The notes under the pieces: model-generated
What the model was told of the DNA's origin: nothing
What the model saw: only the letters and a program-made list of their open reading frames with translations
Databases searched by the model: none
Assembly (NCBI RefSeq): GCF_003044035.1
Contig: NZ_NVQC01000007.1
Span: 25,454 to 57,453 of the forward strand
Direction of reading: 5' to 3'
Length of the DNA stretch: 32,000 nucleotides
Source: Candidatus Methylomirabilis limnetica
Lineage (GTDB): Bacteria > Methylomirabilota > Methylomirabilia > Methylomirabilales > Methylomirabilaceae
Translations under genes and position numbers: made by a program
Shown here: one piece after another, positions 1-32,000 of the stretch
Numbering within the stretch: the first letter of the stretch is position 1
How the letters are laid out: each line of letters opens with the position of its first letter

Positions 1-344
1 ACGTGAATGCTTTCACTTACGATAGTGACCCCGCTCTCACTCGCTGCCTTGTGCAGCATCGTCTGAAGCTCGGCGGCGGCGAGCGTCAGCTTCTCCCCAG
101 GCAACAGTCGCTGTTGCAGTTGCTTGTACAGCCCTTCGGCCTCGGCAAATTTCTTCTCGTACCGTCTCTTTCCCTCCACAACCAGTTGGAATCGTTCAAG
201 GGCCTGGAGTTTTTCCAGGTACTCACCTCGAACCTGCATTTGGCTTGAAATGGCCGGAACTATGGCGTAATTGATGGCGAGAAAAGCTACCAGGGCGGCT
301 CCGCCAGCCACGAGAAATCTGCGCTCACGCGAGGCGATGTTCAC
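1..344 (-). CDS. GspM/PilO-like pseudopilus assembly protein, partial (3' end runs off the window)
   Basis: Not in the ORF track. GTG at 342-344 overlaps the stop of the upstream gene (GTGA). Hand translation VNIASRERRFLVAGGAALVAFLAINYAIVPAISSQMQVRGEYLEKLQALERFQLV... gives a short N-terminus, one TM helix and a coiled coil. It sits directly after the gspL-like gene. Confidence 0.5.
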   Translation of the reverse strand, partial: MNIASRERRFLVAGGAALVAFLAINYAIVPAISSQMQVRGEYLEKLQALERFQLVVEGKRRYEKKFAEAEGLYKQLQQRLLPGEKLTLAAAELQTMLHKAASESGVTIVSESIH

Positions 345-1777
345 GGCCGTTTCTCCTTCCTGGCCTCAAGGAGCACCTTGATCTGAAACTCTTGCCCCTC
401 AGCGCCTCGCTGGGCCACCGGAGAGGTGAATTGAGCGTTTTCGAAGAGTGGCGACTGCTCCATAATCGAGATCAGGTCGGAGGCAGAACCGGTGATGAAG
501 CCGCCAATCTTGACTTCTTGCTTCTCGACCGTAAAGAGCGTAAGGGTCATACCCTTCGGCAGAATCTGGAACAATTCGCGTAGCACATCCAGCTTCCTGA
601 CCTCCTCTCGGTCAATGGTCTCCAGGGTGGTGATTTGGCCGGCGAGCGCCCCCACCTCTCCCTTGAGCAACTCCACCTTGGCTGCTTCAGCCTGCACCCG
701 ATCCAGCGTGACAGTCAGCTCTGCTAAAGCCCGGCGCTCCTGACTCGCCCCATTCACCAGATACGCGAGGCCCAAGGCTACAATGAGGGCCAAGAGTCGA
801 AAGGTCATCGCAAGACCGGGATTGTGGCGAGGGGGAGCCAGCTCTTTGGGGAGCAGGTCAATATCGAGCGGGAGCACAACGAGCCCGTGAAGCGCAAGCC
901 CAACGGCCGCCCCGAGAGAATGGGCCGCCTGAGGATCTACGCCTCTTGCCTTGATTCGCTGAAAGGGCTGGAGGAACTCCACTTCAAGACCGGTCCGTTC
1001 GGCCAGGTGGCGCAACAGATCTCCCCTGCCCGCGCCCGTTCCTGCGATAGAGATTCGCCCTGCCTGCTGGCCGCCATTGGCTTCGAGGTGAGCGAAAAGG
1101 GCAGAGATCTCCGGTATCAGCGCATCGAGGGGCACGGCCTGGCCAAGGGTCAGGTATCGGGAGCATCGAAAGATTCCTTGTTTGGTCAGACTCAGCTCAG
1201 CCTCTCCGTCCCGCAGATCGATGAGGACCCTCAGGGGCTCCGCACCTCGGTCCTGGTTGTAGAGGAGGGCGTTGAGCGATGCGACCGTCGAGACGCCCAC
1301 AGCGGTCGGCGTGATCCCTGCCTCATGCAGCAGAGCGAGGTATCTACTGACCTCCTCTTTCCTGGCCGCGGCCAACAGGACAGTGGCCTTTTCGGCATCG
1401 CGCTCAAGCACCTGGAAGTCGTACTGCGCCTCCTCTGGAGGGAAGGGGACATGTCGTTCAACCTCGTAGTCCAGGACCCCCCGGAGCTCCTCTTCGCCTA
1501 CCGCCGGCATGCTCACCGATCGCATCGTGACGAAGCGTCGAGGCAGGCCAACCGTTACGAAGGCGGGTCGCTTGGGTAACCGAGCCAAGAGGCCGGACAG
1601 CTTCTCTTTGAGGACTTCCGGCCTATCTTTCTCTTCGACCGGTAGCTCCTCGATGCCATGATCGAGGAGCTGGACTCTCCCAAACGCTTTGCTTAACAAA
1701 ACATGGCAGAGCAGGCTACCACGGATATCGATGCCCAGGCTGACTTTCGATCTTGGGATCAGCTCGCTGAGCGTCAT
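341..1777 (-). CDS. gspL: GspL-like assembly protein (PilM actin-like ATPase fold fused to a PilN-like TM/periplasmic domain)
   Basis: 478 aa. N-terminus SLGIDIRGSLLCHVLL is PilM-like. A central TM segment (FRLLALIVALGLAYLV) is followed by a coiled coil and PilN-like domain. ATGA overlap with gspK, and the gene order fits. Confidence 0.7.
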   Translation of the reverse strand: MTLSELIPRSKVSLGIDIRGSLLCHVLLSKAFGRVQLLDHGIEELPVEEKDRPEVLKEKLSGLLARLPKRPAFVTVGLPRRFVTMRSVSMPAVGEEELRGVLDYEVERHVPFPPEEAQYDFQVLERDAEKATVLLAAARKEEVSRYLALLHEAGITPTAVGVSTVASLNALLYNQDRGAEPLRVLIDLRDGEAELSLTKQGIFRCSRYLTLGQAVPLDALIPEISALFAHLEANGGQQAGRISIAGTGAGRGDLLRHLAERTGLEVEFLQPFQRIKARGVDPQAAHSLGAAVGLALHGLVVLPLDIDLLPKELAPPRHNPGLAMTFRLLALIVALGLAYLVNGASQERRALAELTVTLDRVQAEAAKVELLKGEVGALAGQITTLETIDREEVRKLDVLRELFQILPKGMTLTLFTVEKQEVKIGGFITGSASDLISIMEQSPLFENAQFTSPVAQRGAEGQEFQIKVLLEARKEKRP

Positions 1778-2997
1778 ACGCCTCCATGTCTCGGGTCAAG
1801 GCTCCAGAGCCGTACAGAGAGCTTCGGCCGGCCTGGCGTCCCGTCATTTCGGAGGATGGCGGCCACGCGAACCGTAAGCCTTGATCCCGTCATCCGCCCA
1901 GCCGATTTGACGGAGAAGTTTTTCGCGCTCACTGTAGCCGTCTGACTGAGTTCTGCGATTATCTGCGTCGGGTTCGCCGGGCCCGACTGGCCTCCAGGCA
2001 CCACTGCGAATCCCTGTCGACCGCCCCCTAAGATGGCGCGGATAAGCTCAGTGAACTCCTGCGGGTTCTTAAATGGAAGTTGGGTACGCCGGTCGAGAAC
2101 GGCCTGGACCTCTGCCGCCGTCAGCCCGAGCGCCATCAAGACCTCGGAACTGGCGGTATTGACATTCACCATCCCGGAGGAATAGATCGACAAGTGCCTG
2201 GCGACTCCGAGGGATTCACCGTGCTGGAGCTCACGTTCCCATGGAGGTTGCGCCTCCAGTTCAGTCCGCCGCTGCGCGCCAGCGACGTTGCCGTACAGGA
2301 TCTCCGGGGTCATCCCTTTGATCAGGAGCAGTTCGTCGATAGTCTCGAAGTCCCCGTTCTTCGCCCGATATGGGCTGGGGAGGGACAGGTAGTAGTCGTC
2401 TTCGACGCCACTCAAGCGATGTAGAGTGTCGACGTCGCGCCAGTCCTGGATCGAATCGACGATGGTGGAGAGGAGCTTCTCATCCGTGACGCCGGAGTTA
2501 GAGAACAGCCGGCGAAGCATCGCATCGTATTGCGGGCTGATCTGCCCGTTCAGGGGAATCTTGCTCTCCTCATCCCTGACCGCCACCCGGTAATGCCCCC
2601 CGCCCAGCGCCACATTCTCATAGGCGGCCGGATTGGTACGCCAGTGCTCGTCCAGAGCGTCGTAGCTCTTCGAGTCTGGCGGGACATCACGGTCGGCATT
2701 GATGATCTCCGCCGCCGCCCGGTAGACACCGGCCTCCGCCAAGTAGTAGGCTTCCGCTTCCTGCCTGAAGTTGCCGGCCGCGGCCAGCTCTGTGCGCATC
2801 GAAAAGGTGAAGGCTGTGAACACGACACTCAGAAATGTCAGGATCCAAAGTACGACCACAAGCGCCAATCCACGCTCCGAATGAAGACGATGTTTCGAGT
2901 TTCGAGTTTCGAGTTTCGGGTAAGGGCGACCCGCCGGGTTGCCCCTATTGAAACGCCACACTCGAAACTCGAAACGCGAAACTCGAAACGTTTTCAT
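1774..2997 (-). CDS. gspK: Type II secretion minor pseudopilin GspK
   Basis: 407 aa with the GspK signature ERGLALVVVLWILTFLSVVF...AEAYYLAEAG and a C-terminal helix-hairpin-helix-like region. The first ~45 codons are encoded by heptamer palindrome A. The only in-frame starts upstream of the conserved RG-ALVVVL motif are ATG 2997 and GTG at codon 13. Confidence 0.8.
   Translation of the reverse strand: MKTFRVSRFEFRVWRFNRGNPAGRPYPKLETRNSKHRLHSERGLALVVVLWILTFLSVVFTAFTFSMRTELAAAGNFRQEAEAYYLAEAGVYRAAAEIINADRDVPPDSKSYDALDEHWRTNPAAYENVALGGGHYRVAVRDEESKIPLNGQISPQYDAMLRRLFSNSGVTDEKLLSTIVDSIQDWRDVDTLHRLSGVEDDYYLSLPSPYRAKNGDFETIDELLLIKGMTPEILYGNVAGAQRRTELEAQPPWERELQHGESLGVARHLSIYSSGMVNVNTASSEVLMALGLTAAEVQAVLDRRTQLPFKNPQEFTELIRAILGGGRQGFAVVPGGQSGPANPTQIIAELSQTATVSAKNFSVKSAGRMTGSRLTVRVAAILRNDGTPGRPKLSVRLWSLDPRHGGV
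2892..2988. repeat. Heptamer-palindrome element A: (GTTTCGA)x3+GTTTCGG ... (CTCGAAA)x4-like, ~28-bp near-perfect arms
   Basis: Left arm 2892-2919 and right arm 2961-2988 are reverse complements with 1-2 mismatches. The 41-nt loop contains its own hairpin GGGCGACCC/GGGTTGCCC (2924-2945). The element sits at the gspJ stop / gspK start. Confidence 0.85.
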
Positions 2998-3827
2998 AGC
3001 GTTCGCCCTACTTGCACTGGAAAGACCAGCGGCGGCAGGATCAACTCCCGGAGCCCAGACGATTTCGTCTGTCGAATCGTGAGCGTGAGCTCCACAGCCA
3101 ACGGCATACGATCAGAGCCCTTCAGGGCGCGCTGCCCCTGTGCAGGGACGAATCTCCGAGCTGGGGGCTGCGGCGTCTCGTCTTGGGAAGGATCCCAAGA
3201 ATCGCGCCAGGCGGGGGGAAGATTTTCCTCCGGCCTGCCCTCCGGCACCAGGTACCGAAAGCGCGCCTGCAACGCTCGTTCATCGAGCGGTTTGACTGAA
3301 TCCTCGAACGAGGCGGATGCCTGAGTAGCAAGAGGGTAGCTTCCTGTGGCCACCAGTCCCCGACCAGACTCGACGGCATAGGCCACGATCCTGACCATGT
3401 GACTGAATGGTTCGGCCCCGTAGCTCTGTGGAAGGGTAGCAAACTTGAGGGAGTCCGACTTGCCATGAAAGGCGATGACATCCTTATCCTGCTCTTTCAC
3501 ACGCAAAGGGTGTATCATCGTAAGGTCTCGTGCGAGGGTCTCGACAAGGGTGCGATTGCGCTGGCTCTCTTCCGCCCGCGCCTCCCCGCTCTCCCACGAC
3601 TTGGCTCCAACCTGGATCGCACCAAGTACGGCGACGAAGATAAGCGACAGGATCGTCAGCGAGATCAAGACCTCGATCAAGGTGAAGCCGTGCGGAGTGC
3701 GGAGTTCCAGGTTTCGGGTTTCGGGTTTCGGGTTTCGGGTTTCGGGAGTCCTGCTCTTGTCAGAAACCTGGAACGTGGAACTCGAAACTAGAAACTCGAA
3801 ACTCGAAACTTGCTTACTGCACCACAC
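2994..3827 (-). CDS. gspJ: Type II secretion minor pseudopilin GspJ-like
   Basis: 277 aa. Prepilin motif PHG|FTLIEVLISLTILSLIFVAV. Size and position between gspI and gspK fit. The only in-frame start is GTG 3827, which gives an unusually long ~46-aa leader encoded by heptamer palindrome B. Confidence 0.7.
   Translation of the reverse strand: MWCSKQVSSFEFLVSSSTFQVSDKSRTPETRNPKPETRNLELRTPHGFTLIEVLISLTILSLIFVAVLGAIQVGAKSWESGEARAEESQRNRTLVETLARDLTMIHPLRVKEQDKDVIAFHGKSDSLKFATLPQSYGAEPFSHMVRIVAYAVESGRGLVATGSYPLATQASASFEDSVKPLDERALQARFRYLVPEGRPEENLPPAWRDSWDPSQDETPQPPARRFVPAQGQRALKGSDRMPLAVELTLTIRQTKSSGLRELILPPLVFPVQVGRTL
3705..3808. repeat. Heptamer-palindrome element B: (GTTTCGG)x5 ... (CTCGAAA/CTAGAAA)x4
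   Basis: Five perfect tandem GTTTCGG at 3711-3745 and four tandem CTCGAAA-type heptads at 3781-3808. There is also a perfect 11-bp inverted repeat, TTCCAGGTTTC 3705-3715 / GAAACCTGGAA 3763-3773. The element sits at the gspI stop / gspJ start. Confidence 0.85.
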
Positions 3828-4299
3828 GCGTCTGACCCAACTTCTTCTCGTCCACCATCATCCTCAGGGTCTGAAGGTTCACGGATTTCTCTCCACGGCG
3901 GCTAGGCCACGTGACGCGGACCTGGACACTGTAGAGCCGACCGGGGAGTTCTTCCTCCTGTTCGAGCGGCTGGACCTCAGAGGCCCAACGGAATCCCCCA
4001 CCGAACTCCCCTGTTTCGGCCGAGCCTGTGAGGTTCCGCATTACGGCGACCTCGGCCATTTTCTGCCGAGCCAGCAGGACCGCCTGAGTGTAATCTTCGG
4101 ACGCCTTCGCAGAGCGAACCCCAGCGGCTAGCAGCTCCATGGCCAAGGCGAACCCGATACCGAGAATGGCCAAGGCAACAATGACCTCGAGCAGCGTGAA
4201 GCCATGCTCCGTACGGCGTGCGGAGCATGGCAAATCCCCCCGTGCCCCCCTTTTGTAAAGGGGGGGGTGGGGGGATTTCGCGCTTCGCACTATGTTCAC
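3814..4299 (-). CDS. gspI: Type II secretion minor pseudopilin GspI-like
   Basis: 161 aa. Prepilin motif EHG|FTLLEVIVALAILGIGFALAM. GTG 4299 forms a GTGA overlap with the gspH stop. The leader codons (SPHPPLYKRGARGDLP) come from a G/C-tract REP. An alternative in-frame TTG (GD-L-PC) would give a 10-aa leader. Confidence 0.7.
   Translation of the reverse strand: MNIVRSAKSPHPPLYKRGARGDLPCSARRTEHGFTLLEVIVALAILGIGFALAMELLAAGVRSAKASEDYTQAVLLARQKMAEVAVMRNLTGSAETGEFGGGFRWASEVQPLEQEEELPGRLYSVQVRVTWPSRRGEKSVNLQTLRMMVDEKKLGQTRVVQ
4202..4278. repeat. Palindromic REP-like elements inside the gspI leader region
   Basis: Perfect 10-bp inverted repeat CCATGCTCCG 4202-4211 / CGGAGCATGG 4221-4230. Nested G/C hairpin AAATCCCCCC 4232-4241 / GGGGGGATTT 4269-4278, with inner stem CCCCCCTTT / AAAGGGGGG. 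Confidence 0.7.
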
Positions 4300-4850
4300 G
4301 CATTCTCTGCGGTGCTGATGCGAATCAACCCAACCGATGGATCCACAACAATTCGATAGGCTCGCCCCTTCTCGTCAGAGAGGTCAATCGATCCACCCGT
4401 CGAGCTCCCCTGCGGAAAGAAGGCAATGGCGCCACGCTCATCTGACCGAAGGGGGCCGGTGGTGAGGAGAACGGACTTCAGGCTCACACCAGGCGGAAGA
4501 GAACGGACCCGAGCCTGCCGCATCTGAACCTGCTGTTCCGGGTCCTCAACCGTTGGAACCTGGTCGATGCCGCTCAGGCGGCCGACAATCCAGTCGGGTC
4601 CCCTCAACCAGTAGCGATTGGTCTGCCGGTCAAGCACCACCTCCACTACATCCTGGTTGGCGATCGCCTGCGTTCTGGCAAACCGGCACAGGGCGGCGAT
4701 ATCCCTCGCCGAGGCCTTGAGTCGAGCCTGCCCGAATGGGTGGCTGAAGGCCGGTGCGACCAGCACGGTCACCAGCGTGAGAATGAACAGCACCACGGTA
4801 AGTTCGAGGAGCGTGAAGCCCCTCGTACCCCGCACTGGTCTATTGTTCAA
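4296..4850 (-). CDS. gspH: Type II secretion minor pseudopilin GspH-like
   Basis: 184 aa. Leader MNNRPVRGTRG|FTLLELTVVLFILTLV. Position between gspG and gspI fits. Confidence 0.7.
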   Translation of the reverse strand: MNNRPVRGTRGFTLLELTVVLFILTLVTVLVAPAFSHPFGQARLKASARDIAALCRFARTQAIANQDVVEVVLDRQTNRYWLRGPDWIVGRLSGIDQVPTVEDPEQQVQMRQARVRSLPPGVSLKSVLLTTGPLRSDERGAIAFFPQGSSTGGSIDLSDEKGRAYRIVVDPSVGLIRISTAENA

Positions 4851-5340
4851 CCCGCTCTCCTGCCCGTTTGATGCCCGCCCAGCTCACGATGTCCTGATTC
4901 TCCCCATCGCCACCCGCCACGCCATCACCGCCATAGGAGATGATATCGTAATCGCCATGCTCCCCCGGAGACTTATAGACAAAGGGGTGCACCCAGGGAT
5001 CTAACGGGATCTCCTGCTTCTTGAGATAGGGCCCATCCCAGTTCTCAACCGCGCCCGGATTGACAAGCATCGCCTTCAGCCCTTCCTCGCTGGTCGGATA
5101 CCGGCCGACGTCGAGGCGAAAGTTGTCTAAGGCGGCGCCGAACAGCTCGATCTGGGCCTGAGCCGCCGCCTGCTTACCCTTCCCCACCCTGCCGAACAGC
5201 TTCGGCCCAACGAGAGCGGCCAACAGGCCGATGATGATGATGACCACCAGCAGCTCGATGAGGGTGAAGCCGGCCTGATTACGGTGCAAGGTCCTGGCCC
5301 TCGCCTTTTGCCATACCTGGATATCTTCACATCGCTGCAT
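4840..5340 (-). CDS. gspG: Type II secretion major pseudopilin GspG
   Basis: AG|FTLIELLVVIIIIGLLAALVGPKLFG...AQIELFGAALDNFRLDVGRYPTSEEGL..WDGPYLKK..PLDPW..PFVYKSPGEHGDYDIISYGGDG is canonical GspG. The start is uncertain. Candidates are ATG 5340, GTG 5346 (AAGGAG 6 nt upstream), and TTG 5289, which would give the classical short leader MHRNQAG|F. Confidence 0.85.
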   Translation of the reverse strand: MQRCEDIQVWQKARARTLHRNQAGFTLIELLVVIIIIGLLAALVGPKLFGRVGKGKQAAAQAQIELFGAALDNFRLDVGRYPTSEEGLKAMLVNPGAVENWDGPYLKKQEIPLDPWVHPFVYKSPGEHGDYDIISYGGDGVAGGDGENQDIVSWAGIKRAGERVEQ

Positions 5341-5420
5341 TCCCACGCTCAGCTCCTTTGCTCCATGCCCCATCTGTACGTATGTTCGCACCCCGCACCC
5401 CCTCCCTGCCTCTCCTCCCT

Positions 5421-5478
5421 TGTAGGGGCAGGCCTTGTGCCTGCCCAGAGCGGGCGACCACCAGGGTCGCCCCTACGT
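5421..5478. repeat. REP-like multi-hairpin element in the gspF-gspG spacer
   Basis: Stems GGGCAGGC/GCCTGCCC and GGGCGACC/GGTCGCCC, enclosed by GTAGGGG...CCCCTAC. This generates the artefactual ORF 5284..5532. Confidence 0.7.
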
Positions 5479-5512
5479 CGGCGAGGGTGGGGACGTACCC
5501 CGCAAACTGTAC

Positions 5513-6739
5513 TTAGAGCGGAAGCTCATTGATACTAAATATCGCCAGCAACATCGACATCACGATGAATCCAACAATGAGGCCTAGGGACAGGATCAGG
5601 ACCGGCTCCAGCAGCGAGGTCAAGCGCTTGACCGTTCGCCGCACCCGGTCATCGTAGGTGTCGGCCACCTTGATCAGCATCTCCTCCAGCTTTCCAGTCT
5701 CTTCTCCCACCCTGGCCATATGGATGGAAAAGGAGGGAAAGGCACCAGTGGCCCGCAGCGGGCCGCTGATTCCCTCGCCACGCTTCACCCCCTCTTGCAA
5801 CCTGGACATGGCGCCGGCGATCACCCGATTGGTGACCGTCTCTTTGACGATAGAAACGGCGGCGAGCACCGGGACCCCGCTTTGGAGAAGCGTCCCGAAC
5901 GTCCTGGCAAAGCGGGAGACCTCGATCTCCTGAATCAGGCCTCCCAGTAACGGCAAGGCCAGCTTCCACTGGTCCCACTGCATCTTCCCCTGCTCAGTCT
6001 GTAGATAGGCTCGAAGACCACCCCAGCCAATGACGATCAGCCCCACAAACACCCACCAGTAGCCGGTCGTGAACGTGCTGATCGCGAGCAGCATCCTGGT
6101 CGGCAGTGGCATGAGCTGCTTGGTATCGGCAAAGATCTGGGCAAACCGTGGAATCACGAAGTTCATCATGACCACCACGGCACCGCCACCCACAAGGAGC
6201 AGCAGAATCGGATAGATGAGGGCTGAGGTGATCTCGTCCCGGATCGTCTTGGACCGCTCCATAAACCCGGCCAGCCGCGAAAGGATCACCTCTAACACGC
6301 CGCTCGCCTCCCCCGCCTTAACCATATTGACGTACAGCCGGGAGAAAAGTCGTGGATGCTTAGCCAAGCTGTCGGCGAATGAACTACCCGCCTGGATGTC
6401 GGCCAGGACGCCACGGAGAATAGACCGGAACCGTTGATTGTCGGTCAGGTCCAGCAGGATCGACAGGCTCCGGTCCAGCTCCATCCCAGCCTCAAGCAAT
6501 GTGGCAAGTTGTTGCGTGAAGGCCAGGACGTCTTGGGCGGACGGTCCCCTCGCAAATCGGCTCTGGACCCCAGCGAGACCAGGCTTGGCCTCCACCATCG
6601 CACCGGCCTGACCAATCTTGATCGGGTAGTAGCCGTTGGTCTGGAGCCAAACCACGACCGCCCGTTCGTCGGAAGCCTCCATGCTCCCCTGGATGATCTT
6701 GGCGGCACGATCAGTGGCGGTGTATTGAAATGTCCCCAT
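5513..6739 (-). CDS. gspF: Type II secretion inner-membrane platform protein GspF
   Basis: 408 aa with two T2SSF-type repeats and three TM segments. The N-terminus MGTFQYTATDRAAKIIQGSMEA is typical of GspF/PilC. Confidence 0.9.
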   Translation of the reverse strand: MGTFQYTATDRAAKIIQGSMEASDERAVVVWLQTNGYYPIKIGQAGAMVEAKPGLAGVQSRFARGPSAQDVLAFTQQLATLLEAGMELDRSLSILLDLTDNQRFRSILRGVLADIQAGSSFADSLAKHPRLFSRLYVNMVKAGEASGVLEVILSRLAGFMERSKTIRDEITSALIYPILLLLVGGGAVVVMMNFVIPRFAQIFADTKQLMPLPTRMLLAISTFTTGYWWVFVGLIVIGWGGLRAYLQTEQGKMQWDQWKLALPLLGGLIQEIEVSRFARTFGTLLQSGVPVLAAVSIVKETVTNRVIAGAMSRLQEGVKRGEGISGPLRATGAFPSFSIHMARVGEETGKLEEMLIKVADTYDDRVRRTVKRLTSLLEPVLILSLGLIVGFIVMSMLLAIFSINELPL

Positions 6740-6774
6740 ACGCAGGCTTGACTGTAACTACTTAGACGTTTAGG

Positions 6775-7127
6775 CTGAAGGCTGAAGACTATACATTATC
6801 TCGCACGGCACAATGAACTACCCCGCAGCAAGCTACGGGGTATCGTCTTCTGTTCTGGCCCGTCATTCCGTGCTTGACACGGAATCCAGTCGGGCCCTCT
6901 GGATACCGGCTTCCGCCGGTATGACGAACTCGCGGCAAGCCGCGGGGAATGAACCCCCAGTAGATTCAAGAACTTCCCGGCTTCTACGACCTTTGGTTCT
7001 CTCAGAGAGGACTCCTCATTGGGCAAGAAGCCCACACGCTTCGACGCATTGCGACTTCAACAGCCAACTCAACTGCCAGAGGTTGTGTGTGATCATCGCT
7101 TTAACCCTAAAAGCCTTCAGCCTTCAG
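6775..7127. repeat. Inverted-repeat-bounded ~350 bp non-coding block containing stacked REP hairpins
   Basis: 13-bp inverted repeat CTGAAGGCTGAAG 6775-6787 / CTTCAGCCTTCAG 7115-7127 (tandem heptads). Interior hairpins include ATTCCGTG/CACGGAAT, ATACCGGC/GCCGGTAT and CCCCG/CGGGG. Track ORFs 6796..7035 and 6813..7235 are artefacts of it. Confidence 0.6.
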
Positions 7128-7265
7128 TCTATCTACCTAATGAGTTACATTTTACCTTTATTGACACCGAATTACAGGTATAGGTTTACGACTATAGCAA
7201 CTACCGATGCACTGTCAATAGAAATCAGGTCCTGAAATGGCCCTGCAAGTCGCTTGAACTGGCCT

Positions 7266-7302
7266 CAAAAATCAAGCAGATAGGAGACCCTATCTGCTTG
7301 AT
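7266..7302 (-). terminator. Rho-independent terminator downstream of gspE
   Basis: Perfect 14-bp stem ATCAAGCAGATAGG 7271-7284 / CCTATCTGCTTGAT 7289-7302 with a 4-nt loop. On the minus strand it is followed by TTTTT (7266-7270). It lies 42 nt after the gspE stop. Confidence 0.75.
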
Positions 7303-7343
7303 TGATAAAGGGTTGCCGGCTCACATGGGGAAGCAGTCGGAGC

Positions 7344-9077
7344 TTACGCCTCCTCTTTGGTGACCCGAAGCAGATCCTCCAGGGTCGTAACCCCCAACTC
7401 AACGTTCCGCCAGCCATCCTCCCAGAGCGTCTTCATGCCAAACTGGAGCGCCTTCTGCCGAATCGTGTTAGAGTCGGCCTTTTCCAGGATCAACCGTTGA
7501 ATCTCTTCGCTGATTACCAAAAACTCGTAGATGCCGCTGCGACCACGGTATCCGGTAAAGTTACACGCGGCGCATCCCTTACCCCGAAATACCTGCATCG
7601 ATCCATCGACCTCGGTCTTGATCCCCATTTTTCGGACCGCAGCCGAATCCAACCGGTACGACTCCCGGCACTCATGGCAGATAACGCGGACCAAGCGCTG
7701 AGCCAGGACCGCCACCAGGACGCTCGAAACCAGGTAGTTTTCGATACCCATGTCCAGAAGCCTCGTGATGGCGCCGGGCGCGTCATTCGTATGCAGGGTG
7801 CTGAACACCAGATGCCCGGTCAGCGCCGAATGGATGGCGATGTCTGCGGTCTCCGCATCGCGGATCTCCCCAACCATGATGATGTCTGGATCCTGGCGGA
7901 CGATAGAGCGCAGGCCGTTCGCGAAGGTCAGACCGATCTTGGGCTTGACGTGGATCTGGTTGACTCCTTGGAGCTGATACTCAACCGGGTCCTCGATGGT
8001 GATGATCTTTTTGTCGGCGGAGTTGATCTCACTCAGCGCCGTGTACAAGGTGGTCGTCTTCCCGCTCCCGGTCGGCCCCGTCACCAGGATCATGCCATGC
8101 GGCTTTCTAATCAGCCGCTGGAATTGTAAGCGAATATCTTCAGGCATGCCCATATCCCCGAGGCTCAGGAGGAGGCTACTGCGATCCAGGATTCGCATCA
8201 CGACGCTTTCGCCGTGCAAGGTGGGAATCGTGGAGACCCGGAGGTCCAGGTCCTTCCCCAGGATCTGGAGCCTGATCCGACCGTCCTGTGGAAGCCGTCG
8301 CTCGGCGATGTTCATCTTGGCCATGATCTTGACACGGGAGATCACGGCCCTCTGGAGCCGCTTGGGAGGGGACTCGTGGTCCACCAGCACGCCATCCACC
8401 CGGTAGCGGATTCGAAGCGTATCCTCGAACGGTTCGATGTGGATATCGCTGGCGCGGGCCTCCACCGCCCTGGTGATCACGAGATTCACAAGCTGGATAA
8501 CAGGGGCCTCGGAGGCCAGATCCCGCAGATGATCGATATCCTCACGATCATCGCCTGACGCCCCACCCTCCTCCTCGCTATACCCCTTGACGATCTTCTC
8601 GATCGTCGCCTGGCCATCGCCATAATACTGATCGATCGCATCGAGGATCTCCCGATCCTGGGCTAAACAGACTATGATAGCGAGGCCGGTGCTAAGTCGA
8701 AGGTCGTCTAGCGTATACGGATCAGCCAGGTCGCCCATGGCGACGGTCAACGCGCCATCTTTGATCTCAATCGGGAAGACCTTGTGCTCCCGCAGGTACT
8801 TCGAGGAGGGACGATTACGAATCAGAACAGGTGTAATCGAGAGGGCTGCGAGCGATAGATAGGGAACTGCAAATTGCAGGGCAAGAGCTTTTGCGACGTC
8901 TTCTTCTGACACATACCCAAGCTCTACAAGGGTTTCCCCAAGCCGTTTACCGACCTCCCGCTGGTGAGCTAACCCTCGTTGGAGTTGGTCCCGAGCAACC
9001 AAGCCCTCACGGATCAGGATTTCGCCAAGCGGTTCGCGCACCCCACTCCACTGCCCACTGCCCATAGTGCGATCCAT
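7344..9077 (-). CDS. gspE: Type II secretion ATPase GspE
   Basis: 577 aa. N-terminal MshEN/GspE_N-like domain, Walker A GPTGSGKTTTLY, Asp and His boxes, and the tetracysteine motif CHEC...CAAC. Confidence 0.92.
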   Translation of the reverse strand: MDRTMGSGQWSGVREPLGEILIREGLVARDQLQRGLAHQREVGKRLGETLVELGYVSEEDVAKALALQFAVPYLSLAALSITPVLIRNRPSSKYLREHKVFPIEIKDGALTVAMGDLADPYTLDDLRLSTGLAIIVCLAQDREILDAIDQYYGDGQATIEKIVKGYSEEEGGASGDDREDIDHLRDLASEAPVIQLVNLVITRAVEARASDIHIEPFEDTLRIRYRVDGVLVDHESPPKRLQRAVISRVKIMAKMNIAERRLPQDGRIRLQILGKDLDLRVSTIPTLHGESVVMRILDRSSLLLSLGDMGMPEDIRLQFQRLIRKPHGMILVTGPTGSGKTTTLYTALSEINSADKKIITIEDPVEYQLQGVNQIHVKPKIGLTFANGLRSIVRQDPDIIMVGEIRDAETADIAIHSALTGHLVFSTLHTNDAPGAITRLLDMGIENYLVSSVLVAVLAQRLVRVICHECRESYRLDSAAVRKMGIKTEVDGSMQVFRGKGCAACNFTGYRGRSGIYEFLVISEEIQRLILEKADSNTIRQKALQFGMKTLWEDGWRNVELGVTTLEDLLRVTKEEA

Positions 9078-9154
9078 CCTCGATGCTACGGCCCCTTTTG
9101 CGCGACTGAACCCACCACTTCAGCTCCCAGAAAACAAGCCATTGAGCTAGCCGA

Positions 9155-9184
9155 ATGATAGATCGGCTCGAAAGATCGTGTCAA
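9155..9184 (-). promoter_or_regulatory. Candidate sigma70 promoter for gspE
   Basis: Minus strand: TTGACA (9179-9184), 18-nt spacer, TATCAT (9155-9160). It lies ~75 nt upstream of the gspE ATG. Confidence 0.4.
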
Positions 9185-9227
9185 GGACTTAACGCCGCCT
9201 GCTACCACCAGTCTAGATCGAATTCGC

Positions 9228-9257
9228 TTAACAATTTGGGGATTCACCCGTTATAAT
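9228..9257 (+). promoter_or_regulatory. Candidate sigma70 promoter facing the RiPP-like operon
   Basis: Plus strand: TTAACA (9228-9233), 18-nt spacer, TATAAT (9252-9257). It is divergent from the gspE promoter and ~270 nt upstream of precursor A. Confidence 0.35.
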
Positions 9258-9525
9258 GACCCCCACAGGGGATTCCCCGAGGGCGCCCCACTCCTATTTA
9301 CAACGTAGCCTGTTCCTGAGTTCCGATGATGCGAGGGGCGGCAATAACAATGAGCGATCCTTCCTCAGCGGGCATCCGGTGCTTTTCTGGATTCCCCGGT
9401 CAAGCCGGGAAATAACAAGTATAGTAAACGGTGTCGTCATTATTCTAAGGCCGTTAAGAACTTCCTGAAGATTATCGCGTGGACTCAGTCAATGCAGTGA
9501 GGAACCTTTGACAGGAGGGTGAAAA

Positions 9526-9666
9526 ATGGGGGAATCGGGAAAGACAGCAGAGCTTATCGATCGTGAGGCGAAGGAGTCCAAAGCCGCCTACGAGCGGCCT
9601 ATCCTCAGACGGGTGGGGTGGCTTCGGGATGTGACCGCTCAGGCGAGCATAGATACTATTGAGTGA
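9526..9666 (+). CDS. RiPP precursor peptide A (46 aa), lasso-type leader, predicted core QASIDTIE
   Basis: Not in the ORF track. GGAGGG lies 6 nt upstream of the ATG. MGESGKTAELIDREAKESKAAYERPILRRVGWLRDVTA|QASIDTIE matches Y-x2-P-x-L-x3-G-x5-T-x. Confidence 0.75.
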   Translation: MGESGKTAELIDREAKESKAAYERPILRRVGWLRDVTAQASIDTIE

Positions 9667-9691
9667 GGAACCTTTGACGGGAGGGTAAAAA

Positions 9692-9826
9692 ATGGGGGAA
9701 TCGGGAAAGACAGCAGAGCTTATCGATCGTGAGGCGAAGGAGTCCAAAGCCCCCTACCAGCGTCCCACCCTCAGGCGAGTGGGGTGGCTTCGGGATGTGA
9801 CCGCTAACGGAAGCACTGATACTTAG
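9692..9826 (+). CDS. RiPP precursor peptide B (44 aa), predicted core NGSTDT
   Basis: Tandem paralogue of A, offset 166 nt, same RBS. MGESGKTAELIDREAKESKAPYQRPTLRRVGWLRDVTA|NGSTDT. The first 20 codons are identical to A. Confidence 0.75.
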   Translation: MGESGKTAELIDREAKESKAPYQRPTLRRVGWLRDVTANGSTDT

Positions 9827-9898
9827 ATACTTTTTGGATTTGCCCCATGCCCCTTCACTAGACAGCCTGGTATTCTGGCGCCTGAGAGGTAAAGCGGC

Positions 9899-11272
9899 AT
9901 GGACGTAGTAGGGGCTGCGCTGAGCAGGCGCCTGCGTTCGTTCTTTCGATCGCGGCGAAAGCTGCAGAAACTACAAGACTCCTTCCACAATCTGGGATGG
10001 TACGCCCTCACTGCCTGGTCACGCTGGAAGCTTAAGGGATTCCAGGGGCCGGTGATTGCTATTACCGGCACCAAAGGGAAGACTACGACCACCCGCCTGA
10101 TCTCCAGGATTTATTCGGATGCCGGTTATCGGGTCGGGATGGCCTGTAGCGGGGGGGTCTACGTCAATGGCATCTGCGTCCTAAGTGGGTCATTCTCGGG
10201 TGTGGACGGTCCCCTCCGGGCCTATCGGGCCGGAGGGCGCGATCTTCTCGTGCTGGAAACCGCCCATGGCTCGATCCAGCGGTATGGATTCGGCTTCCCT
10301 GACTGTAACGTCGCGATCTTCACCAATATTACCGATGGCCACCTGGGTGAGCTAGGCATCGAAACCCTGGAGGAGATGCTGGCCCTGAAATGGAGGTTGG
10401 CTTCCAGGGTCCGTTCAGGGGGGACTATCATTCTAAACGCTGATGATCCTCTTCTGTCCTCCCTTCGCCCTCCTCGATGTGTCGAAGCGGTCCACCTGAG
10501 CCTTGCCAGATCTCCTGCGCATGGCGGCGCTGATCTCGGTGCGCCTCTGTATCGATACGATTATCATGGAGCGGTGGTAAAGGAGTGTGGCGGATGCCCT
10601 TCCATCGTTGCCGAAATCTCTGATGCACCTTTGCTTTGTAAGGGCTTTGCTCCGTATAACGCCTACAACCTGCTGGCGGCCATTGCCTCCGTAGAGGCCA
10701 TGCGTCCATTCCTGCCAGTTTCACAGGAGTCGCTTCTCAAGAGTCTCATGTCTTTCGGGTCGGTCCCGGATGATAACCCTGGGCATTTCAATCTGTTCGA
10801 GGGTGCATGGGGAAGGGTGCTCCTTTTGGCGGGGAGCAACAGGGACAGTTACCAGAGGGATGCCCAGGCTCTTGCCAGAATACGGGTCTGCCCCCCTTTT
10901 CCTGTGGGACGCATCATCGGGGTTATCACGGGCATAGGGATGCAATCAACGAGTTACATCCGTGAACTTGCCGGGATCGCCGCTTCCGTGTGTGATGAGA
11001 TCATCATCCGGGAACCCCTGCCGCGTTACAGGCATGTGAGGGCCCCGGGAGAGATCTCATCTATCCTGAAGTCAGCGGCGTTGGAGTCTGGCATCCCTTA
11101 TCACGCCATTCATGTTTGGAGCGAGACATCTGACCTGATCAGGGATCTCGTTCTCCCCAACAGGGAGGCAAACCGTTTCGTTGCTGTCTTTTCTGCATTT
11201 GCCCAGGAGCCGATCATTGATCTCTGCCGGCGCTTGGGTGACCTGGGTTCCAGCTCTAACCGGTGGTCGTGA
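9899..11272 (+). CDS. Stand-alone Mur ligase family protein, cyanophycin synthetase M-domain-like
   Basis: 457 aa. P-loop ITGTKGKTTTTRLI, then GGVYVNG...LVLETAHGSIQRYGFGF..CNVAIFTNITDGHLG...IILNADDPLL parallels the CphA Mur-ligase-like domain. There is no ATP-grasp domain. Confidence 0.75.
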   Translation: MDVVGAALSRRLRSFFRSRRKLQKLQDSFHNLGWYALTAWSRWKLKGFQGPVIAITGTKGKTTTTRLISRIYSDAGYRVGMACSGGVYVNGICVLSGSFSGVDGPLRAYRAGGRDLLVLETAHGSIQRYGFGFPDCNVAIFTNITDGHLGELGIETLEEMLALKWRLASRVRSGGTIILNADDPLLSSLRPPRCVEAVHLSLARSPAHGGADLGAPLYRYDYHGAVVKECGGCPSIVAEISDAPLLCKGFAPYNAYNLLAAIASVEAMRPFLPVSQESLLKSLMSFGSVPDDNPGHFNLFEGAWGRVLLLAGSNRDSYQRDAQALARIRVCPPFPVGRIIGVITGIGMQSTSYIRELAGIAASVCDEIIIREPLPRYRHVRAPGEISSILKSAALESGIPYHAIHVWSETSDLIRDLVLPNREANRFVAVFSAFAQEPIIDLCRRLGDLGSSSNRWS

Positions 11273-11480
11273 GTGCTTCCCAGCCTGTCGGTCATCATGA
11301 CAGGTTAGTGGCGGTCGTTAATGACCAGAGCTGATAACCAGGGTCAACCTCCAATACTCTCAATACACTGGAAGTCGCCATGTGCGGGTAGTGGCGAATC
11401 TCCTTGACCGGTTAGGGCATGGTCTGATATGAGGTTGGAGTTGACCAAGTCTCAACCGTCGTCACACGTATGAGGCATCG

Positions 11481-11801
11481 ATGGAATTGAGAGATCTTAC
11501 TCGTATTTGCCCGATGAAAGGTGAACATGTCACATGGAAGGCCCTCGAAGGGGAGAGCGTACTCCTCCATCTCGAGACCGGTGTCTATTTCACCTTGAAT
11601 GAAACGGGCACCACGGCATGGGAGCTGTTCGATGGGGCGACCTCTTTGGCTGCGATAGGTGAGGCCCTGTACGCGCGATTCGATGTCCTGCCAGAACAGG
11701 TTGGGCAGGATCTCCTCGATCTGACGCAGACACTCCTAAAGGAAGGATTGGTGAGGGTTTGTGAAGACCCTTCGACGCCTTCGGGAACTGAGCGATCCTG
11801 A
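11481..11801 (+). CDS. PqqD family RiPP recognition element (lasso B1-like)
   Basis: 106 aa. VLLHLETGVYFTLNETGTTAWELFDGATSLAAIGEALYARFDV is a typical PqqD/RRE fold signature. GAGG lies 5 nt upstream of the ATG. Confidence 0.85.
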   Translation: MELRDLTRICPMKGEHVTWKALEGESVLLHLETGVYFTLNETGTTAWELFDGATSLAAIGEALYARFDVLPEQVGQDLLDLTQTLLKEGLVRVCEDPSTPSGTERS

Positions 11802-12264
11802 GGCGCTTTGGCTCTTCGTCTGGTCGCTTCTCACCATCTTCGAGGCAGCCGTCCTTGTGCGGACCTTGCCATTGCCCACGCTCCTCAGCCACTTTAGCCG
11901 TCAGTCTTCAAGGCGTTCCGAGCGGAAGGCGCTCGTCAAACCGGAGATTCGCTCACTCGACCGGGTCCGGCGGTATAGCAATATGATCATCACACGTCTC
12001 CTCCGTTCTCGGCGCCCATGCCTACTCCGCTCCCTAGTCGTGTACCGATACGGTTGCAAGCACGGTATCCCAGTCTCGATCCACTTTGGTGTGAGGTCCG
12101 GTATGGATAGATTGGAAGGACATAGCTGGGTGACGCTTGACGGCGCCCCCCTGGGTGAGTCGGAAGAAGGGTTGCGTCCGTATGTGGCCGTCTATTCGTA
12201 CCCGACAGGTACCGACGGGGCCGACCCCCAACACGCTCTGGCAGCGGTTGGCTGGCGGCCATGA
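11761..12264 (+). CDS. Transglutaminase-like cysteine protease (lasso B2-like leader peptidase)
   Basis: 167 aa, GTG start overlapping B1 by 41 nt. Motifs RRPCLLRSLVVYRY (Cys), GVRSG...GHSWVTLDG (His/Asp) match lasso B2 proteins. Confidence 0.85.
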   Translation: MKTLRRLRELSDPEALWLFVWSLLTIFEAAVLVRTLPLPTLLSHFSRQSSRRSERKALVKPEIRSLDRVRRYSNMIITRLLRSRRPCLLRSLVVYRYGCKHGIPVSIHFGVRSGMDRLEGHSWVTLDGAPLGESEEGLRPYVAVYSYPTGTDGADPQHALAAVGWRP

Positions 12265-13361
12265 TCGGACAGCTCGTCGAAACAGGGTGCCGCGCCACAC
12301 CCGGTCTTGGTCGCTGGTACCTGGACCATTATGTCAGTATCAAGCGATTCGAGAAGCAGGTCCGACGCCGACTAGGATTTCCCGCACCCCCCTCATCGGT
12401 AGATCTCCTGCTGACCTATGGCTGTAACTTCACCTGCGATCACTGCGAATCCTCGTCCCATCCCAAGGCCGAGTGGGGGCTTTCCTTCGAGACGATCGCC
12501 CGGCTGATTCGTGAGATGGGGGAGATGGGGGTGAAGTATCTTAACATTACGGGCGGCGAGCCACTCGTTCGACACGATGTCTTCGACATCATTGATCTCG
12601 CCACTCAACAGGGATTGCGGGTGCATCTGGCCACCAACGGAAGCCTGGTCGAGCAGAACCGCGAACGGCTGGCCCGGCTCAAGCTGGCCAGCGTCTTTAC
12701 CAGCGTGGACGGCTTGGAGGAGACGAACGATCGCTTCCGACACCACCCCGGGGCCTTCAAGAAAACCTTCCGGGCCCTTGAGTTGTTTCAGGAGATGGGG
12801 ATCTCCCCTCGCATGGTCAATACGATGGCCCATCCCGGAAACCTCCATGAGATGGAGGAGCTGGGGGATTGGATTATGGCCTCGGCTGCGACCTGCTGGC
12901 GGATCGCGCTGGCCCTGCCCTCGGGGCGGGCAAAGGGCAAGGATCGTTTCCATCTGACCGACGATCAGATCCGGTGGATTCTTGATTTTATCCGAGAGCG
13001 ACGGGAACGATTTCCGGTGATGCTAAGCGAAGAGGTGGGGTATCTGGGACCGTGGGATCTGGAGGTCAGGTCGAAGCCATTCACCCCCTCGGAAGGGCTG
13101 AGCGTCTGTGCCATCATGCCAACAGGGGATGTCATCGGGGCAACCGTCCTTCATGATGCGGCCTATTCCGAAGGGAACATCAAGGATCAGGGCCTCAGGG
13201 AGATTTGGAATAACGGCTTCCAGCGCTATCGGGAGCCGGTCCTTCCAGAGGAGTGTTACGCCTGCCGCCACCTCCCTGCCTGCGGCGGCGGCAAGTTAGT
13301 GATGCGCGTAGGTAATCGTCACTGCAACAAACAACTCTGGGAAGGAGGAGGAAACGCATGA
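12261..13361 (+). CDS. Radical SAM enzyme with C-terminal SPASM/twitch-like Cys cluster
   Basis: 366 aa. CNFTCDHC (Cx3Cx2C), GGEPL, and C-terminal C..G...CYACRHLPAC...HC. ATGA overlap with B2. Its stop overlaps the ATG of precursor C (ATGA). Confidence 0.88.
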   Translation: MIGQLVETGCRATPGLGRWYLDHYVSIKRFEKQVRRRLGFPAPPSSVDLLLTYGCNFTCDHCESSSHPKAEWGLSFETIARLIREMGEMGVKYLNITGGEPLVRHDVFDIIDLATQQGLRVHLATNGSLVEQNRERLARLKLASVFTSVDGLEETNDRFRHHPGAFKKTFRALELFQEMGISPRMVNTMAHPGNLHEMEELGDWIMASAATCWRIALALPSGRAKGKDRFHLTDDQIRWILDFIRERRERFPVMLSEEVGYLGPWDLEVRSKPFTPSEGLSVCAIMPTGDVIGATVLHDAAYSEGNIKDQGLREIWNNGFQRYREPVLPEECYACRHLPACGGGKLVMRVGNRHCNKQLWEGGGNA

Positions 13362-13486
13362 AGGAAGTCCAGGAACAGAACGTCCATGAGACCGATCAGA
13401 AGACGCCCTACACGAAGCCGACCCTCACGAAGCACAAGCCGCTGCGGGATATTACGGCGGGGGACATCTCGGGTGCCCGTGGATAA
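13358..13486 (+). CDS. RiPP precursor peptide C (42 aa), predicted core GDISGARG
   Basis: Not in the ORF track. GGAGGAGG RBS. MKEVQEQNVHETDQKTPYTKPTLTKHKPLRDITA|GDISGARG has the same spacing as A/B, with K in place of the motif G. Confidence 0.75.
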   Translation: MKEVQEQNVHETDQKTPYTKPTLTKHKPLRDITAGDISGARG

Positions 13487-13570
13487 GGGTGCGAAGTAGA
13501 CTGATGCTTACCGATGCGGCATAGCCCTCGATATCGTAAACCTTAAAGATAAAGTCCAAGGAGCGAGCCA

Positions 13571-13675
13571 ATGAAGGATGTTACGCCAACTCCAAAGCAG
13601 CCGTACACGAAGCCGACGCTGACGAAGCACAAGCCACTGCGAGATATCACGGCAGCAAATCCCTCGATTACATAA
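13571..13675 (+). CDS. RiPP precursor peptide D (34 aa), predicted core ANPSIT
   Basis: Not in the ORF track. AAGGAG lies 7 nt upstream. MKDVTPTPKQPYTKPTLTKHKPLRDITA|ANPSIT. Confidence 0.75.
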   Translation: MKDVTPTPKQPYTKPTLTKHKPLRDITAANPSIT

Positions 13676-13766
13676 GTCTTTATCGGTTGGGAATATGCGT
13701 GGATGTGACGATGCTTGACTGTGAGGTTGCTTGAGGGGGCCGTGCCGAGCGTACCACTCACCCTAA

Positions 13767-13790
13767 CCCTCTCCCACAGCGGGGAGAGGG
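13767..13790. repeat. GC-rich stem-loop (REP-like) downstream of the precursor genes
   Basis: Perfect 9-bp stem CCCTCTCCC 13767-13775 / GGGAGAGGG 13782-13790. There is no T-run, so it is not a canonical terminator. It may act as a transcript stabiliser or attenuator between the precursors and the tailoring genes. Confidence 0.45.
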
Positions 13791-13864
13791 GATCTAAAAG
13801 TTGGGTCGAGACAATACGTCACCGTAATTCTGGCCAGAAGGAGTAAGGAGCGGGATTCTTATGT

Positions 13865-14971
13865 ATGGGGCACATGGGAGCAGCGGGGATCGATTGCGTC
13901 GCGTCACCAGCCGCCAGGATGAAGGCGACACGTGTACGCTGTAATGGCACTATGAGCGGTCTCCTGACGCAGCATTTTAATATCCACGGCATCGGCGTTC
14001 GGGTGGATACTGATATTCCGTTGTTGGCCACCGCGATTGGTGAGCTGCTGCACCGGTTTGCCTATCCTCCCGTGACGGATAGTCAGCCGCTGCGATTCAT
14101 CTATGGACGTAGCGGGAAGGCCCTGGACCCACTTTCAAATGGATCATCCGATGGAGGCGGGCCATTGCTCTTCTCGACATCCTGGGAAAATGCCTTCGAT
14201 CTTGCTGGGCGGCTGGGAGTCAACTGGGACGTCTATGGTCGGGATGGTTGCCTATTGCTGGATTATCATCGACGTGGCCGGCTACGGCTTGACGTCTCGG
14301 CAGGGGTACTCGAGGGATCGCTCACTGAGCCGTTGGATCTCCACCCTGCACTGCTCCCCAGCATCTTCTTCTTTTTTCCGCTCGCGCAGCTTCTGGCACG
14401 GCGGGGACTCCATATAATTCATGCAGCCGCGCTGGAACGGAACGGGTGCGGGGTGCTGATCCCCGGCTTGAGCGGGAGCGGCAAGAGTACCAGTTGTGTG
14501 GCACTCATGCGTGGAGGGTATCGCTGCCTCTCTGATGACAAACCGTTTCTCCGAGGGACCGAGAACGGCCTTGAGCTGCTCGCCTTCCCAGAGATGATCG
14601 ATGTGACCGATCAGACCATTGCCTTCTTTCCGGAGCTTCGTGAGAGAACGGCCGCGATCGCGGTGGGTTATCGAAAGAAGCGGTTCTGCGCCGAGATGCT
14701 CTATCCGGGATCAACGGTCGATGCCGCCACACCTCGCGTGATTCTGTTTCCACAGATCAGTAAAGAGTCGACAAGTAGAGTCGAGCCGCTTTCAAAGATC
14801 AGGGCACTTCAGGCGCTCCTGCCTCATAGTCTCCTCTGTTTTGATCGCGAGGTTTCGGTACGTCACTTCGAGCTGCTCTCACGCCTCGTCGAAACAACTG
14901 CCTGCTATCGCCTGCATTTTGGCCGTGACGTCATGGACCTGCCCCGCCTGATCGATCCGCTCCTGGGATGA
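13865..14971 (+). CDS. HPr kinase-related (HprK-like) serine/threonine peptide kinase
   Basis: 368 aa. HIIHAAALERNGCGVLIPGLSGSGKSTSCVALMRGGYRCLSDD matches the HprK C-terminal P-loop region. The start is uncertain (ATG 13865, 13919 or 13952). Confidence 0.75.
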   Translation: MGHMGAAGIDCVASPAARMKATRVRCNGTMSGLLTQHFNIHGIGVRVDTDIPLLATAIGELLHRFAYPPVTDSQPLRFIYGRSGKALDPLSNGSSDGGGPLLFSTSWENAFDLAGRLGVNWDVYGRDGCLLLDYHRRGRLRLDVSAGVLEGSLTEPLDLHPALLPSIFFFFPLAQLLARRGLHIIHAAALERNGCGVLIPGLSGSGKSTSCVALMRGGYRCLSDDKPFLRGTENGLELLAFPEMIDVTDQTIAFFPELRERTAAIAVGYRKKRFCAEMLYPGSTVDAATPRVILFPQISKESTSRVEPLSKIRALQALLPHSLLCFDREVSVRHFELLSRLVETTACYRLHFGRDVMDLPRLIDPLLG

Positions 14972-16095
14972 CGGGGATGAAAAGTTCCCCAGAGGGGCAC
15001 GCCCTCCTTAGGATACTCCGGGCCTCGCTGTCTGAGGCCTCTTCAGATCCGGCAATCGTCCTCTCCGCTCTCGACTGGTCCCTGCTCCAGCGATTGGTCC
15101 GCCACCACCGGGTCGGACCGCTCCTCTCATACAGCCTGCGCCGGTCCCGGATTCGTGGGATCCCAGACTGGCTACGATCGGAATGGGAGGCGCAACGCCG
15201 TGAGACGGTCGCCACCGCCCTGTACCACGTGCAGGCCCTAGGGGAGCTGGCGGGACTGTTCGAGGCTCGTGACATCCCATTCATCCTCCTGAAGGGCGAG
15301 GCCCTCTCGAAAACATGCTATCCGGATGAAGGGCTGCGGCCCTACAGCGACATCGATCTCCTCATCAAAGAGGGCTCCTACGAGACGGCAAAGGCTGCGC
15401 TGACAGAGTGTGGGTTTGGCCTAAGGTACCCGCACCTCGAGACCGAGAAGCGCGAGTTGTTTGGGGAGGTTGAGTTCGATCGGCAAGGTCCAAGAACGCT
15501 GACGGTGGATCTCCACTGGGATACCCTCATGGCCTCCTGGGGGCCACCATCCCTTTTGAGCGGTACAGAAGCATGGAGCGTCGCTGAGCAGATCCAGATC
15601 GGGGGGCGACTCGTACCAATACTCGGAGGCGAGACTCTACTGCTCCACCTCTGTGTCCACTTTACATTCCACCACGCCTTTGACGGCCTAATTCTCCTGT
15701 GTGATCTTTTCCTGGTCCTCAGGCGGGAAGGTGGCCGGATCGACTGGGGTCGTCTCTTGCGGAAGGCTGATCGCTATCGGTGCCGCTACGCGGTCTACTA
15801 TGCCCTGACTTGCGTACAGTCGCTCCTGGGGGCCCACATCCCGTCCCCGATCCTAAAGAGACTGAGACCGGCGATTCCGGTTAGGCTCCTCATGCCGGTT
15901 ACTCAGTTGCTCCTACGGGATCGTCCGGTCCCTCAGTTGCTGGAACGCTATGTCAAGTTCCTCCTGATCGACGATCAGGCGGGCCGCTGGCGGGCTGCTC
16001 AGAGCTGGTGGGGGTCAAGCAAGCCGTGGCTGATCAAACGGAACCGCGCCTCGCGCCGTTCAGCTACTGTTGACATTACCGCACCCGGCGCATAG
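14968..16095 (+). CDS. Nucleotidyltransferase family protein (NTP_transf_5 type)
   Basis: 375 aa. IPFILLKGEALSKTCYPDEGLRPYSDIDLLIKEGSYETAKAALTECGF is the signature of the uncharacterised nucleotidyltransferase family seen next to HprK-like kinases. 4-nt overlap with the kinase gene. Confidence 0.75.
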   Translation: MTGMKSSPEGHALLRILRASLSEASSDPAIVLSALDWSLLQRLVRHHRVGPLLSYSLRRSRIRGIPDWLRSEWEAQRRETVATALYHVQALGELAGLFEARDIPFILLKGEALSKTCYPDEGLRPYSDIDLLIKEGSYETAKAALTECGFGLRYPHLETEKRELFGEVEFDRQGPRTLTVDLHWDTLMASWGPPSLLSGTEAWSVAEQIQIGGRLVPILGGETLLLHLCVHFTFHHAFDGLILLCDLFLVLRREGGRIDWGRLLRKADRYRCRYAVYYALTCVQSLLGAHIPSPILKRLRPAIPVRLLMPVTQLLLRDRPVPQLLERYVKFLLIDDQAGRWRAAQSWWGSSKPWLIKRNRASRRSATVDITAPGA

Positions 16096-16211
16096 GTTTA
16101 ACCCGACTTTTGCAGTTAACCTCATGCGTGAGCCTCTCTCGCAGTTCCTGACCTGCCGAGTCCCGTGGTTGACATCCTCTTTTACACGGATCGGGGCTCA
16201 TGCATCCCTCA

Positions 16212-17081
16212 TCAAGCGGGCGTCGACCTTTCCGTGCCTGCCGCCGTTGAAGGGGAGATAAAGAACGCTACGACATCCTCGCCCCCATCCACCCCGATCA
16301 CGTTACCTGTCATCCAGTAGGTCTCGGGGCGGCTCAAGGTGACGAGGATTTCGGCAATGTCCTCGGGCGTGGTGAGGCGGCCGGAGGGATTGAGCCGCAT
16401 CGCAGTTTCTACGATCTCCTGGCTTCCTGGGATCTTCCGGAGCGCTGGAGTATCGGTGACCCCTGCGCGGATAGCGTTCGCCGTAATCCCCATGGGGGCC
16501 AGCTCCATCGCGAGCTGCCGGATATGCGACTCCAGAGCCGCCTTGGCCGCCGAGACGGCCCCATAGCCGGCCCAGACCCGCCTCCCGCCAGAACTGGTCA
16601 TCGCGTACACCCGTCCACCGCGGACCATCAACTTTCGCGTCACCAGCTCCTGAACCCAATAGATGAGGCTGTGGGCCATCACACCCAGGGTCATATCCAT
16701 CTGGACCGAGGTGATGGCGTCCTTGGGCGAAAGGGCAACGAACGGCTTCAGGGTCCCGAAGGCGAGGGAGTGCAGCATCACATTCACCGCAGAGGACTCC
16801 CCTCGATCGGCCAGGATCTTCTCCATCTGATCCAGGACATCGCACCGCTTCTCTGAATCGGAGGCGTTCACGTTGAAAAAGACCGCTTCCCGCCCCGCGT
16901 GTTTGATCTCGCTGATGATCCGCTCGACATTCGGCATGGTTGCCTTGCGGTCCAGGTGTACGCCAAATATATGCATCCCTGCTTTCGCCAGAGCAAGGGA
17001 GGCGGCCCCACCGAAGCCGCTGGAGGCCCCAAGGATCAGGGCCCACCCCTGCAGTCCCGAACTCTGCGATTGCGTTGTCAT
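16212..17081 (-). CDS. SDR family oxidoreductase, enoyl-ACP reductase (FabL/FabI)-like
   Basis: 289 aa. GASSGFG nucleotide-binding motif and YGAVSAAKAALESHIRQLAMELAPMGITANAIRAG active-site region. Confidence 0.75.
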   Translation of the reverse strand: MTTQSQSSGLQGWALILGASSGFGGAASLALAKAGMHIFGVHLDRKATMPNVERIISEIKHAGREAVFFNVNASDSEKRCDVLDQMEKILADRGESSAVNVMLHSLAFGTLKPFVALSPKDAITSVQMDMTLGVMAHSLIYWVQELVTRKLMVRGGRVYAMTSSGGRRVWAGYGAVSAAKAALESHIRQLAMELAPMGITANAIRAGVTDTPALRKIPGSQEIVETAMRLNPSGRLTTPEDIAEILVTLSRPETYWMTGNVIGVDGGEDVVAFFISPSTAAGTERSTPA

Positions 17082-17595
17082 GCACTCCTCCGCGTCTGTT
17101 TTCTTTATATCTCAGGAATGACGGTTTCCGGAGATCTGTCGAACGGTACTGTCGTTTGACGCCGAGCTTCTATAAATATAGCGCAGCATCTCATCAGCAG
17201 ATGGAGCTTAGACTTCTTTTTGTCCTCTGTCAACCATGAATCAGACGTCTCTCCGCACTCAGAAGGTACCCCATGGGGGGAATGAAGGTGAGGGAGTACC
17301 AAGCATTGGACCTAACGCCTCCCCACCAAACTTGCACGCCCATGGACGCACCACTGGCGCATCGAGTATTACGAGAGAGCAACGCGGCTGAAGCAAACTC
17401 TTAGTTATGGCGGTGCGTGACTGGAGACATGAGGAAGGATCTAGATTCTCAAGAGCTTAGCAGAGAGTCCGATATCGTCCATGGTGTGCTTTCTGTCAAA
17501 GACTGGATGATACCCCGCTCGAATCCGATACGGCGACTGCCTCTAAGTCGTTACCTCCGCATGTAAGGGGTACCCACACTAAACTCGCAACACCC

Positions 17596-18075
17596 CTAAT
17601 CCTCAGCCTTTATAGCCGCGCTGGGCTCACGTTGGTCAGGATGTGGTGAGGGCTCATGTCGATTTGTAGATAGCAGGCCTAGCTGGTACATCAGCCCAAG
17701 GAAGTCGTGCTGTGCCCATCGCTCTATGATCTTCCCTCCCTCGAAACGGTAGATGACAATACCGGTCATCTCTAACCGCTTTCCAGTTGGCGGGACACCA
17801 AAGAGTTCGCCTGTATGCATTCCAGCCGCTGTCATTCGGACCACCACCCGGTCTCCCTCGGCAATCAGATCGTGAATAACGGGGTTGCCCTCTGGGGCCG
17901 CGGACGCAAAAGCTCTGAACGTCTGCTTGATCGCTTCAAGTCCGGGCTTGAGACCGGGGATCGGCGGTGGATCGTGGTAGACAAGATCGGGGGAGAAGAA
18001 CTCATCCATTGCCGAGAATTTGAACCCCTCGTCGTAGAGGCGACGCACTAGACGCTTGTTGTCTTCCGTCGACAT
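17596..18075 (-). CDS. SnoaL-like ester cyclase family protein
   Basis: 159 aa. NKRLVRRLYDEGF...DLVYHD...GLEAIKQTFRAF...VVVRMTAAGMHTGELFGVPPTGKRLEMTGIVIYRFEGGKIIERW is typical of predicted ester cyclases. Confidence 0.7.
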   Translation of the reverse strand: MSTEDNKRLVRRLYDEGFKFSAMDEFFSPDLVYHDPPPIPGLKPGLEAIKQTFRAFASAAPEGNPVIHDLIAEGDRVVVRMTAAGMHTGELFGVPPTGKRLEMTGIVIYRFEGGKIIERWAQHDFLGLMYQLGLLSTNRHEPSPHPDQREPSAAIKAED

Positions 18076-18204
18076 CTGACACCTCCTACATTGCTGTTGT
18101 ATGCGCGGGGCTAAGCGCCGCGCCTATCTGGGGCCTAACCAGTTATTGCGGATTGCTTTTCAGTCAAACAGAAAGTTTTTAGTGAGTCAAGGGATAAATT
18201 GAGA

Positions 18205-18363
18205 GTAACCATTCAGTTACGGGTGGAAAAATCTCCCCTAGCCCCTCTTTTCCAAAGAGGGGGACTACCCGTTTCCCCCTTTGAAGAAGGGGGATTAAGG
18301 GGGATTTTATAAAAACCTACCACATTTTATTTAATGATTTCCCCCCTATCACTGAATGGTTAC
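18205..18363. mobile_element. MITE copy 1 (159 bp, 13-bp perfect TIRs, 8-bp TSD AATTGAGA)
   Basis: TIR GTAACCATTCAGT 18205-18217 / ACTGAATGGTTAC 18351-18363. Direct repeats AATTGAGA lie at 18197-18204 and 18364-18371. The interior is nearly identical to the reverse complement of 31695-31862. Confidence 0.85.
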
Positions 18364-18464
18364 AATTGAGAAGGGCGATACGTTGACAACCTGCATGCGG
18401 AAAGTTATGATGGTGATCTTCTAATCGAACGAAACGTGAACCGTTTCCTGCACTGGAGGGAGCA

Positions 18465-18773
18465 ATGATTGTCGTAACTAACAGAGTGCCTGTCACAAAG
18501 GGGTATGAAAAGGAGTTCGAGAAGCGATTCGACCACCGCTTAAGCGTTGTAGAGCGTAAGCCGGGATTCATCCGAAACGAGATTCTACGGCCTATCCTGG
18601 GCGATTATTACATCCTCCTGACCCATTGGGAGAGCCGGGAGACGTTCGAGGCCTGGACCCAGAGTGAAGAGTTCAAGCAGGTCCACAGCAACCTGGCGCC
18701 TAAGGAGATGTGCCCCGGTCCCAACGGCTTCGAGATGCACGAGGTCATCCTGGTGTCAGAGAAGAAGCCATAG
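18465..18773 (+). CDS. Antibiotic biosynthesis monooxygenase (ABM) domain protein
   Basis: 102 aa. MIVVTNRVPVTKGYEKEFEKRF...GFIRNEILRP...YYILLTHWESRETFEAWTQSEEFKQVH is an IsdG/ABM-like ferredoxin-fold signature. Confidence 0.75.
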   Translation: MIVVTNRVPVTKGYEKEFEKRFDHRLSVVERKPGFIRNEILRPILGDYYILLTHWESRETFEAWTQSEEFKQVHSNLAPKEMCPGPNGFEMHEVILVSEKKP

Positions 18774-18799
18774 GGACAGATCTGTGTGCCAGCCCAGAT

Positions 18800-18823
18800 G
18801 GGGCGAACGTATAGGTTCGCCCC
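18800..18823. repeat. REP hairpin between convergent genes (possible bidirectional terminator)
   Basis: Perfect 9-bp stem GGGGCGAAC 18800-18808 / GTTCGCCCC 18815-18823, followed by TAC. It belongs to the same family as 5452-5476 and 2924-2948. Confidence 0.6.
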
Positions 18824-18892
18824 TACATTGAGGAAAGAAAACGCGGGGGGACGTTTGGCACAACGACCTGTTGAGGGGCTGCACTCCAGTGG

Positions 18893-20665
18893 TCAGTACT
18901 GCAACTCATAGAGCCGGCTGTAGAGCCCGCCGTTGGCCAGCAATTCCTGATGGGTTCCTTCCTCCCGGATGCGCCCCTTGTGCAGGACGATGATCCGATC
19001 GACGAACTGGATTGTCGAGAGGCGGTGGGCAATGATCAGGGCGGTCCGCCCGACCAGCAGCGCTCTCAGGGCATCCTGGATCAGCAACTCCGTTGCCGTG
19101 TCCACCGAACTGGTCGCCTCGTCCATGATCAGGATCGGTCTGTCGAAGGCCAGAGCCCTGGCGAAAGAGAGAAGCTGGCGTTCGCCCTGGGAGAGCGTAG
19201 AGCCACGCTCCTCCACGACGGCGTGCAAACCGCCGGGCAGCCGATCGATAAAGCCCTGGGCGTGAACGCGTCGCACCGCTTCGACCATCTGCGCTTCTGA
19301 AATAGCAGGATCGCCGAGACTGATATTGCGGGCGATATCTCCGGAGAAGAGAAAGACGTCCTGTAGCACTAACCCCAGGTGCCGACGTAACGTCCGCTTG
19401 TCCCATTCCCGCACGTCGATGCCATCGATGCGAACGCTGCCGCTCTGGACGTCATAGAACCGGCAGAGGGCCGAGATGATCGAGGTCTTCCCGGCGCCAG
19501 TGGCGCCGACCAAGGCCACCTTTTCGCCAGGGGCCACCCGCAGGGAGATCCCCTTGAGAACCGGCTCGCCGACTGCGTAGGAGAGCCAGACATCCCTGAA
19601 CTCGATCTCACCGCGCAGGCGAAGCGGGTGGGTGGGTGTAGCAGGTCCCGCCAGCGATTCCTGCACATCAAGCAGCTTGAATACCCGTTCGCTCGATGCC
19701 ATCGCCGCCTGCAAAATGTTGTACTTCTCCGCCAGATCGCGGATCGGCGCAAAAAGGCGGTTCACATACTGGACAAAGGCGATGATGACGCCAGGGAGAA
19801 CCTGTTCGTCGAGGATCATGGCGCCGCCCACCCAGAGCACGATGCCGACGGTGATAGCGCTGAAGAGCTCGATTGAGGGGAAGAAGACCGCATTGTACTG
19901 GATGCTCTGGAGCAACGCATCCCGATGCTGGGCGTTGATCTCTTTGAACCTGCGGAAGTGACGCGCCTCCTGACCGAAGGCCTGGATGGTGGCCATACCG
20001 GAGATGTTCTCCTGGAGAAACGCATTCATCCGGGCCAGGATCCGTCGGCTGTCGCGGTAGTTCTCGCGCGCCCGTTTGCGATAGGCAGCCGTCGCGGGCA
20101 GGATAAACGGGAAGGTCGCGAACGAGATCACGGCCAGACGCCAATCCAACGCCAACATGGCTACCGCGACCCCGATCAGCATCAGCAGATCGCCCAGCAG
20201 CGCGACCATCCCCGATCCGAACAGCTCGTTCAGGGTCTCCACATCGTTGATGACCCTGGTCATAAGCCGGCCAACCGGATTCCTGTCGAAGAAGGCGAGA
20301 TCCTGTCGTTGCACGTGGGTGAAGAGTTGCGTCCGCAGGTCATGCATGGCTCGCTGGCCGGTAGACTGCATGGTGTAGCTCTGGGCGTATTGGGACAGGA
20401 ACCCGATGAGGACAGTGACCAGGTAGGCCAGGACTGCGAGGTTCAGACCATGCAGGTCGTGGGCGGCGATATGGGTATCAATAGCAACCTTCGTGATATA
20501 CGGCCCGAGCAGTTGCATCCCTGTGGTCAGGAACAGGAGCAGGAGGGAGACCACGACCCACCACCGATACGGCGCAAGGTATCTGAGCAGCCGCCGCATC
20601 AGTTGGCCATCGTAGGCTTTGCCCAGCAACTCCTCGTCCTGATGACCCTGCTCTTCCTTCATCAC
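18893..20665 (-). CDS. ABC transporter permease/ATP-binding protein (exporter half-transporter, subunit 2)
   Basis: 590 aa. Six-TM exporter domain plus an NBD with Walker A GATGAGKTS, signature LSQGERQ and Walker B ILIMDEATS. ATGA overlap with the upstream partner. Confidence 0.9.
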   Translation of the reverse strand: MMKEEQGHQDEELLGKAYDGQLMRRLLRYLAPYRWWVVVSLLLLFLTTGMQLLGPYITKVAIDTHIAAHDLHGLNLAVLAYLVTVLIGFLSQYAQSYTMQSTGQRAMHDLRTQLFTHVQRQDLAFFDRNPVGRLMTRVINDVETLNELFGSGMVALLGDLLMLIGVAVAMLALDWRLAVISFATFPFILPATAAYRKRARENYRDSRRILARMNAFLQENISGMATIQAFGQEARHFRRFKEINAQHRDALLQSIQYNAVFFPSIELFSAITVGIVLWVGGAMILDEQVLPGVIIAFVQYVNRLFAPIRDLAEKYNILQAAMASSERVFKLLDVQESLAGPATPTHPLRLRGEIEFRDVWLSYAVGEPVLKGISLRVAPGEKVALVGATGAGKTSIISALCRFYDVQSGSVRIDGIDVREWDKRTLRRHLGLVLQDVFLFSGDIARNISLGDPAISEAQMVEAVRRVHAQGFIDRLPGGLHAVVEERGSTLSQGERQLLSFARALAFDRPILIMDEATSSVDTATELLIQDALRALLVGRTALIIAHRLSTIQFVDRIIVLHKGRIREEGTHQELLANGGLYSRLYELQY

Positions 20666-22434
20666 CGTGCCACTCCATTATCGCTCAGGGCTTCAATCTC
20701 TCGAGTTAACAACTGTCGGCGATAAAGGCGGTAGTAGTGGCCACGCAAGGCCAGCAGCGCTTCGTGACTACCCCGCTCCACGATCCGACCATCCTTCAGG
20801 TAGATAATCTGGTCAGCCGCCATGACCGTCGAGATCCGGTGTGAGATCAGGATCGCAGTCCGCCCCCGCATGAACCCTTTCAACTGTTCAAGTATCCGTT
20901 CCTCAGTCTCAGTGTCTACGCTGGAGAAGGCGTCGTCCAGGATCAGGATGGGCGAATTCTTGATGATAGCCCGAGCCAGCGCCGTTCGTTGTTTCTGTCC
21001 GCCGGACAACCTCACCCCTCGCTCCCCCAGCAGCGTCTCGAACTGGTCCGTAAACCCCTGGATGCTGGGAGTTAATTGGGCGAGATCGGCCGCCATCTCT
21101 AACTCCTCCGATGTGGCGTCGCCGTTACCGAAGAGGATGTTTTCCCGGATCGTGTCGGAGAACAGAAAGATGTCCTGGGAGACGAAGCCGATAGCGTGCT
21201 TCAGGCTCTCCATGGGAAGCTGCTGGAGCTCGATGTCATCGATGAAAACGGTTCCGGGCGGCGACTCGTGCAGGCGCGGCAGGAGGCTCACCAACGTACT
21301 CTTCCCGGCGCCGGTCTCGCCCACCACCCCACACCAGGTGCCGGCCGGAATCGTGAGGGTAATCTCTTGCAAGGCGAGCGGCGCAGAGGGGGCATAGCGG
21401 AAAGACAGGTTACGGAACTCGATCTTGCCGCGCAACTCTGAGACCTGCCAAGTCCCTGGTGTTTGATATCCCGCCGCAACCGGCGCATCCAGGATCTCCA
21501 CGAGGCGCGCCAGCGCGGCCGAACCGCGCTGATAGAGTGTGATCACGTACCCGATCGCCATCATGGGCCAGGTGAGTATGCCCAGGTACCCGTAGAAGCC
21601 GGCCAGTTCCCCGAGGGACATTGTTTGCATGGCAACCTGGCGGCCGCCGAGCCACAAAACGACCGTGGCTGCCAAACCGGATAGAAAACTCGTTACCGGC
21701 CAGAAATATCCCCAGCGCTTGACCAGATCGAGGTTCTTGACCCGATACTCCTGACTCAACCTGTCGAAATGCCGCTGTTGGTTCTCCTCTTGCGCATAGG
21801 CCTGGACAACCCTGACGCCGGCCAGGTTCTCCTGGACAAATGTACTGAGAGTGCTGAGATGACGCTGGATATCCCGATACCGATTAAAGATGCGGTTGCC
21901 GGAAACAAGCATAAGGACGGTGATGCCTGGCAGAGGTAGGAGGCTCCACAGCGTAAGCCACGGATCGATGATCACCATCAGCACGAGACTGGCGGACATC
22001 ATCAGGACGGCGTCGATCGTGGCCATGGCCCCCATCCCCAGCATCTCGCGGAGGGAGACCATATCGTTGGTCATCCGCGACATCAGGTCACCGGTCTTGG
22101 TGTGGGTGAAGTAACTGAGCGGCAGGCGCTGCAGGTGAGCAAAGATCGCATTTCTGAAATCCCACTCGATGTGCCTCGAGAACCCGAATACGTGAGTCCT
22201 CCAGAAGTAGCGGAAGATCACTTGAAAGCCGGCGGCCAGCACAATCAGGGCAGGGTACTTCCAGGGGGCGATAGCCACCCCTGGACCGGCCAGGAAGGTG
22301 TCCAGGGCGTCCTTGGTCAGCCACGGGATGGCCAGCCCGCACAGGTCAGTCATGACCAGCGCAGCGAGGCCAATGAACAGGAACCGACGGTGCTGGTACA
22401 GGTACGGTCGAAGCCGGGTGAACTTTTTAAAAAT
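20662..22434 (-). CDS. ABC transporter permease/ATP-binding protein (exporter half-transporter, subunit 1), probable ATT start
   Basis: The track ORF (ATG 22353) begins in the middle of TM1. The frame stays open 27 codons further (IFKKFTRLRPYLYQHRRFLFIGLAALV), which is the canonical exporter N-terminus. No ATG/GTG/TTG is available there. ATT at 22432-22434 lies 6 nt downstream of a perfect GGAGG (22441-22445). NBD: GETGAGKST, LSGGQKQR, ILILDDAFS. Confidence 0.8.
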   Translation of the reverse strand: MFKKFTRLRPYLYQHRRFLFIGLAALVMTDLCGLAIPWLTKDALDTFLAGPGVAIAPWKYPALIVLAAGFQVIFRYFWRTHVFGFSRHIEWDFRNAIFAHLQRLPLSYFTHTKTGDLMSRMTNDMVSLREMLGMGAMATIDAVLMMSASLVLMVIIDPWLTLWSLLPLPGITVLMLVSGNRIFNRYRDIQRHLSTLSTFVQENLAGVRVVQAYAQEENQQRHFDRLSQEYRVKNLDLVKRWGYFWPVTSFLSGLAATVVLWLGGRQVAMQTMSLGELAGFYGYLGILTWPMMAIGYVITLYQRGSAALARLVEILDAPVAAGYQTPGTWQVSELRGKIEFRNLSFRYAPSAPLALQEITLTIPAGTWCGVVGETGAGKSTLVSLLPRLHESPPGTVFIDDIELQQLPMESLKHAIGFVSQDIFLFSDTIRENILFGNGDATSEELEMAADLAQLTPSIQGFTDQFETLLGERGVRLSGGQKQRTALARAIIKNSPILILDDAFSSVDTETEERILEQLKGFMRGRTAILISHRISTVMAADQIIYLKDGRIVERGSHEALLALRGHYYRLYRRQLLTREIEALSDNGVAR

Positions 22435-22641
22435 CTTACGCCTCCGTGTTCAGGTACGGGTGGGTCAGAGCAGTCAGCGAAATAATTGTACGTCAGCCCA
22501 AACCCCGTGTAAAGGCATTGTAGGCAGCAATGGCCTTAGGTTACGCTGCGATTAACTAACGGGATTGAGACCTGTGGCGGGTTAGCGTCAGATGCCCTCT
22601 TCGAGGACGTTCTTGGGGATGGTAGAATCCGCTCCGCTCGA

Positions 22642-23352
22642 TCAGCAGGGTAGGACAGGCAGGATCGGCAGGCGATTTAGCACTTGGCGATGGAACTTCC
22701 ACGTGGGCATGAATCGGTCCATTAGCGCGACGAAACGGGCGTTATGGGTCGGTTCCAGCAGGTGAACCAGTTCGTGAACGACAATGTATTCGAGGCACTC
22801 CGCCGGCTTCTTGGTTAGCTCGGTGTTGAGGCGAATCGTGCGCGCCTTGTGGTTGCAGCTCCCCCACCTGGTCTTCATCCGTCGCACGAACAACCGCTCC
22901 ACTCTCACGCCCAGCAGCGGCTGCCATCGCGCGAGCAATGGCGACACAGCCTCCTTCAACTGCTCTCGATACCATTCCTCTACGAGCGCCCTCCTCTTGT
23001 CTTCATCTGATCGCGGTCGCACCCGCAGATGCATGCAGCCGTGCTTCACCTCGATTGAGGGTGGCTCATCGCTCTCGGAAACGGTAAGCAAGTAGCGCTC
23101 GCCCCACACGTAGTGGCTTTCCCGCTCCACGTATTCCCGAGGCGTTTCGCGTTCCTGCTCCCGCAGCCTCGTCTGCTGCTGCTTGATCCAGTCCAACTTC
23201 GAGATGGCGAAGAAGCGGATCGTGTCGATGCTCATGCGCTTCGGGGCCGAGATGCGGACGCGGCCCATCGGGGGATGGACGCTGAGATGAACGTTTTTGA
23301 TGTCCTTCAGGACCACGTCCACCGCGATGTCACCCAGATTGATCTGCGACAT
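22642..23352 (-). CDS. YgjP-like M48-family zinc metallopeptidase (DUF45)
   Basis: WGSCNHKARTIRLNTELTKKPAECLEYIVVHELVHLLEPTHNARF contains HExxH. This gene commonly follows hsdR in type I R-M loci. The start is taken at ATG 23352 (MSQINLG...); the track uses TTG 23358. Confidence 0.8.
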   Translation of the reverse strand: MSQINLGDIAVDVVLKDIKNVHLSVHPPMGRVRISAPKRMSIDTIRFFAISKLDWIKQQQTRLREQERETPREYVERESHYVWGERYLLTVSESDEPPSIEVKHGCMHLRVRPRSDEDKRRALVEEWYREQLKEAVSPLLARWQPLLGVRVERLFVRRMKTRWGSCNHKARTIRLNTELTKKPAECLEYIVVHELVHLLEPTHNARFVALMDRFMPTWKFHRQVLNRLPILPVLPC

Positions 23353-23354
23353 CC

Positions 23355-23834
23355 TCAATACTCGCCCTGCGCCTTGATGATCAGGAAGATGCGCTCCACC
23401 TCAGCCACATCATTGTTCAGTAGCGGCAGCAATGCGCCCTTAAGCGTTACCTCCTCGGCGATGGCGAAGTCGTTCTGCTCCGGCTCGTGCCAGTTGATGA
23501 GGTGGACTTTCTCCGTCACCTTGCCCGCCTCGGTCTTCACGTCTACACCGTAGCGCAGCAGCTTGTAGACGGCCTGGTTGTTGCCGTAGAGTGTGCGGCT
23601 GTGACTGTCCGCCTCGGTGCGCAGGTCGTAGAGCGCCTTGGAAATCTGCGCCGGGCTGTAGCGGCACTTAGTCAGCCATGCGGCGAGCAAACCTTCATCG
23701 ATGTTACTGTTGCCGTCGCGGTCGGTCCAGTCACCGAGGTAGCGGTAGCGCAGTTCATCGCGGAACAGGGCGATGACCCGATTCTGCGTGGCGCGCTCGG
23801 GCTGGCCGACGGCGTTCACTTCACGACCTCCCAA
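23355..23834 (-). pseudogene. hsdR: Type I restriction enzyme HsdR remnant (N-terminal ~135 aa joined to a short C-terminal tail)
   Basis: GQPERATQNRVIALFRDELRYRYLGDWTDRDGNSNIDEGLL...VHLINWHEPEQNDFAIAEEVTLKG matches the HsdR N-terminal domain. The ORF is 159 aa versus ~1000 aa for the intact enzyme, and the helicase motifs are absent. Confidence 0.65.
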
Positions 23835-24937
23835 TAGCCGCCTTTTGCCGAGCCGATTCGTCGCACGCGGTTCTGCTGCCGGAGTTGCCTGAGATTTCGC
23901 TCGATGGATCGGTCCGTAATGCCGAGCATGCGTGCCATCTCCGGGATCGTGGCATCGGGATTCGCAATCAGATACGCGAGGATTTTCCCCGACGTTTTCC
24001 CCGACGTTTCACCGACCTTCTCCCCCAACAGCCGATGGGCCTCCTTCTCGCCCAACGCAGCACTCAGGTGCTCGGGGTTGGCTTTGAACGTCAGCATCAA
24101 GCCGGAAAGGCTGGCGTCGTAGATCGGCGCCTCGATGCCATGCTCGCGACACTCGCGCGCAATCTTCTCGATGCCGCGTCCCCAAGACTCGATGTAGCCC
24201 GCACGGAAGAAGGCGTTGGCCAGCAGGGGATTGAAGGGGTGCGACGGGTGCTTGCCCCTCAGCTTCTCCAGCGTCCAGCTCTGCGGCAACTGACCTGGAT
24301 TCCACAACACGATCTGGTGCTCGTAGACGCTGATTTGGATCGGGATGGCACTGCTGTAGTCCTTATGCACTACCGCATTCAGCAGGGCCTCGCGCAACGC
24401 GCCGTCGGGGAACAGAAAGGTCTCCAGCCACTGCACACCTTGGTAGCTGATATAGGCCTTTAGGTACTTCTGGTGAAGAATCTCCAGCGTTTTCTCGACC
24501 TGCTCGAACAGGTTTCCGCGCATCTCGTCCTGGTAACGCAGATCGTCGTCGGTAACGAAGAAGCCGATCTTGATCCAGGCCCCGCCGACGTAGTGCTGCG
24601 GCCGCTCGGAGAACAACAGGTAGGCGGCACGCTTCAGATACTGGCCCTCGGTCAGTTCCAGGTTGTCCAGAACGGCCTCACGGCTGTCGTTCAACACCGC
24701 TTCGTCCATACGACCGCTGCGTACCGCTCGCTGCGCAAACAGCCGGAGGGCGTCCTGACTGCAGTCTGCGGCATGGAAGGTCGGTTCGGGAACGCCGTCC
24801 CAATGCAGGCCGCGCTTCCTAAGCAGGAACCGCTCGAGGGCCGCGCCCTTGAGGGCCTGGTTGGTACTGCCGCTCCGATAATGGTATTCGCCTCTGAGGC
24901 TGATCGGGTTATGGAATGGAGAATGGAGAGTGGAGAA
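23816..24937 (-). pseudogene. AlbA_2/HATPase_c_4-type putative DNA-binding ATPase-like protein, 5'-truncated
   Basis: ALLNAVVHKDYSS..PIQISVYEHQIVLWNPG...HPFNPLLANAFFRAGYIESWGRGIEKI plus a C-terminal wHTH. The frame stays open upstream of the track ATG (ISLRGEYHYRSGSTNQALKGAALERFLLRKRGLHWDGVP...) up to a stop at 24938-24940, where the cassette repeat begins. The N-terminal AlbA_2 domain is missing. Confidence 0.7.
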
Positions 24938-24956
24938 TTATTGGGCATGGGAGTAA

Positions 24957-25404
24957 AATTGAAAGTGGAGAATGGAGAGTGGAGAATTATTGAGCATGCT
25001 TGTCTTTCCTCGATGTTTTGACGATCGAGACCAGCAGCTTGACCAGTTCTTCGCTGTCTGTTCGGATCGATGTAAAGCTCTGCTCAGCGATGTACTCGGC
25101 TTGGTGCAGCAACTCCAGCCAGTAGAGAGTTTCGTTGGCTTCCTTGAGCGCGATGTTCATCTTGTGGGTAAAGTCTGGTTTGCTCTCGGCATGTTCCGCC
25201 TCGCGTACCAGCGCACCAATTGCGGTCCCGCTGCGTAACACCTGCTTGGACAGCACAAACTCCTTCTTCTCGTCCTGCAAATATTTCGCCAACCTTACCA
25301 CGCGAAGCGCAAACGCAAACGACTTCGCCTTTACAACGTTTTCCTTCATTCTCAATTTCCTATTCCCTCATTCTCCATTCTCCATTTTCAATTCTCAATT
25401 TATT
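24957..25404 (-). mobile_element. Four-helix-bundle gene cassette 1 bounded by ~33-bp imperfect inverted repeats (GGAGAATGGAGA-type)
   Basis: The left flank AATTGAAAGTGGAGAATGGAGAGTGGAGAATTATT resembles the reverse complement of the right flank ...CATTCTCCATTCTCCATTTTCAATTCTCAATTTATT. The block repeats at 26108-26555 with 5-6 mismatches by eye. Confidence 0.5.
24987..25349 (-). CDS. Four-helix-bundle protein (23S rRNA intervening-sequence protein / Avd family)
   Basis: MKENVVKAKSFAFALRVVRLAKYLQDEKKEFVLSKQVLRSGTAIGALVREAEHAESKPDFTHKMNIALKEANETLYWLELL is the hallmark of this family. The start is taken at ATG 25349. Confidence 0.85.
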   Translation of the reverse strand: MKENVVKAKSFAFALRVVRLAKYLQDEKKEFVLSKQVLRSGTAIGALVREAEHAESKPDFTHKMNIALKEANETLYWLELLHQAEYIAEQSFTSIRTDSEELVKLLVSIVKTSRKDKHAQ

Positions 25405-25414
25405 AACCGGTCGT

Positions 25415-25801
25415 CTACACTTTGCGCACGGGCCCGGGGTACCGGGCCAGTTGCGCGTCGCCGGTGAGGAGGATGATGCCCTCGCTTAAGGCCTGGGCCA
25501 GCAGCAGGCGGTCGAAGGGATCTTTGTGCAGTGGGGGCAAGCTGTCGATGTTTACCGCGTGCTGACTGGTGATGGGAAGCTCGGTATAGCCGTTGTCGAG
25601 CAAACCCCGGCGCAGCAGGCGTGGCTCGACGCGGAAGTCTTCCCGCCCCAGGGTATTCTTGATGGCGATCTCCCACAGGCTGGCGGCGCTAAAGAGGAGC
25701 TCGTTGCGCGGGTCGTTCAGGAGCTTACGCGCCGCCGCGGAGAGCCGCTCGGGCTGGCCGGCCGCCCAAAGCAGGATCTGAGTGTCCAGCAAGAGCTTCA
25801 C
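25415..25801 (-). CDS. vapC: Type II toxin VapC (PIN domain ribonuclease)
   Basis: 128 aa. LLLDTQILLW...LFSAASLWEIAIK...HKDPFDRLLLAQA..GIILLTGD carries the PIN acidic residues. GTGA overlap with the antitoxin. Confidence 0.85.
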   Translation of the reverse strand: MKLLLDTQILLWAAGQPERLSAAARKLLNDPRNELLFSAASLWEIAIKNTLGREDFRVEPRLLRRGLLDNGYTELPITSQHAVNIDSLPPLHKDPFDRLLLAQALSEGIILLTGDAQLARYPGPVRKV

Positions 25802-26037
25802 GCCCCGCTCCCGAACAGGGCCGCGATCTCGGCTTCGCCCATGCTGTCAAAATCTTCGGGTACGGCGATCTCGCCCGCCAGGAAGCCCAGCCGTTTCGGC
25901 GCCACTGGGGTATCCAGTGCCGCAACCTTCACCAGTGGCTTGCCCGCCTTGGCGATCACGAACGCTTCGCCCTTGACCGCTTGATCGACCAGCTTCGAGA
26001 GCTGGGTCTTGGCTTCATGGATGTTGACGGTAACCAT
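25798..26037 (-). CDS. vapB: Type II antitoxin (Phd/YefM-fold) partner of VapC
   Basis: MVTVNIHEAKTQLSKLVDQAVKGEAFVIAKAGKPLVKV... ATG 26037 is preceded by GGAGG at 5 nt. The track's TTG 26049 start would include the RBS. Confidence 0.8.
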   Translation of the reverse strand: MVTVNIHEAKTQLSKLVDQAVKGEAFVIAKAGKPLVKVAALDTPVAPKRLGFLAGEIAVPEDFDSMGEAEIAALFGSGA

Positions 26038-26050
26038 ATCGACCTCCAAA

Positions 26051-26072
26051 GACTAAGTTAATAAGACTAAGT
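26051..26072 (-). promoter_or_regulatory. Candidate vapBC operator: direct repeats GACTAAGT x2
   Basis: GACTAAGT occurs at 26051-26058 and 26065-26072 (14-nt period), immediately upstream of the vapB RBS in an AT-rich stretch. Confidence 0.3.
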
Positions 26073-26107
26073 CTACTCCGTCGCCCTCCCACCGTCAAGG
26101 AGAGTAC

Positions 26108-26555
26108 AATTGAGAGTGGAGAATGGAGAGTGGAGAATTATTTGGCATGCTTGTCTTTCCTTGATGTTTTGACGATCTAGACCAGCAGCTTGACCAGTTC
26201 TTCGCTGTCTGTTCGGATCGATGTAAAGCTCTGCTCAGCGATGTACTCGGCTTGGTGCAGCAACTCCAGCCAGTAGAGAGTTTCGTTGGCTTCCTTGAGC
26301 GCGATGTTCATCTTGTGGGTAAAGTCTGGTTTGCTCTCGGCATGTTCCGCCTCGCGTACCAGCGCACCAATTGCGGTCCCGCTACGTAACACCTGCTTGG
26401 ACAGCACAAACTCCTTCTTCTCGTCCTGCAAATATTTCGCCAACCTTACCACGCGAAGCGCAAACGCAAACGACTTCGCCTTTACAACGTTTTCCTTCAT
26501 TCTCAATTTCCTATTCCCTCATTCTCCATTCTCCATTTTCAATTCTCAATTTATT
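26108..26555 (-). mobile_element. Four-helix-bundle gene cassette 2 (direct repeat of cassette 1, offset 1151 bp)
   Basis: It has the same inverted-repeat flanks as cassette 1. By hand alignment, 24965-25404 versus 26116-26555 differ at 5 positions. Confidence 0.5.
26177..26500 (-). CDS. Four-helix-bundle protein copy 2, C-terminally shortened by a TCG>TAG nonsense change
   Basis: The protein is identical to copy 1 through ...EELVKLLV. Copy 1 reads GATCGAGACC where copy 2 reads GATCTAGACC, a premature stop that removes the last 13 aa. Confidence 0.75.
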   Translation of the reverse strand: MKENVVKAKSFAFALRVVRLAKYLQDEKKEFVLSKQVLRSGTAIGALVREAEHAESKPDFTHKMNIALKEANETLYWLELLHQAEYIAEQSFTSIRTDSEELVKLLV

Positions 26556-26777
26556 TACCACTCGTAGCGCAAACGCAAACGACTTGTCTTTGACAATATT
26601 GTCCTTCATTCTCAATTTCCTATTCCCTCATTCTCCATTCTCCATTTTCAATTCTCAATTTATTTACCACTCGTAGCGCAAACGCAAACGACTTGTCTTT
26701 GACAATATTGTCCTTCATTCTCAATTTCCTATTCCCTCATTCTCCATTCTCCATTTTCAATTCTCAATTTTCAATTC
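26498..26777. repeat. Tandem 109-bp repeat (about 2.5 units): cassette right-flank IR plus the 5' stump of a divergent four-helix-bundle ORF
   Basis: The unit landmark CAT (ATG on the minus strand) recurs at 26498, 26607 and 26716. Each stump encodes MKDNIVKDKSFAFALRVV and then runs into the IR. Confidence 0.85.
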
Positions 26778-27038
26778 CCCATGCCACACGCCAACGATCC
26801 AGACCACCTGCCCCTTGACGCGATAGAAGAAGCGGTACGGCGCAATTACAACTTCACGCTGAGGAAGGTCGGGAAACTCCGGGATCGCCCGGCCTGATTC
26901 CGGAAATTTCACGAGTCTTTTGAGAACAGTCTCCGCACGTCGGCGGAACCGCAATGCGGCGTCGGGTTTGTCGCGGCGAATATACGCGAGAGCAGAAAGA
27001 AATTGGGTTCGGGCGGAGGGGGTGAAGAGGATTTTCAC
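26757..27038 (-). CDS. RelE/ParE family type II toxin
   Basis: 93 aa. MKILFTPSARTQFLSALAYIRRDKPDAALRFRRRAETVLKRLVKFPESGRAIPE...YRFFYRV.GQVVWIVGVWHG. The last ~6 codons and the stop lie inside the 109-bp repeat array. Confidence 0.8.
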   Translation of the reverse strand: MKILFTPSARTQFLSALAYIRRDKPDAALRFRRRAETVLKRLVKFPESGRAIPEFPDLPQREVVIAPYRFFYRVKGQVVWIVGVWHGELKIEN

Positions 27039-27041
27039 CGG

Positions 27042-27326
27042 TCAATCTTCCGCCAATAACTCATCAGCCTCCGCCATCACGGTTTCCAGATCATACCCCT
27101 TCCCCGCGGCGATCTCTTTGTCTCCGCGGGCCAGGAGGCGAAGAAGCTGTCTGTCGTGCTCCGCCTTTTCGTATGCGTCTGTACTCATCATCACCGCTGC
27201 GGCCCGACCGCGTTGAGTAATGATGACCGGCTCTTTCGTGTTCTGAACGCGCTTAAGCACGCTTGCCGCGTCCTGACGAAGGTCAGTGATCGGAATTAGA
27301 TTCGGCAGCTTGCCCATTGGTCTCAC
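27042..27326 (-). CDS. Phd/YefM family antitoxin
   Basis: 94 aa. IPITDLRQDAASVLKRVQNTKEPVIITQRGRAAAVMMSTDAYEK. It ends 3 nt upstream of the toxin GTG. Confidence 0.8.
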   Translation of the reverse strand: MRPMGKLPNLIPITDLRQDAASVLKRVQNTKEPVIITQRGRAAAVMMSTDAYEKAEHDRQLLRLLARGDKEIAAGKGYDLETVMAEADELLAED

Positions 27327-27413
27327 CCCCTACCATACATCTAAGCGTATCATTAATATCCTCATCGCAAGCAGATTGTAATCCCCTAATGGTGGGTGTC
27401 AAGTGGAAAGCGG

Positions 27414-28180
27414 CTAGTGCCAGACGCCTGGGATCGCGGTCTGGCAGGTCTAGCAGGCGCCGTCGTTGAGGGTATTCTTAAGGATGGTATAGCCGCACCG
27501 CTCGATCAGCAAGGTCCGGCAGGAGGGGCAGTAGGTATGCTCATGGGGGCCTACCGATGTTGCCGGCATAGACACTGCGGAGGCCGGTACTCTTGCCAAT
27601 GTCAGCGGCCCGGAACAGAGTGCTGGCAGCCGTATTGGCGTGGTCCCGCATCTTGTAATCCTGGTGGAAGGCCGTGACATGCCAGGGCATATCGGTGGAG
27701 ACAGAGGCCAGGAACTCGGCGATCTGGGCGAGCTCCGCATCCGAGTTGTTAAACCCCGGCACAATGAGCGTGACGATCTCGACCCAGAACTGCTTTTTCA
27801 CAAGCAGCTTGATGGTCTCCAGGACGTTTCCCAACACTCCGCCCAACTTCCGGCAGTTCGTGTCGTTGAATCCTTCCAGGTCGACCTTATATAGGTCCAC
27901 CCAGGGCTTCAGGTACTCGAGGACCTCGGGGGTGCCGTTACCGTTGCTGATGTAAGCGGTCTTCAGGCCGCGCGCTTTGGCTACGCGGAAGATCTCCACC
28001 GCCTCCTCGCTGGTGATCAGGGGCTCGTTGTAGGTGCTGGCGATGATCGGCGCGCGGTGCCGTTCGGCCATGCCGACCAAGTCGTTGACCGACACCCGCT
28101 CCGGCGGGCTCACAGCCTCGGGATCGCGCAGCGCCTGCGACGTGAGTCAATTCTGGCAATAAGGACAGAGTCACATCCGT
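27414..28180 (-). pseudogene. AmmeMemoRadiSam-system radical SAM enzyme (PflA-like), multi-hit pseudogene
   Basis: There is good similarity across IIASTYNEPLITSEEAVEIFRVAKARGLKTAYISNGNGTPEVLEYL...VEIVTLIVPGFNND...PWHVTAFHQDYKM. Four lesions are visible. The 5' end is lost, leaving only LCPYCQN of the Cx3Cx2C motif. A TGA replaces the Trp codon after CQN (28147-28149). There is a frameshift near 27541-27560. A TAG at 27450-27452 interrupts DGAC*TCQTAIPGVW. Confidence 0.75.
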
Positions 28181-28190
28181 CTTGCATTGA

Positions 28191-28610
28191 TTACGTTCCC
28201 TGGGCCTCCTCCAGATCGATCAGGGCCCGGATCATATCTGTTTCGGTGATAATGCCGACTACCTTCTCATCCTTCAAAACCGGCAGCGCCCCGATCCTCC
28301 GGTTGAGGAGCAGATGTGCTGCCTCTGCGATCGTGGTCTCCGGCGTCACGGTGATCACCTTCTTGGTCATGATCTCCTTCACCTTCAGTTTGTCCAGCAG
28401 GTAGTGGACCTCGTAGATGGACAGGCTCGTAGCAGGGGAGGGCCTCATGAGCCGAAAGTCCCGATCGGTGACAATCCCTCGTAGCTTGCTGTTATCGGTC
28501 ACGAGGAGGTGTCGAATGCCCTTCTTCTTCATCATGTACAGGGCCGCGTTGGCCCGCTCATCGAGACCAACCATGATGACCTTGGTCTGCATGTACCGTT
28601 TCACTAGCAT
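28191..28610 (-). CDS. CBS domain pair protein
   Basis: MLVKRYMQTKVIMV...GIRHLLVTDN.KLRGIVTDRD...IMTKKVITVTPETTIAEAAHLLLNRRIGALPVLKDEKVVGIITETD gives two CBS motifs. ATG 28610 is preceded by AAGGAG at 5 nt; the track's longer start is unlikely. Confidence 0.8.
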   Translation of the reverse strand: MLVKRYMQTKVIMVGLDERANAALYMMKKKGIRHLLVTDNSKLRGIVTDRDFRLMRPSPATSLSIYEVHYLLDKLKVKEIMTKKVITVTPETTIAEAAHLLLNRRIGALPVLKDEKVVGIITETDMIRALIDLEEAQGT

Positions 28611-28629
28611 GGGTTCTCCTTTACCGGGG

Positions 28630-28960
28630 TTATTTGCTCGCACGACGGCGAACGGCGGCGCCAAGGCGCTGCATCGGAGTTGAGTAGACACCTGGGGGAA
28701 TGATCGCATCGATCAGGATTGTGGCCTTGACCTCCAGCGCCTGCGCCGTAGGTCACGGCAGCTACGCCCAGGCCTTGGACGCGCGCATAGGCGTCCGCCG
28801 CATACCCCACGGCCGGCTCATGGGTGAGGATCACCGGCTCGATCCCCGGCTCCTCCTCCAGGGCCCGGAAGAGGGGCAGAACGAAGTCGCCAGGCAGGCC
28901 AAACACATGGCGCACCCCGGCTTCCTTAAATCGCTCAAACAGATACCGACATAGTTCCAT
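28630..28960 (-). pseudogene. Thiamine-diphosphate enzyme (pyruvate/indolepyruvate decarboxylase or acetolactate synthase family) N-terminal stump
   Basis: MELCRYLFERFKEAGVRHVFGLPGDFVLPLFRALEE..IEPVILTHEPAVGYAADAYARVQGLGVAAVTYGAGA matches the N-terminal TPP-binding (Pyr) domain. The sequence then degenerates. The stump is ~75 aa of a ~550 aa enzyme. Confidence 0.6.
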
Positions 28961-29043
28961 GCCCTACCTTTTAGCGCACTGCGAGGGGCAGGTCAATGTG
29001 AAGTCTCAGGGCGGGCCATTCGGTGAGGTGCGCGGTGAGTGGA

Positions 29044-29754
29044 TTACAGTTCACTCGTCCCGTCACTGTCGGTTCCTGGCAGCAGGTCAGCGAAGACGAA
29101 ACCGTCGCGGGTGACAACCTCCCCGAGGCTTACCGGGATAGAATGGGCGAACATCGGCCCTTCGTAGGCGAAGGTGTGAAACTCCCCCCGCTCGCCACAG
29201 GGATCCACCTCATCAGGCAATTCATCCAACAGATTTCCATCGAACAGGCGTCCTGCATACGAGGGGGAGAGTCTCTTCGGATCGACGCACGTAATCCGAG
29301 CCCTGAGGCCAGCGCTCACCATCTCGTGGGCAAGAATTCGTGTTGGCCGGCCCCATAGCGGAAACAGCGGCGTGAGCCCAGTGCCCTGCATCCGGCTCTC
29401 ACGATATTGTCGGACATCCTCGAGGAAGAGATCACCGAAGGCGACATGCGTAATCTTGAGCTGTGTGCGCGCCTCAGCCAGGGCCCGACCCATCGCCTCC
29501 TCATAGGCCGCATTCGAGCATGGCCAGGGCAGCGGCACATTGATGAGCGGGAGATCGGCGGCTCGTGCCTGCGCCTCGACCAGCCCACGCCGCACGGCGT
29601 GCATGGCCACCCGGTCGAACGCCTCGTTGAAGGTGGTGAGCAGTCCCACTACCTCGATCTCACCGCCCTGCCGCAAGACCTGGAGCGTCCAGGCCGAGTC
29701 CTTCCCGCTGCTCCAGGCGATCAGGACACGAGGACGGTTGTATCCGGGTTTCAT
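29044..29754 (-). CDS. PP-loop ATP pyrophosphatase, Dph6/MJ0570-related (adenine nucleotide alpha-hydrolase superfamily)
   Basis: 236 aa. VLIAWSSGKDSAW (PP-loop SGGKDS variant), ...THVAFGDLFLEDVRQYRE......PLFPLWG..T..LA.EM...G....I.CVD.......G...D..L...LP..VDPCGE.GEFHTF. Confidence 0.7.
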   Translation of the reverse strand: MKPGYNRPRVLIAWSSGKDSAWTLQVLRQGGEIEVVGLLTTFNEAFDRVAMHAVRRGLVEAQARAADLPLINVPLPWPCSNAAYEEAMGRALAEARTQLKITHVAFGDLFLEDVRQYRESRMQGTGLTPLFPLWGRPTRILAHEMVSAGLRARITCVDPKRLSPSYAGRLFDGNLLDELPDEVDPCGERGEFHTFAYEGPMFAHSIPVSLGEVVTRDGFVFADLLPGTDSDGTSEL

Positions 29755-29902
29755 TACTTGCCCACCTCAAAGGTCATCCATCCACTCCAATCTGCTTCGA
29801 AGTTGTATTTACTGTTCGTATGCCTGGGCTCGGATATCATATGCACCTAGCTTCAGGTCTAATTCCCATGTTGCACCTTCAGGCGTGCAATTCTTGATCG
29901 GA

Positions 29903-30175
29903 TCAATCAAACCGGTAATGCTTCTTGACGGGGCGGCGGATGTCCCAGGTGCAGGCCATCCCGACGGGAAAGGTGACGAGATCGCCCTTGCCGACCTGCA
30001 CCGGCTCCCATCCCTCTGGCGTCACGATCACCTCCCCCTCCAGGATATAACAAGTCTCCGTGCTGTCGTAGCTCCAGGGAAAGATGGAGACCTCTTTACT
30101 CCAGGTTGGCCAGTCCTCGACCTTGAGCGCTGTGAGTCGCGCCGGGGAAGGGTTGCGCTCCACTCGAATCTTCAT
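29903..30175 (-). CDS. Cupin domain protein (cupin_3/DUF861-like)
   Basis: MKIRVERNPSPARLTALKVEDWPTWSKEVSIFPWSYDSTETCYILEGEVIVTPEGWEPVQVGKGDLVTFPVGMACTWDIRRPVKKHYRF. ATG 30175 is preceded by AAAGGAGGA at 7 nt. Confidence 0.75.
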   Translation of the reverse strand: MKIRVERNPSPARLTALKVEDWPTWSKEVSIFPWSYDSTETCYILEGEVIVTPEGWEPVQVGKGDLVTFPVGMACTWDIRRPVKKHYRFD

Positions 30176-30284
30176 GCATCCGTCCTCCTTTCGTTTCAGG
30201 ATGCCTTCTTCGTACGTAGCCGCATGGTAAGATGTCCCTGACGACATGGTCAAGCCCAAACTATTCCAAACCCATTCATCGAAG

Positions 30285-30372
30285 CGTCATTGCGAGGAGC
30301 GGAGCGACGAAGCAATCTCTCAGTAAAAGTACGGTGAGATTACCGCGCTCCCTTCGGTCACTCGCAATGACG
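30285..30372. repeat. 88-bp palindromic REP-like element
   Basis: Perfect 12-bp terminal inverted repeat CGTCATTGCGAG 30285-30296 / CTCGCAATGACG 30361-30372. Confidence 0.55.
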
Positions 30373-30480
30373 GACCAATGAAAGGGTTGCGCTTTAATCT
30401 ATTCTCGCCTTCTCGAACGATCCTTGGAAACGATCGAACGCTCTGTTATGATTCATATGAAAGGGAGAAACGGAGAGGCT

Positions 30481-30720
30481 ATGCCGACCCCCGAGGAACT
30501 CAAGGAAGAGGACAGGAAGTTGCGGCAACTTCGGGTCGTGGTCAGCCTTACGATGAGCACGATCAGCCAGACTACGCTTTCGCTGGAGGAGGCCTCCAAG
30601 ATGGTCACCGCCACGAGGGCGTTGGCGCTGCGCCTCTTTCCCGGTAAGGAGTTGGCCTTCGAGCTGATCTATCAGCCCCGCTTCCGGAGGCTCCTGGCCG
30701 AACGGTTCCGCCTCCATTGA
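30481..30720 (+). CDS. Hypothetical small protein (79 aa)
   Basis: The ORF has a purine-rich RBS region (GGGAGAAACGGAGAGG) and plausible helical composition (MPTPEELKEEDRKLRQLRVVVSLTMSTISQTTLSLEEASKMV...). No family was recognised. Confidence 0.4.
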   Translation: MPTPEELKEEDRKLRQLRVVVSLTMSTISQTTLSLEEASKMVTATRALALRLFPGKELAFELIYQPRFRRLLAERFRLH

Positions 30721-30751
30721 GGTTGGGATCCCCTCGGTATCCTCACCAATA

Positions 30752-31651
30752 ATGACACAGAAACCGCAGCAGTTTACTGAGACCGACCTGCTCCTCGGCG
30801 CCCATATGTCGATCGCGGGAGGGGTCGATCTGGCGCCACTGAGGGGCCAGCAGGTTGGCTGTCGGACCATCCAGCTTTTCACCAAAAGTAGCAACCAGTG
30901 GCGGGCCAGGTCCTTGCCCTCCGAAGAGATCGACCGCTTCCGCACGAATCTTCAAGCTGCGGCAATCGCTCCTGCCGTGGCCCACGGCGCCTACCTGATC
31001 AATCTGGCCTCCACCGACCCCGCGTTGCATCAGAGGTCGATGGCAGCATGCCTGGAGGAGCTCGAGCGGGCCGAGGCGCTGGGCATCCCATATCTGGTGA
31101 TCCATCCAGGTGCCCACATGGGGGCCGGCGAGGATGCGGGGTTACGACAGGTGGCGAACAGTCTCCGGGAGCTCTTGAAGCGGACGAAGGGCTGTCGCGT
31201 CCAGGTAGTTCTCGAGACGACCGCCGGCCAGGGAACCGCCCTGGGGCACCGCTTCGAGCATCTCGCGCTGCTCCTGGATCAGATCGGTCTCCCGGAGCGG
31301 ACCGGTGTCTGCATGGATACCTGCCACCTGTTTGCCGCCGGCTACGACATCCGGACCCTCGACGATTATCACGGCGTCCTGCGTGCGTTCGATCAGATCG
31401 TAGGCATGCCCTCCCTCAAGGTCATTCACGTCAACGACTGCAAGAAGGAGCTGGGATGTCGCGTGGACCGTCACGAGCACATCGGCAAAGGAACGATCGG
31501 TCTCGAGGCGTTCCGCTACCTGGTCACTGATCCTCGCCTACGTGGCATCCCGATGATCATCGAAACCCCGAAGGGCAGCGACTTCGTCACAGCCGATCGC
31601 CGAAATCTGGAGACCCTTCGAGGTCTCGCGGAGGAGCAGCGGGCTGAGTGA
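30752..31651 (+). CDS. nfo: Deoxyribonuclease IV (endonuclease IV, AP endonuclease family 2)
   Basis: 299 aa. LLLGAHMSIAGG..., VAHGAYLINLAS, YLVIHPGAH, VVLETTAGQG, VCMDTCHLFAAGYD, IHVNDCKKELGCRVDRHEHIGKGTIG cover the metal-ligand motifs. Confidence 0.92.
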   Translation: MTQKPQQFTETDLLLGAHMSIAGGVDLAPLRGQQVGCRTIQLFTKSSNQWRARSLPSEEIDRFRTNLQAAAIAPAVAHGAYLINLASTDPALHQRSMAACLEELERAEALGIPYLVIHPGAHMGAGEDAGLRQVANSLRELLKRTKGCRVQVVLETTAGQGTALGHRFEHLALLLDQIGLPERTGVCMDTCHLFAAGYDIRTLDDYHGVLRAFDQIVGMPSLKVIHVNDCKKELGCRVDRHEHIGKGTIGLEAFRYLVTDPRLRGIPMIIETPKGSDFVTADRRNLETLRGLAEEQRAE

Positions 31652-31694
31652 TAGTCTACCGTGCAACTTCATTGATCGCTCCGTCATTACCGGG

Positions 31695-31862
31695 GTAACC
31701 ATTCAGTGATGCGCGGGAAAATCATTAAAGAAAATGTGGTATTTTTTATAAAATCCCCCTTAATCCCCCTTAATCCCCCTTTTTCAAAGGGGGAAACGGT
31801 TAGTCCCCCTCTTTGGAAAAGAGGGGCTAGGGGAGATTTTCCACCCGTAACTGAATGGTTAC
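31695..31862. mobile_element. MITE copy 2 (168 bp, inverted relative to copy 1, 8-bp TSD TTACCGGG)
   Basis: TIR GTAACCATTCAGT 31695-31707 / ACTGAATGGTTAC 31850-31862. Direct repeats TTACCGGG lie at 31687-31694 and 31863-31870. One extra GGGGGATTAA unit accounts for the length difference from copy 1. Confidence 0.85.
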
Positions 31863-31902
31863 TTACCGGGAAGGGGGTGCACGACAGATTTTTGAGATAA
31901 GG

Positions 31903-32000
31903 TCATCCGGCAGCCGCCGCCGCTGACCGCCGTTCCCAGAAGTCCTCGAAGCGGCCGCTGAGTTTGGCGCAACGCAGGGCGATGATGGCATTGGCCCCGC
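31903..32000 (-). CDS. 3' end of an unidentified CDS (partial)
   Basis: Open minus-strand frame ...GANAIIALRCAKLSGRFEDFWERRSAAAAAG ending at TGA (31903-31905). It is too short to assign. Confidence 0.3.
   Translation of the reverse strand, partial: GANAIIALRCAKLSGRFEDFWERRSAAAAAG

Follow-up and report, generated by a model that had tools for sequence, protein, structure and literature searches.

The window analysed here, a 32,000-nt stretch of contig NZ_NVQC01000007.1 from Candidatus Methylomirabilis limnetica, a member of NC10 (Methylomirabilota), carries a set of type II secretion pseudopilin genes, with all gsp genes on its minus strand. Of these, gspK (1774..2997, minus strand; T2SSK domains) and gspJ (2994..3827, minus strand; N_methyl plus T2SSJ) meet in an ATGA overlap at 2994-2997 (minus strand) composed of the gspJ stop codon TGA (2994-2996) and the gspK start codon ATG (2995-2997), an arrangement kept in 33 of 36 distinct orthologous junctions. 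The single in-frame canonical start of gspJ, GTG at 3825-3827, falls within gspI, 14 nt from its end, the gspI stop codon TAA occupying 3814-3816. PF07963 (N_methyl) matched GspG, GspH, GspI and GspJ, each with a glycine at -1, a hydrophobic segment and a glutamate at +5. The GspK cleavage region reads RG/LALVVV (slash, cleavage site), without the glutamate, as is characteristic of GspK proteins. No prepilin peptidase gene was found in the fetched DNA.

Heptad elements at the gsp gene junctions

A sequence-only reading of this DNA had placed paired heptad elements at the gspJ/gspK and gspI/gspJ junctions, and pattern matching, TRF and arm complementarity all confirmed them. The motif GTTTCGRGTTTCGR, with at most one mismatch, matched 13 times in the window against 0.01 matches expected from shuffles, and all 13 were confined to 2892-2989 and 3711-3809. 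TRF returned period-7 arrays at 2892-2918 (3.9 copies), 2960-2989 (4.3), 3710-3746 (5.3) and 3779-3810 (4.6). The coordinates first proposed for the second element were a few bases off (3708-3810, not 3705-3808).

Element 1 begins 5 nt past the gspJ/gspK ATGA. Read on the mRNA (minus) strand, its promoter-proximal arm (2960..2989) consists of ~4 GTTTCGA heptads, encoding FRVSRFEFRV, and its distal arm (2892..2918) of 4 CTCGAAA heptads, encoding PKLETRNSK; the arms are 93% complementary across 30 nt, with a gap of 38 nt. The loop between them (2919..2959, minus strand) holds a GC-rich palindrome, GGGCGACCCGCCGGGTTGCCC, at 2924-2944, and this module recurs in both orientations in the junction elements of other loci. 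Element 2, beginning 4 nt past the gspI stop, is likewise on the minus strand and comprises a promoter-proximal arm of ~4.5 GTTTCGA/GTTTCTA heptads (3779..3810), a loop (3747..3778) and a distal arm of 5 CCGAAAC heptads (3708..3746; encoding PETRNPKPETRN), all as read on the mRNA strand. Both elements are tandem repeats, of a unit length not divisible by three, inside an open reading frame (ORF), and at the same time palindromic inserts within a protein-coding gene whose ORF is preserved.

As regards known repeat classes, an Rfam scan of the window at the gathering threshold yielded no family, and a tRNA/tmRNA scan no hit. With regard to MITEs, inverted arms are present, and comparison of inserted with uninserted junctions revealed no evident direct duplication. 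The loop palindrome GGGCGACC...GGTCGCCC was also considered as a dispersed REP and rejected, its regular-expression matches in the sampled DNA falling only inside gsp junction elements. The gspH/gspI junction carries a third element (4232..4278, minus strand), which the earlier reading had missed. It is a C-run/G-run palindrome, AAATCCCCCC...GGGGGGATTT, of a different family from the heptad elements and related to the core of two dispersed ~170-nt elements in the window; it lies within an ORF that opens at GTG 4297-4299, in a GTGA overlap with the gspH stop.

Arrays were counted across the sampled NC10 loci, 346 kb of sequence surrounding the gsp operon. Period 7 dominated: it accounted for 105 arrays, and no other period between 5 and 11 for more than 5. 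The sequence-only reading had called for a search for GTTTCGR arrays that would record any preference for gene junctions, and such a preference emerged within this gsp-centred DNA: 89 of the 105 period-7 arrays lie in gspH-K junctions, and approximately nine more, as read from their coordinates, directly upstream of mature gspG. The arrays sit downstream of the sole usable start and within open frames, rather than in intergenic DNA upstream of the start. Because heptad arrays are so rare in the ordinary intergenic DNA of the same loci, a neutral 'safe harbour' is by itself insufficient to explain this distribution, and some targeting, local generation or positive selection has to be invoked as well. 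Our literature search uncovered no account of heptamer repeats in NC10 or within prepilin leaders.

Predicted long prepilin leaders and conservation of the reading frame

Translated from the overlapping starts, the predicted GspK leader comprises 43 codons (2869..2997, minus strand), ending in ...HSERG before mature LALVVVLW from 2868, and the predicted GspJ leader 47 codons (3687..3827, minus strand), running from GTG 3825-3827 to ...LRTPHG before mature FTLIEV. As had been claimed from the sequence, no in-frame ATG, GTG or TTG occurs between either element and the cleavage-site glycine; counted back from there, the nearest starts of gspK lie 31 codons (a GTG within the loop) and 43 codons upstream, and that of gspJ 47 codons upstream. 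In the window's gspK, the codon following the glycine is a TTG, preceded at 6 nt by GGAG. Gene callers often place the GspK start at a Met or Leu after the glycine.

The reading frame was then compared across 88 distinct inserted pseudopilin junctions from ~50 NC10 loci. In 85 of the 88, the gene's own frame is open from a start beside the upstream stop, while the other two frames are open likewise in only 19 and 20 (Fisher p = 2e-34). The gspJ/gspK spacers come in 19 distinct lengths between 20 and 143 nt, all of them 2 mod 3; the heptad total modulo 3 varies among junctions, and the non-heptad parts compensate. Uninserted orthologous junctions encode a short, 8-aa leader from the same overlapping start (e.g. 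MKRGGERG/LAL). In the gspI/gspJ junction of Ca. Methylomirabilis oxyfera, a GTGTTAA array is broken by GTGCCAA exactly where an in-frame TAA would occur. The window-type feature is also present in the M. oxyfera reference genome, where the predicted GspK leader includes the peptide MKKRQASSVKRQVFGPTPHTPHPTPSFFGECG. Among outgroup loci, the sole in-frame start lies upstream of the array in 10 of 16 array-bearing prepilin genes.

The excess of open own frames over the two others, together with the 19 insert lengths kept in frame, strongly supports translation of the heptad repeats in the window as part of prepilin leaders of 43-47 aa. The proposal that the repeats are read as N-terminal extensions is thereby borne out, with the same start open and in frame across many insert lengths and sequences and used as the predicted start in uninserted orthologues too. 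The absence of stops from the arrays in all three frames was discarded as independent evidence, as it follows arithmetically from three or more heptads being read in one frame.

The long leaders are hydrophilic (GRAVY about -0.9), their net charge has a median of +3 to +5, and none of their hydrophobic runs exceeds 5 residues. Their length (43 and 47 aa in the window, reaching 101 aa among orthologues and 236 aa for the IVP fusions described below) falls outside the short class III prepilin range of about 6-30 aa, with the positive charge retained. They are also hypervariable. Inserts are quite different between strains sharing 98% identity in gspK, the loop orientation differs between the window and locus L010 such that the peptide is altered and the frame kept, and uninserted alleles exist in related lineages.

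PF05635 genes and array-bounded cassettes

PF05635 is the family of the 23S rRNA intervening-sequence protein (IVP), a four-helix bundle; its members are abundant, and we know of no established function for them. The GspG leader of the window (5269..5346, minus strand; VGMQRCEDIQVWQKARARTLHRNQAG followed by FTLIE) resembles, over its first ~15 residues, the N-terminus of a PF05635 domain that elsewhere is fused whole to GspG. By inspection, we read the beginning of this leader as a putative remnant of a PF05635 gene; Pfam gave no PF05635 match on the window's GspG. Complete fusions, with PF05635, N_methyl and T2SSG in one ORF, were found in L010, L102 and at least 17 protein clusters. They are conserved over 66-93% identity, and their linkers, which vary in length, are translations of heptad arrays. 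In a 50%-identity representative library, none of the 150 matches listed spans both domains; the long N-termini inspected in that library showed no IVP or heptad-peptide features, save a partial IVP in P0396.

PF05635 ORFs occur within the GspG leaders of three loci (L010, L098 and L102) and, in the window, at 24987-25355. In L102, GTTCCAG arrays come first, followed by the IVP and then by CCGGAAC/TCGAAAC/CCGAAAC arrays; GGAGAAT/ATTCTCC arrays flank IVP genes in the window and in L164-L173. Ten contigs carry a PF05635 gene between hsdS and hsdR, bounded by (GGAGAAT)n and (ATTCTCC)n arrays that lie inside the flanking ORFs. The two heptad elements of the window contain no ORF, and tblastn detected no IVP in any gspH-K junction. 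Judging from the shared array types, the ORF-less gspH-K elements are probably relatives of the PF05635 cassettes and may have originated from them. To our knowledge, heptad arrays have not been described as cassette ends.

The account that we consider probable, if by no means secure, is that array-bounded cassettes are tolerated in a leader that prepilin peptidase probably removes, with selection holding the frame. Such cassettes consist of fast-turnover tandem heptanucleotide arrays, usually a GT-rich array and its downstream complement around a variable loop. In NC10, as in some Nitrospirota, Desulfobacterota and other MAG or metagenome loci serving as outgroups, they sit at the 5′ ends of type II secretion pseudopilin genes, in the stretch that encodes the leader. 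Translation almost certainly starts at the codon overlapping or abutting the stop of the upstream gene and reads through the arrays, so that the usual 6-15 aa are replaced by a leader that is hydrophilic, positively charged and 40-100 aa or more in length. Cleavage by prepilin peptidase would be expected behind the conserved glycine, and the mature pseudopilin would stay the same. The leader would thus offer a permissive site in an operon without intergenic space, in which slippage and recombination may keep altering the arrays and frame-breaking variants would be purged by selection.

A bolder version, which we advance only tentatively, is that the heptad-array cassettes are undescribed mobile 'operon-junction' elements, with the PF05635 protein as their cargo or agent, that are removed by host processing. 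Their stop-free ends would be open in three frames, and slippage by one or two units could restore the frame with the following gene, which would allow the element to live in tightly coupled operons such as at pseudopilin leaders or the hsdS/hsdR junction. Removal by prepilin peptidase would then be the protein-level counterpart of RNase III acting on rRNA intervening sequences. The intervening sequences of 23S rRNA carry a PF05635 (IVP) gene and are removed at the RNA level by RNase III; like the elements described here, they are cassettes that lie between inverted repeats, may have or lack a PF05635 ORF, and occupy a host-processed site in a host gene, but in NC10 the removal would occur at the protein level, by prepilin peptidase.

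Alternative roles, and relation to known repeats

A regulatory hairpin is a rather unlikely explanation of the elements, even though both fold well in silico, as had been anticipated. In mRNA, element 1 reached -59.9 kcal/mol (z = -7.6) and element 2 -46.9 kcal/mol (z = -4.0), with 0 of 200 shuffles as good in either case. The predicted stems of both pair the start codon (AUG or GUG), which may affect translational coupling, and in the different heptad families the two arms of a pair usually complement each other. A stem of this kind could hide the start codon so that only ribosomes coming off the preceding gene reach it, or could be targeted by RNase III, and so set subunit ratios. Since a terminator and promoter scan of 2600-4500 was empty, the hairpins are not intrinsic terminators. 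Family-wide, however, inserts at the 88 junctions exceeded segments drawn at random from the same loci only slightly in structure (-0.386 against -0.355 kcal/mol per nt), and the antisense strand folded slightly better (p = 0.02). In element 2, each heptad has an A x C mismatch on the mRNA strand, and the opposite strand is the better folder (-65.7 kcal/mol). Single arrays or non-complementary pairs occur in L001, L083 and the M. oxyfera gspJ/gspK junction. Given this marginal excess of structure and the non-complementary pairs, the hairpin is not the conserved feature of the elements; a stem alone, moreover, needs no conservation of frame.

It appears improbable that the extension itself is functional, be it by slowing or controlling processing as a long leader or as a peptide or domain released into the cytoplasm. 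The conserved IVP-GspG fusions would release a folded four-helix-bundle domain upon cleavage, and the leaders keep a positive net charge, but close strains do not share a conserved peptide sequence, loop inversion changes it, and uninserted alleles exist among related lineages.

The sequence-only reading, right about translation of the repeats, had gone on to propose a phase-variation switch in which gain or loss of a single heptad toggles the minor pseudopilins, and this we regard as highly improbable. Repeat arrays whose unit length is not divisible by three, placed in a leader-coding region, are the classical architecture of such switches, as in the phase-variable leader repeats of Neisseria (opa CTCTT, pilC poly-G), and array copy number does differ between near-identical strains. 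Yet a working contingency locus should show common OFF alleles in assemblies, and none was seen, neither among the 88 inserted junctions nor in three further genomes (L161-L163). Lengths vary across related strains as had been suggested, but not out of frame: differences between near-identical strains are multiples of three, in three pairs exactly 21 nt (3 heptads). The arrays are also short (3-6 units), and loss of any one pseudopilin gene would probably disable the whole secretion system. Gene calls beginning MALVVV were considered as OFF alleles and rejected, with L161 and L162 having in-frame 13-aa leaders. The NC10 set shares with opa and pilC a unit not divisible by three within a signal-peptide-coding region, but differs from them in that those genes are commonly out of frame.

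Finally, that the elements are merely intergenic, with GspJ and GspK starting at unrecognised non-canonical codons downstream of the arrays, is scarcely credible: the gene calls at the Met or Leu after the glycine and the GGAG in the window speak for such a start, but it leaves the frame conservation unexplained, the GGAG is not conserved, the codon after the glycine is TTA, CTG, ATC or ATT in many loci (for leucine TTG, TTA or CTG by locus, so that a start there is not conserved), and the MALVVV gene calls have in-frame upstream starts.

Heptanucleotide repeats are known from cyanobacteria as STRR. TAACTGA heptamer direct repeats, whose forward tandem array has stops in all three frames, occur in Beggiatoaceae, cyanobacteria and Bacteroidetes (PMC4679880). 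Earlier work had already remarked on an excess of period-7 repeats among bacteria (PMC4679880, PMC4692102). Both TAACTGA repeats and STRR resemble the NC10 arrays in being strain-specific 7-nt tandem units near translation starts, with indels between close strains and no known generating mechanism. They differ in being mostly intergenic and direct rather than in inverted pairs, with no reported link to pilin genes, whereas the NC10 arrays are stop-free, inside ORFs, in frame and concentrated in prepilin leaders. Rickettsia palindromic elements (RPE), reportedly described by Ogata et al. in 2000, are said to be inserted in frame in protein-coding genes. In both cases a palindromic repeat is tolerated in coding sequence and translated with the host protein; RPEs, however, are fixed-sequence families of 100-150 bp kept in the mature protein, while the NC10 elements are variable heptad arrays in a part expected to be cut off. 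With both organism and sequences unrelated, homology to the RPE families would not be expected.

The preferred account, of tolerated cassettes in a cleavable leader, is directly checkable, since the M. oxyfera reference genome shows the feature and enrichment cultures and omics data reportedly exist for this organism. Many of these pseudopilin genes are currently truncated by gene callers. If the account is right, a prepilin-type signal peptide can greatly exceed the textbook 6-30 aa and even contain a folded domain, which would bear on substrate recognition by prepilin peptidases and on the annotation of pseudopilin genes. It would also provide a clear comparative case of bacterial heptamer repeats that are translated with their frame held by selection, would link heptamer repeats to PF05635 proteins, and would offer a testable idea for the 7-nt unit. 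Were the cassettes mobile elements, this would help to explain why the heptamer repeats of bacteria have period 7.

Heptad arrays at pseudopilin gene junctions

The minus strand of the window carries the pseudopilin portion of a type II secretion operon, with gspE (7344-9077), gspF (5513-6739), gspG (4840-5391), gspH (4296-4850), gspI (3814-4299), gspJ (2994-3827), gspK (1774-2997) and a PilM/N/GspL-like gene (341-1777), and GspK homologues place it in the candidate phylum NC10 (Ca. Methylomirabilis). The two heptad elements seen in the sequence-only reading, one at gspJ/gspK (element 1, 2892-2989) and one at gspI/gspJ (element 2, 3708-3810), are as described there: the heptad pattern matches 13 times against 0.01 expected, exclusively within 2892-2989 and 3711-3809. 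TRF resolved four period-7 arrays in the window, of 3.9-5.3 copies each. The arms of both elements are inverted repeats, laid out on the mRNA strand as (GTTTCGA)n, a loop and (YCGAAAC)n. Element 1 sets in 5 nt past the ATGA in which the gspJ stop and gspK start overlap, and element 2 begins 4 nt past the gspI stop, with a GTG at 3825-3827, 14 nt within gspI, as the sole in-frame canonical start for its ORF (gspJ).

Across 346 kb of NC10 DNA from around the gsp operon, we counted 105 period-7 arrays against at most 5 for any other period from 5 to 11, and gspH-K junctions hold 89 of the 105. About 9 further arrays sit just upstream of mature gspG; in the three loci read in sequence (L007, L095 and L103), an ATGA overlap with gspF opens the frame that runs through the array. 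The few left over mostly adjoin PF05635 genes in the window, and ordinary intergenic stretches of the sampled NC10 loci have very few heptad arrays. Outgroup loci (Nitrospirota, Desulfobacterota and metagenome contigs) hold 68 period-7 arrays versus no more than 10 for any other period in that range. There, an array lies within 120 nt upstream of 16 of 240 prepilin motifs, and for 10 of these 16 the sole in-frame start precedes the array; the phenomenon thus extends beyond NC10. In two Desulfobacterota, Desulfonema magnum (L046, chromosome, 2285-10947) and Desulfococcaceae HSG8 (L067, 1223-8901), the surroundings of the gsp locus contain very long heptad arrays, the longest about 190 nt, with window-like CTCGAAA/CTTGAAA units among them; most of these arrays contain stop codons, and a single one precedes a prepilin motif.

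Other repeats are present in the same region. The gspH/gspI junction has a palindrome of its own at 4232-4278, the third in the series, belonging to another family and placed like the two elements. This C-run/G-run sequence resembles the core of two copies of a ~170-nt element (18205-18363 and 31695-31862) with terminal inverted repeats GTAACCATTCAGT... and internal AAGGGGGATT repeats, and is found in further pseudopilin junctions of L004, L081 and L083. Within the GspI leader, a near-perfect 15-bp palindrome (GCCATGCTCCGTACG / CGTGCGGAGCATGGC; 4201-4231) contains an ATG that is off the GFTLLEV frame by one base; GspI has in-frame starts at a TTG 11 codons ahead of its mature end and at GTG 4297-4299. 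A GC-rich palindrome, GGGCGACC(N5-6)GGTCGCCC, occurs at 5452-5472 and 2924-2944 and in ten relatives (L009, L010, L081, L091, L092, L095, L096, L104, L110 and L112); in the DNA sampled it is found only in or beside gsp junction elements, at various junctions and in both orientations. A 166-nt tandem duplication (9496-9805; 1.9 copies, 93% identical) precedes a Mur-ligase-domain gene (9899-11272).

Reading frame of the inserted junctions

The comparison set comprised 15 genome-derived NC10 loci and about 34 metagenome-derived ones, with each pseudopilin gene anchored by tblastn with mature proteins; loci were chosen by mature GspK similarity alone, so ascertainment does not account for the frame result. 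In insert-free orthologues, gspK starts at the ATGA overlap with an 8-aa leader (MKRGGERG/LAL, cleavage at the slash), and 20 nt separate the gspJ stop from the first mature gspK codon. All remaining Methylomirabilis-clade loci carry an insert at this junction. The 19 distinct gspJ/gspK spacings, which take in L161 and M. oxyfera, are 20, 35, 38, 50, 53, 56, 62, 71, 77, 86, 92, 101, 107, 110, 113, 125, 128, 134 and 143 nt; every one (19/19) is 2 mod 3 and therefore in frame with the overlapping gspK start.

Among 88 distinct inserted sequences pooled over four junctions (gspG/H, H/I, I/J and J/K), 85 keep the true frame uninterrupted up to a start adjoining the upstream stop, against 19 and 20 for the two wrong frames (Fisher p = 2e-34); the three exceptions include the H/I junction of L010, with a start 7 codons ahead of the mature end. 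Most inserted junctions lack a canonical start in the 15 codons before the mature N-terminus, and the GspK codon after the cleavage Gly is not a conserved start, since it reads TTG, TTA, CTG, ATG, ATC or ATT depending on the locus. Heptads do not sum to a multiple of three; their number co-varies with non-heptad length, and the total remains in frame. In M. oxyfera gspI/gspJ, a GTGCCAA breaks the GTGTTAA array precisely at the unit that would have given an in-frame TAA. From these frame comparisons we conclude, in agreement with the proposal that the repeats form N-terminal extensions, that the arrays are translated.

Given translation, the leaders of window GspK and GspJ would be 43 and 47 residues long. 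The long leaders are hydrophilic, net positive and without hydrophobic runs, as expected of a cytoplasmic N-terminal extension of a class III signal peptide. Their peptide sequence itself is not conserved, as the loop of the window gspJ/gspK element is reversed in L010 and L096, which keeps the frame yet alters the peptide. The reference genome of Ca. M. oxyfera (L163; FP565575, 2127729-2148799) is built likewise: gspJ/gspK holds (GCGTCAA)4 and (CCCACAC)4 and gspI/gspJ holds (GTGTTAA)n and (CTCAACA)4, all in frame; the deposited GspK annotation begins past the cleavage Gly and so omits the leader.

Hairpin folding and array turnover

In silico folding of the junction RNA bore out the predicted hairpins, both window elements beating 200 of 200 shuffles with predicted stems that take in the start codons; a terminator scan of the window junction region returned no terminator-like site. 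On the mRNA strand, every heptad of element 2 contains one A x C mismatch; the opposite strand folds better. Inserts in general fold at -0.386 kcal/mol per nt versus -0.355 for segments drawn at random from these loci, slightly favouring the antisense strand (p = 0.02), and single arrays or non-complementary pairs occur in L001, L083 and M. oxyfera gspJ/gspK. The window elements are good hairpins by modelling; judged across the junctions compared, the conserved property is period 7 plus reading frame, not the hairpin.

Array turnover is fast. Among strains with 98% identity across the initial 240 nt of mature gspK, inserts differ at every junction, and the nearest relatives of window GspK show, in place of the 125-nt palindrome of the window, a junction of 35 nt holding two GTGCGAA units. 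The idea that gain or loss of heptads acts as a phase-variation switch is not supported by these data: a switch that is regularly OFF should leave out-of-frame alleles in assemblies, and the assembled loci compared contain none, every allele seen being in frame. Three comparisons differ by exactly 21 nt, i.e. three heptads (L086 and L105/L107, 71 vs 50 nt; L093 and L090, 122 vs 101 nt; L110 and L161, 56 vs 35 nt). GspK gene calls beginning MALVVV were rejected as OFF alleles, this start being the gene caller's choice.

PF05635 cassettes and a possible mechanism

At three loci (L010:2950-3882, L098:~400-1386 and L102:~400-1341), a complete PF05635 domain (23S rRNA intervening-sequence protein, IVP; a four-helix bundle) lies in frame within the GspG leader, with neither stop nor start between it and G/FTLIE. 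Such IVP-GspG fusions form at least 17 protein clusters (P0121-P0136 and P0138; 66-93% identity), with leaders of 114-236 aa and linkers that are heptad-array translations of varying length. The cassette runs from a 5′ GT-rich array through an SD and the IVP ORF to a complementary 3′ array, and its units in L102 (GTTCCAG and CCGGAAC/TCGAAAC/CCGAAAC) are unit types of the window elements. The first ~15 residues of the window GspG leader resemble the N-terminus of the PF05635 domain, and we read them as a putative remnant of an IVP gene.

The window itself has two IVP genes that stand alone, both on the minus strand (24987-25355 and about 26141-26506), with GGAGAAT/ATTCTCC arrays on their flanks. 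In this region (24914-26782), a PIN/Phd toxin-antitoxin pair separates the two genes, three 109-nt tandem copies of the IVP gene 5′ end plus array occupy 26446-26770, and a truncated HSDR_N fragment lies nearby (23355-23834). In ten contigs (L164-L173; e.g. L164:2483-2900), type I restriction operons carry an IVP gene, 89% identical to that of the window, between hsdS and hsdR; (GGAGAAT)n lies inside the hsdS end, where it supplies the SD and ATG of the IVP gene, and (ATTCTCC)n inside the hsdR start. These cases point to cassettes of a general type, bounded by arrays and situated at operon junctions, that neighbouring genes read through. It is by inference that the two window elements would be ORF-less members of this type, because tblastn of the fetched loci found an IVP gene in none of the gspH-K junctions.

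The window elements can be likened to Rickettsia palindromic elements, which are in-frame, to phase-variable Neisseria genes, which carry leader-region repeats, and to rRNA intervening sequences, which can carry IVP genes. In Beggiatoaceae and cyanobacteria, heptamer direct repeats occupy mostly intergenic positions a short way ahead of starts, and a TAACTGA tandem array has stops in all frames (PMC4679880). Heptad arrays that are translated in a conserved frame within prepilin leaders occur in none of these four closest systems, and our literature search found no description of them.

The arrays' position, conserved frame, fast turnover and clustering in pseudopilin leaders are matters of observation, as are the in-frame fusions with IVP. 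As to mechanism, slippage and selection may together yield the length spectrum, and, more speculatively, one or two slippage steps of a 7-nt unit (1 mod 3) could restore the frame after an insertion. Pairing of the start codon may make initiation depend on the upstream ribosome. Prepilin peptidase probably cuts off the long leader, and the site would then be permissive.

Follow-up and report, generated by a model that had tools for sequence, protein, structure and literature searches.

A 32-kb stretch of the genome of the methane-oxidising bacterium Candidatus Methylomirabilis limnetica (hereafter the window) carries four small ORFs that resemble lasso peptide precursors, together with lasso-type processing enzymes, a kinase, a nucleotidyltransferase, a radical SAM/SPASM enzyme and a stand-alone Mur-family ligase. 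A first-pass annotation had reported these genes and the absence of a lasso cyclase, and this observation held in full: all four small ORFs, the shared leader motif and the six enzyme domain assignments were recovered. The features are listed in the table below.

Features of the cyclase-less lasso-type locus in the window, with the sequence evidence for each.
Coordinates	Strand	Feature	Evidence
9526-9666	+	Type-A precursor 1 (ORF1); leader ending in AAYERPILRRVGWLRDVTA, core QASIDTIE	GGAGG Shine-Dalgarno; 100% identical to family member P0215, named Candidatus Methylomirabilis limnetica; first copy of a 166-bp tandem duplication with ORF2
9692-9826	+	Type-A precursor 2 (ORF2); same leader, core NGSTDT	GGAGG Shine-Dalgarno; weak hit to NCBIfam lasso_leader_L3 (E 0.017, below cut-off)
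9899-11272	+	Stand-alone Mur-family ligase resembling the cyanophycin synthetase M domain (457 aa)	Pfam Mur_ligase_M, 73 bits; best NCBIfam match cyanophycin synthetase positions 480-847, 211 bits (cut-off 850); PDB sequence match to 7lg5 residues 489-855, E 2e-34; dN/dS 0.13-0.20
11481-11801	+	PqqD-family RiPP recognition element (RRE; lasso B1 type)	Pfam PqqD, 65.9 bits; best NCBIfam match lasso_PqqD, 43.8 bits (cut-off 80); dN/dS 0.16 against locus L017
11761-12264	+	Lasso B2-type transglutaminase-fold Cys protease (leader peptidase)	Pfam Transglut_core3, 58.8 bits; NCBIfam lasso_biosyn_B2, 56.3 bits (cut-off 33); RPCLLRSL ... EGHSWVTLD, read as the Cys-His-Asp triad of B2 proteases; homologues named 'lasso peptide biosynthesis B2 protein' in M. 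oxyfera
12261-13361	+	Radical SAM/SPASM enzyme, accessory, linked to type-B precursors	Pfam Radical_SAM plus SPASM; best NCBIfam match MftC, 148.7 bits (cut-off 265); dN/dS 0.11
13358-13486	+	Type-B precursor 1 (ORF3); leader ending in PYTKPTLTKHKPLRDITA, core GDISGARG	Shine-Dalgarno GGAGGAGG; ATG overlaps the radical SAM stop codon (ATGA); identical to family member P0222; core Ser4
13571-13675	+	Type-B precursor 2 (ORF4); same leader, core ANPSIT	AGGAG Shine-Dalgarno; leader differs from ORF3 mainly by synonymous changes
13865-14971	+	HprK-related (ScmC-like) P-loop kinase; true start probably about 30 codons downstream of 13865	NCBIfam HprK_rel_A, 77.9 bits (below cut-off); Pfam Hpr_kinase_C, 25 bits; PDB HPr kinase, E 7e-4; Walker A motif GLSGSGKS; orthologues carry PF27840 ScmC and align from residue 26-38
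14968-16095	+	NTP_transf_5 nucleotidyltransferase	Pfam, 186.8 bits; orthologues in loci L003, L008, L012, L016 and L017; dN/dS 0.18
18893-22353	-	Two ABC exporter genes (ABC_membrane + ABC_tran); possible exporters, membership doubtful	Pfam; syntenic in L016-L018, absent from the TatD-adjacent loci and the M. oxyfera locus

The four small ORFs share the leader motif Y-x2-P-x-L-x3-(G/K)-x-LRD-(V/I)-T-A, which is of lasso type with Thr at position -2, followed by a variable core. In ORF1 and ORF2 the Shine-Dalgarno site lies 7-8 nt upstream of the ATG. To determine whether these were chance ORFs, we searched with a profile of the family and found at least 379 distinct small proteins at E<=1e-3. 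Every hit that carried a source name came from Methylomirabilis-type bacteria, apart from one contig labelled Patescibacteria. Leaders were conserved, whereas cores were hypervariable and 4-15 aa long (median 8-9), with one outlier of 21. The leader blocks of ORF3 and ORF4 differed by six synonymous codons and one non-synonymous codon, and across loci pN/pS was 0.40 for the leader and 0.98 for the first core codons.

We next looked for a lasso cyclase. No ORF of 150 aa or more in the window had a hit to Asn_synthase, and all seven ORFs of 400 aa or more were otherwise assigned, to pilus/T2SS proteins, the Mur ligase and two ABC transporters. No cyclase was found within 10 kb in any of the related loci that we read, where the only PF00733 hit was a 244-aa QueC. 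These searches covered the window and the neighbourhoods of related loci rather than whole genomes.

Comparison with related loci (numbered with the prefix L) showed that the region consists of two separable modules. Module 1 (9497-11272) comprises the two type-A precursors and the ligase. In 11 distinct loci, all 13 ligase genes of this clade had a type-A precursor within 160 bp on the same strand, although most loci were retrieved through the ligase and only one (L016) was approached in reverse, starting from a type-A precursor. Locus L005 held only two precursors and the ligase, as a stand-alone cassette bracketed by a 177-bp direct duplication. Loci with two ligase paralogues gave each its own precursors, and ligase subclades tracked leader and core subtype, as for the 92%-identical L001a and L004a ligases with the 5-aa cores VNGSV and VTASP. 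Module 2 (11481-16095) comprises the RRE, the B2 protease, the radical SAM/SPASM enzyme, the two type-B precursors, the kinase and the nucleotidyltransferase. The kinase was the most constant enzyme partner of the precursors across loci. The radical SAM gene, conversely, sat only with type-B precursors at the syntenic locus (window, L016 and L017) and was missing from the M. oxyfera type-B locus and from all TatD-adjacent loci. Its orthologues in L016 and L017 were each directly followed by a small ORF, which were type-B precursors in L017, whereas the 41-aa ORF in L016 lacked the LRD motif. In the complete genome of M. oxyfera, the locus is just an RRE, a B2 protease, a type-B precursor and the kinase, and lies next to polysaccharide genes. 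All six enzyme genes of the window had dN/dS of 0.11-0.21.

The ligase clade is sharply separated from other sequences, with at least 56% identity inside and at most 33% outside. The one nearest-outgroup ligase whose context was read sits beside CphA1, cyanophycinase and an amidohydrolase. An AlphaFold2 model of the ligase (pLDDT 80.8) gave the CphA1 M domain as its best Foldseek hits, at E 1e-28 and 26-28% identity. The P-loop GTKGKTT, E120 and H148 are invariant in the clade, and the P-loop Lys/Thr, Glu120 and His148 correspond to catalytic residues listed in PMC9427784 and PMC9262961. However, the ligase has TDGH where CphA1 has DH, so that the catalytic Asp is shifted by one residue. An enzyme of this type was not found in any ribosomal-peptide pathway in the literature searched.

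The cores themselves were patterned. Ser/Thr was nearly universal at core positions 2-4. It occurred in the first five residues in 104 of 105 type-A cores (shuffle mean 82, maximum 93), while Ser was at position 4 in 15 of 20 type-B cores (shuffle mean 4). Of the type-A cores, 89% contained Asp/Glu, and the last acidic residue lay within two residues of the C-terminus in 71 of 93. The first acidic residue was mostly at core positions 5-9, but ranged from 1 to 11.

We suggest, with moderate confidence, that the locus holds two adjacent modules of a cyclase-less offshoot of kinase-type lasso peptide clusters, and that the likely products are short linear phosphopeptides, with a ligase-made amide on the acidic core tail. 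While the genes, their domains, the precursor family, the co-location, the signatures of selection and the core patterns are established by our analysis, every chemical step is inferred from homology. By analogy with paeninodin-type lasso peptides and the linear polyphosphorylated peptides (LPPs) of Bacillota (Popov et al., Nat Commun 2026, PMC13381572), the RRE of module 2 would bind the YxxP leader, the kinase would phosphorylate the conserved Ser/Thr at core position 3-4, the nucleotidyltransferase may extend that phosphate and B2 would cut after Thr-Ala. This would release linear phosphopeptides of 4-15 residues rather than lassos, with the radical SAM enzyme as an optional extra tailoring step for type-B cores. 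HprK homologues and nucleotidyltransferases modify lasso precursors, and the LPP kinase LppK phosphorylates core Ser3. Still, LppK rejected Thr at position 3, whereas many cores here have Thr, and known paeninodin kinases act on a C-terminal rather than an internal Ser.

Enzymes resembling the module 1 ligase activate a carboxylate with ATP as an acyl phosphate and join it to an amine, and we infer that this one acts on the acidic C-terminal half of type-A cores. The reaction we favour, although only tentatively, is the addition of an amino acid or other amine to an Asp/Glu side chain or to the C-terminal carboxylate, as the M domain adds Arg to the β-carboxyl of the C-terminal Asp of cyanophycin. 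Closure of a small lactam with the N-terminal amine freed by B2 is possible but less likely, and some other reaction makes up the rest. As 12 of 105 type-A cores have no Asp/Glu, a side-chain-only mechanism cannot be general. In addition, several loci with the ligase lack B1/B2 within 10 kb, so leader removal there would need trans-acting enzymes.

The interpretation in the first-pass annotation was partly supported. It correctly recognised the lasso-type leader and B1/B2 pair, the resemblance of the kinase and nucleotidyltransferase to those of paeninodin-type clusters, the lack of a cyclase in cis and cores too short for a threaded lasso, and the ligase on which it centred its proposal is indeed co-conserved with the precursors. 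Its proposal of one pathway built around the ligase and the radical SAM enzyme was not supported, as these travel with different precursor types. Its statement that no characterised RiPP family has this gene set is out of date for half of the genes, given the LPPs. Its main idea, that the ligase takes the cyclase's place, is a possibility that we regard as doubtful. In this view, the ligase would activate Asp/Glu or the C-terminal carboxylate after B2 frees the core N-terminus, giving cyclic 5-15-mers by head-to-side-chain or head-to-tail lactam formation. The chemistry is plausible, since lasso cyclases and Mur ligases both activate a carboxylate with ATP for attack by an amine. The B1/B2 pair with a conserved Thr-Ala cleavage site, the usual position of the first acidic residue and the tracking of core type by ligase subclades are compatible with it, and cores without any acid, such as VNGSV, VTASP and ANPSIT, still offer a C-terminal carboxylate. 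Conversely, the characterised LPPs stay linear, so nothing requires a replacement cyclase, and the ligase also occurs without B1/B2 within 10 kb and in a cassette with precursors only. The variable position of the first acidic residue would leave ring size unconstrained, half of the type-A cores start with Gln, which tends to block the N-terminus as pyroglutamate, and the nearest homologues add a free amino acid rather than cyclise.

The other readings appear less likely. The ligase might be a mere neighbour that serves cyanophycin-like or cell-wall metabolism, as its closest relatives outside the clade are cyanophycin-associated and a second, different CphA-M-like ligase of 518 aa exists elsewhere in M. 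limnetica-like genomes. However, no CphA1, cyanophycinase or murein gene accompanied it in any of the 11 loci, and its proximity to type-A precursors, its movement with them as a cassette and the paralogue-specific precursors make this unlikely. Ordinary lasso peptides made with a cyclase encoded elsewhere in the genome are very unlikely despite the lasso-type leader, B1 and B2, because the cores are too short for a 7-9-membered ring plus loop and tail and only some have Asp/Glu at positions 7-9. Moreover, no Asn_synthase-type cyclase was found in the window or within 10 kb in any related locus, and antiSMASH 2 found no lasso cluster in a Methylomirabilis genome bin (PMC5383146). The PQQ or mycofactocin logic raised in the first-pass annotation, in which the radical SAM/SPASM enzyme would modify a short C-terminal core that is then cut out as a cofactor or small molecule, is equally improbable. 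While a free PqqD, a SPASM enzyme with MftC as its best NCBIfam match and short C-terminal cores recall such systems, the MftC score was far below its cut-off, as was that of PqqE (89 against 381). Cofactor precursors have invariant cores whereas these are hypervariable and multi-copy, and the radical SAM gene is absent from most loci. Finally, a decaying lasso cluster with non-functional small ORFs is a remote possibility. L016 shows a frameshifted B2 and radical SAM fragments and L014 carries a transposed fragment, but the dN/dS values, purifying selection on the leader, strong Shine-Dalgarno sites and hundreds of intact variants across many samples speak against decay.

Of the characterised systems, the LPPs are the closest. 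Both are cyclase-less relatives of kinase-type lasso clusters with a YxxP leader and highly variable C-terminal parts, LPP clusters have an RRE, an HprK-like kinase and an NTP transferase, and they lie near polysaccharide loci, as does the M. oxyfera locus. The leader peptidase here is lasso B2 rather than a SipW-like signal peptidase, the cores are much shorter than the 45-aa core in the LPP studied, and the leader ends in LRD(V/I)TA rather than FETxxS. The host belongs to the NC10 lineage, whereas LPPs are stated to be restricted to Bacillota, and the Mur ligase and radical SAM/SPASM genes have no LPP counterpart. Paeninodin/pseudomycoidin-type phosphorylated lasso peptides share the split B1/B2, the HprK-like kinase, the nucleotidyltransferase and Thr at -2. 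They differ in having an Asn-synthetase-like cyclase, in cores long enough to thread and in the C-terminal Ser that their kinases modify, whereas the conserved hydroxyl residue here is near the core N-terminus. The SynChlorMet cassette and HprK-related kinase A systems, computational families of NCBIfam/TIGRFAM that are also uncharacterised, combine a PqqD-like protein, an HprK-like protein (Pfam ScmC) and a radical SAM/SPASM enzyme, but all scores were far below the family cut-offs (ScmC 31 against 125, ScmD 29 against 100, ScmF 72 against 400), and none is known to include a Mur ligase or B2. Cyanophycin synthetase CphA1 (PDB 7LG5, 7LGJ, 7WAE) provides the best sequence and fold match to the ligase through its M domain, a Mur-type ATP-dependent ligase whose natural substrate is a peptide carboxylate and whose ATP-binding residues are conserved here. 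Unlike CphA1, the protein in the window has no N domain, no ATP-grasp G domain and no Pfam Mur_ligase_C hit, and its gene context is ribosomal precursor genes rather than cyanophycinase.

We first examined the four small ORFs described in the first-pass annotation. They are real and lie where it had placed them, and its observation as a whole is confirmed. ORF1 and ORF2 form a 166-bp tandem duplication that is 91% identical at the DNA level, with the two copies diverging mainly after the codons for ...LRDVTA. ORF3 and ORF4 share a second leader type, and their leader blocks differ by six synonymous codons and one non-synonymous codon. Each of the four ORFs has a strong Shine-Dalgarno site, and ORF3 is coupled to the stop codon of the radical SAM gene. 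Searches against Pfam and NCBIfam also confirmed the six enzyme calls of the annotation. No ORF of 150 aa or more in the 32-kb window is an Asn-synthetase homologue. An Rfam search returned nothing anywhere in the window, a plasmid search with 9400-16200 gave no match, and a scan for promoters and terminators found nothing above the shuffle expectation, although one good -35/-10 match lies upstream of ORF1. The start codon of the kinase gene is probably about 30 codons downstream of the position listed, because homologues align from residue 26-38.

Coordinates of the features in the window and in related loci (L-numbers denote contigs carrying related loci)
Source	Coordinates	Strand	Feature
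Window	341-9077	minus	Type II secretion / type IV pilus-like gene set (PilM/N, GspK, GspJ, pseudopilins, GspF, GspE)
Window	9228-9257		-35/-10 match
Window	9497-11272		Module of type-A precursors plus ligase
Window	9526-9666		ORF1, type-A precursor
Window	9692-9826		ORF2, type-A precursor
Window	9899-11272		Mur ligase
Window	11481-16095		Module holding the remaining genes
Window	11481-11801		PqqD-type RRE (B1)
Window	11761-12264		Lasso B2 protease
Window	12261-13361		Radical SAM/SPASM enzyme
Window	13358-13486		ORF3, type-B precursor
Window	13571-13675		ORF4, type-B precursor
Window	13865-14971		HprK-related kinase
Window	14968-16095		NTP_transf_5
Window	24987-27326		Low-GC island
Window	24987-25355 and 26177-26506		Duplicated ORF of about 110-120 aa
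Window	25415-26049 and 26757-27326		Two small overlapping or adjacent gene pairs
Window	27541-28113		190-aa ORF with a partial Radical_SAM match
Window	29044-29754	opposite to the cluster	236-aa Diphthami_syn_2 protein
L001	12913-13518		2OG-Fe(II) oxygenase gene
L012	2211-2816		2OG-Fe(II) oxygenase gene
L003	13632-15215		Conserved protein of about 530 aa
L003	15643-15819		Conserved 58-aa protein
L005	908-3217		Two precursors plus Mur ligase, bracketed by a direct duplication
L014 (and L015)	9873-12462 (L014)		Transposed fragment beside a 518-aa Mur ligase
L016	6267-12895		Rearranged locus syntenic with the window
L103 (M. oxyfera FP565575.1, about 767-776 kb)	9724-18481		Minimal type-B locus followed by polysaccharide-type genes

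We next determined how widespread the precursors are. ORF1 is 100% identical to a protein of Candidatus Methylomirabilis limnetica, and a profile built from 20 precursors retrieved 379 clusters of small proteins. Every one that carries a source name comes from Methylomirabilis or Methylomirabilota, apart from one contig labelled Patescibacteria. Two leader types exist. Type A reads ...PY(Q/E)RPxL(K/R)(R/K)(V/I)GxLRDVTA and includes window ORFs 1 and 2, in a GWLRDVTA subtype, whereas type B reads ...PYTKPTLTKHKPLRDITA and includes window ORFs 3 and 4. All four window precursors and the whole family fit the lasso-type leader spacing YxxPxLxxxGxxxxxTx with Thr at -2, with Lys in place of Gly in type B, although the hit to the NCBIfam profile lasso_leader_L3 is only weak (E-value 0.017-0.029). 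Conservation stops exactly after Thr-Ala, the canonical lasso cleavage site, and across loci the leader has a pN/pS of 0.40 against 0.98 for the first core codons.

The cores themselves are short and hypervariable. The 105 distinct type-A cores are 5-15 aa long (median 9), and the 20 distinct type-B cores are 4-12 aa plus one of 21 aa (median 8). Half of the type-A cores start with Gln and half of the type-B cores with Gly. Ser or Thr occurs within the first five residues of 104 type-A cores (shuffle mean 82, maximum 93), with the first Ser/Thr at position 2-4 in 94 of 105, and Ser is found at position 4 in 15 type-B cores (shuffle mean 4). Asp or Glu is present in 89% of type-A cores but in only 10 of the type-B cores, and the first acidic residue lies anywhere from position 1 to 11. 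In type A, the last acidic residue lies within two residues of the C-terminus in 71 of 93 cores. We also tested for a fixed Ser/Thr-to-Asp spacing that would suggest a Thr/Ser-Asp ester, but no single spacing stands out. Only the order is fixed, as Ser/Thr comes before the first acidic residue in 91 of 92 type-A cores.

To investigate which enzymes accompany the precursors, we compared gene neighbourhoods. The ligase belongs to a tight clade, with 56-96% identity inside the clade and 33% or less outside it. We read 11 distinct loci carrying 13 clade ligase genes (the window, L001, L003, L004, L005, L006, L008, L010, L012, L013 and L016), and in every case a type-A precursor lies within 160 bp on the same strand. 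As most loci were reached through the ligase, the presence of a precursor beside every ligase is well tested, whereas the presence of a ligase beside a type-A precursor was tested once (L016). A further metagenome scan with the ligase alignment, which used generic P-loop patterns, returned almost only unrelated Mur ligases and one new family locus, L022.

Three observations argue that the ligase works on the peptides. In L005 the only family genes are two precursors and the ligase, and this 2.1-kb unit is bracketed by a 177-bp direct duplication (93% identical) of the 3' end of a gene resembling the CCA-adding enzyme (HD and tRNA-nucleotidyltransferase domains), which suggests that the module was inserted as a discrete unit. 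The L005 contig is labelled 'Patescibacteria group', probably a binning error, because its genes are 75% identical to Methylomirabilis ones. In addition, loci with two ligase paralogues (L001 and L004) give each paralogue its own precursors. Finally, ligase subclades follow leader and core subtype in an identity matrix from which the L006 and L022 ligases were left out. The window, L005 and L016 ligases go with GWLRDVTA leaders and mostly QASxD-type cores, while the 92%-identical L001a and L004a ligases go with the acid-free 5-mers VNGSV and VTASP.

The other genes are distributed differently. The HprK-like kinase is the most constant partner and occurs in the window, L001, L003, L004, L008, L010, L012, L016, L017 and M. 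oxyfera, whereas B1/B2 and NTP_transf_5 are present in some loci and absent within 10 kb in others. The radical SAM/SPASM gene occurs only at the locus syntenic with the window (window, L016 and L017), where it is directly followed by small ORFs, which are type-B precursors in the window and L017. In the complete M. oxyfera genome, the type-B locus is just RRE, B2, precursor (core GDVSVIGGVRV) and kinase, followed directly by glycosyltransferase, ABC-2 exporter and dTDP-sugar genes. This echoes the capsule-locus association reported for LPP (linear polyphosphorylated peptide) and paeninodin clusters. L016, from another Methylomirabilis genome, has a different module order, in which the type-A precursor and ligase come after NTP_transf_5, and carries a frameshifted B2, radical SAM fragments and an extra B2 fragment, which points to ongoing rearrangement and duplication. 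All six window enzymes are under purifying selection, with dN/dS of 0.11-0.21. We therefore read the region as two juxtaposed modules, one of type-A precursors plus ligase and one holding the rest. The interpretation in the first-pass annotation, a single candidate RiPP class built around the Mur ligase and the radical SAM enzyme, is partly supported.

Additional candidate genes were found in related loci. A conserved protein of about 530 aa follows the precursors or NTP_transf_5 in all TatD-adjacent loci (L003, L004, L006, L008, L010 and L012). It carries an SGGTRSxGT motif that may resemble the AMP-binding loop of adenylate-forming enzymes. We considered it as a divergent cyclase, but it has no Pfam, NCBIfam or PDB sequence match and is absent from the window. 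A conserved, zinc-ribbon-like 58-aa protein with two Cys pairs (CxC ... CxxC) lies just downstream of this gene where it is present (L003, also L001, L004, L008, L010, L012 and L013). In some TatD-adjacent loci, a 2OG-Fe(II) oxygenase gene sits among type-A precursors and ligases and is another variable tailoring candidate. L014 and L015 carry a transposed fragment of the window-type locus that holds the last 40 codons of the radical SAM gene, an intact type-B precursor (core QQISPSVD), a partial second precursor and an SDR gene fragment, in a genome with a precursor that NCBI names M. limnetica. The fragment lies next to a different, 518-aa CphA-M-like Mur ligase. As this ligase is only 32% identical to the window ligase and its neighbour is a transposed fragment, the adjacency may be accidental and we did not count it as a link.

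Only the central domain of the window ligase hits Pfam, and its best NCBIfam match is the M-domain region of cyanophycin synthetase (profile positions 480-847), at 211 bits against a cut-off of 850. Only this M-domain region aligns and no ATP-grasp domain is present, so the protein does not have the N domain, ATP-grasp G domain and Mur-like M domain of CphA1 in one chain. Nor does it resemble the peptidoglycan ligases MurC-F and Mpl at equivalog level, as its best Mur scores are 40-66 bits against cut-offs of 212-1023, and in the predicted structure the N-terminus is only a 50-residue helical extension rather than a UDP-MurNAc-binding domain. Its best solved relatives by sequence are CphA1 M domains (7lg5 residues 489-855, E-value 2e-34), and an AlphaFold2 model (pLDDT 80.8, pTM 0.83) matches the same domains best (E-value 1e-28), then MurE. 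The P-loop (GTKGKTT), Glu120 and His148 are invariant in the clade and correspond to residues shown to be needed in CphA1 (PMC9427784; PMC9262961), whereas the Asp of the DH pair is displaced by one residue (TDGH). The one nearest-outgroup stand-alone ligase whose context was read sits next to CphA1, a cyanophycinase (Peptidase_S51) and an amidohydrolase, which suggests that the clade was recruited from cyanophycin metabolism. The CphA1 M domain adds Arg to the beta-carboxyl of the C-terminal Asp of a peptide chain (PMC9427784), which is close to what an enzyme acting on the acidic C-terminal end of type-A cores would need to do.

We then compared the region with known systems. Like lasso clusters, it encodes an RRE (PqqD, 65.9 bits) and a transglutaminase-fold B2 protease (lasso_biosyn_B2, 56.3 bits against a cut-off of 33), in which RPCLLRSL ... 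EGHSWVTLD is read as the Cys-His-Asp triad. However, no Asn-synthetase-like macrolactam synthetase was found in the window or within 10 kb in any related locus read, and the cores are too short for a 7-9-residue ring (Asp/Glu at position 7-9) plus a threaded tail. On these two points the region fails the defining tests for a lasso cluster. In lasso systems, HprK homologues phosphorylate the precursors and nucleotidyltransferases add hexose to that phosphate (PMC8498205). The closest characterised system is the LPP family (PMC13381572), whose precursors carry a YxxP leader and variable C-termini and whose kinase polyphosphorylates core Ser3. Its authors call LPPs linear analogues of phosphorylated lasso peptides, state that they are restricted to Bacillota, and note that they sit near capsule loci. 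That paper mentions neither a ligase nor a radical SAM enzyme. [quoted passage not shown] The Methylomirabilis family shares this cyclase-less kinase logic in the loci read and shows the position pattern of an N-proximal hydroxyl residue, although many of these residues are Thr, which LppK rejects. It fails one defining test for LPPs, as no SipW-like (archaeal-type signal peptidase I) or other signal-peptidase domain was found in any window ORF scanned. It differs in keeping the lasso B2 protease, in having much shorter cores, in occurring in another phylum, and in adding the ligase and, at one locus type, the radical SAM enzyme. With regard to the MsbA-like exporter of LPP clusters, two ABC exporter genes, whose membership in the system is doubtful, lie 2.8 kb away on the opposite strand and are syntenic in three related loci but absent from the other locus types. 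The PQQ and mycofactocin logic raised in the first-pass annotation is unlikely, as MftC scores 148.7 against a cut-off of 265 and PqqE 89.4 against 381, and the cores are hypervariable. Literature searches on ScmC and SynChlorMet found only unrelated uses of the acronym SCMC.

While the genes, neighbourhoods and core statistics come from the sequence analysis, no chemistry was observed, and every step of the following mechanism, including phosphorylation, is inferred. The RRE would bind the leader, the kinase would phosphorylate Ser/Thr at core position 3-4, NTP_transf_5 may extend the phosphate, and B2 would cut after Thr-Ala. The ligase would form an amide on a carboxylate of type-A cores, and the radical SAM enzyme would tailor type-B cores. 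For the ligase, we tentatively favour the addition of an amine or amino acid over lactam formation with the freed N-terminus, which we consider unlikely. Its relatives add free Arg, it occurs without B1/B2 nearby, and LPPs show that no replacement cyclase is needed. Still, 12 of 105 type-A cores have no Asp/Glu, so the C-terminal carboxylate must be usable in at least some cases. The invariant Asp of the leader (LRD) was rejected as a target because the leader is removed. Evidence against a lasso cyclase acting in trans is indirect, and consists of core length, its absence from every related locus read, and an antiSMASH survey that found no lasso cluster in a Methylomirabilis bin (PMC5383146).

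We thus interpret the system as a cyclase-less relative of kinase-type lasso clusters whose new element is a precursor-coupled Mur-family ligase. Full-text literature searches for Mur ligases in connection with lasso peptides, leader peptides or RiPPs, and for cyanophycin synthetase with precursor peptides, found no RiPP precedent. We consider it slightly more likely than not that a ligase derived from the cyanophycin synthetase M domain is a dedicated enzyme for modifying ribosomal peptides, recruited to a lasso-type leader to build an amide on hypervariable 5-15-residue cores, either as an amino-acid branch or extension or as a small lactam. If so, this would be the first Mur-type ligase known in RiPP biosynthesis and would define a new RiPP subclass, with about 380 natural core variants, in nitrite-dependent methane oxidisers. 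A leader-guided, ATP-dependent ligase that tolerates hypervariable short cores would be new enzymology and a possible tool for peptide engineering. The locus also shows that lasso relatives without a cyclase in the loci read exist in the NC10 lineage, where they use the lasso B2 protease itself, which bears on how RiPP classes diversify by swapping the class-defining enzyme while keeping the leader-recognition machinery. The hundreds of diversifying variants suggest a role in competition or signalling among these methane oxidisers. As the host is available only in enrichment culture, it matters that the four window peptides and about 6.6 kb of genes form a compact set for heterologous expression.

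Elsewhere in the window, a low-GC island (GC 0.48 at 26-27 kb) holds the duplicated ORF and two gene pairs that, by eye alone, look like toxin-antitoxin pairs. The 236-aa Diphthami_syn_2 protein belongs to the PP-loop ATPase superfamily, which includes the Asn synthetase C-terminal domain, but it lies 13 kb from the cluster, and we saw no link between it or the 190-aa ORF and the peptide genes. Directly upstream of the cluster lies the complete type II secretion / type IV pilus-like gene set, and the same arrangement is seen in L016.

Follow-up and report, generated by a model that had tools for sequence, protein, structure and literature searches.

Among described proteins, the ligase considered here is closest to the M domain of cyanophycin synthetase CphA1 (7lg5 and 7lgj from Synechocystis, 7wac and 7wae from Trichodesmium), which is its best match in sequence and fold over both core and lid, has identical P-loop, Mg and acyl-phosphate residues, and acts on a peptide carboxylate and not on a nucleotide-sugar. 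CphA1, however, is an N-G-M three-domain enzyme with an ATP-grasp domain encoded in a cphA/cphB/iadA context, whereas the ligase is an M domain alone, ~27–31% identical to it, with R731 and H748 replaced in the lid and with RiPP precursors as its context. Stand-alone Mur ligases of 550–566 aa, encoded beside cphA1, cyanophycinase, and isoaspartyl dipeptidase genes in cyanophycin loci, branch as the nearest outgroup in the tree and are likewise free-standing proteins with an M domain (~30% identity), but carry an extra N-terminal segment of ~100–170 aa and a recognisable Mur_ligase_C, and are not accompanied by precursor peptides. MurC-F, MurE, and MurT belong to the same superfamily and share the ADP-forming acyl-phosphate mechanism on a peptide carboxylate; the ligase differs from them (14–22% identity) in having neither the UDP-binding N-domain nor a GatD partner.

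The macrocyclases of graspetides (omega-ester peptides) convert Asp/Glu side chains into acyl phosphates, which then react with Ser, Thr, or Lys to form rings. Their cores are rich in Thr, Ser, Asp, and Glu, like the cores linked to the ligase, but their ATP-grasp fold is unrelated to the Mur-ligase fold, and no ATP-grasp gene or domain is found in the window cluster or in the loci of the ligase family. Kinase-type lasso clusters such as those of paeninodin and pseudomycoidin (reviewed in PMC8498205) have in common with the present cluster the leader motif, the split B1/B2, an HprK-like kinase, and a nucleotidyltransferase; in contrast, a Mur ligase is present here, the Asn-synthetase-like cyclase is missing, and the cores have no conserved C-terminal Ser. 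Moreover, a lasso core is threadable and has its ring Asp/Glu at positions 7–9, while the hypervariable cores of this family, of 5–15 aa with a median of 8, are mostly too short. Finally, CfbE, a Mur-ligase homologue of coenzyme F430 synthesis, performs an ATP-dependent ring closure within one substrate (PMC7242693), but on a tetrapyrrole, with formation of a C-C bond, and its sequence is very distant, a weak NCBIfam P-loop match to CfbE being detected on the ligase.

A free-standing ligase of the CphA M-domain type

The window, that is, the whole stretch of 32,000 nucleotides analysed from Candidatus Methylomirabilis limnetica, contains a cluster with the following features:

9228..9257, + strand: sigma-70-like promoter candidate upstream of precursor A (TTAACA-18-TATAAT, 11/12 positions matched)
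9526..9666, + strand: precursor A, 46 aa; leader MGESGKTAELIDREAKESKAAYERPILRRVGWLRDVTA, core QASIDTIE
9692..9826, + strand: precursor B, 44 aa; A-type leader, core NGSTDT
9899..11272, + strand: free-standing Mur ligase of the CphA M-domain type, 457 aa; Pfam, NCBIfam, PDB, and predicted-fold matches
11481..11801, + strand: PqqD-family RRE protein, lasso B1-like (PF05402, E 4e-18)
11761..12264, + strand: lasso B2 leader peptidase, a transglutaminase-like Cys protease (PF13471, E 6e-16)
12261..13361, + strand: radical SAM/SPASM enzyme (PF04055, PF13186)
13358..13486, + strand: precursor C, 42 aa; leader ...PYTKPTLTKHKPLRDITA, core GDISGARG
13571..13675, + strand: precursor D, 34 aa; C-type leader, core ANPSIT
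13865..14971, + strand: HprK-related kinase/ScmC-like protein (Walker A GLSGSGKST)
14968..16095, + strand: NTP_transf_5 nucleotidyltransferase (PF14907, E 7e-55), in 4-nt overlap with the kinase gene

The ligase ORF has exactly these boundaries, starts with ATG, and is preceded at ~9 nt by the Shine–Dalgarno-like GAGAGG. The original prediction had described its product, from the letters, as a stand-alone CphA M-domain-like ligase, a description now borne out by Pfam, NCBIfam, PDB sequence search, AlphaFold2, and Foldseek; all the blocks on which it was based (ITGTKGKTTT, AGYRVG, LVLETAHGSIQRYGFGF, AIFTNITDGHLG, and ILNADDPLL) occur in the translation. Pfam recognises Mur_ligase_M alone (PF08245, E 3e-20, residues 55–264), with no match to the UDP-MurNAc-binding N-domain PF01225, in whose place only a 45-residue hairpin precedes the P-loop, and no detection of the C-terminal Rossmann-like lid PF02875, whose motifs are altered though the fold aligns to Mlid. 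The top NCBIfam model is the cyanophycin synthetase TIGR02068 (positions 480–847 of 862, E 1.8e-62), reached with 211 bits, far under its cut-off of 850 bits, and the best solved structures by sequence are the CphA1 enzymes of Synechocystis and Trichodesmium (E 2e-34, query 51–431 vs chain 489–855). The AlphaFold2 model (pLDDT 90.2, pTM 0.89) aligns over 405–412 columns with CphA1 Mcore and Mlid, and Foldseek places the CphA1 M domain first (7lgj and 7wae, E ~1e-30, TM 0.70–0.72) and MurE second, so that structure prediction and fold comparison agree with the proposed kinship. The ATP-grasp G domain and the N domain are missing, as had been claimed, and the protein is arranged as a basic helical hairpin (2–45), an ATPase core (~50–290), and a lid domain (~295–455). 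Binding of an acidic leader by the basic hairpin was ruled out, the net charge of the leaders being ~+1 to +3.

The P-loop G57-T-K-G-K61-T62-T63, of the GxxGK(T/S) type, is invariant in the family alignment; K61 and T62 do not vary among 22 family members and 42 CphA-like outgroup sequences, nor do S84, E120, N143, H148, K164, N180, and D183. The residues of the Mg/acyl-phosphate site are all intact, with E120, H148 (DxH), K164, and N180 plus D183 (NADD) constant in family and outgroup, and K164 stands where MurD, MurE, and MurF have their carbamylated Lys. In TeCphA1 the residues K499, T500, T522, and E558, equivalents of conserved residues of the family, are experimentally important (PMC9427784). 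On the lid side, the position equivalent to TeCphA1 R731 is occupied by His in 15 of the 22 family members and by Arg in the other 7, and the one equivalent to H748 by Ser in all 22, while S313-N314-R315-D316, T344, E367, and P373 are constant within the ligase family and not in the outgroup. Since the activation residues are retained and the lid-side residues are altered, the activation chemistry is kept and the second half-site changed. In particular, the acidic stretch 'KEDDD-KRGR' of CphA becomes the basic 'REPLPRYR' (aligned residues 371–378), so the nucleophile is probably not Arg. The ligase is thus apparently a catalytically competent, CphA-M-like enzyme.

Precursors and separable modules

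Precursor A has a strong Shine–Dalgarno sequence, GGAGGG, 6–7 nt ahead of its ATG, a leader that matches YxxPxLx3Gx5Tx, and orthologues in a related locus (L006); with precursor B it forms a 166-nt tandem duplication of 91% identity. The promoter candidate upstream is a positional hint only, because sigma-70-like sites in the region are no more numerous than expected from shuffling. Precursor C is orthologous to a precursor of M. oxyfera (leader end ...KPLRDITA, core GDVSVIGGVRV) and has a 59-nt repeat in common with precursor D. By the lasso leader rule, all four cores stand as originally assigned, with the addition for core A of a C-terminal Glu8 that had been missed. The leaders adjacent to the ligase follow PYxRPxLxxxGxLRD[VI]TA, i.e., the lasso motif with Thr at -2; in the leaders of C, D, and M. 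oxyfera, YxxPxL and Thr-2 are kept and Lys replaces Gly. Every precursor examined has an unchanged LRD[VI]TA box, even where the core is acid-free, while the remaining leader varies, and the Asp at -4 within this box is the sole side-chain carboxylate common to every precursor.

The lasso-type setting that had been proposed is also upheld, a PqqD-like B1, a B2, and lasso-type leaders being present around the ligase. The B1-like protein matches the NCBIfam lasso_PqqD models with E ~1e-11, under their cut-offs, and B2 passes NF033537 (lasso_biosyn_B2) with 56.3 bits over a cut-off of 33 and shows the Cys (RPCLL), His (GHSW), and Asp (LDG) motifs in its translation. The radical SAM/SPASM gene overlaps the B2 and precursor C genes by 4 nt each, is translationally coupled, and is absent from all 11 related loci. 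The HprK-related kinase matches Hpr_kinase_C (E 1e-5, under the Pfam cut-off) and TIGR04352 HprK_rel_A (E 7e-22, under cut-off), and its orthologues have a precomputed match to PF27840 (ScmC); in the full-text literature ScmC/SynChlorMet retrieves only unrelated acronyms. No ORF for an Asn-synthetase-like lasso cyclase is found in the entire window, and Rfam and tRNA scans of the window gave no matches.

Comparison of 12 loci, the window and 11 related ones, shows that the ligase belongs to a small, tight family (55–96% identity) seen only in Ca. Methylomirabilis/NC10 assemblies, and that in all 12 the ligase gene adjoins 1–5 precursor genes with a canonical lasso leader. Three loci (L006, L007, and L096) contain the ligase and two precursors and nothing else, and in L001 and L094 every paralogous ligase is paired with its own precursors, the 'a' paralogue having just one, whose 5-aa core (VNGSV or VTASP) contains no acidic residue. 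B1 and B2 stand beside the ligase in only four of the 12 loci. The window cluster consists, in fact, of two adjoining modules: module 1, made up of the ligase with precursors A and B, is also found by itself in L006, L007, and L096, and module 2, made up of B1, B2, precursors, and the HprK-like kinase, has a counterpart lacking both ligase and cyclase in the reference genome of M. oxyfera; a terminator scan of the window detected none separating the two. An Asn-synthetase-type cyclase was not found within ~10 kb in the 11 related loci or at the module-2 locus of M. oxyfera. The idea that the ligase occupies the position of the lasso cyclase is therefore retained in part: the cyclase is absent from the window and the 11 related loci and the setting is that of a RiPP, but the modules are separable and the gene order had been over-read. 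As a further consequence of this separability, peptides C, proposed to react at Asp2, and D, at the C-terminus as its only carboxylate, need not be substrates of the ligase.

The reading of the ligase as a replacement of the cyclase is weakened also by a ~530-aa protein encoded beside the precursors in five related loci, which gives no match in Pfam, NCBIfam, or PDB sequence searches and is predicted by structure modelling and Foldseek to be a PaaK-family adenylate-forming enzyme. This PaaK-like protein was rejected as a 'hidden cyclase' of the window on two grounds: it is absent there, and it belongs to a broad family conserved across phyla, with homologues in Armatimonadota and Chloroflexi.

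The original prediction had named synteny with unrelated pathways, such as cell-wall or cyanophycin genes, as the observation that would speak against it; every homologue with at least 55% identity was instead found to adjoin precursor genes, and no cphA, cyanophycinase, or murein gene lies beside any family member. Cyanophycinase and isoaspartyl dipeptidase are absent from the window and the 11 related loci, and none of the 12 contains glutaminase, racemase, or amine-biosynthesis genes. The next relatives, at ~30–37% identity, are found in cyanophycin loci or other non-RiPP settings: one (L104, 37%) sits among other Mur-ligase paralogues and another (L105, 35%) lies 6 kb upstream of murG-murC-ddl. 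As neither precursors nor B1/B2 were found when these two loci and a third (L015, 28%) were examined for RiPP genes, the RiPP link is not extended past the NC10 clade. A metagenome scan with the family alignment, whose P-loop pattern is generic, yielded L014 as the one true family locus, along with 79 Mur ligases that are unrelated and were set aside.

Rules in the cores emerge from 29 ligase-linked sequences compared with 20,000 shuffles. Asp/Glu never occurs at positions 1–3 (0 observed vs 13.3 in shuffles; none of the 20,000 as low), whereas Asp2 is present in two of the three cores from module 2, none of them ligase-linked. The first acidic residue is mostly at position 4–6 and is lacking in four cores, and the first carboxylate, counting the C-terminus, is at position 4–9 in every one. 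Acidic residues are enriched in the last four positions, with a penultimate Asp in 11 cores vs 3.4 expected (p = 2.5e-4), and Ser/Thr at position 3 or 4 is invariant. Taken at the level of sequence, these positional rules point to a reaction that is directed at a carboxylate and sensitive to distance. Position 1 shows a strong enrichment of Gln (10 of 29), a feature that the ring-closure model discussed below leaves unexplained.

Proposed reaction and rival readings

The ribosomal peptide is, with good probability, the substrate of the ligase, and the strict ligase–precursor linkage and the paired paralogues count for such a peptide-modifying role. More tentatively, the Mur/CphA-M-type ligase may be a dedicated modifier of the adjacent precursors, here A and B, that closes a ring within them, the acyl phosphate being possibly captured in an intramolecular way. 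An active, ATP-dependent, acyl-phosphate-forming ligase recruited to the neighbouring precursors would phosphorylate a core carboxylate 4–9 residues past the leader junction, usually Asp5/Asp6 and often the penultimate residue, or the C-terminal alpha-carboxylate where the core has no Asp/Glu. A nucleophile of the same peptide would then capture the acyl phosphate, the likeliest candidate being the alpha-amine freed by B1/B2 leader removal and the less likely ones the side chains of Lys, Ser, or Thr. The product would be a small unthreaded ring of ~5–9 residues with a 0–4-residue tail. Separable tailoring functions would fall to the HprK-like kinase, the nucleotidyltransferase, the radical SAM enzyme, and the like, which probably act on the invariant Ser/Thr 3 or 4. 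A stronger version, rather unlikely as it stands, would make of the ligase a class-defining RiPP macrocyclase, the first of the Mur fold, closing with B1/B2 head-to-side-chain or head-to-tail lactams of 5–9 residues; just as doubtfully, this macrocyclase would proceed through an acyl phosphate (ADP + Pi) and not through the acyl adenylate of the lasso cyclase.

Ring closure is slightly favoured over the addition of a free amino acid, which is nevertheless a serious, if somewhat doubtful, rival: the ligase would activate an Asp/Glu near the C-terminus, or the C-terminal carboxylate, of the leader-bearing precursor and add a common free amino acid or amine, possibly repeatedly, giving a branched or C-terminally extended peptide later trimmed by B1/B2. 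To our knowledge, every Mur ligase characterised so far, CfbE excepted, takes a small external amine, which its C-terminal domain binds, and this lid, an amino-acid-binding domain, is retained and highly conserved here, which counts against ring closure; CfbE is itself a precedent that counts for intramolecular capture by a Mur-type ligase. The lasso-motif leader with Thr -2, the B2 over its cut-off, and the missing cyclase are in line with the ring-closure model, but with B1/B2 beside the ligase in so few loci an N-terminal cyclisation would need them to be encoded elsewhere, as in M. oxyfera, where a separate B1/B2 locus exists, and ligase–precursor modules without nearby B1/B2 suit the intermolecular reaction. 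The PaaK-like enzyme could also be the ring-closing activity in its five loci, and the positional rule of the carboxylate fits equally well a leader-anchored 'ruler' for an intermolecular reaction. The nearest relative, the CphA1 M domain, adds Arg to the beta-carboxylate of a C-terminal Asp (PMC9427784), a substrate that the penultimate Asp and the acids in the last four residues resemble. Addition of Arg is, however, at odds with the charge reversal at residues 371–378, and the lack in every locus of a gene supplying a special amine counts for intramolecular capture; furthermore, the acid-free cores of the 'a' paralogues offer the alpha-carboxylate only, and a short hydrophilic linear peptide plus one residue would be an odd end product for a hypervariable RiPP family.

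Two other readings are far less probable. A role away from the peptide, with a cyanophycin-like polymer, an intermediate of the cell wall, or some other metabolite as substrate and, e.g., self-protection as its purpose, has an argument in the distant relatives in cyanophycin loci, among Mur paralogues, and upstream of murG-murC-ddl, but it seems improbable given that all 12 close homologues adjoin precursors, that three loci hold nothing besides, that paralogues are paired with their own precursors, that cphA, cyanophycinase, and murein genes are missing from their sides, and that the ligase has no UDP-MurNAc-binding N-domain as in MurC-F. Slightly more remote is a modification of the invariant leader Asp at -4, which could control or replace leader processing; the constancy of LRD[VI]TA, even before acid-free cores, would agree with it, but the box is also present in the ligase-free module-2 locus of M. 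oxyfera so that recognition by B1/B2 or the kinase accounts better for its conservation, and the acidic positional bias of the cores would be left unexplained.

Implications for RiPP biosynthesis in Methylomirabilis

We know of no RiPP pathway with a Mur-ligase-fold enzyme. No link between RiPPs or lasso peptides and either Mur ligases or cyanophycin synthetase turned up in targeted searches of the full-text literature, nor did anything on lasso-like clusters in Methylomirabilis. As the lasso cyclase is absent, the ligase is probably the first Mur-ligase-type enzyme modifying ribosomal peptides, and either outcome, ring closure or amino-acid addition, would bring to RiPP biosynthesis an enzyme family and a bond-forming logic that are both new to it. 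The locus would illustrate both the re-use of the lasso leader/B1/B2 toolkit without the lasso cyclase and the recruitment of a domain of a storage-polymer synthetase, that of cyanophycin, to natural-product chemistry. With a single enzyme and a substrate of 44–46 aa, the system is small enough to be tested directly in E. coli, and the hypervariability of its cores suggests that the enzyme is tolerant and possibly useful for peptide engineering. If the macrocyclase reading were true, NC10 methanotrophs would produce hypervariable miniature lariat or cyclic peptides. The cluster points in any case to an unexplored peptide chemistry in Ca. Methylomirabilis, which is known for its methane and nitrite metabolism and not for natural products.

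Fold, active site and relatives of the ligase

The ligase, a 457-aa protein, is encoded on the + strand at 9899-11272 by an open reading frame that starts with ATG, is preceded by the ribosome-binding motif GAGAGG and keeps the limits first proposed for it. Mur_ligase_M is the only Pfam domain recognized (E 3e-20), and the top NCBIfam model is by far the cyanophycin synthetase TIGR02068 (E 1.8e-62, 211 bits versus a cut-off of 850), whose match is restricted to model positions 480-847 of 862; MurE, MurF, MurD, MurC, pseudomurein ligases, CfbE, FolC, MurT and PgsB follow with much weaker scores. Among solved structures searched by sequence, CphA1 enzymes are the best matches, residues 51-431 of the ligase being aligned to residues 489-855, which constitute the entire M domain, core and lid. 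The AlphaFold2 model, built on an alignment of 64 sequences, is confident (pLDDT 90.2, pTM 0.89) and superposes best in Foldseek on CphA1 M domains (E ~1e-30, TM 0.70-0.72) and then on MurE. Reading frame, profiles and structure matches together confirm the original prediction of a stand-alone Mur ligase resembling the CphA M domain. Where Mur ligases carry an N-terminal substrate domain and CphA1 its N and G domains, the model shows a helical hairpin at residues 2-45, whose net charge ranges from +8 to +13 among family members.

As read from the alignments, the active site retains its activation half and is altered in its nucleophile-handling half. Every residue for ATP/Mg binding or acyl-phosphate formation (K61 and T62 of the P-loop, S84, E120, N143, H148, K164, N180, D182 and D183) is identical throughout 22 family members and 42 CphA-like outgroup sequences; K164 corresponds to the Lys that is carbamylated in MurD, MurE and MurF. 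The equivalent residues K499, T500, T522 and E558 of the Trichodesmium enzyme TeCphA1 are experimentally defined ATP/Mg ligands (PMC9427784). The lid departs from CphA in a conserved, family-specific manner: in TeCphA1 numbering, the equivalent of R731 is His in 15/22 members and Arg in 7/22, that of H748 is Ser in all 22, a basic REPLPRYR is aligned to the acidic CphA stretch KEDDD-KRGR, and S313-N314-R315-D316, T344, E367 and P373 are invariant in the ligase family only.

The family is a tight group of ~35 clusters (55-96% identity, 450-487 aa, PF08245 only) in a word-indexed search, with a sharp drop beneath it to relatives of at most 33% identity; an exhaustive HMMER search agrees, the entire family being one representative at 50% clustering. 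Judging from named records, it belongs to Ca. Methylomirabilis (NC10); the one MAG with a Patescibacteria label is probably mis-binned, and homologues of the lasso leader peptidase B2 are also annotated as Methylomirabilota. The nearest outgroup (~30% identity, 550-566 aa) is encoded directly after full-length cphA1, with cyanophycinase and isoaspartyl dipeptidase, and short stand-alone M-domain proteins of a second tier (33-37% identity) are encoded beside further Mur-ligase paralogues or in a region devoid of precursor genes. In a neighbour-joining phylogeny the RiPP-linked clade is monophyletic and nested in the CphA-like radiation. Synteny with unrelated pathways is thus confined to distant homologues, while the orthologues adjoin precursor genes in all 12 loci mapped. 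One relative of 37% identity, on a 4-kb metagenome contig (L104:384-4026), adjoins two more Mur-ligase paralogues, a neighbourhood that may represent a multi-ligase pathway with no relation to murein.

Gene neighbourhoods and modules

In each of the 12 loci the ligase gene adjoins 1-5 small precursor genes, whose products end in a hypervariable stretch of 5-15 aa after a common leader, PYxRPxLxxxGxLRD[VI]TA, an exact match to the lasso pattern YxxPxLx3Gx5Tx that places Thr at -2. The accessory genes differ from locus to locus: an HprK-like/ScmC kinase is present in 8/12, its stop codon overlapping or abutting the ligase start in five; PqqD, B2 and NTP_transf_5 occur together in 4/12; a 2OG-Fe(II) oxygenase is found in 3/12 and a Radical SAM/SPASM protein in this window only (1/12). 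Three loci (L006, L007, L096) consist of the ligase and two precursors and nothing more, and the Asn-synthetase-type lasso cyclase is absent from all 12. Most family loci (L001, L003, L004, L007, L008, L094-L097) share one hypervariable island, different in content in each assembly, with tatD (after metG) at one end and, at the other, the gene of a conserved Cys-rich protein of 58 aa and homocysteine S-methyltransferase/metE genes; the L006 module lies elsewhere, with a tRNA-Gly(CCC) gene ~270 nt downstream of it. The features surrounding the ligase in the window are:

341-9077, - strand: type II secretion/type IV pilus-like operon (GspE, GspF, GspG, GspH, minor pseudopilins, GspK, PilM/PilN-like protein), immediately upstream of the cluster and divergent
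9526-9666: precursor A, core 9640-9666
9692-9826: precursor B, core 9806-9826
13358-13486: precursor C, core 13460-13486
13571-13675: precursor D, core 13655-13675
16212-17081, - strand: enoyl-ACP-reductase-like SDR, after the cluster
17596-18075, - strand: SnoaL-like cyclase, after the cluster
18465-18773, + strand: ABM monooxygenase, after the cluster
18893-22353, - strand: two adjoining ABC exporter genes (590 and 563 aa, permease and ATPase fused)

Precursors A and B, tandem copies of a 166-nt segment and each preceded by a strong SD, correspond together with the ligase to the stand-alone L006 module, where the GWLRDVTA leaders recur with the cores QASTDEAEV and GGASNDT. The rest of the cluster, comprising the PqqD-family RRE protein B1, B2, the radical SAM enzyme, C and D with KPLRDITA leaders, the HprK-like kinase and NTP_transf_5, corresponds to a locus in the M. 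oxyfera reference genome (L103, FP565575.1 757177-777689, at 9724-12676). There, PqqD, B2, a 40-aa precursor (leader MKEIVTEEPKMPYTKPTLTKHKPLRDITA, end ...KPLRDITA, followed by the core GDVSVIGGVRV), an HprK-like protein and a GT2 glycosyltransferase occur in this order, with neither a lasso cyclase nor a Mur-type ligase. This locus represents a cyclase-less, lasso-derived and apparently undescribed pathway, and since it matches without ligase or cyclase, the B1/B2/kinase system can be regarded as such a pathway in its own right. Because the window cluster is made of two modules, the ligase is best seen as the predicted enzyme of its own precursors A and B and not simply as a cyclase stand-in, and C and D may not be its substrates. 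The proposal that it occupies the position of the lasso cyclase therefore stands in that no locus has a cyclase, and gives way in that the ligase and B1/B2 are separable modules.

The ABC exporters, whose top NCBIfam matches include a "cyanophycin metabolism-associated ABC transporter" far under its cut-off, might carry the peptides out of the cell, though they are encoded on the other strand at a distance of 3 kb. The genes of 16212-18773 have no evident connection to the peptides. The region 25100-27330 includes low-GC sequence (0.48 at 26001-27000), two toxin-antitoxin-like pairs recognized by eye (PIN/VapC with an antitoxin; RelE/ParE with a Phd/YefM-like antitoxin) and a duplicated segment in which the + strand ORFs 25135-25467 and 26286-26567 share identical initial translations, the second copy underlying the gene of a 109-aa helical protein (26177-26506, - strand).

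Core peptide composition

The 29 ligase-adjacent cores, compared with three module-2 cores, are mainly made of Thr, Gly, Ala, Asp and Ser. Asp or Glu never occurs at positions 1-3, versus 13.3 occurrences in within-core shuffles (0/20000 as low), whereas two of the three module-2 cores start with GD. The first carboxylate is at position 4-9 in every ligase-adjacent core, counting the C-terminus in the four that are acid-free (VNGSV, VTASP, AVKTGNPG, ATKTAGPPG). Towards the other end, Asp is penultimate in 11/29 cores (3.4 expected, p = 2.5e-4) and an acidic residue is present in the last four positions of 23/29 (p = 0.002). These patterns indicate a reaction that would be carboxylate-directed and would depend on how far the carboxylate lies from the newly formed N-terminus or the leader junction. 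In L001 and L094 an "a" ligase paralogue has one adjoining precursor with a 5-aa core; judging from these sequences, at least this paralogue is left with the alpha-carboxylate or the leader's invariant Asp as its target, because its only core is free of acidic residues.

Ser or Thr at position 3 or 4 is common to 28/29 ligase-adjacent and 3/3 module-2 cores and probably serves kinase or transferase functions rather than the ligase. Gln is found exclusively at position 1 (10/29 cores) and Lys at position 2 or 3 in 10/29; like the Ser/Thr, they are probably residues that the kinase and transferases recognize or modify.

Predicted reaction and its alternatives

The adjoining precursors are probably the substrates, a core carboxylate being activated as an acyl phosphate. 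Capture of this intermediate within the same peptide is tentatively favoured: the leader and the B1/B2 logic of lasso pathways are used, yet the cyclase is missing; carboxylates are kept out of positions 1-3 solely in cores that adjoin a ligase gene; none of the 12 loci has a gene that would provide an external amine; the active site has been reshaped on its nucleophile side; and CfbE shows that a Mur-ligase homologue is able to close a ring (PMC7242693). The capturing nucleophile might then be the alpha-amine freed by B1/B2 or, as an unlikely variant, a Lys, Ser or Thr side chain. The conserved lid, the existence of modules lacking B1/B2 and the CphA-like preference for Asp near the core C-terminus argue instead for intermolecular ligation of the classical kind, which would join a common amino acid to an Asp side chain or the C-terminus; this is the main rival and a plausible, if uncertain, one. 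That the ligase acts on something other than a peptide is improbable, and modification of the invariant leader Asp is, if anything, more so. A Mur-fold macrocyclase producing miniature lariat or cyclic peptides is a possible but doubtful description of the enzyme.

A caveat to the idea of an acyl phosphate instead of an adenylate comes from a conserved ~530-aa protein, absent from the window, that is encoded directly 3' of precursors or NTP_transf_5 in five loci (L003 at 13629-15215, L004, L094, L095, L097). It has no Pfam, NCBIfam or PDB sequence match, and its AlphaFold2 model (pLDDT 89.1) resembles PaaK-family adenylate-forming enzymes (BT_0428, PaaK1, NatL2, AjiA1, ClxA), a likeness by which it could supply adenylating chemistry in these loci. 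The protein may also be unrelated to the peptides, since it belongs to a large family (>640 members at >=55% identity) that is also conserved in further phyla, among them Armatimonadota and Chloroflexi.

With respect to known systems, the ligase derives from, and is predicted to work like, Mur ligases and the CphA1 M domain, but it is not a cyanophycin synthetase, because its architecture, its score and its genomic context all differ from one. The window cluster shares the leader, B1, B2, kinase and nucleotidyltransferase with lasso clusters (PMC8498205), but it is not a lasso system, because the cyclase is missing and most cores are too short. A full-text literature search retrieved no paper that places a Mur-ligase-type enzyme in RiPP biosynthesis or describes such clusters in Methylomirabilis. 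The cluster would represent a RiPP pathway whose core-modifying enzyme belongs to a new class.

Follow-up and report, generated by a model that had tools for sequence, protein, structure and literature searches.

A four-helix-bundle gene nested in a hairpin of heptamer repeats, within operons of many bacterial phyla

Why does a small gene of the family found in 23S rRNA intervening sequences (IVSs) occur twice, together with several fragments, among protein-coding genes in Candidatus Methylomirabilis limnetica? To address this question, we analyzed a 32,000-nucleotide stretch of contig NZ_NVQC01000007.1 (the window), in which the original prediction had described two ~445-bp blocks bracketing a vapBC module, each block being an open reading frame (ORF) enclosed by inverted repeats, along with a 3' stump and a 109-bp tandem array of 5' stumps. 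These observations held in every detail. The blocks, 24957-25404 and 26108-26555, are 448 bp long, lie at a fixed offset of 1151 bp, and differ at 6 positions (24963, 24992, 24993, 25011, 25027, and 25233), although their identity actually begins at 24951/26102. Each block carries a minus-strand ORF that matches PF05635 (E = 1.5e-26; 93.1 bits against a cutoff of 33.8), TIGR02436 (E = 1.8e-29; 102 bits against a cutoff of 24), and PDB 2RLD (E = 8.7e-42), and PF05635 is its only Pfam match. The gene thus belongs to the four-helix-bundle (4HB) family of 23S rRNA IVS proteins, which is related to Avd.

The features of the locus are listed below, all on the minus strand. Homologous loci used for comparison carry L numbers: L216, L223, and L229 are relatives with intact type I restriction-modification (R-M) operons, L216/217 are filled sites, and L215, L218, and L219 are empty sites.

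22642-23834: remains of a type I R-M operon, with hsdR reduced to 159 codons (23355-23834; REase_I, 7.8e-40) and a YgjP-like metallopeptidase (22642-23358).
23816-24907: AlbA_2/HATPase_c_4/HTH gene truncated at its 5' end; about the first 88 codons are missing (full-length homologues have 450-470 aa), the in-frame remnant starts at PISLRGEYH directly after the stump's 3' arm, and the called ORF is 23816-24709.
24691-24948: "exit ORF" (85 aa, MPNNSPLSILHS...), which starts at the ATG embedded in the stump's last codons, reads through the 3' arm, and stops 16 nt past the ATG (24709) of the truncated downstream gene.
24911-24951: 3' stump, a relic of the last four codons and stop of an older cassette (CATGCCCAATAA, 24940-24951) followed by its 3' heptamer arm (24911-24939).
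24957-24986: 3' heptamer arm of cassette copy 1 (sense strand TTCTCCACTCTCCATTCTCCACTTTCAATT).
24987-25349: 4HB gene copy 1, intact; the true start is the ATG at 25349, giving 120 aa.
25350-25399: 5' heptamer arm of copy 1 (sense strand ATTGAGAATTGAAAATGGAGAATGGAGAATGAGGGAATAGGAAATTGAGA), containing GGAG motifs, ATG/TTG, and TGA codons; the 45 nt upstream of the ATG are 93% identical to L223.
25400-25411: relic (ACCGGTTAATAA) of the cassette-linked hsdS 3' end, half of the palindrome TTAACCGGACGnnTCCGGTTAA that ends hsdS in filled sites.
25415-26037: Phd-type antitoxin (25798-26037) and PIN/VapC toxin (25415-25801) module, bracketed by the two cassettes, with its own promoter-like site at 26098-26070.
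26108-26137: 3' heptamer arm of cassette copy 2.
26138-26500: 4HB gene copy 2, with a premature TAG at codon 108 (26177-26179).
26501-26555: 5' heptamer arm of copy 2.
26556-26783: two tandem 109-bp 5' stumps, each a 5' arm plus the first 18 codons of a divergent paralogue (ORF fragments 26556-26609 and 26665-26718); the junction lies between GTGGTAA and ATAAATTGAG, and the outermost arm overlaps the last codons of parE.
26757-27326: ParE toxin (26757-27038), whose C terminus (..GELKIEN*) is read from the heptamer array, and Phd/YefM antitoxin (27042-27326).

The window therefore holds two full and three partial copies of the unit. In copy 2, Ser108 (TCG) becomes TAG, and there is also a Q120K change and three synonymous changes; since the stop lies at the very end of the Pfam domain match, the truncated product may still fold. 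The 3' stump (24914-24949) is 92% identical to the 3' end of copy 1 (24963-24998) and matches the true 3' end of the orthologous cassette in L223 (CATGCCCAATAAttctcc...ccattccata), including its outer edge. The tandem array comprises 3.0 copies of a 109-bp unit (96% matches, score 592) at 26446-26770, and its two stumps encode MKDNIVKDKSFAFALRVV, which is 83% identical to the first 18 codons of the full copies. Contig L001, which is the same locus in another assembly, has an N-gap across this array and so gives no information on copy number.

We next examined the inverted repeats. The arms, 24957-24981 and 25369-25393, are 25 nt and 92% complementary, and they consist of tandem heptamers (AATGGAG/AATTGAG); a tandem repeat search reported period 7 at 24914-24987, 25347-25400, and 26108-26138, among others. 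As RNA, the arms extend to an interrupted duplex of about 31 bp (-39 kcal/mol for copy 1 and -34.9 kcal/mol for copy 2), and the minimum-energy fold of the whole cassette closes on this stem (z = -3.6). The ORF-in-a-stem architecture proposed in the original prediction is thus real and is the same design as that of ORF-bearing 23S rRNA IVSs. However, no rRNA or other Rfam family was found in the window or in 20 related loci, and the neighbors are protein genes.

We then analyzed 75 homologous loci from more than ten phyla. Period-7 arrays lie upstream of the ORF in 59/75 loci and downstream in 52/75 (68/75 on at least one side), whereas periods 5, 6, 8, and 9 give 0-1 and control windows give 3%. 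Each locus's own arms pair at -34 kcal/mol, compared to -24.7 kcal/mol for cross-locus arms and -20.4 kcal/mol for shuffled arms (P = 6e-8 and 1e-13, respectively). The heptamer type differs between lineages but stays complementary within a locus, and the same holds in cultured Nostoc and Treponema. The stem shows no sense versus antisense asymmetry (39:39), so nothing distinguishes RNA pairing from DNA hairpin or cruciform pairing. The ORF is under strong purifying selection (dN/dS of about 0.03-0.07 among homologues; 0.03-0.05 for copy 1 against homologues), and the arms keep the same heptamer family even though dS is saturated. Stumps and partial copies are a recurrent property of the family (L021, L022, L040, and L042).

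The unit is embedded in operons, with 72/75 upstream and 64/72 downstream neighbors co-oriented with it. About 40% of the upstream neighbors are type I R-M genes, usually hsdS. Upstream neighbors include HsdS (13), HsdM (6), ResIII (HsdR-type helicase; 7), and RhuM (4) of 75, and downstream neighbors include AlbA_2 (6), HsdR (4-6), and YgjP (3). All four of the closest homologue clusters sit in hsdM-hsdS-[4HB]-(AlbA_2)-hsdR operons. No paper in the library searched describes the unit in this setting. Given these relatives, the "protein-coding neighborhood" of the original prediction is specifically a decayed type I R-M operon, in which hsdM and hsdS are lost, toxin-antitoxin modules have moved in, the AlbA_2 gene is truncated at its 5' end, and only 159 codons of hsdR remain.

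To determine whether the unit is an insertion, we compared filled and empty sites. In L218, L219, and L215, hsdS overlaps AlbA_2 at GGTATGA, whereas L216/217 have the cassette plus a second, displaced copy of the hsdS end. This pair of filled and empty sites shows that the unit is an insertion that carries its own copy of the hsdS 3' end, although the displaced duplication was seen in only two locus types, L216/217 and L025, with shorter residues in L223, L229, and L015. The palindrome that ends hsdS in filled sites, half of which remains next to copy 1, was identified by comparison with L015, L016, L017, L022, L023, L055, L216, L223, and L229, and it is absent from the empty sites.

These comparisons bear on whether the 4HB gene is instead a resident accessory gene, i.e., a functional component or regulator of type I R-M and other defense or toxin-antitoxin operons, with the hairpins being ordinary intercistronic regulatory structures of the host and the window pattern reflecting local duplication and decay. 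The strong purifying selection, the R-M context, the saturated dS between genomes, and the presence of ORF-less hairpins at other junctions of the same operons (L015, L018, and L027) favor this reading. In contrast, the same unit also sits between ABC transporter genes, between hipS and hipT, beside housekeeping genes, and, in the literature, inside 23S rRNA; its distribution across phyla is patchy; and the filled and empty sites show insertion. We consider this alternative possible but less likely.

The 3' end of the unit suggested how downstream translation might be maintained. In L216, L223, and L229, the homologous exit ORFs are in frame and end exactly at the next gene's ATGA, and in L005-L014 the exit ORF is the hsdR N terminus, where two arm lengths differ by 21 nt. 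The exit ORF thus ends at the next start in three independent locus types and is fused to hsdR in a fourth, although the embedded ATG is present in only 25/77 loci. In this window, the downstream genes are broken, so coupling cannot be functional here.

We then asked whether the heptamer hairpin depends on the ORF. Wide occurrence of the repeats without the ORF had been set beforehand as an outcome that would count against the association, and it is literally met: at least 120 ORF-less hairpins of the same heptamer family were found in metagenomes, two more lie in the R-M operon of the closest relative (L015), and two of another heptamer type (GTTTCGA) lie in this window. No 4HB gene lies within 520 kb around 80 of the ORF-less hairpins, so the ORF is not needed for the hairpin to exist. 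The association is still far from coincidental, but the heptamer hairpin is the more general entity and the ORF is a passenger or partner. The interpretation offered in the original prediction is therefore only partly supported. Its proposal of serial insertion at a hotspot is not shown, since the stumps are equally well explained by unequal recombination or slippage within a former tandem array, and no target-site duplication, transposase, or recombinase was found.

The abundance of short ORF-less versions, the inverted repeats bounding the ORF, and the clustering of partial copies at one site could also suggest a nonautonomous DNA transposon (MITE- or IS-like), with the arrays serving as terminal inverted repeats for a transposase encoded elsewhere and the stumps being footprints of nested insertion and excision. 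However, no transposase or integrase was found in the window or next to 80 homologous loci; no short target-site duplication was found, the only flanking duplication being 34-39 nt of the hsdS 3' end in L216/217 and L025; and the arms vary in unit number and have no fixed ends. Insertion points also preserve reading frames and gene ends, which is not expected from cut-and-paste insertion. This reading appears unlikely.

Since PF05635 is homologous to Avd, and since small same-strand cassettes, including toxin-antitoxin modules, resemble chromosomal integron arrays, we also considered a remnant of a diversity-generating retroelement (DGR) or an integron cassette array. No reverse transcriptase was found among the window's larger ORFs or next to the 80 homologous loci, and there is no template/variable repeat pair, the only repeats being the cassette copies. 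As the original prediction stated, the locus is not a DGR. No IntI was found, nor any attC-like element, albeit without a formal attC model, and the boundaries are heptamer arrays. Both readings are very unlikely.

Taken together, these results indicate, with a probability of roughly 0.6, that the unit is the operon-borne counterpart of the ORF-bearing 23S rRNA IVS: a 120-aa 4HB gene in the loop of a hairpin whose G-rich AATKGAG-type arm lies upstream and whose complement lies downstream. The subfamily to which the window copies belong lives in type I R-M operons, at the 3' end of hsdS. In this model, the unit is co-transcribed with its host operon and is translationally "transparent." It would carry a replacement hsdS C terminus on its 5' side, and the 5' arm would supply stop codons, GGAG, and ATG for the 4HB gene. 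An ATG embedded about 11 nt before the 4HB stop would open the exit ORF, which reads through the stop-free 3' arm, in frame, into the displaced native hsdS end and terminates on the ATGA start of the next gene; in other loci it becomes the N terminus of HsdR or HipT. In the RNA, the arms would pair into a duplex of about 30 bp, the kind of substrate that RNase III cuts in the rRNA versions, so the transcript is probably processed or stabilized there. The unit would spread and rearrange by recombination and not by an encoded transposase, with crossovers in the conserved hsdS 3' region carrying it between operons, and slippage or unequal exchange in the heptamer arrays and between tandem copies producing unit-number variation, stumps, and the 448-bp duplication around vapBC. 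The anatomy and predicted fold, family membership, period-7 arrays, arm pairing, selection, operon context, filled and empty sites, exit ORF reading frames, and window relics rest directly on our analyses, whereas co-transcription, RNase III processing, use of the exit ORF, and the route of rearrangement are inferred from sequence and by analogy. Because synonymous divergence between copies in different genomes is mostly saturated, recent transfer is not demonstrated. Strong selection maintains the 4HB protein.

A further possibility is a partnership like that of REPINs and RAYTs (PMC3116915), in which the 4HB oligomer itself binds the heptamer arrays, as DNA or RNA, and creates, maintains, or spreads hairpins genome-wide, its own gene being flanked by its substrates. 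The inverted arrays around the gene, the dispersed ORF-less hairpins, and the tracking of heptamer type with protein clade are consistent with this idea. Avd-family proteins are said to bind nucleic acid. However, the window's own ORF-less hairpins use a different heptamer from the cassette, no 4HB gene lies near 80 ORF-less hairpins, the 4HB fold has no known catalytic motif, and the clade-heptamer correlation is confounded by host phylogeny; we regard this partnership as unlikely. In a broader and similarly doubtful form, the hairpin and the 4HB protein may constitute a previously unrecognized, pan-bacterial element system. Because 7 is 1 modulo 3, gain or loss of single units in a translated 3' arm would then act as a frame adaptor or phase switch for the downstream gene (hsdR, hipT, or AlbA_2). 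If so, it would unify three old puzzles, namely, the rRNA IVS ORF, cyanobacterial heptamer hairpins, and the many orphan "four helix bundle" genes.

Among known systems, the ORF-bearing 23S rRNA IVSs of Leptospira, Coxiella burnetii, and Xanthomonas (S23p) share the protein family, the ORF in the loop of a stem formed by terminal inverted repeats, and a small size (about 430-450 nt). The Coxiella IVS has an S23p ORF, a 28-bp terminal stem, RNase III cleavage within the stem, and strain-variable tandem heptamers at the start codon (PMC4990558), where the present unit also has tandem heptamers. The present unit is not in an rRNA gene but lies between protein-coding genes, carries a copy of the hsdS 3' end, and has an exit ORF that would keep downstream translation coupled. 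Cyanobacterial short tandemly repeated repetitive (STRR) hairpins are likewise tandem 7-bp units in inverted arrays within intercistronic spacers, and they have been proposed to stabilize transcripts or couple translation (PMC2670836); in Nostoc, 4HB genes are themselves flanked by such arrays. The arms of the present unit belong to the same class as these STRR hairpins, and the ORF-less heptamer hairpins are STRR-like. Here, in contrast, a protein gene sits in the loop, and the host is not a (filamentous) cyanobacterium: the closest loci are Nitrospira MAGs (92% and 86%), the window is about 59% GC, and the arrays occur in many noncyanobacterial phyla. We did not find STRRs described as carriers of PF05635 genes.

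In REP/REPIN systems, a single gene is also flanked by inverted copies of a short repeat that occurs dispersed as hairpin-forming doublets without the gene. RAYT, however, is an IS200-like tyrosine transposase, whereas the 4HB protein has no known catalytic activity, and the repeats here are tandem heptamer arrays rather than 20- to 30-nt palindromes. Avd, the DGR accessory protein, is a homologous four-helix-bundle fold (PF05635/cd16375) in a different genomic architecture. Finally, integrating elements that rebuild the 3' end of their target gene, such as islands or phages in tRNA genes, resemble the filled site in carrying a second copy of that end, so that the interrupted gene (hsdS) stays intact. 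Here, there is no integrase, the duplicated segment is coding sequence of a conserved HsdS region, and the mechanism is probably homologous or illegitimate recombination.

The original prediction held as an observation, since everything that it described is present in the sequence: two nearly identical blocks bracketing vapBC as direct repeats, an ORF within inverted repeats in each block, a 3' stump, a tandem array of 5' stumps and a nonsense change in copy 2. The blocks lie at a constant offset of 1151 bp and differ at six positions. The features are as follows.

24957-25404, first block (cassette 1), with a minus-strand ORF of 120 aa counted from the ATG at 25349
26108-26555, second block (cassette 2), with a minus-strand ORF of 120 aa counted from the ATG at 26500
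26177-26179, nonsense codon in copy 2, Ser108 to TAG
24911-24951, 3' stump
25400-25411, the last 12 nt of a palindromic hsdS end, retained by copy 1
26030-26100, promoter-like site and palindrome upstream of the Phd-type antitoxin/VapC pair

The ORF matches PF05635 (E 1.5e-26), TIGR02436 and the pentameric four-helix-bundle (4HB) structure 2RLD (E 8.7e-42), and it is bounded by inverted arms built from tandem heptamers. Folded as RNA, the arms form an interrupted duplex of about 31 bp (-39 kcal/mol for copy 1 and -34.9 for copy 2), and the minimum-energy fold of the whole cassette closes on that stem (z = -3.6). The tandem array has a unit of 109 bp (3.0 copies, 96% matches) and contains 18-codon fragments of a divergent paralogue. 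Although we sought evidence for copy-number variation of this array in contig L001, another assembly of the same locus, L001 has an N-gap at this position and thus says nothing about copy number.

All genes from 22.6 to 28.1 kb are on the minus strand. In the direction of transcription, a radical-SAM fragment is followed by a Phd/ParE pair, two 5' stumps, cassette 2, a Phd-type antitoxin with VapC, cassette 1, the 3' stump, an AlbA_2/HATPase_c_4/HTH gene that lacks about its first 88 codons (full-length homologues are 450-470 aa), an hsdR reduced to 159 codons (PADLOC REase_I, 7.8e-40) and a YgjP-like peptidase. PADLOC gave no meaningful defence-family hit for the 4HB protein. The locus is a decayed type I restriction-modification (R-M) operon. 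Intact relatives read hsdM-hsdS-[4HB cassette]-AlbA_2-hsdR (related loci L216/217 and L223-228) or hsdM-hsdS-[4HB]-hsdR (L005-014 and L229-234). The best genome matches are Nitrospira MAGs, at 92% and 86%. The promoter-like site upstream of the antitoxin/VapC pair reads TTGACG-N17-TAGACT and is accompanied by the palindrome AGACTTAGTCTTATTAACTTAGTCT, which is probably the antitoxin operator.

The window has no integrase, transposase or reverse transcriptase among its larger ORFs, and the rest of it is a T2SS operon and metabolic genes. At 9496-9826, a 166-bp tandem duplication encodes two small ORFs, 9526-9666 and 9692-9826 (46 and 44 aa), just upstream of a Mur-ligase-like gene, a radical-SAM gene and an NTP_transf_5 gene. 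Both begin MGESGKTAELIDREAKESKAxYxRPxLRRVGWLRDVTA and end in short variable tails. They look like a pair of RiPP precursor peptides with a YxxPxLx3Gx5T-type leader motif.

The cassette is one member of a very large, conserved class. PF05635 genes are very abundant, as 7,999 of the 8,000 candidates scored in one protein search matched at E <= 0.001, and the top 120 listed were about 75-97% identical. In 80 genome loci from Nitrospirota, Acidobacteriota, Bacteroidota, Planctomycetota, Chloroflexota, Proteobacteria and others, the flanks almost always consist of tandem heptamers upstream and their reverse complement downstream. At a threshold of 15/21 lag-7 identities, 59/75 loci have an upstream array and 52/75 a downstream array, with 43 having both and 68 at least one, whereas periods 5, 6, 8 and 9 give 0-1 hits and control windows from the same loci give 3%. 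The 80-nt flanks of a locus pair with each other at a mean of -34.0 kcal/mol, relative to -24.7 for flanks taken from different loci and -20.4 for shuffled 3' flanks (p = 6e-8 and 1e-13). Although the heptamer differs between lineages (AATTGAG/AATGGAG, AGTTGAC, AGTGGAA, AATGGTT, AATGGAT, GTCGGAG and others), the two arms of one locus stay complementary, which is covariation at the level of whole arms. The ORF is under strong purifying selection, with dN/dS of 0.03-0.07 and dS about 2 or saturated, and the arms still keep the same heptamer family and 67-80% ungapped identity where third codon positions are about 50% identical.

In sponge-associated MAGs (loci L037-L042, L075 and L080), 4HB genes with identical or near-identical N-termini (MKENIIASKS or MKGNIIALKS) and AATTGAA/AATTGAG arms occur in genomes assigned to different classes and phyla from one project. 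They come with long runs of partial 3'-end copies (L040, 4800-5200) and arrays of arm-plus-spacer repeats (L040, 400-900). These observations suggest either recent exchange or binning cross-talk.

We next assessed whether the hairpin also occurs without the gene. A metagenome scan for the same heptamers as a hairpin with a loop of only 6-36 nt, which is too short to hold an ORF, returned at least 120 stretches, and no 4HB gene lies within the 520 kb around 80 of them. A scan of viral contigs gave no hits. The related loci also contain ORF-less heptamer hairpins of many other families (GTTGACC, AGGACTG, GCAGAAT, GGTTGCA, AATGTTG, GTTTCGA and more), nearly all with the G-rich arm first. Of 88 such hairpins 82 were G-rich first, although this count includes loci that had been selected by pattern (L175-L214), and about 40 versus 5 remain by eye once these are removed. 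The R-M operon of the closest relative (L015) has two such hairpins at other gene junctions. The window has two of its own, in the intercistronic spacers between T2SS pseudopilin/GspK genes on the minus strand.

2890-2990, ORF-less hairpin with (GTTTCGA)n/(TCGAAAC)n arms, RNA folding energy -58 kcal/mol
3704-3813, ORF-less hairpin with (GGTTTCG)n/(CGAAACT)n arms, RNA folding energy -37 kcal/mol

These two belong to the same class as STRR hairpins but use a different heptamer from the 4HB cassettes, and ORF callers read them as N-terminal extensions of the downstream genes. We considered whether ORF-less loops are ORF relics (ATG...AATAA), but the heptamer itself contains ATG, which leaves this reading undecided. 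The ORF-less structures correspond to the STRR heptamer hairpins of filamentous cyanobacteria, which were described between hupS and hupL and were proposed to stabilise transcripts or couple translation (PMC2670836). Nostoc 4HB genes are themselves flanked by such arrays. Of the two outcomes named beforehand as contrary to the original prediction, the first, copies of the ORF lacking the repeats, fails to refute it, whereas the second, repeats occurring widely without the ORF, was indeed found. The hairpin is thus the more general entity, but the array and pairing statistics still exclude a coincidental association with the ORF.

Neighbours are co-oriented with the 4HB gene in 72/75 loci upstream and 64/72 downstream. 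Upstream neighbours include HsdS (13), HsdM (6), ResIII, an HsdR-type helicase (7), RhuM (4) and ABC ATPases (11), and downstream neighbours include ABC-2 permeases (9), AlbA_2 genes (6), HsdR (4-6), YgjP (3) and HipA_C (3). A comparison of filled and empty sites is decisive for insertion. In the empty sites L218, L219 and L215, the hsdS stop overlaps the AlbA_2 start (the protein ends LLTGRxRLV, at GGTATGA). In L216/217 the cassette lies between them and the last 40-55 nt of hsdS occur twice: the upstream copy uses a distinctive palindromic codon choice (GTTAACCGGACGAGTCCGGTTAAC) and is joined to the 5' arm, while the displaced native copy lies after the 3' arm. A search for short target-site duplications found only array-derived repeats apart from this duplication of the hsdS end. 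The palindromic hsdS end marks filled sites generally (L015-017, L020, L022, L023, L055, L223 and L229). Since window copy 1 retains its last 12 nt (ACCGGTTAATAA, 25400-25411), it descends from an hsdS-linked cassette whose hsdS was later lost.

Sequence features at both edges of the unit suggested translational 'TRANSPARENCY'. In the Nitrospira-type subfamily, the last codons of the 4HB gene contain an out-of-frame ATG (CATGCCCAATAA). This ATG opens MPDNSPFSIFNSPFKNDLALKHGMMQELLTGRTRLV in L216, MPNNSPFSIFHSPFHTGIRLV in L223 and MPSNSPLATFNFPFSRRIRLV in L229, each of which reads through the 3' arm, in frame, into the residual native hsdS end and stops on the GTATGA that starts the next gene. 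In L005-014 the same ATG is the called start of hsdR, whose body follows the arm directly, and two arm variants differ by 21 nt, which is three heptamers and so stays in frame. In L033, L061 and L076, the cassette sits between a HipA-N-terminal-domain gene (HipS-like) and a HipA_C kinase gene (HipT-like), and the kinase ORF starts at an ATGA that overlaps the 4HB stop and also reads through the 3' arm. On the 5' side, hsdS in L005 and parE in this window are read into the array until a TGA. Gene callers likewise extend hsdS through the 5' arm (ending GRIRIANGKLKMENGE and a stop) and start hsdR inside the 4HB gene (MPNNSPFSIFNSPFQTERATQ) in the related loci L005-L014 (including L006), L223-L234 and L216/217. 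Single-heptamer changes would shift the frame, which makes this a possible phase-variation site for hsdR.

AATTGAG units contain TGA and TTG, AATGGAG units contain ATG and GGAG, and the complementary arm of these heptamer types has no stop codon in any frame. We therefore infer, from sequence only, that the arms let an insertion terminate the upstream gene, start the 4HB gene and re-start the downstream gene, albeit with an embedded ATG present in only 25/77 loci. The arms also score as sigma-70-like promoters (TTGAGA-N17-GAGAAT) pointing inward toward the loop from both sides, at 25370-25398, 26521-26549, 26630-26658 and 26739-26774 on the minus strand and at 24931-24987 and 26110-26138 on the plus strand, with 10 sites in the region against 1.3 expected. 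The 17-nt spacing follows arithmetically from four TTGANAA units. These are consensus matches only, and we do not rely on them.

The paired arms would give an RNA duplex of about 30 bp, which is the kind of substrate that RNase III cuts. In the experimentally studied relative, the Coxiella 23S rRNA IVS, an S23p ORF is accompanied by a 28-bp terminal stem, RNase III cuts inside the stem and tandem heptamers (GACAGAT) of strain-variable number at the start codon (PMC4990558). Similar processing is inferred here by analogy. When sense and antisense duplex energies were compared to distinguish RNA from DNA pairing and to pick a strand, no asymmetry was observed (39:39), so DNA-level hairpins cannot be excluded.

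These comparisons allowed us to infer a history for the window locus. The 3' stump has the same end (CATGCCCAATAA plus the arm plus CCATTCCATA) as the orthologous cassette in L223, and it still abuts the AlbA_2 gene, but at about codon 89. The stump would therefore be the original resident 3' end, and a deletion would have removed the junction and the 5' part of AlbA_2. The 5' stumps join codon 18/19 (GTGGTAA) to the outer edge of a 5' arm (TAAATAAATTGAG), a junction that has TAA microhomology and was then amplified in tandem. The two full copies differ by 1.3% and bracket vapBC, which has its own promoter-like site. The simplest reading has three steps: a former tandem array of cassettes at the hsdS-AlbA_2 junction; unequal exchange or slippage among arms and ORF segments; and arrival of TA modules while hsdM/hsdS and most of hsdR were lost. 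The interpretation in the original prediction was partly supported, in that the ORF-in-a-stem architecture was confirmed and a diversity-generating retroelement was rightly rejected, whereas the proposed serial insertions at one hotspot are possible but not required. Taken together, the anatomy of the cassette, the pairing of its arms, the selection on its ORF, its place in operons and its insertion at filled sites are shown by the analysis, whereas the translational coupling, cleavage by RNase III, the history of this locus, the mode of spread and any role for the 4HB protein rest at most on inference.

We also considered other kinds of element. The unit is not a DGR, as no RT was found among the window's larger ORFs and there is no TR/VR pair, and it is not an integron array, as no IntI was found among those ORFs and the cassette boundaries are heptamer arrays, not attC. 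It is not an rRNA IVS by location, since Rfam searches of the window and 20 related loci, at gathering and E-value thresholds, found no known RNA family and no rRNA context. A classical IS or MITE appears unlikely, given that no transposase was found among the window's larger ORFs or next to 80 homologous loci, that no short target duplication was found and that the arms vary in length.

Searches of the literature, which covered open-access papers only and so cannot exclude prior description elsewhere, found no account of PF05635 genes as the loop cargo of heptamer hairpins outside rRNA, of their embedding at hsdS 3' ends with a duplicated gene end, or of the exit ORF that the embedded ATG would open. 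For annotation, the architecture explains spurious N- and C-terminal extensions of hsdS, hsdR and parE that are read from the arrays, and it may also bear on how type I R-M operons control hsdR expression. The protein family, its presence in rRNA IVSs, the Coxiella heptamers, STRR hairpins and the homology to Avd were already known. STRRs have been a puzzle since about 1990. The S23p/4HB ORF of the IVS has been one since at least 1993, according to the papers cited in PMC4990558. Read with its relatives, this locus shows that the rRNA IVS ORF, the cyanobacterial STRR repeats and the abundant PF05635 genes are one architecture, in which a strongly conserved 4HB gene is nested in a heptamer hairpin and embedded in operons, with features inferred to keep neighbouring genes translated, and it turns a vague "selfish IVS" idea into one open to experiment.
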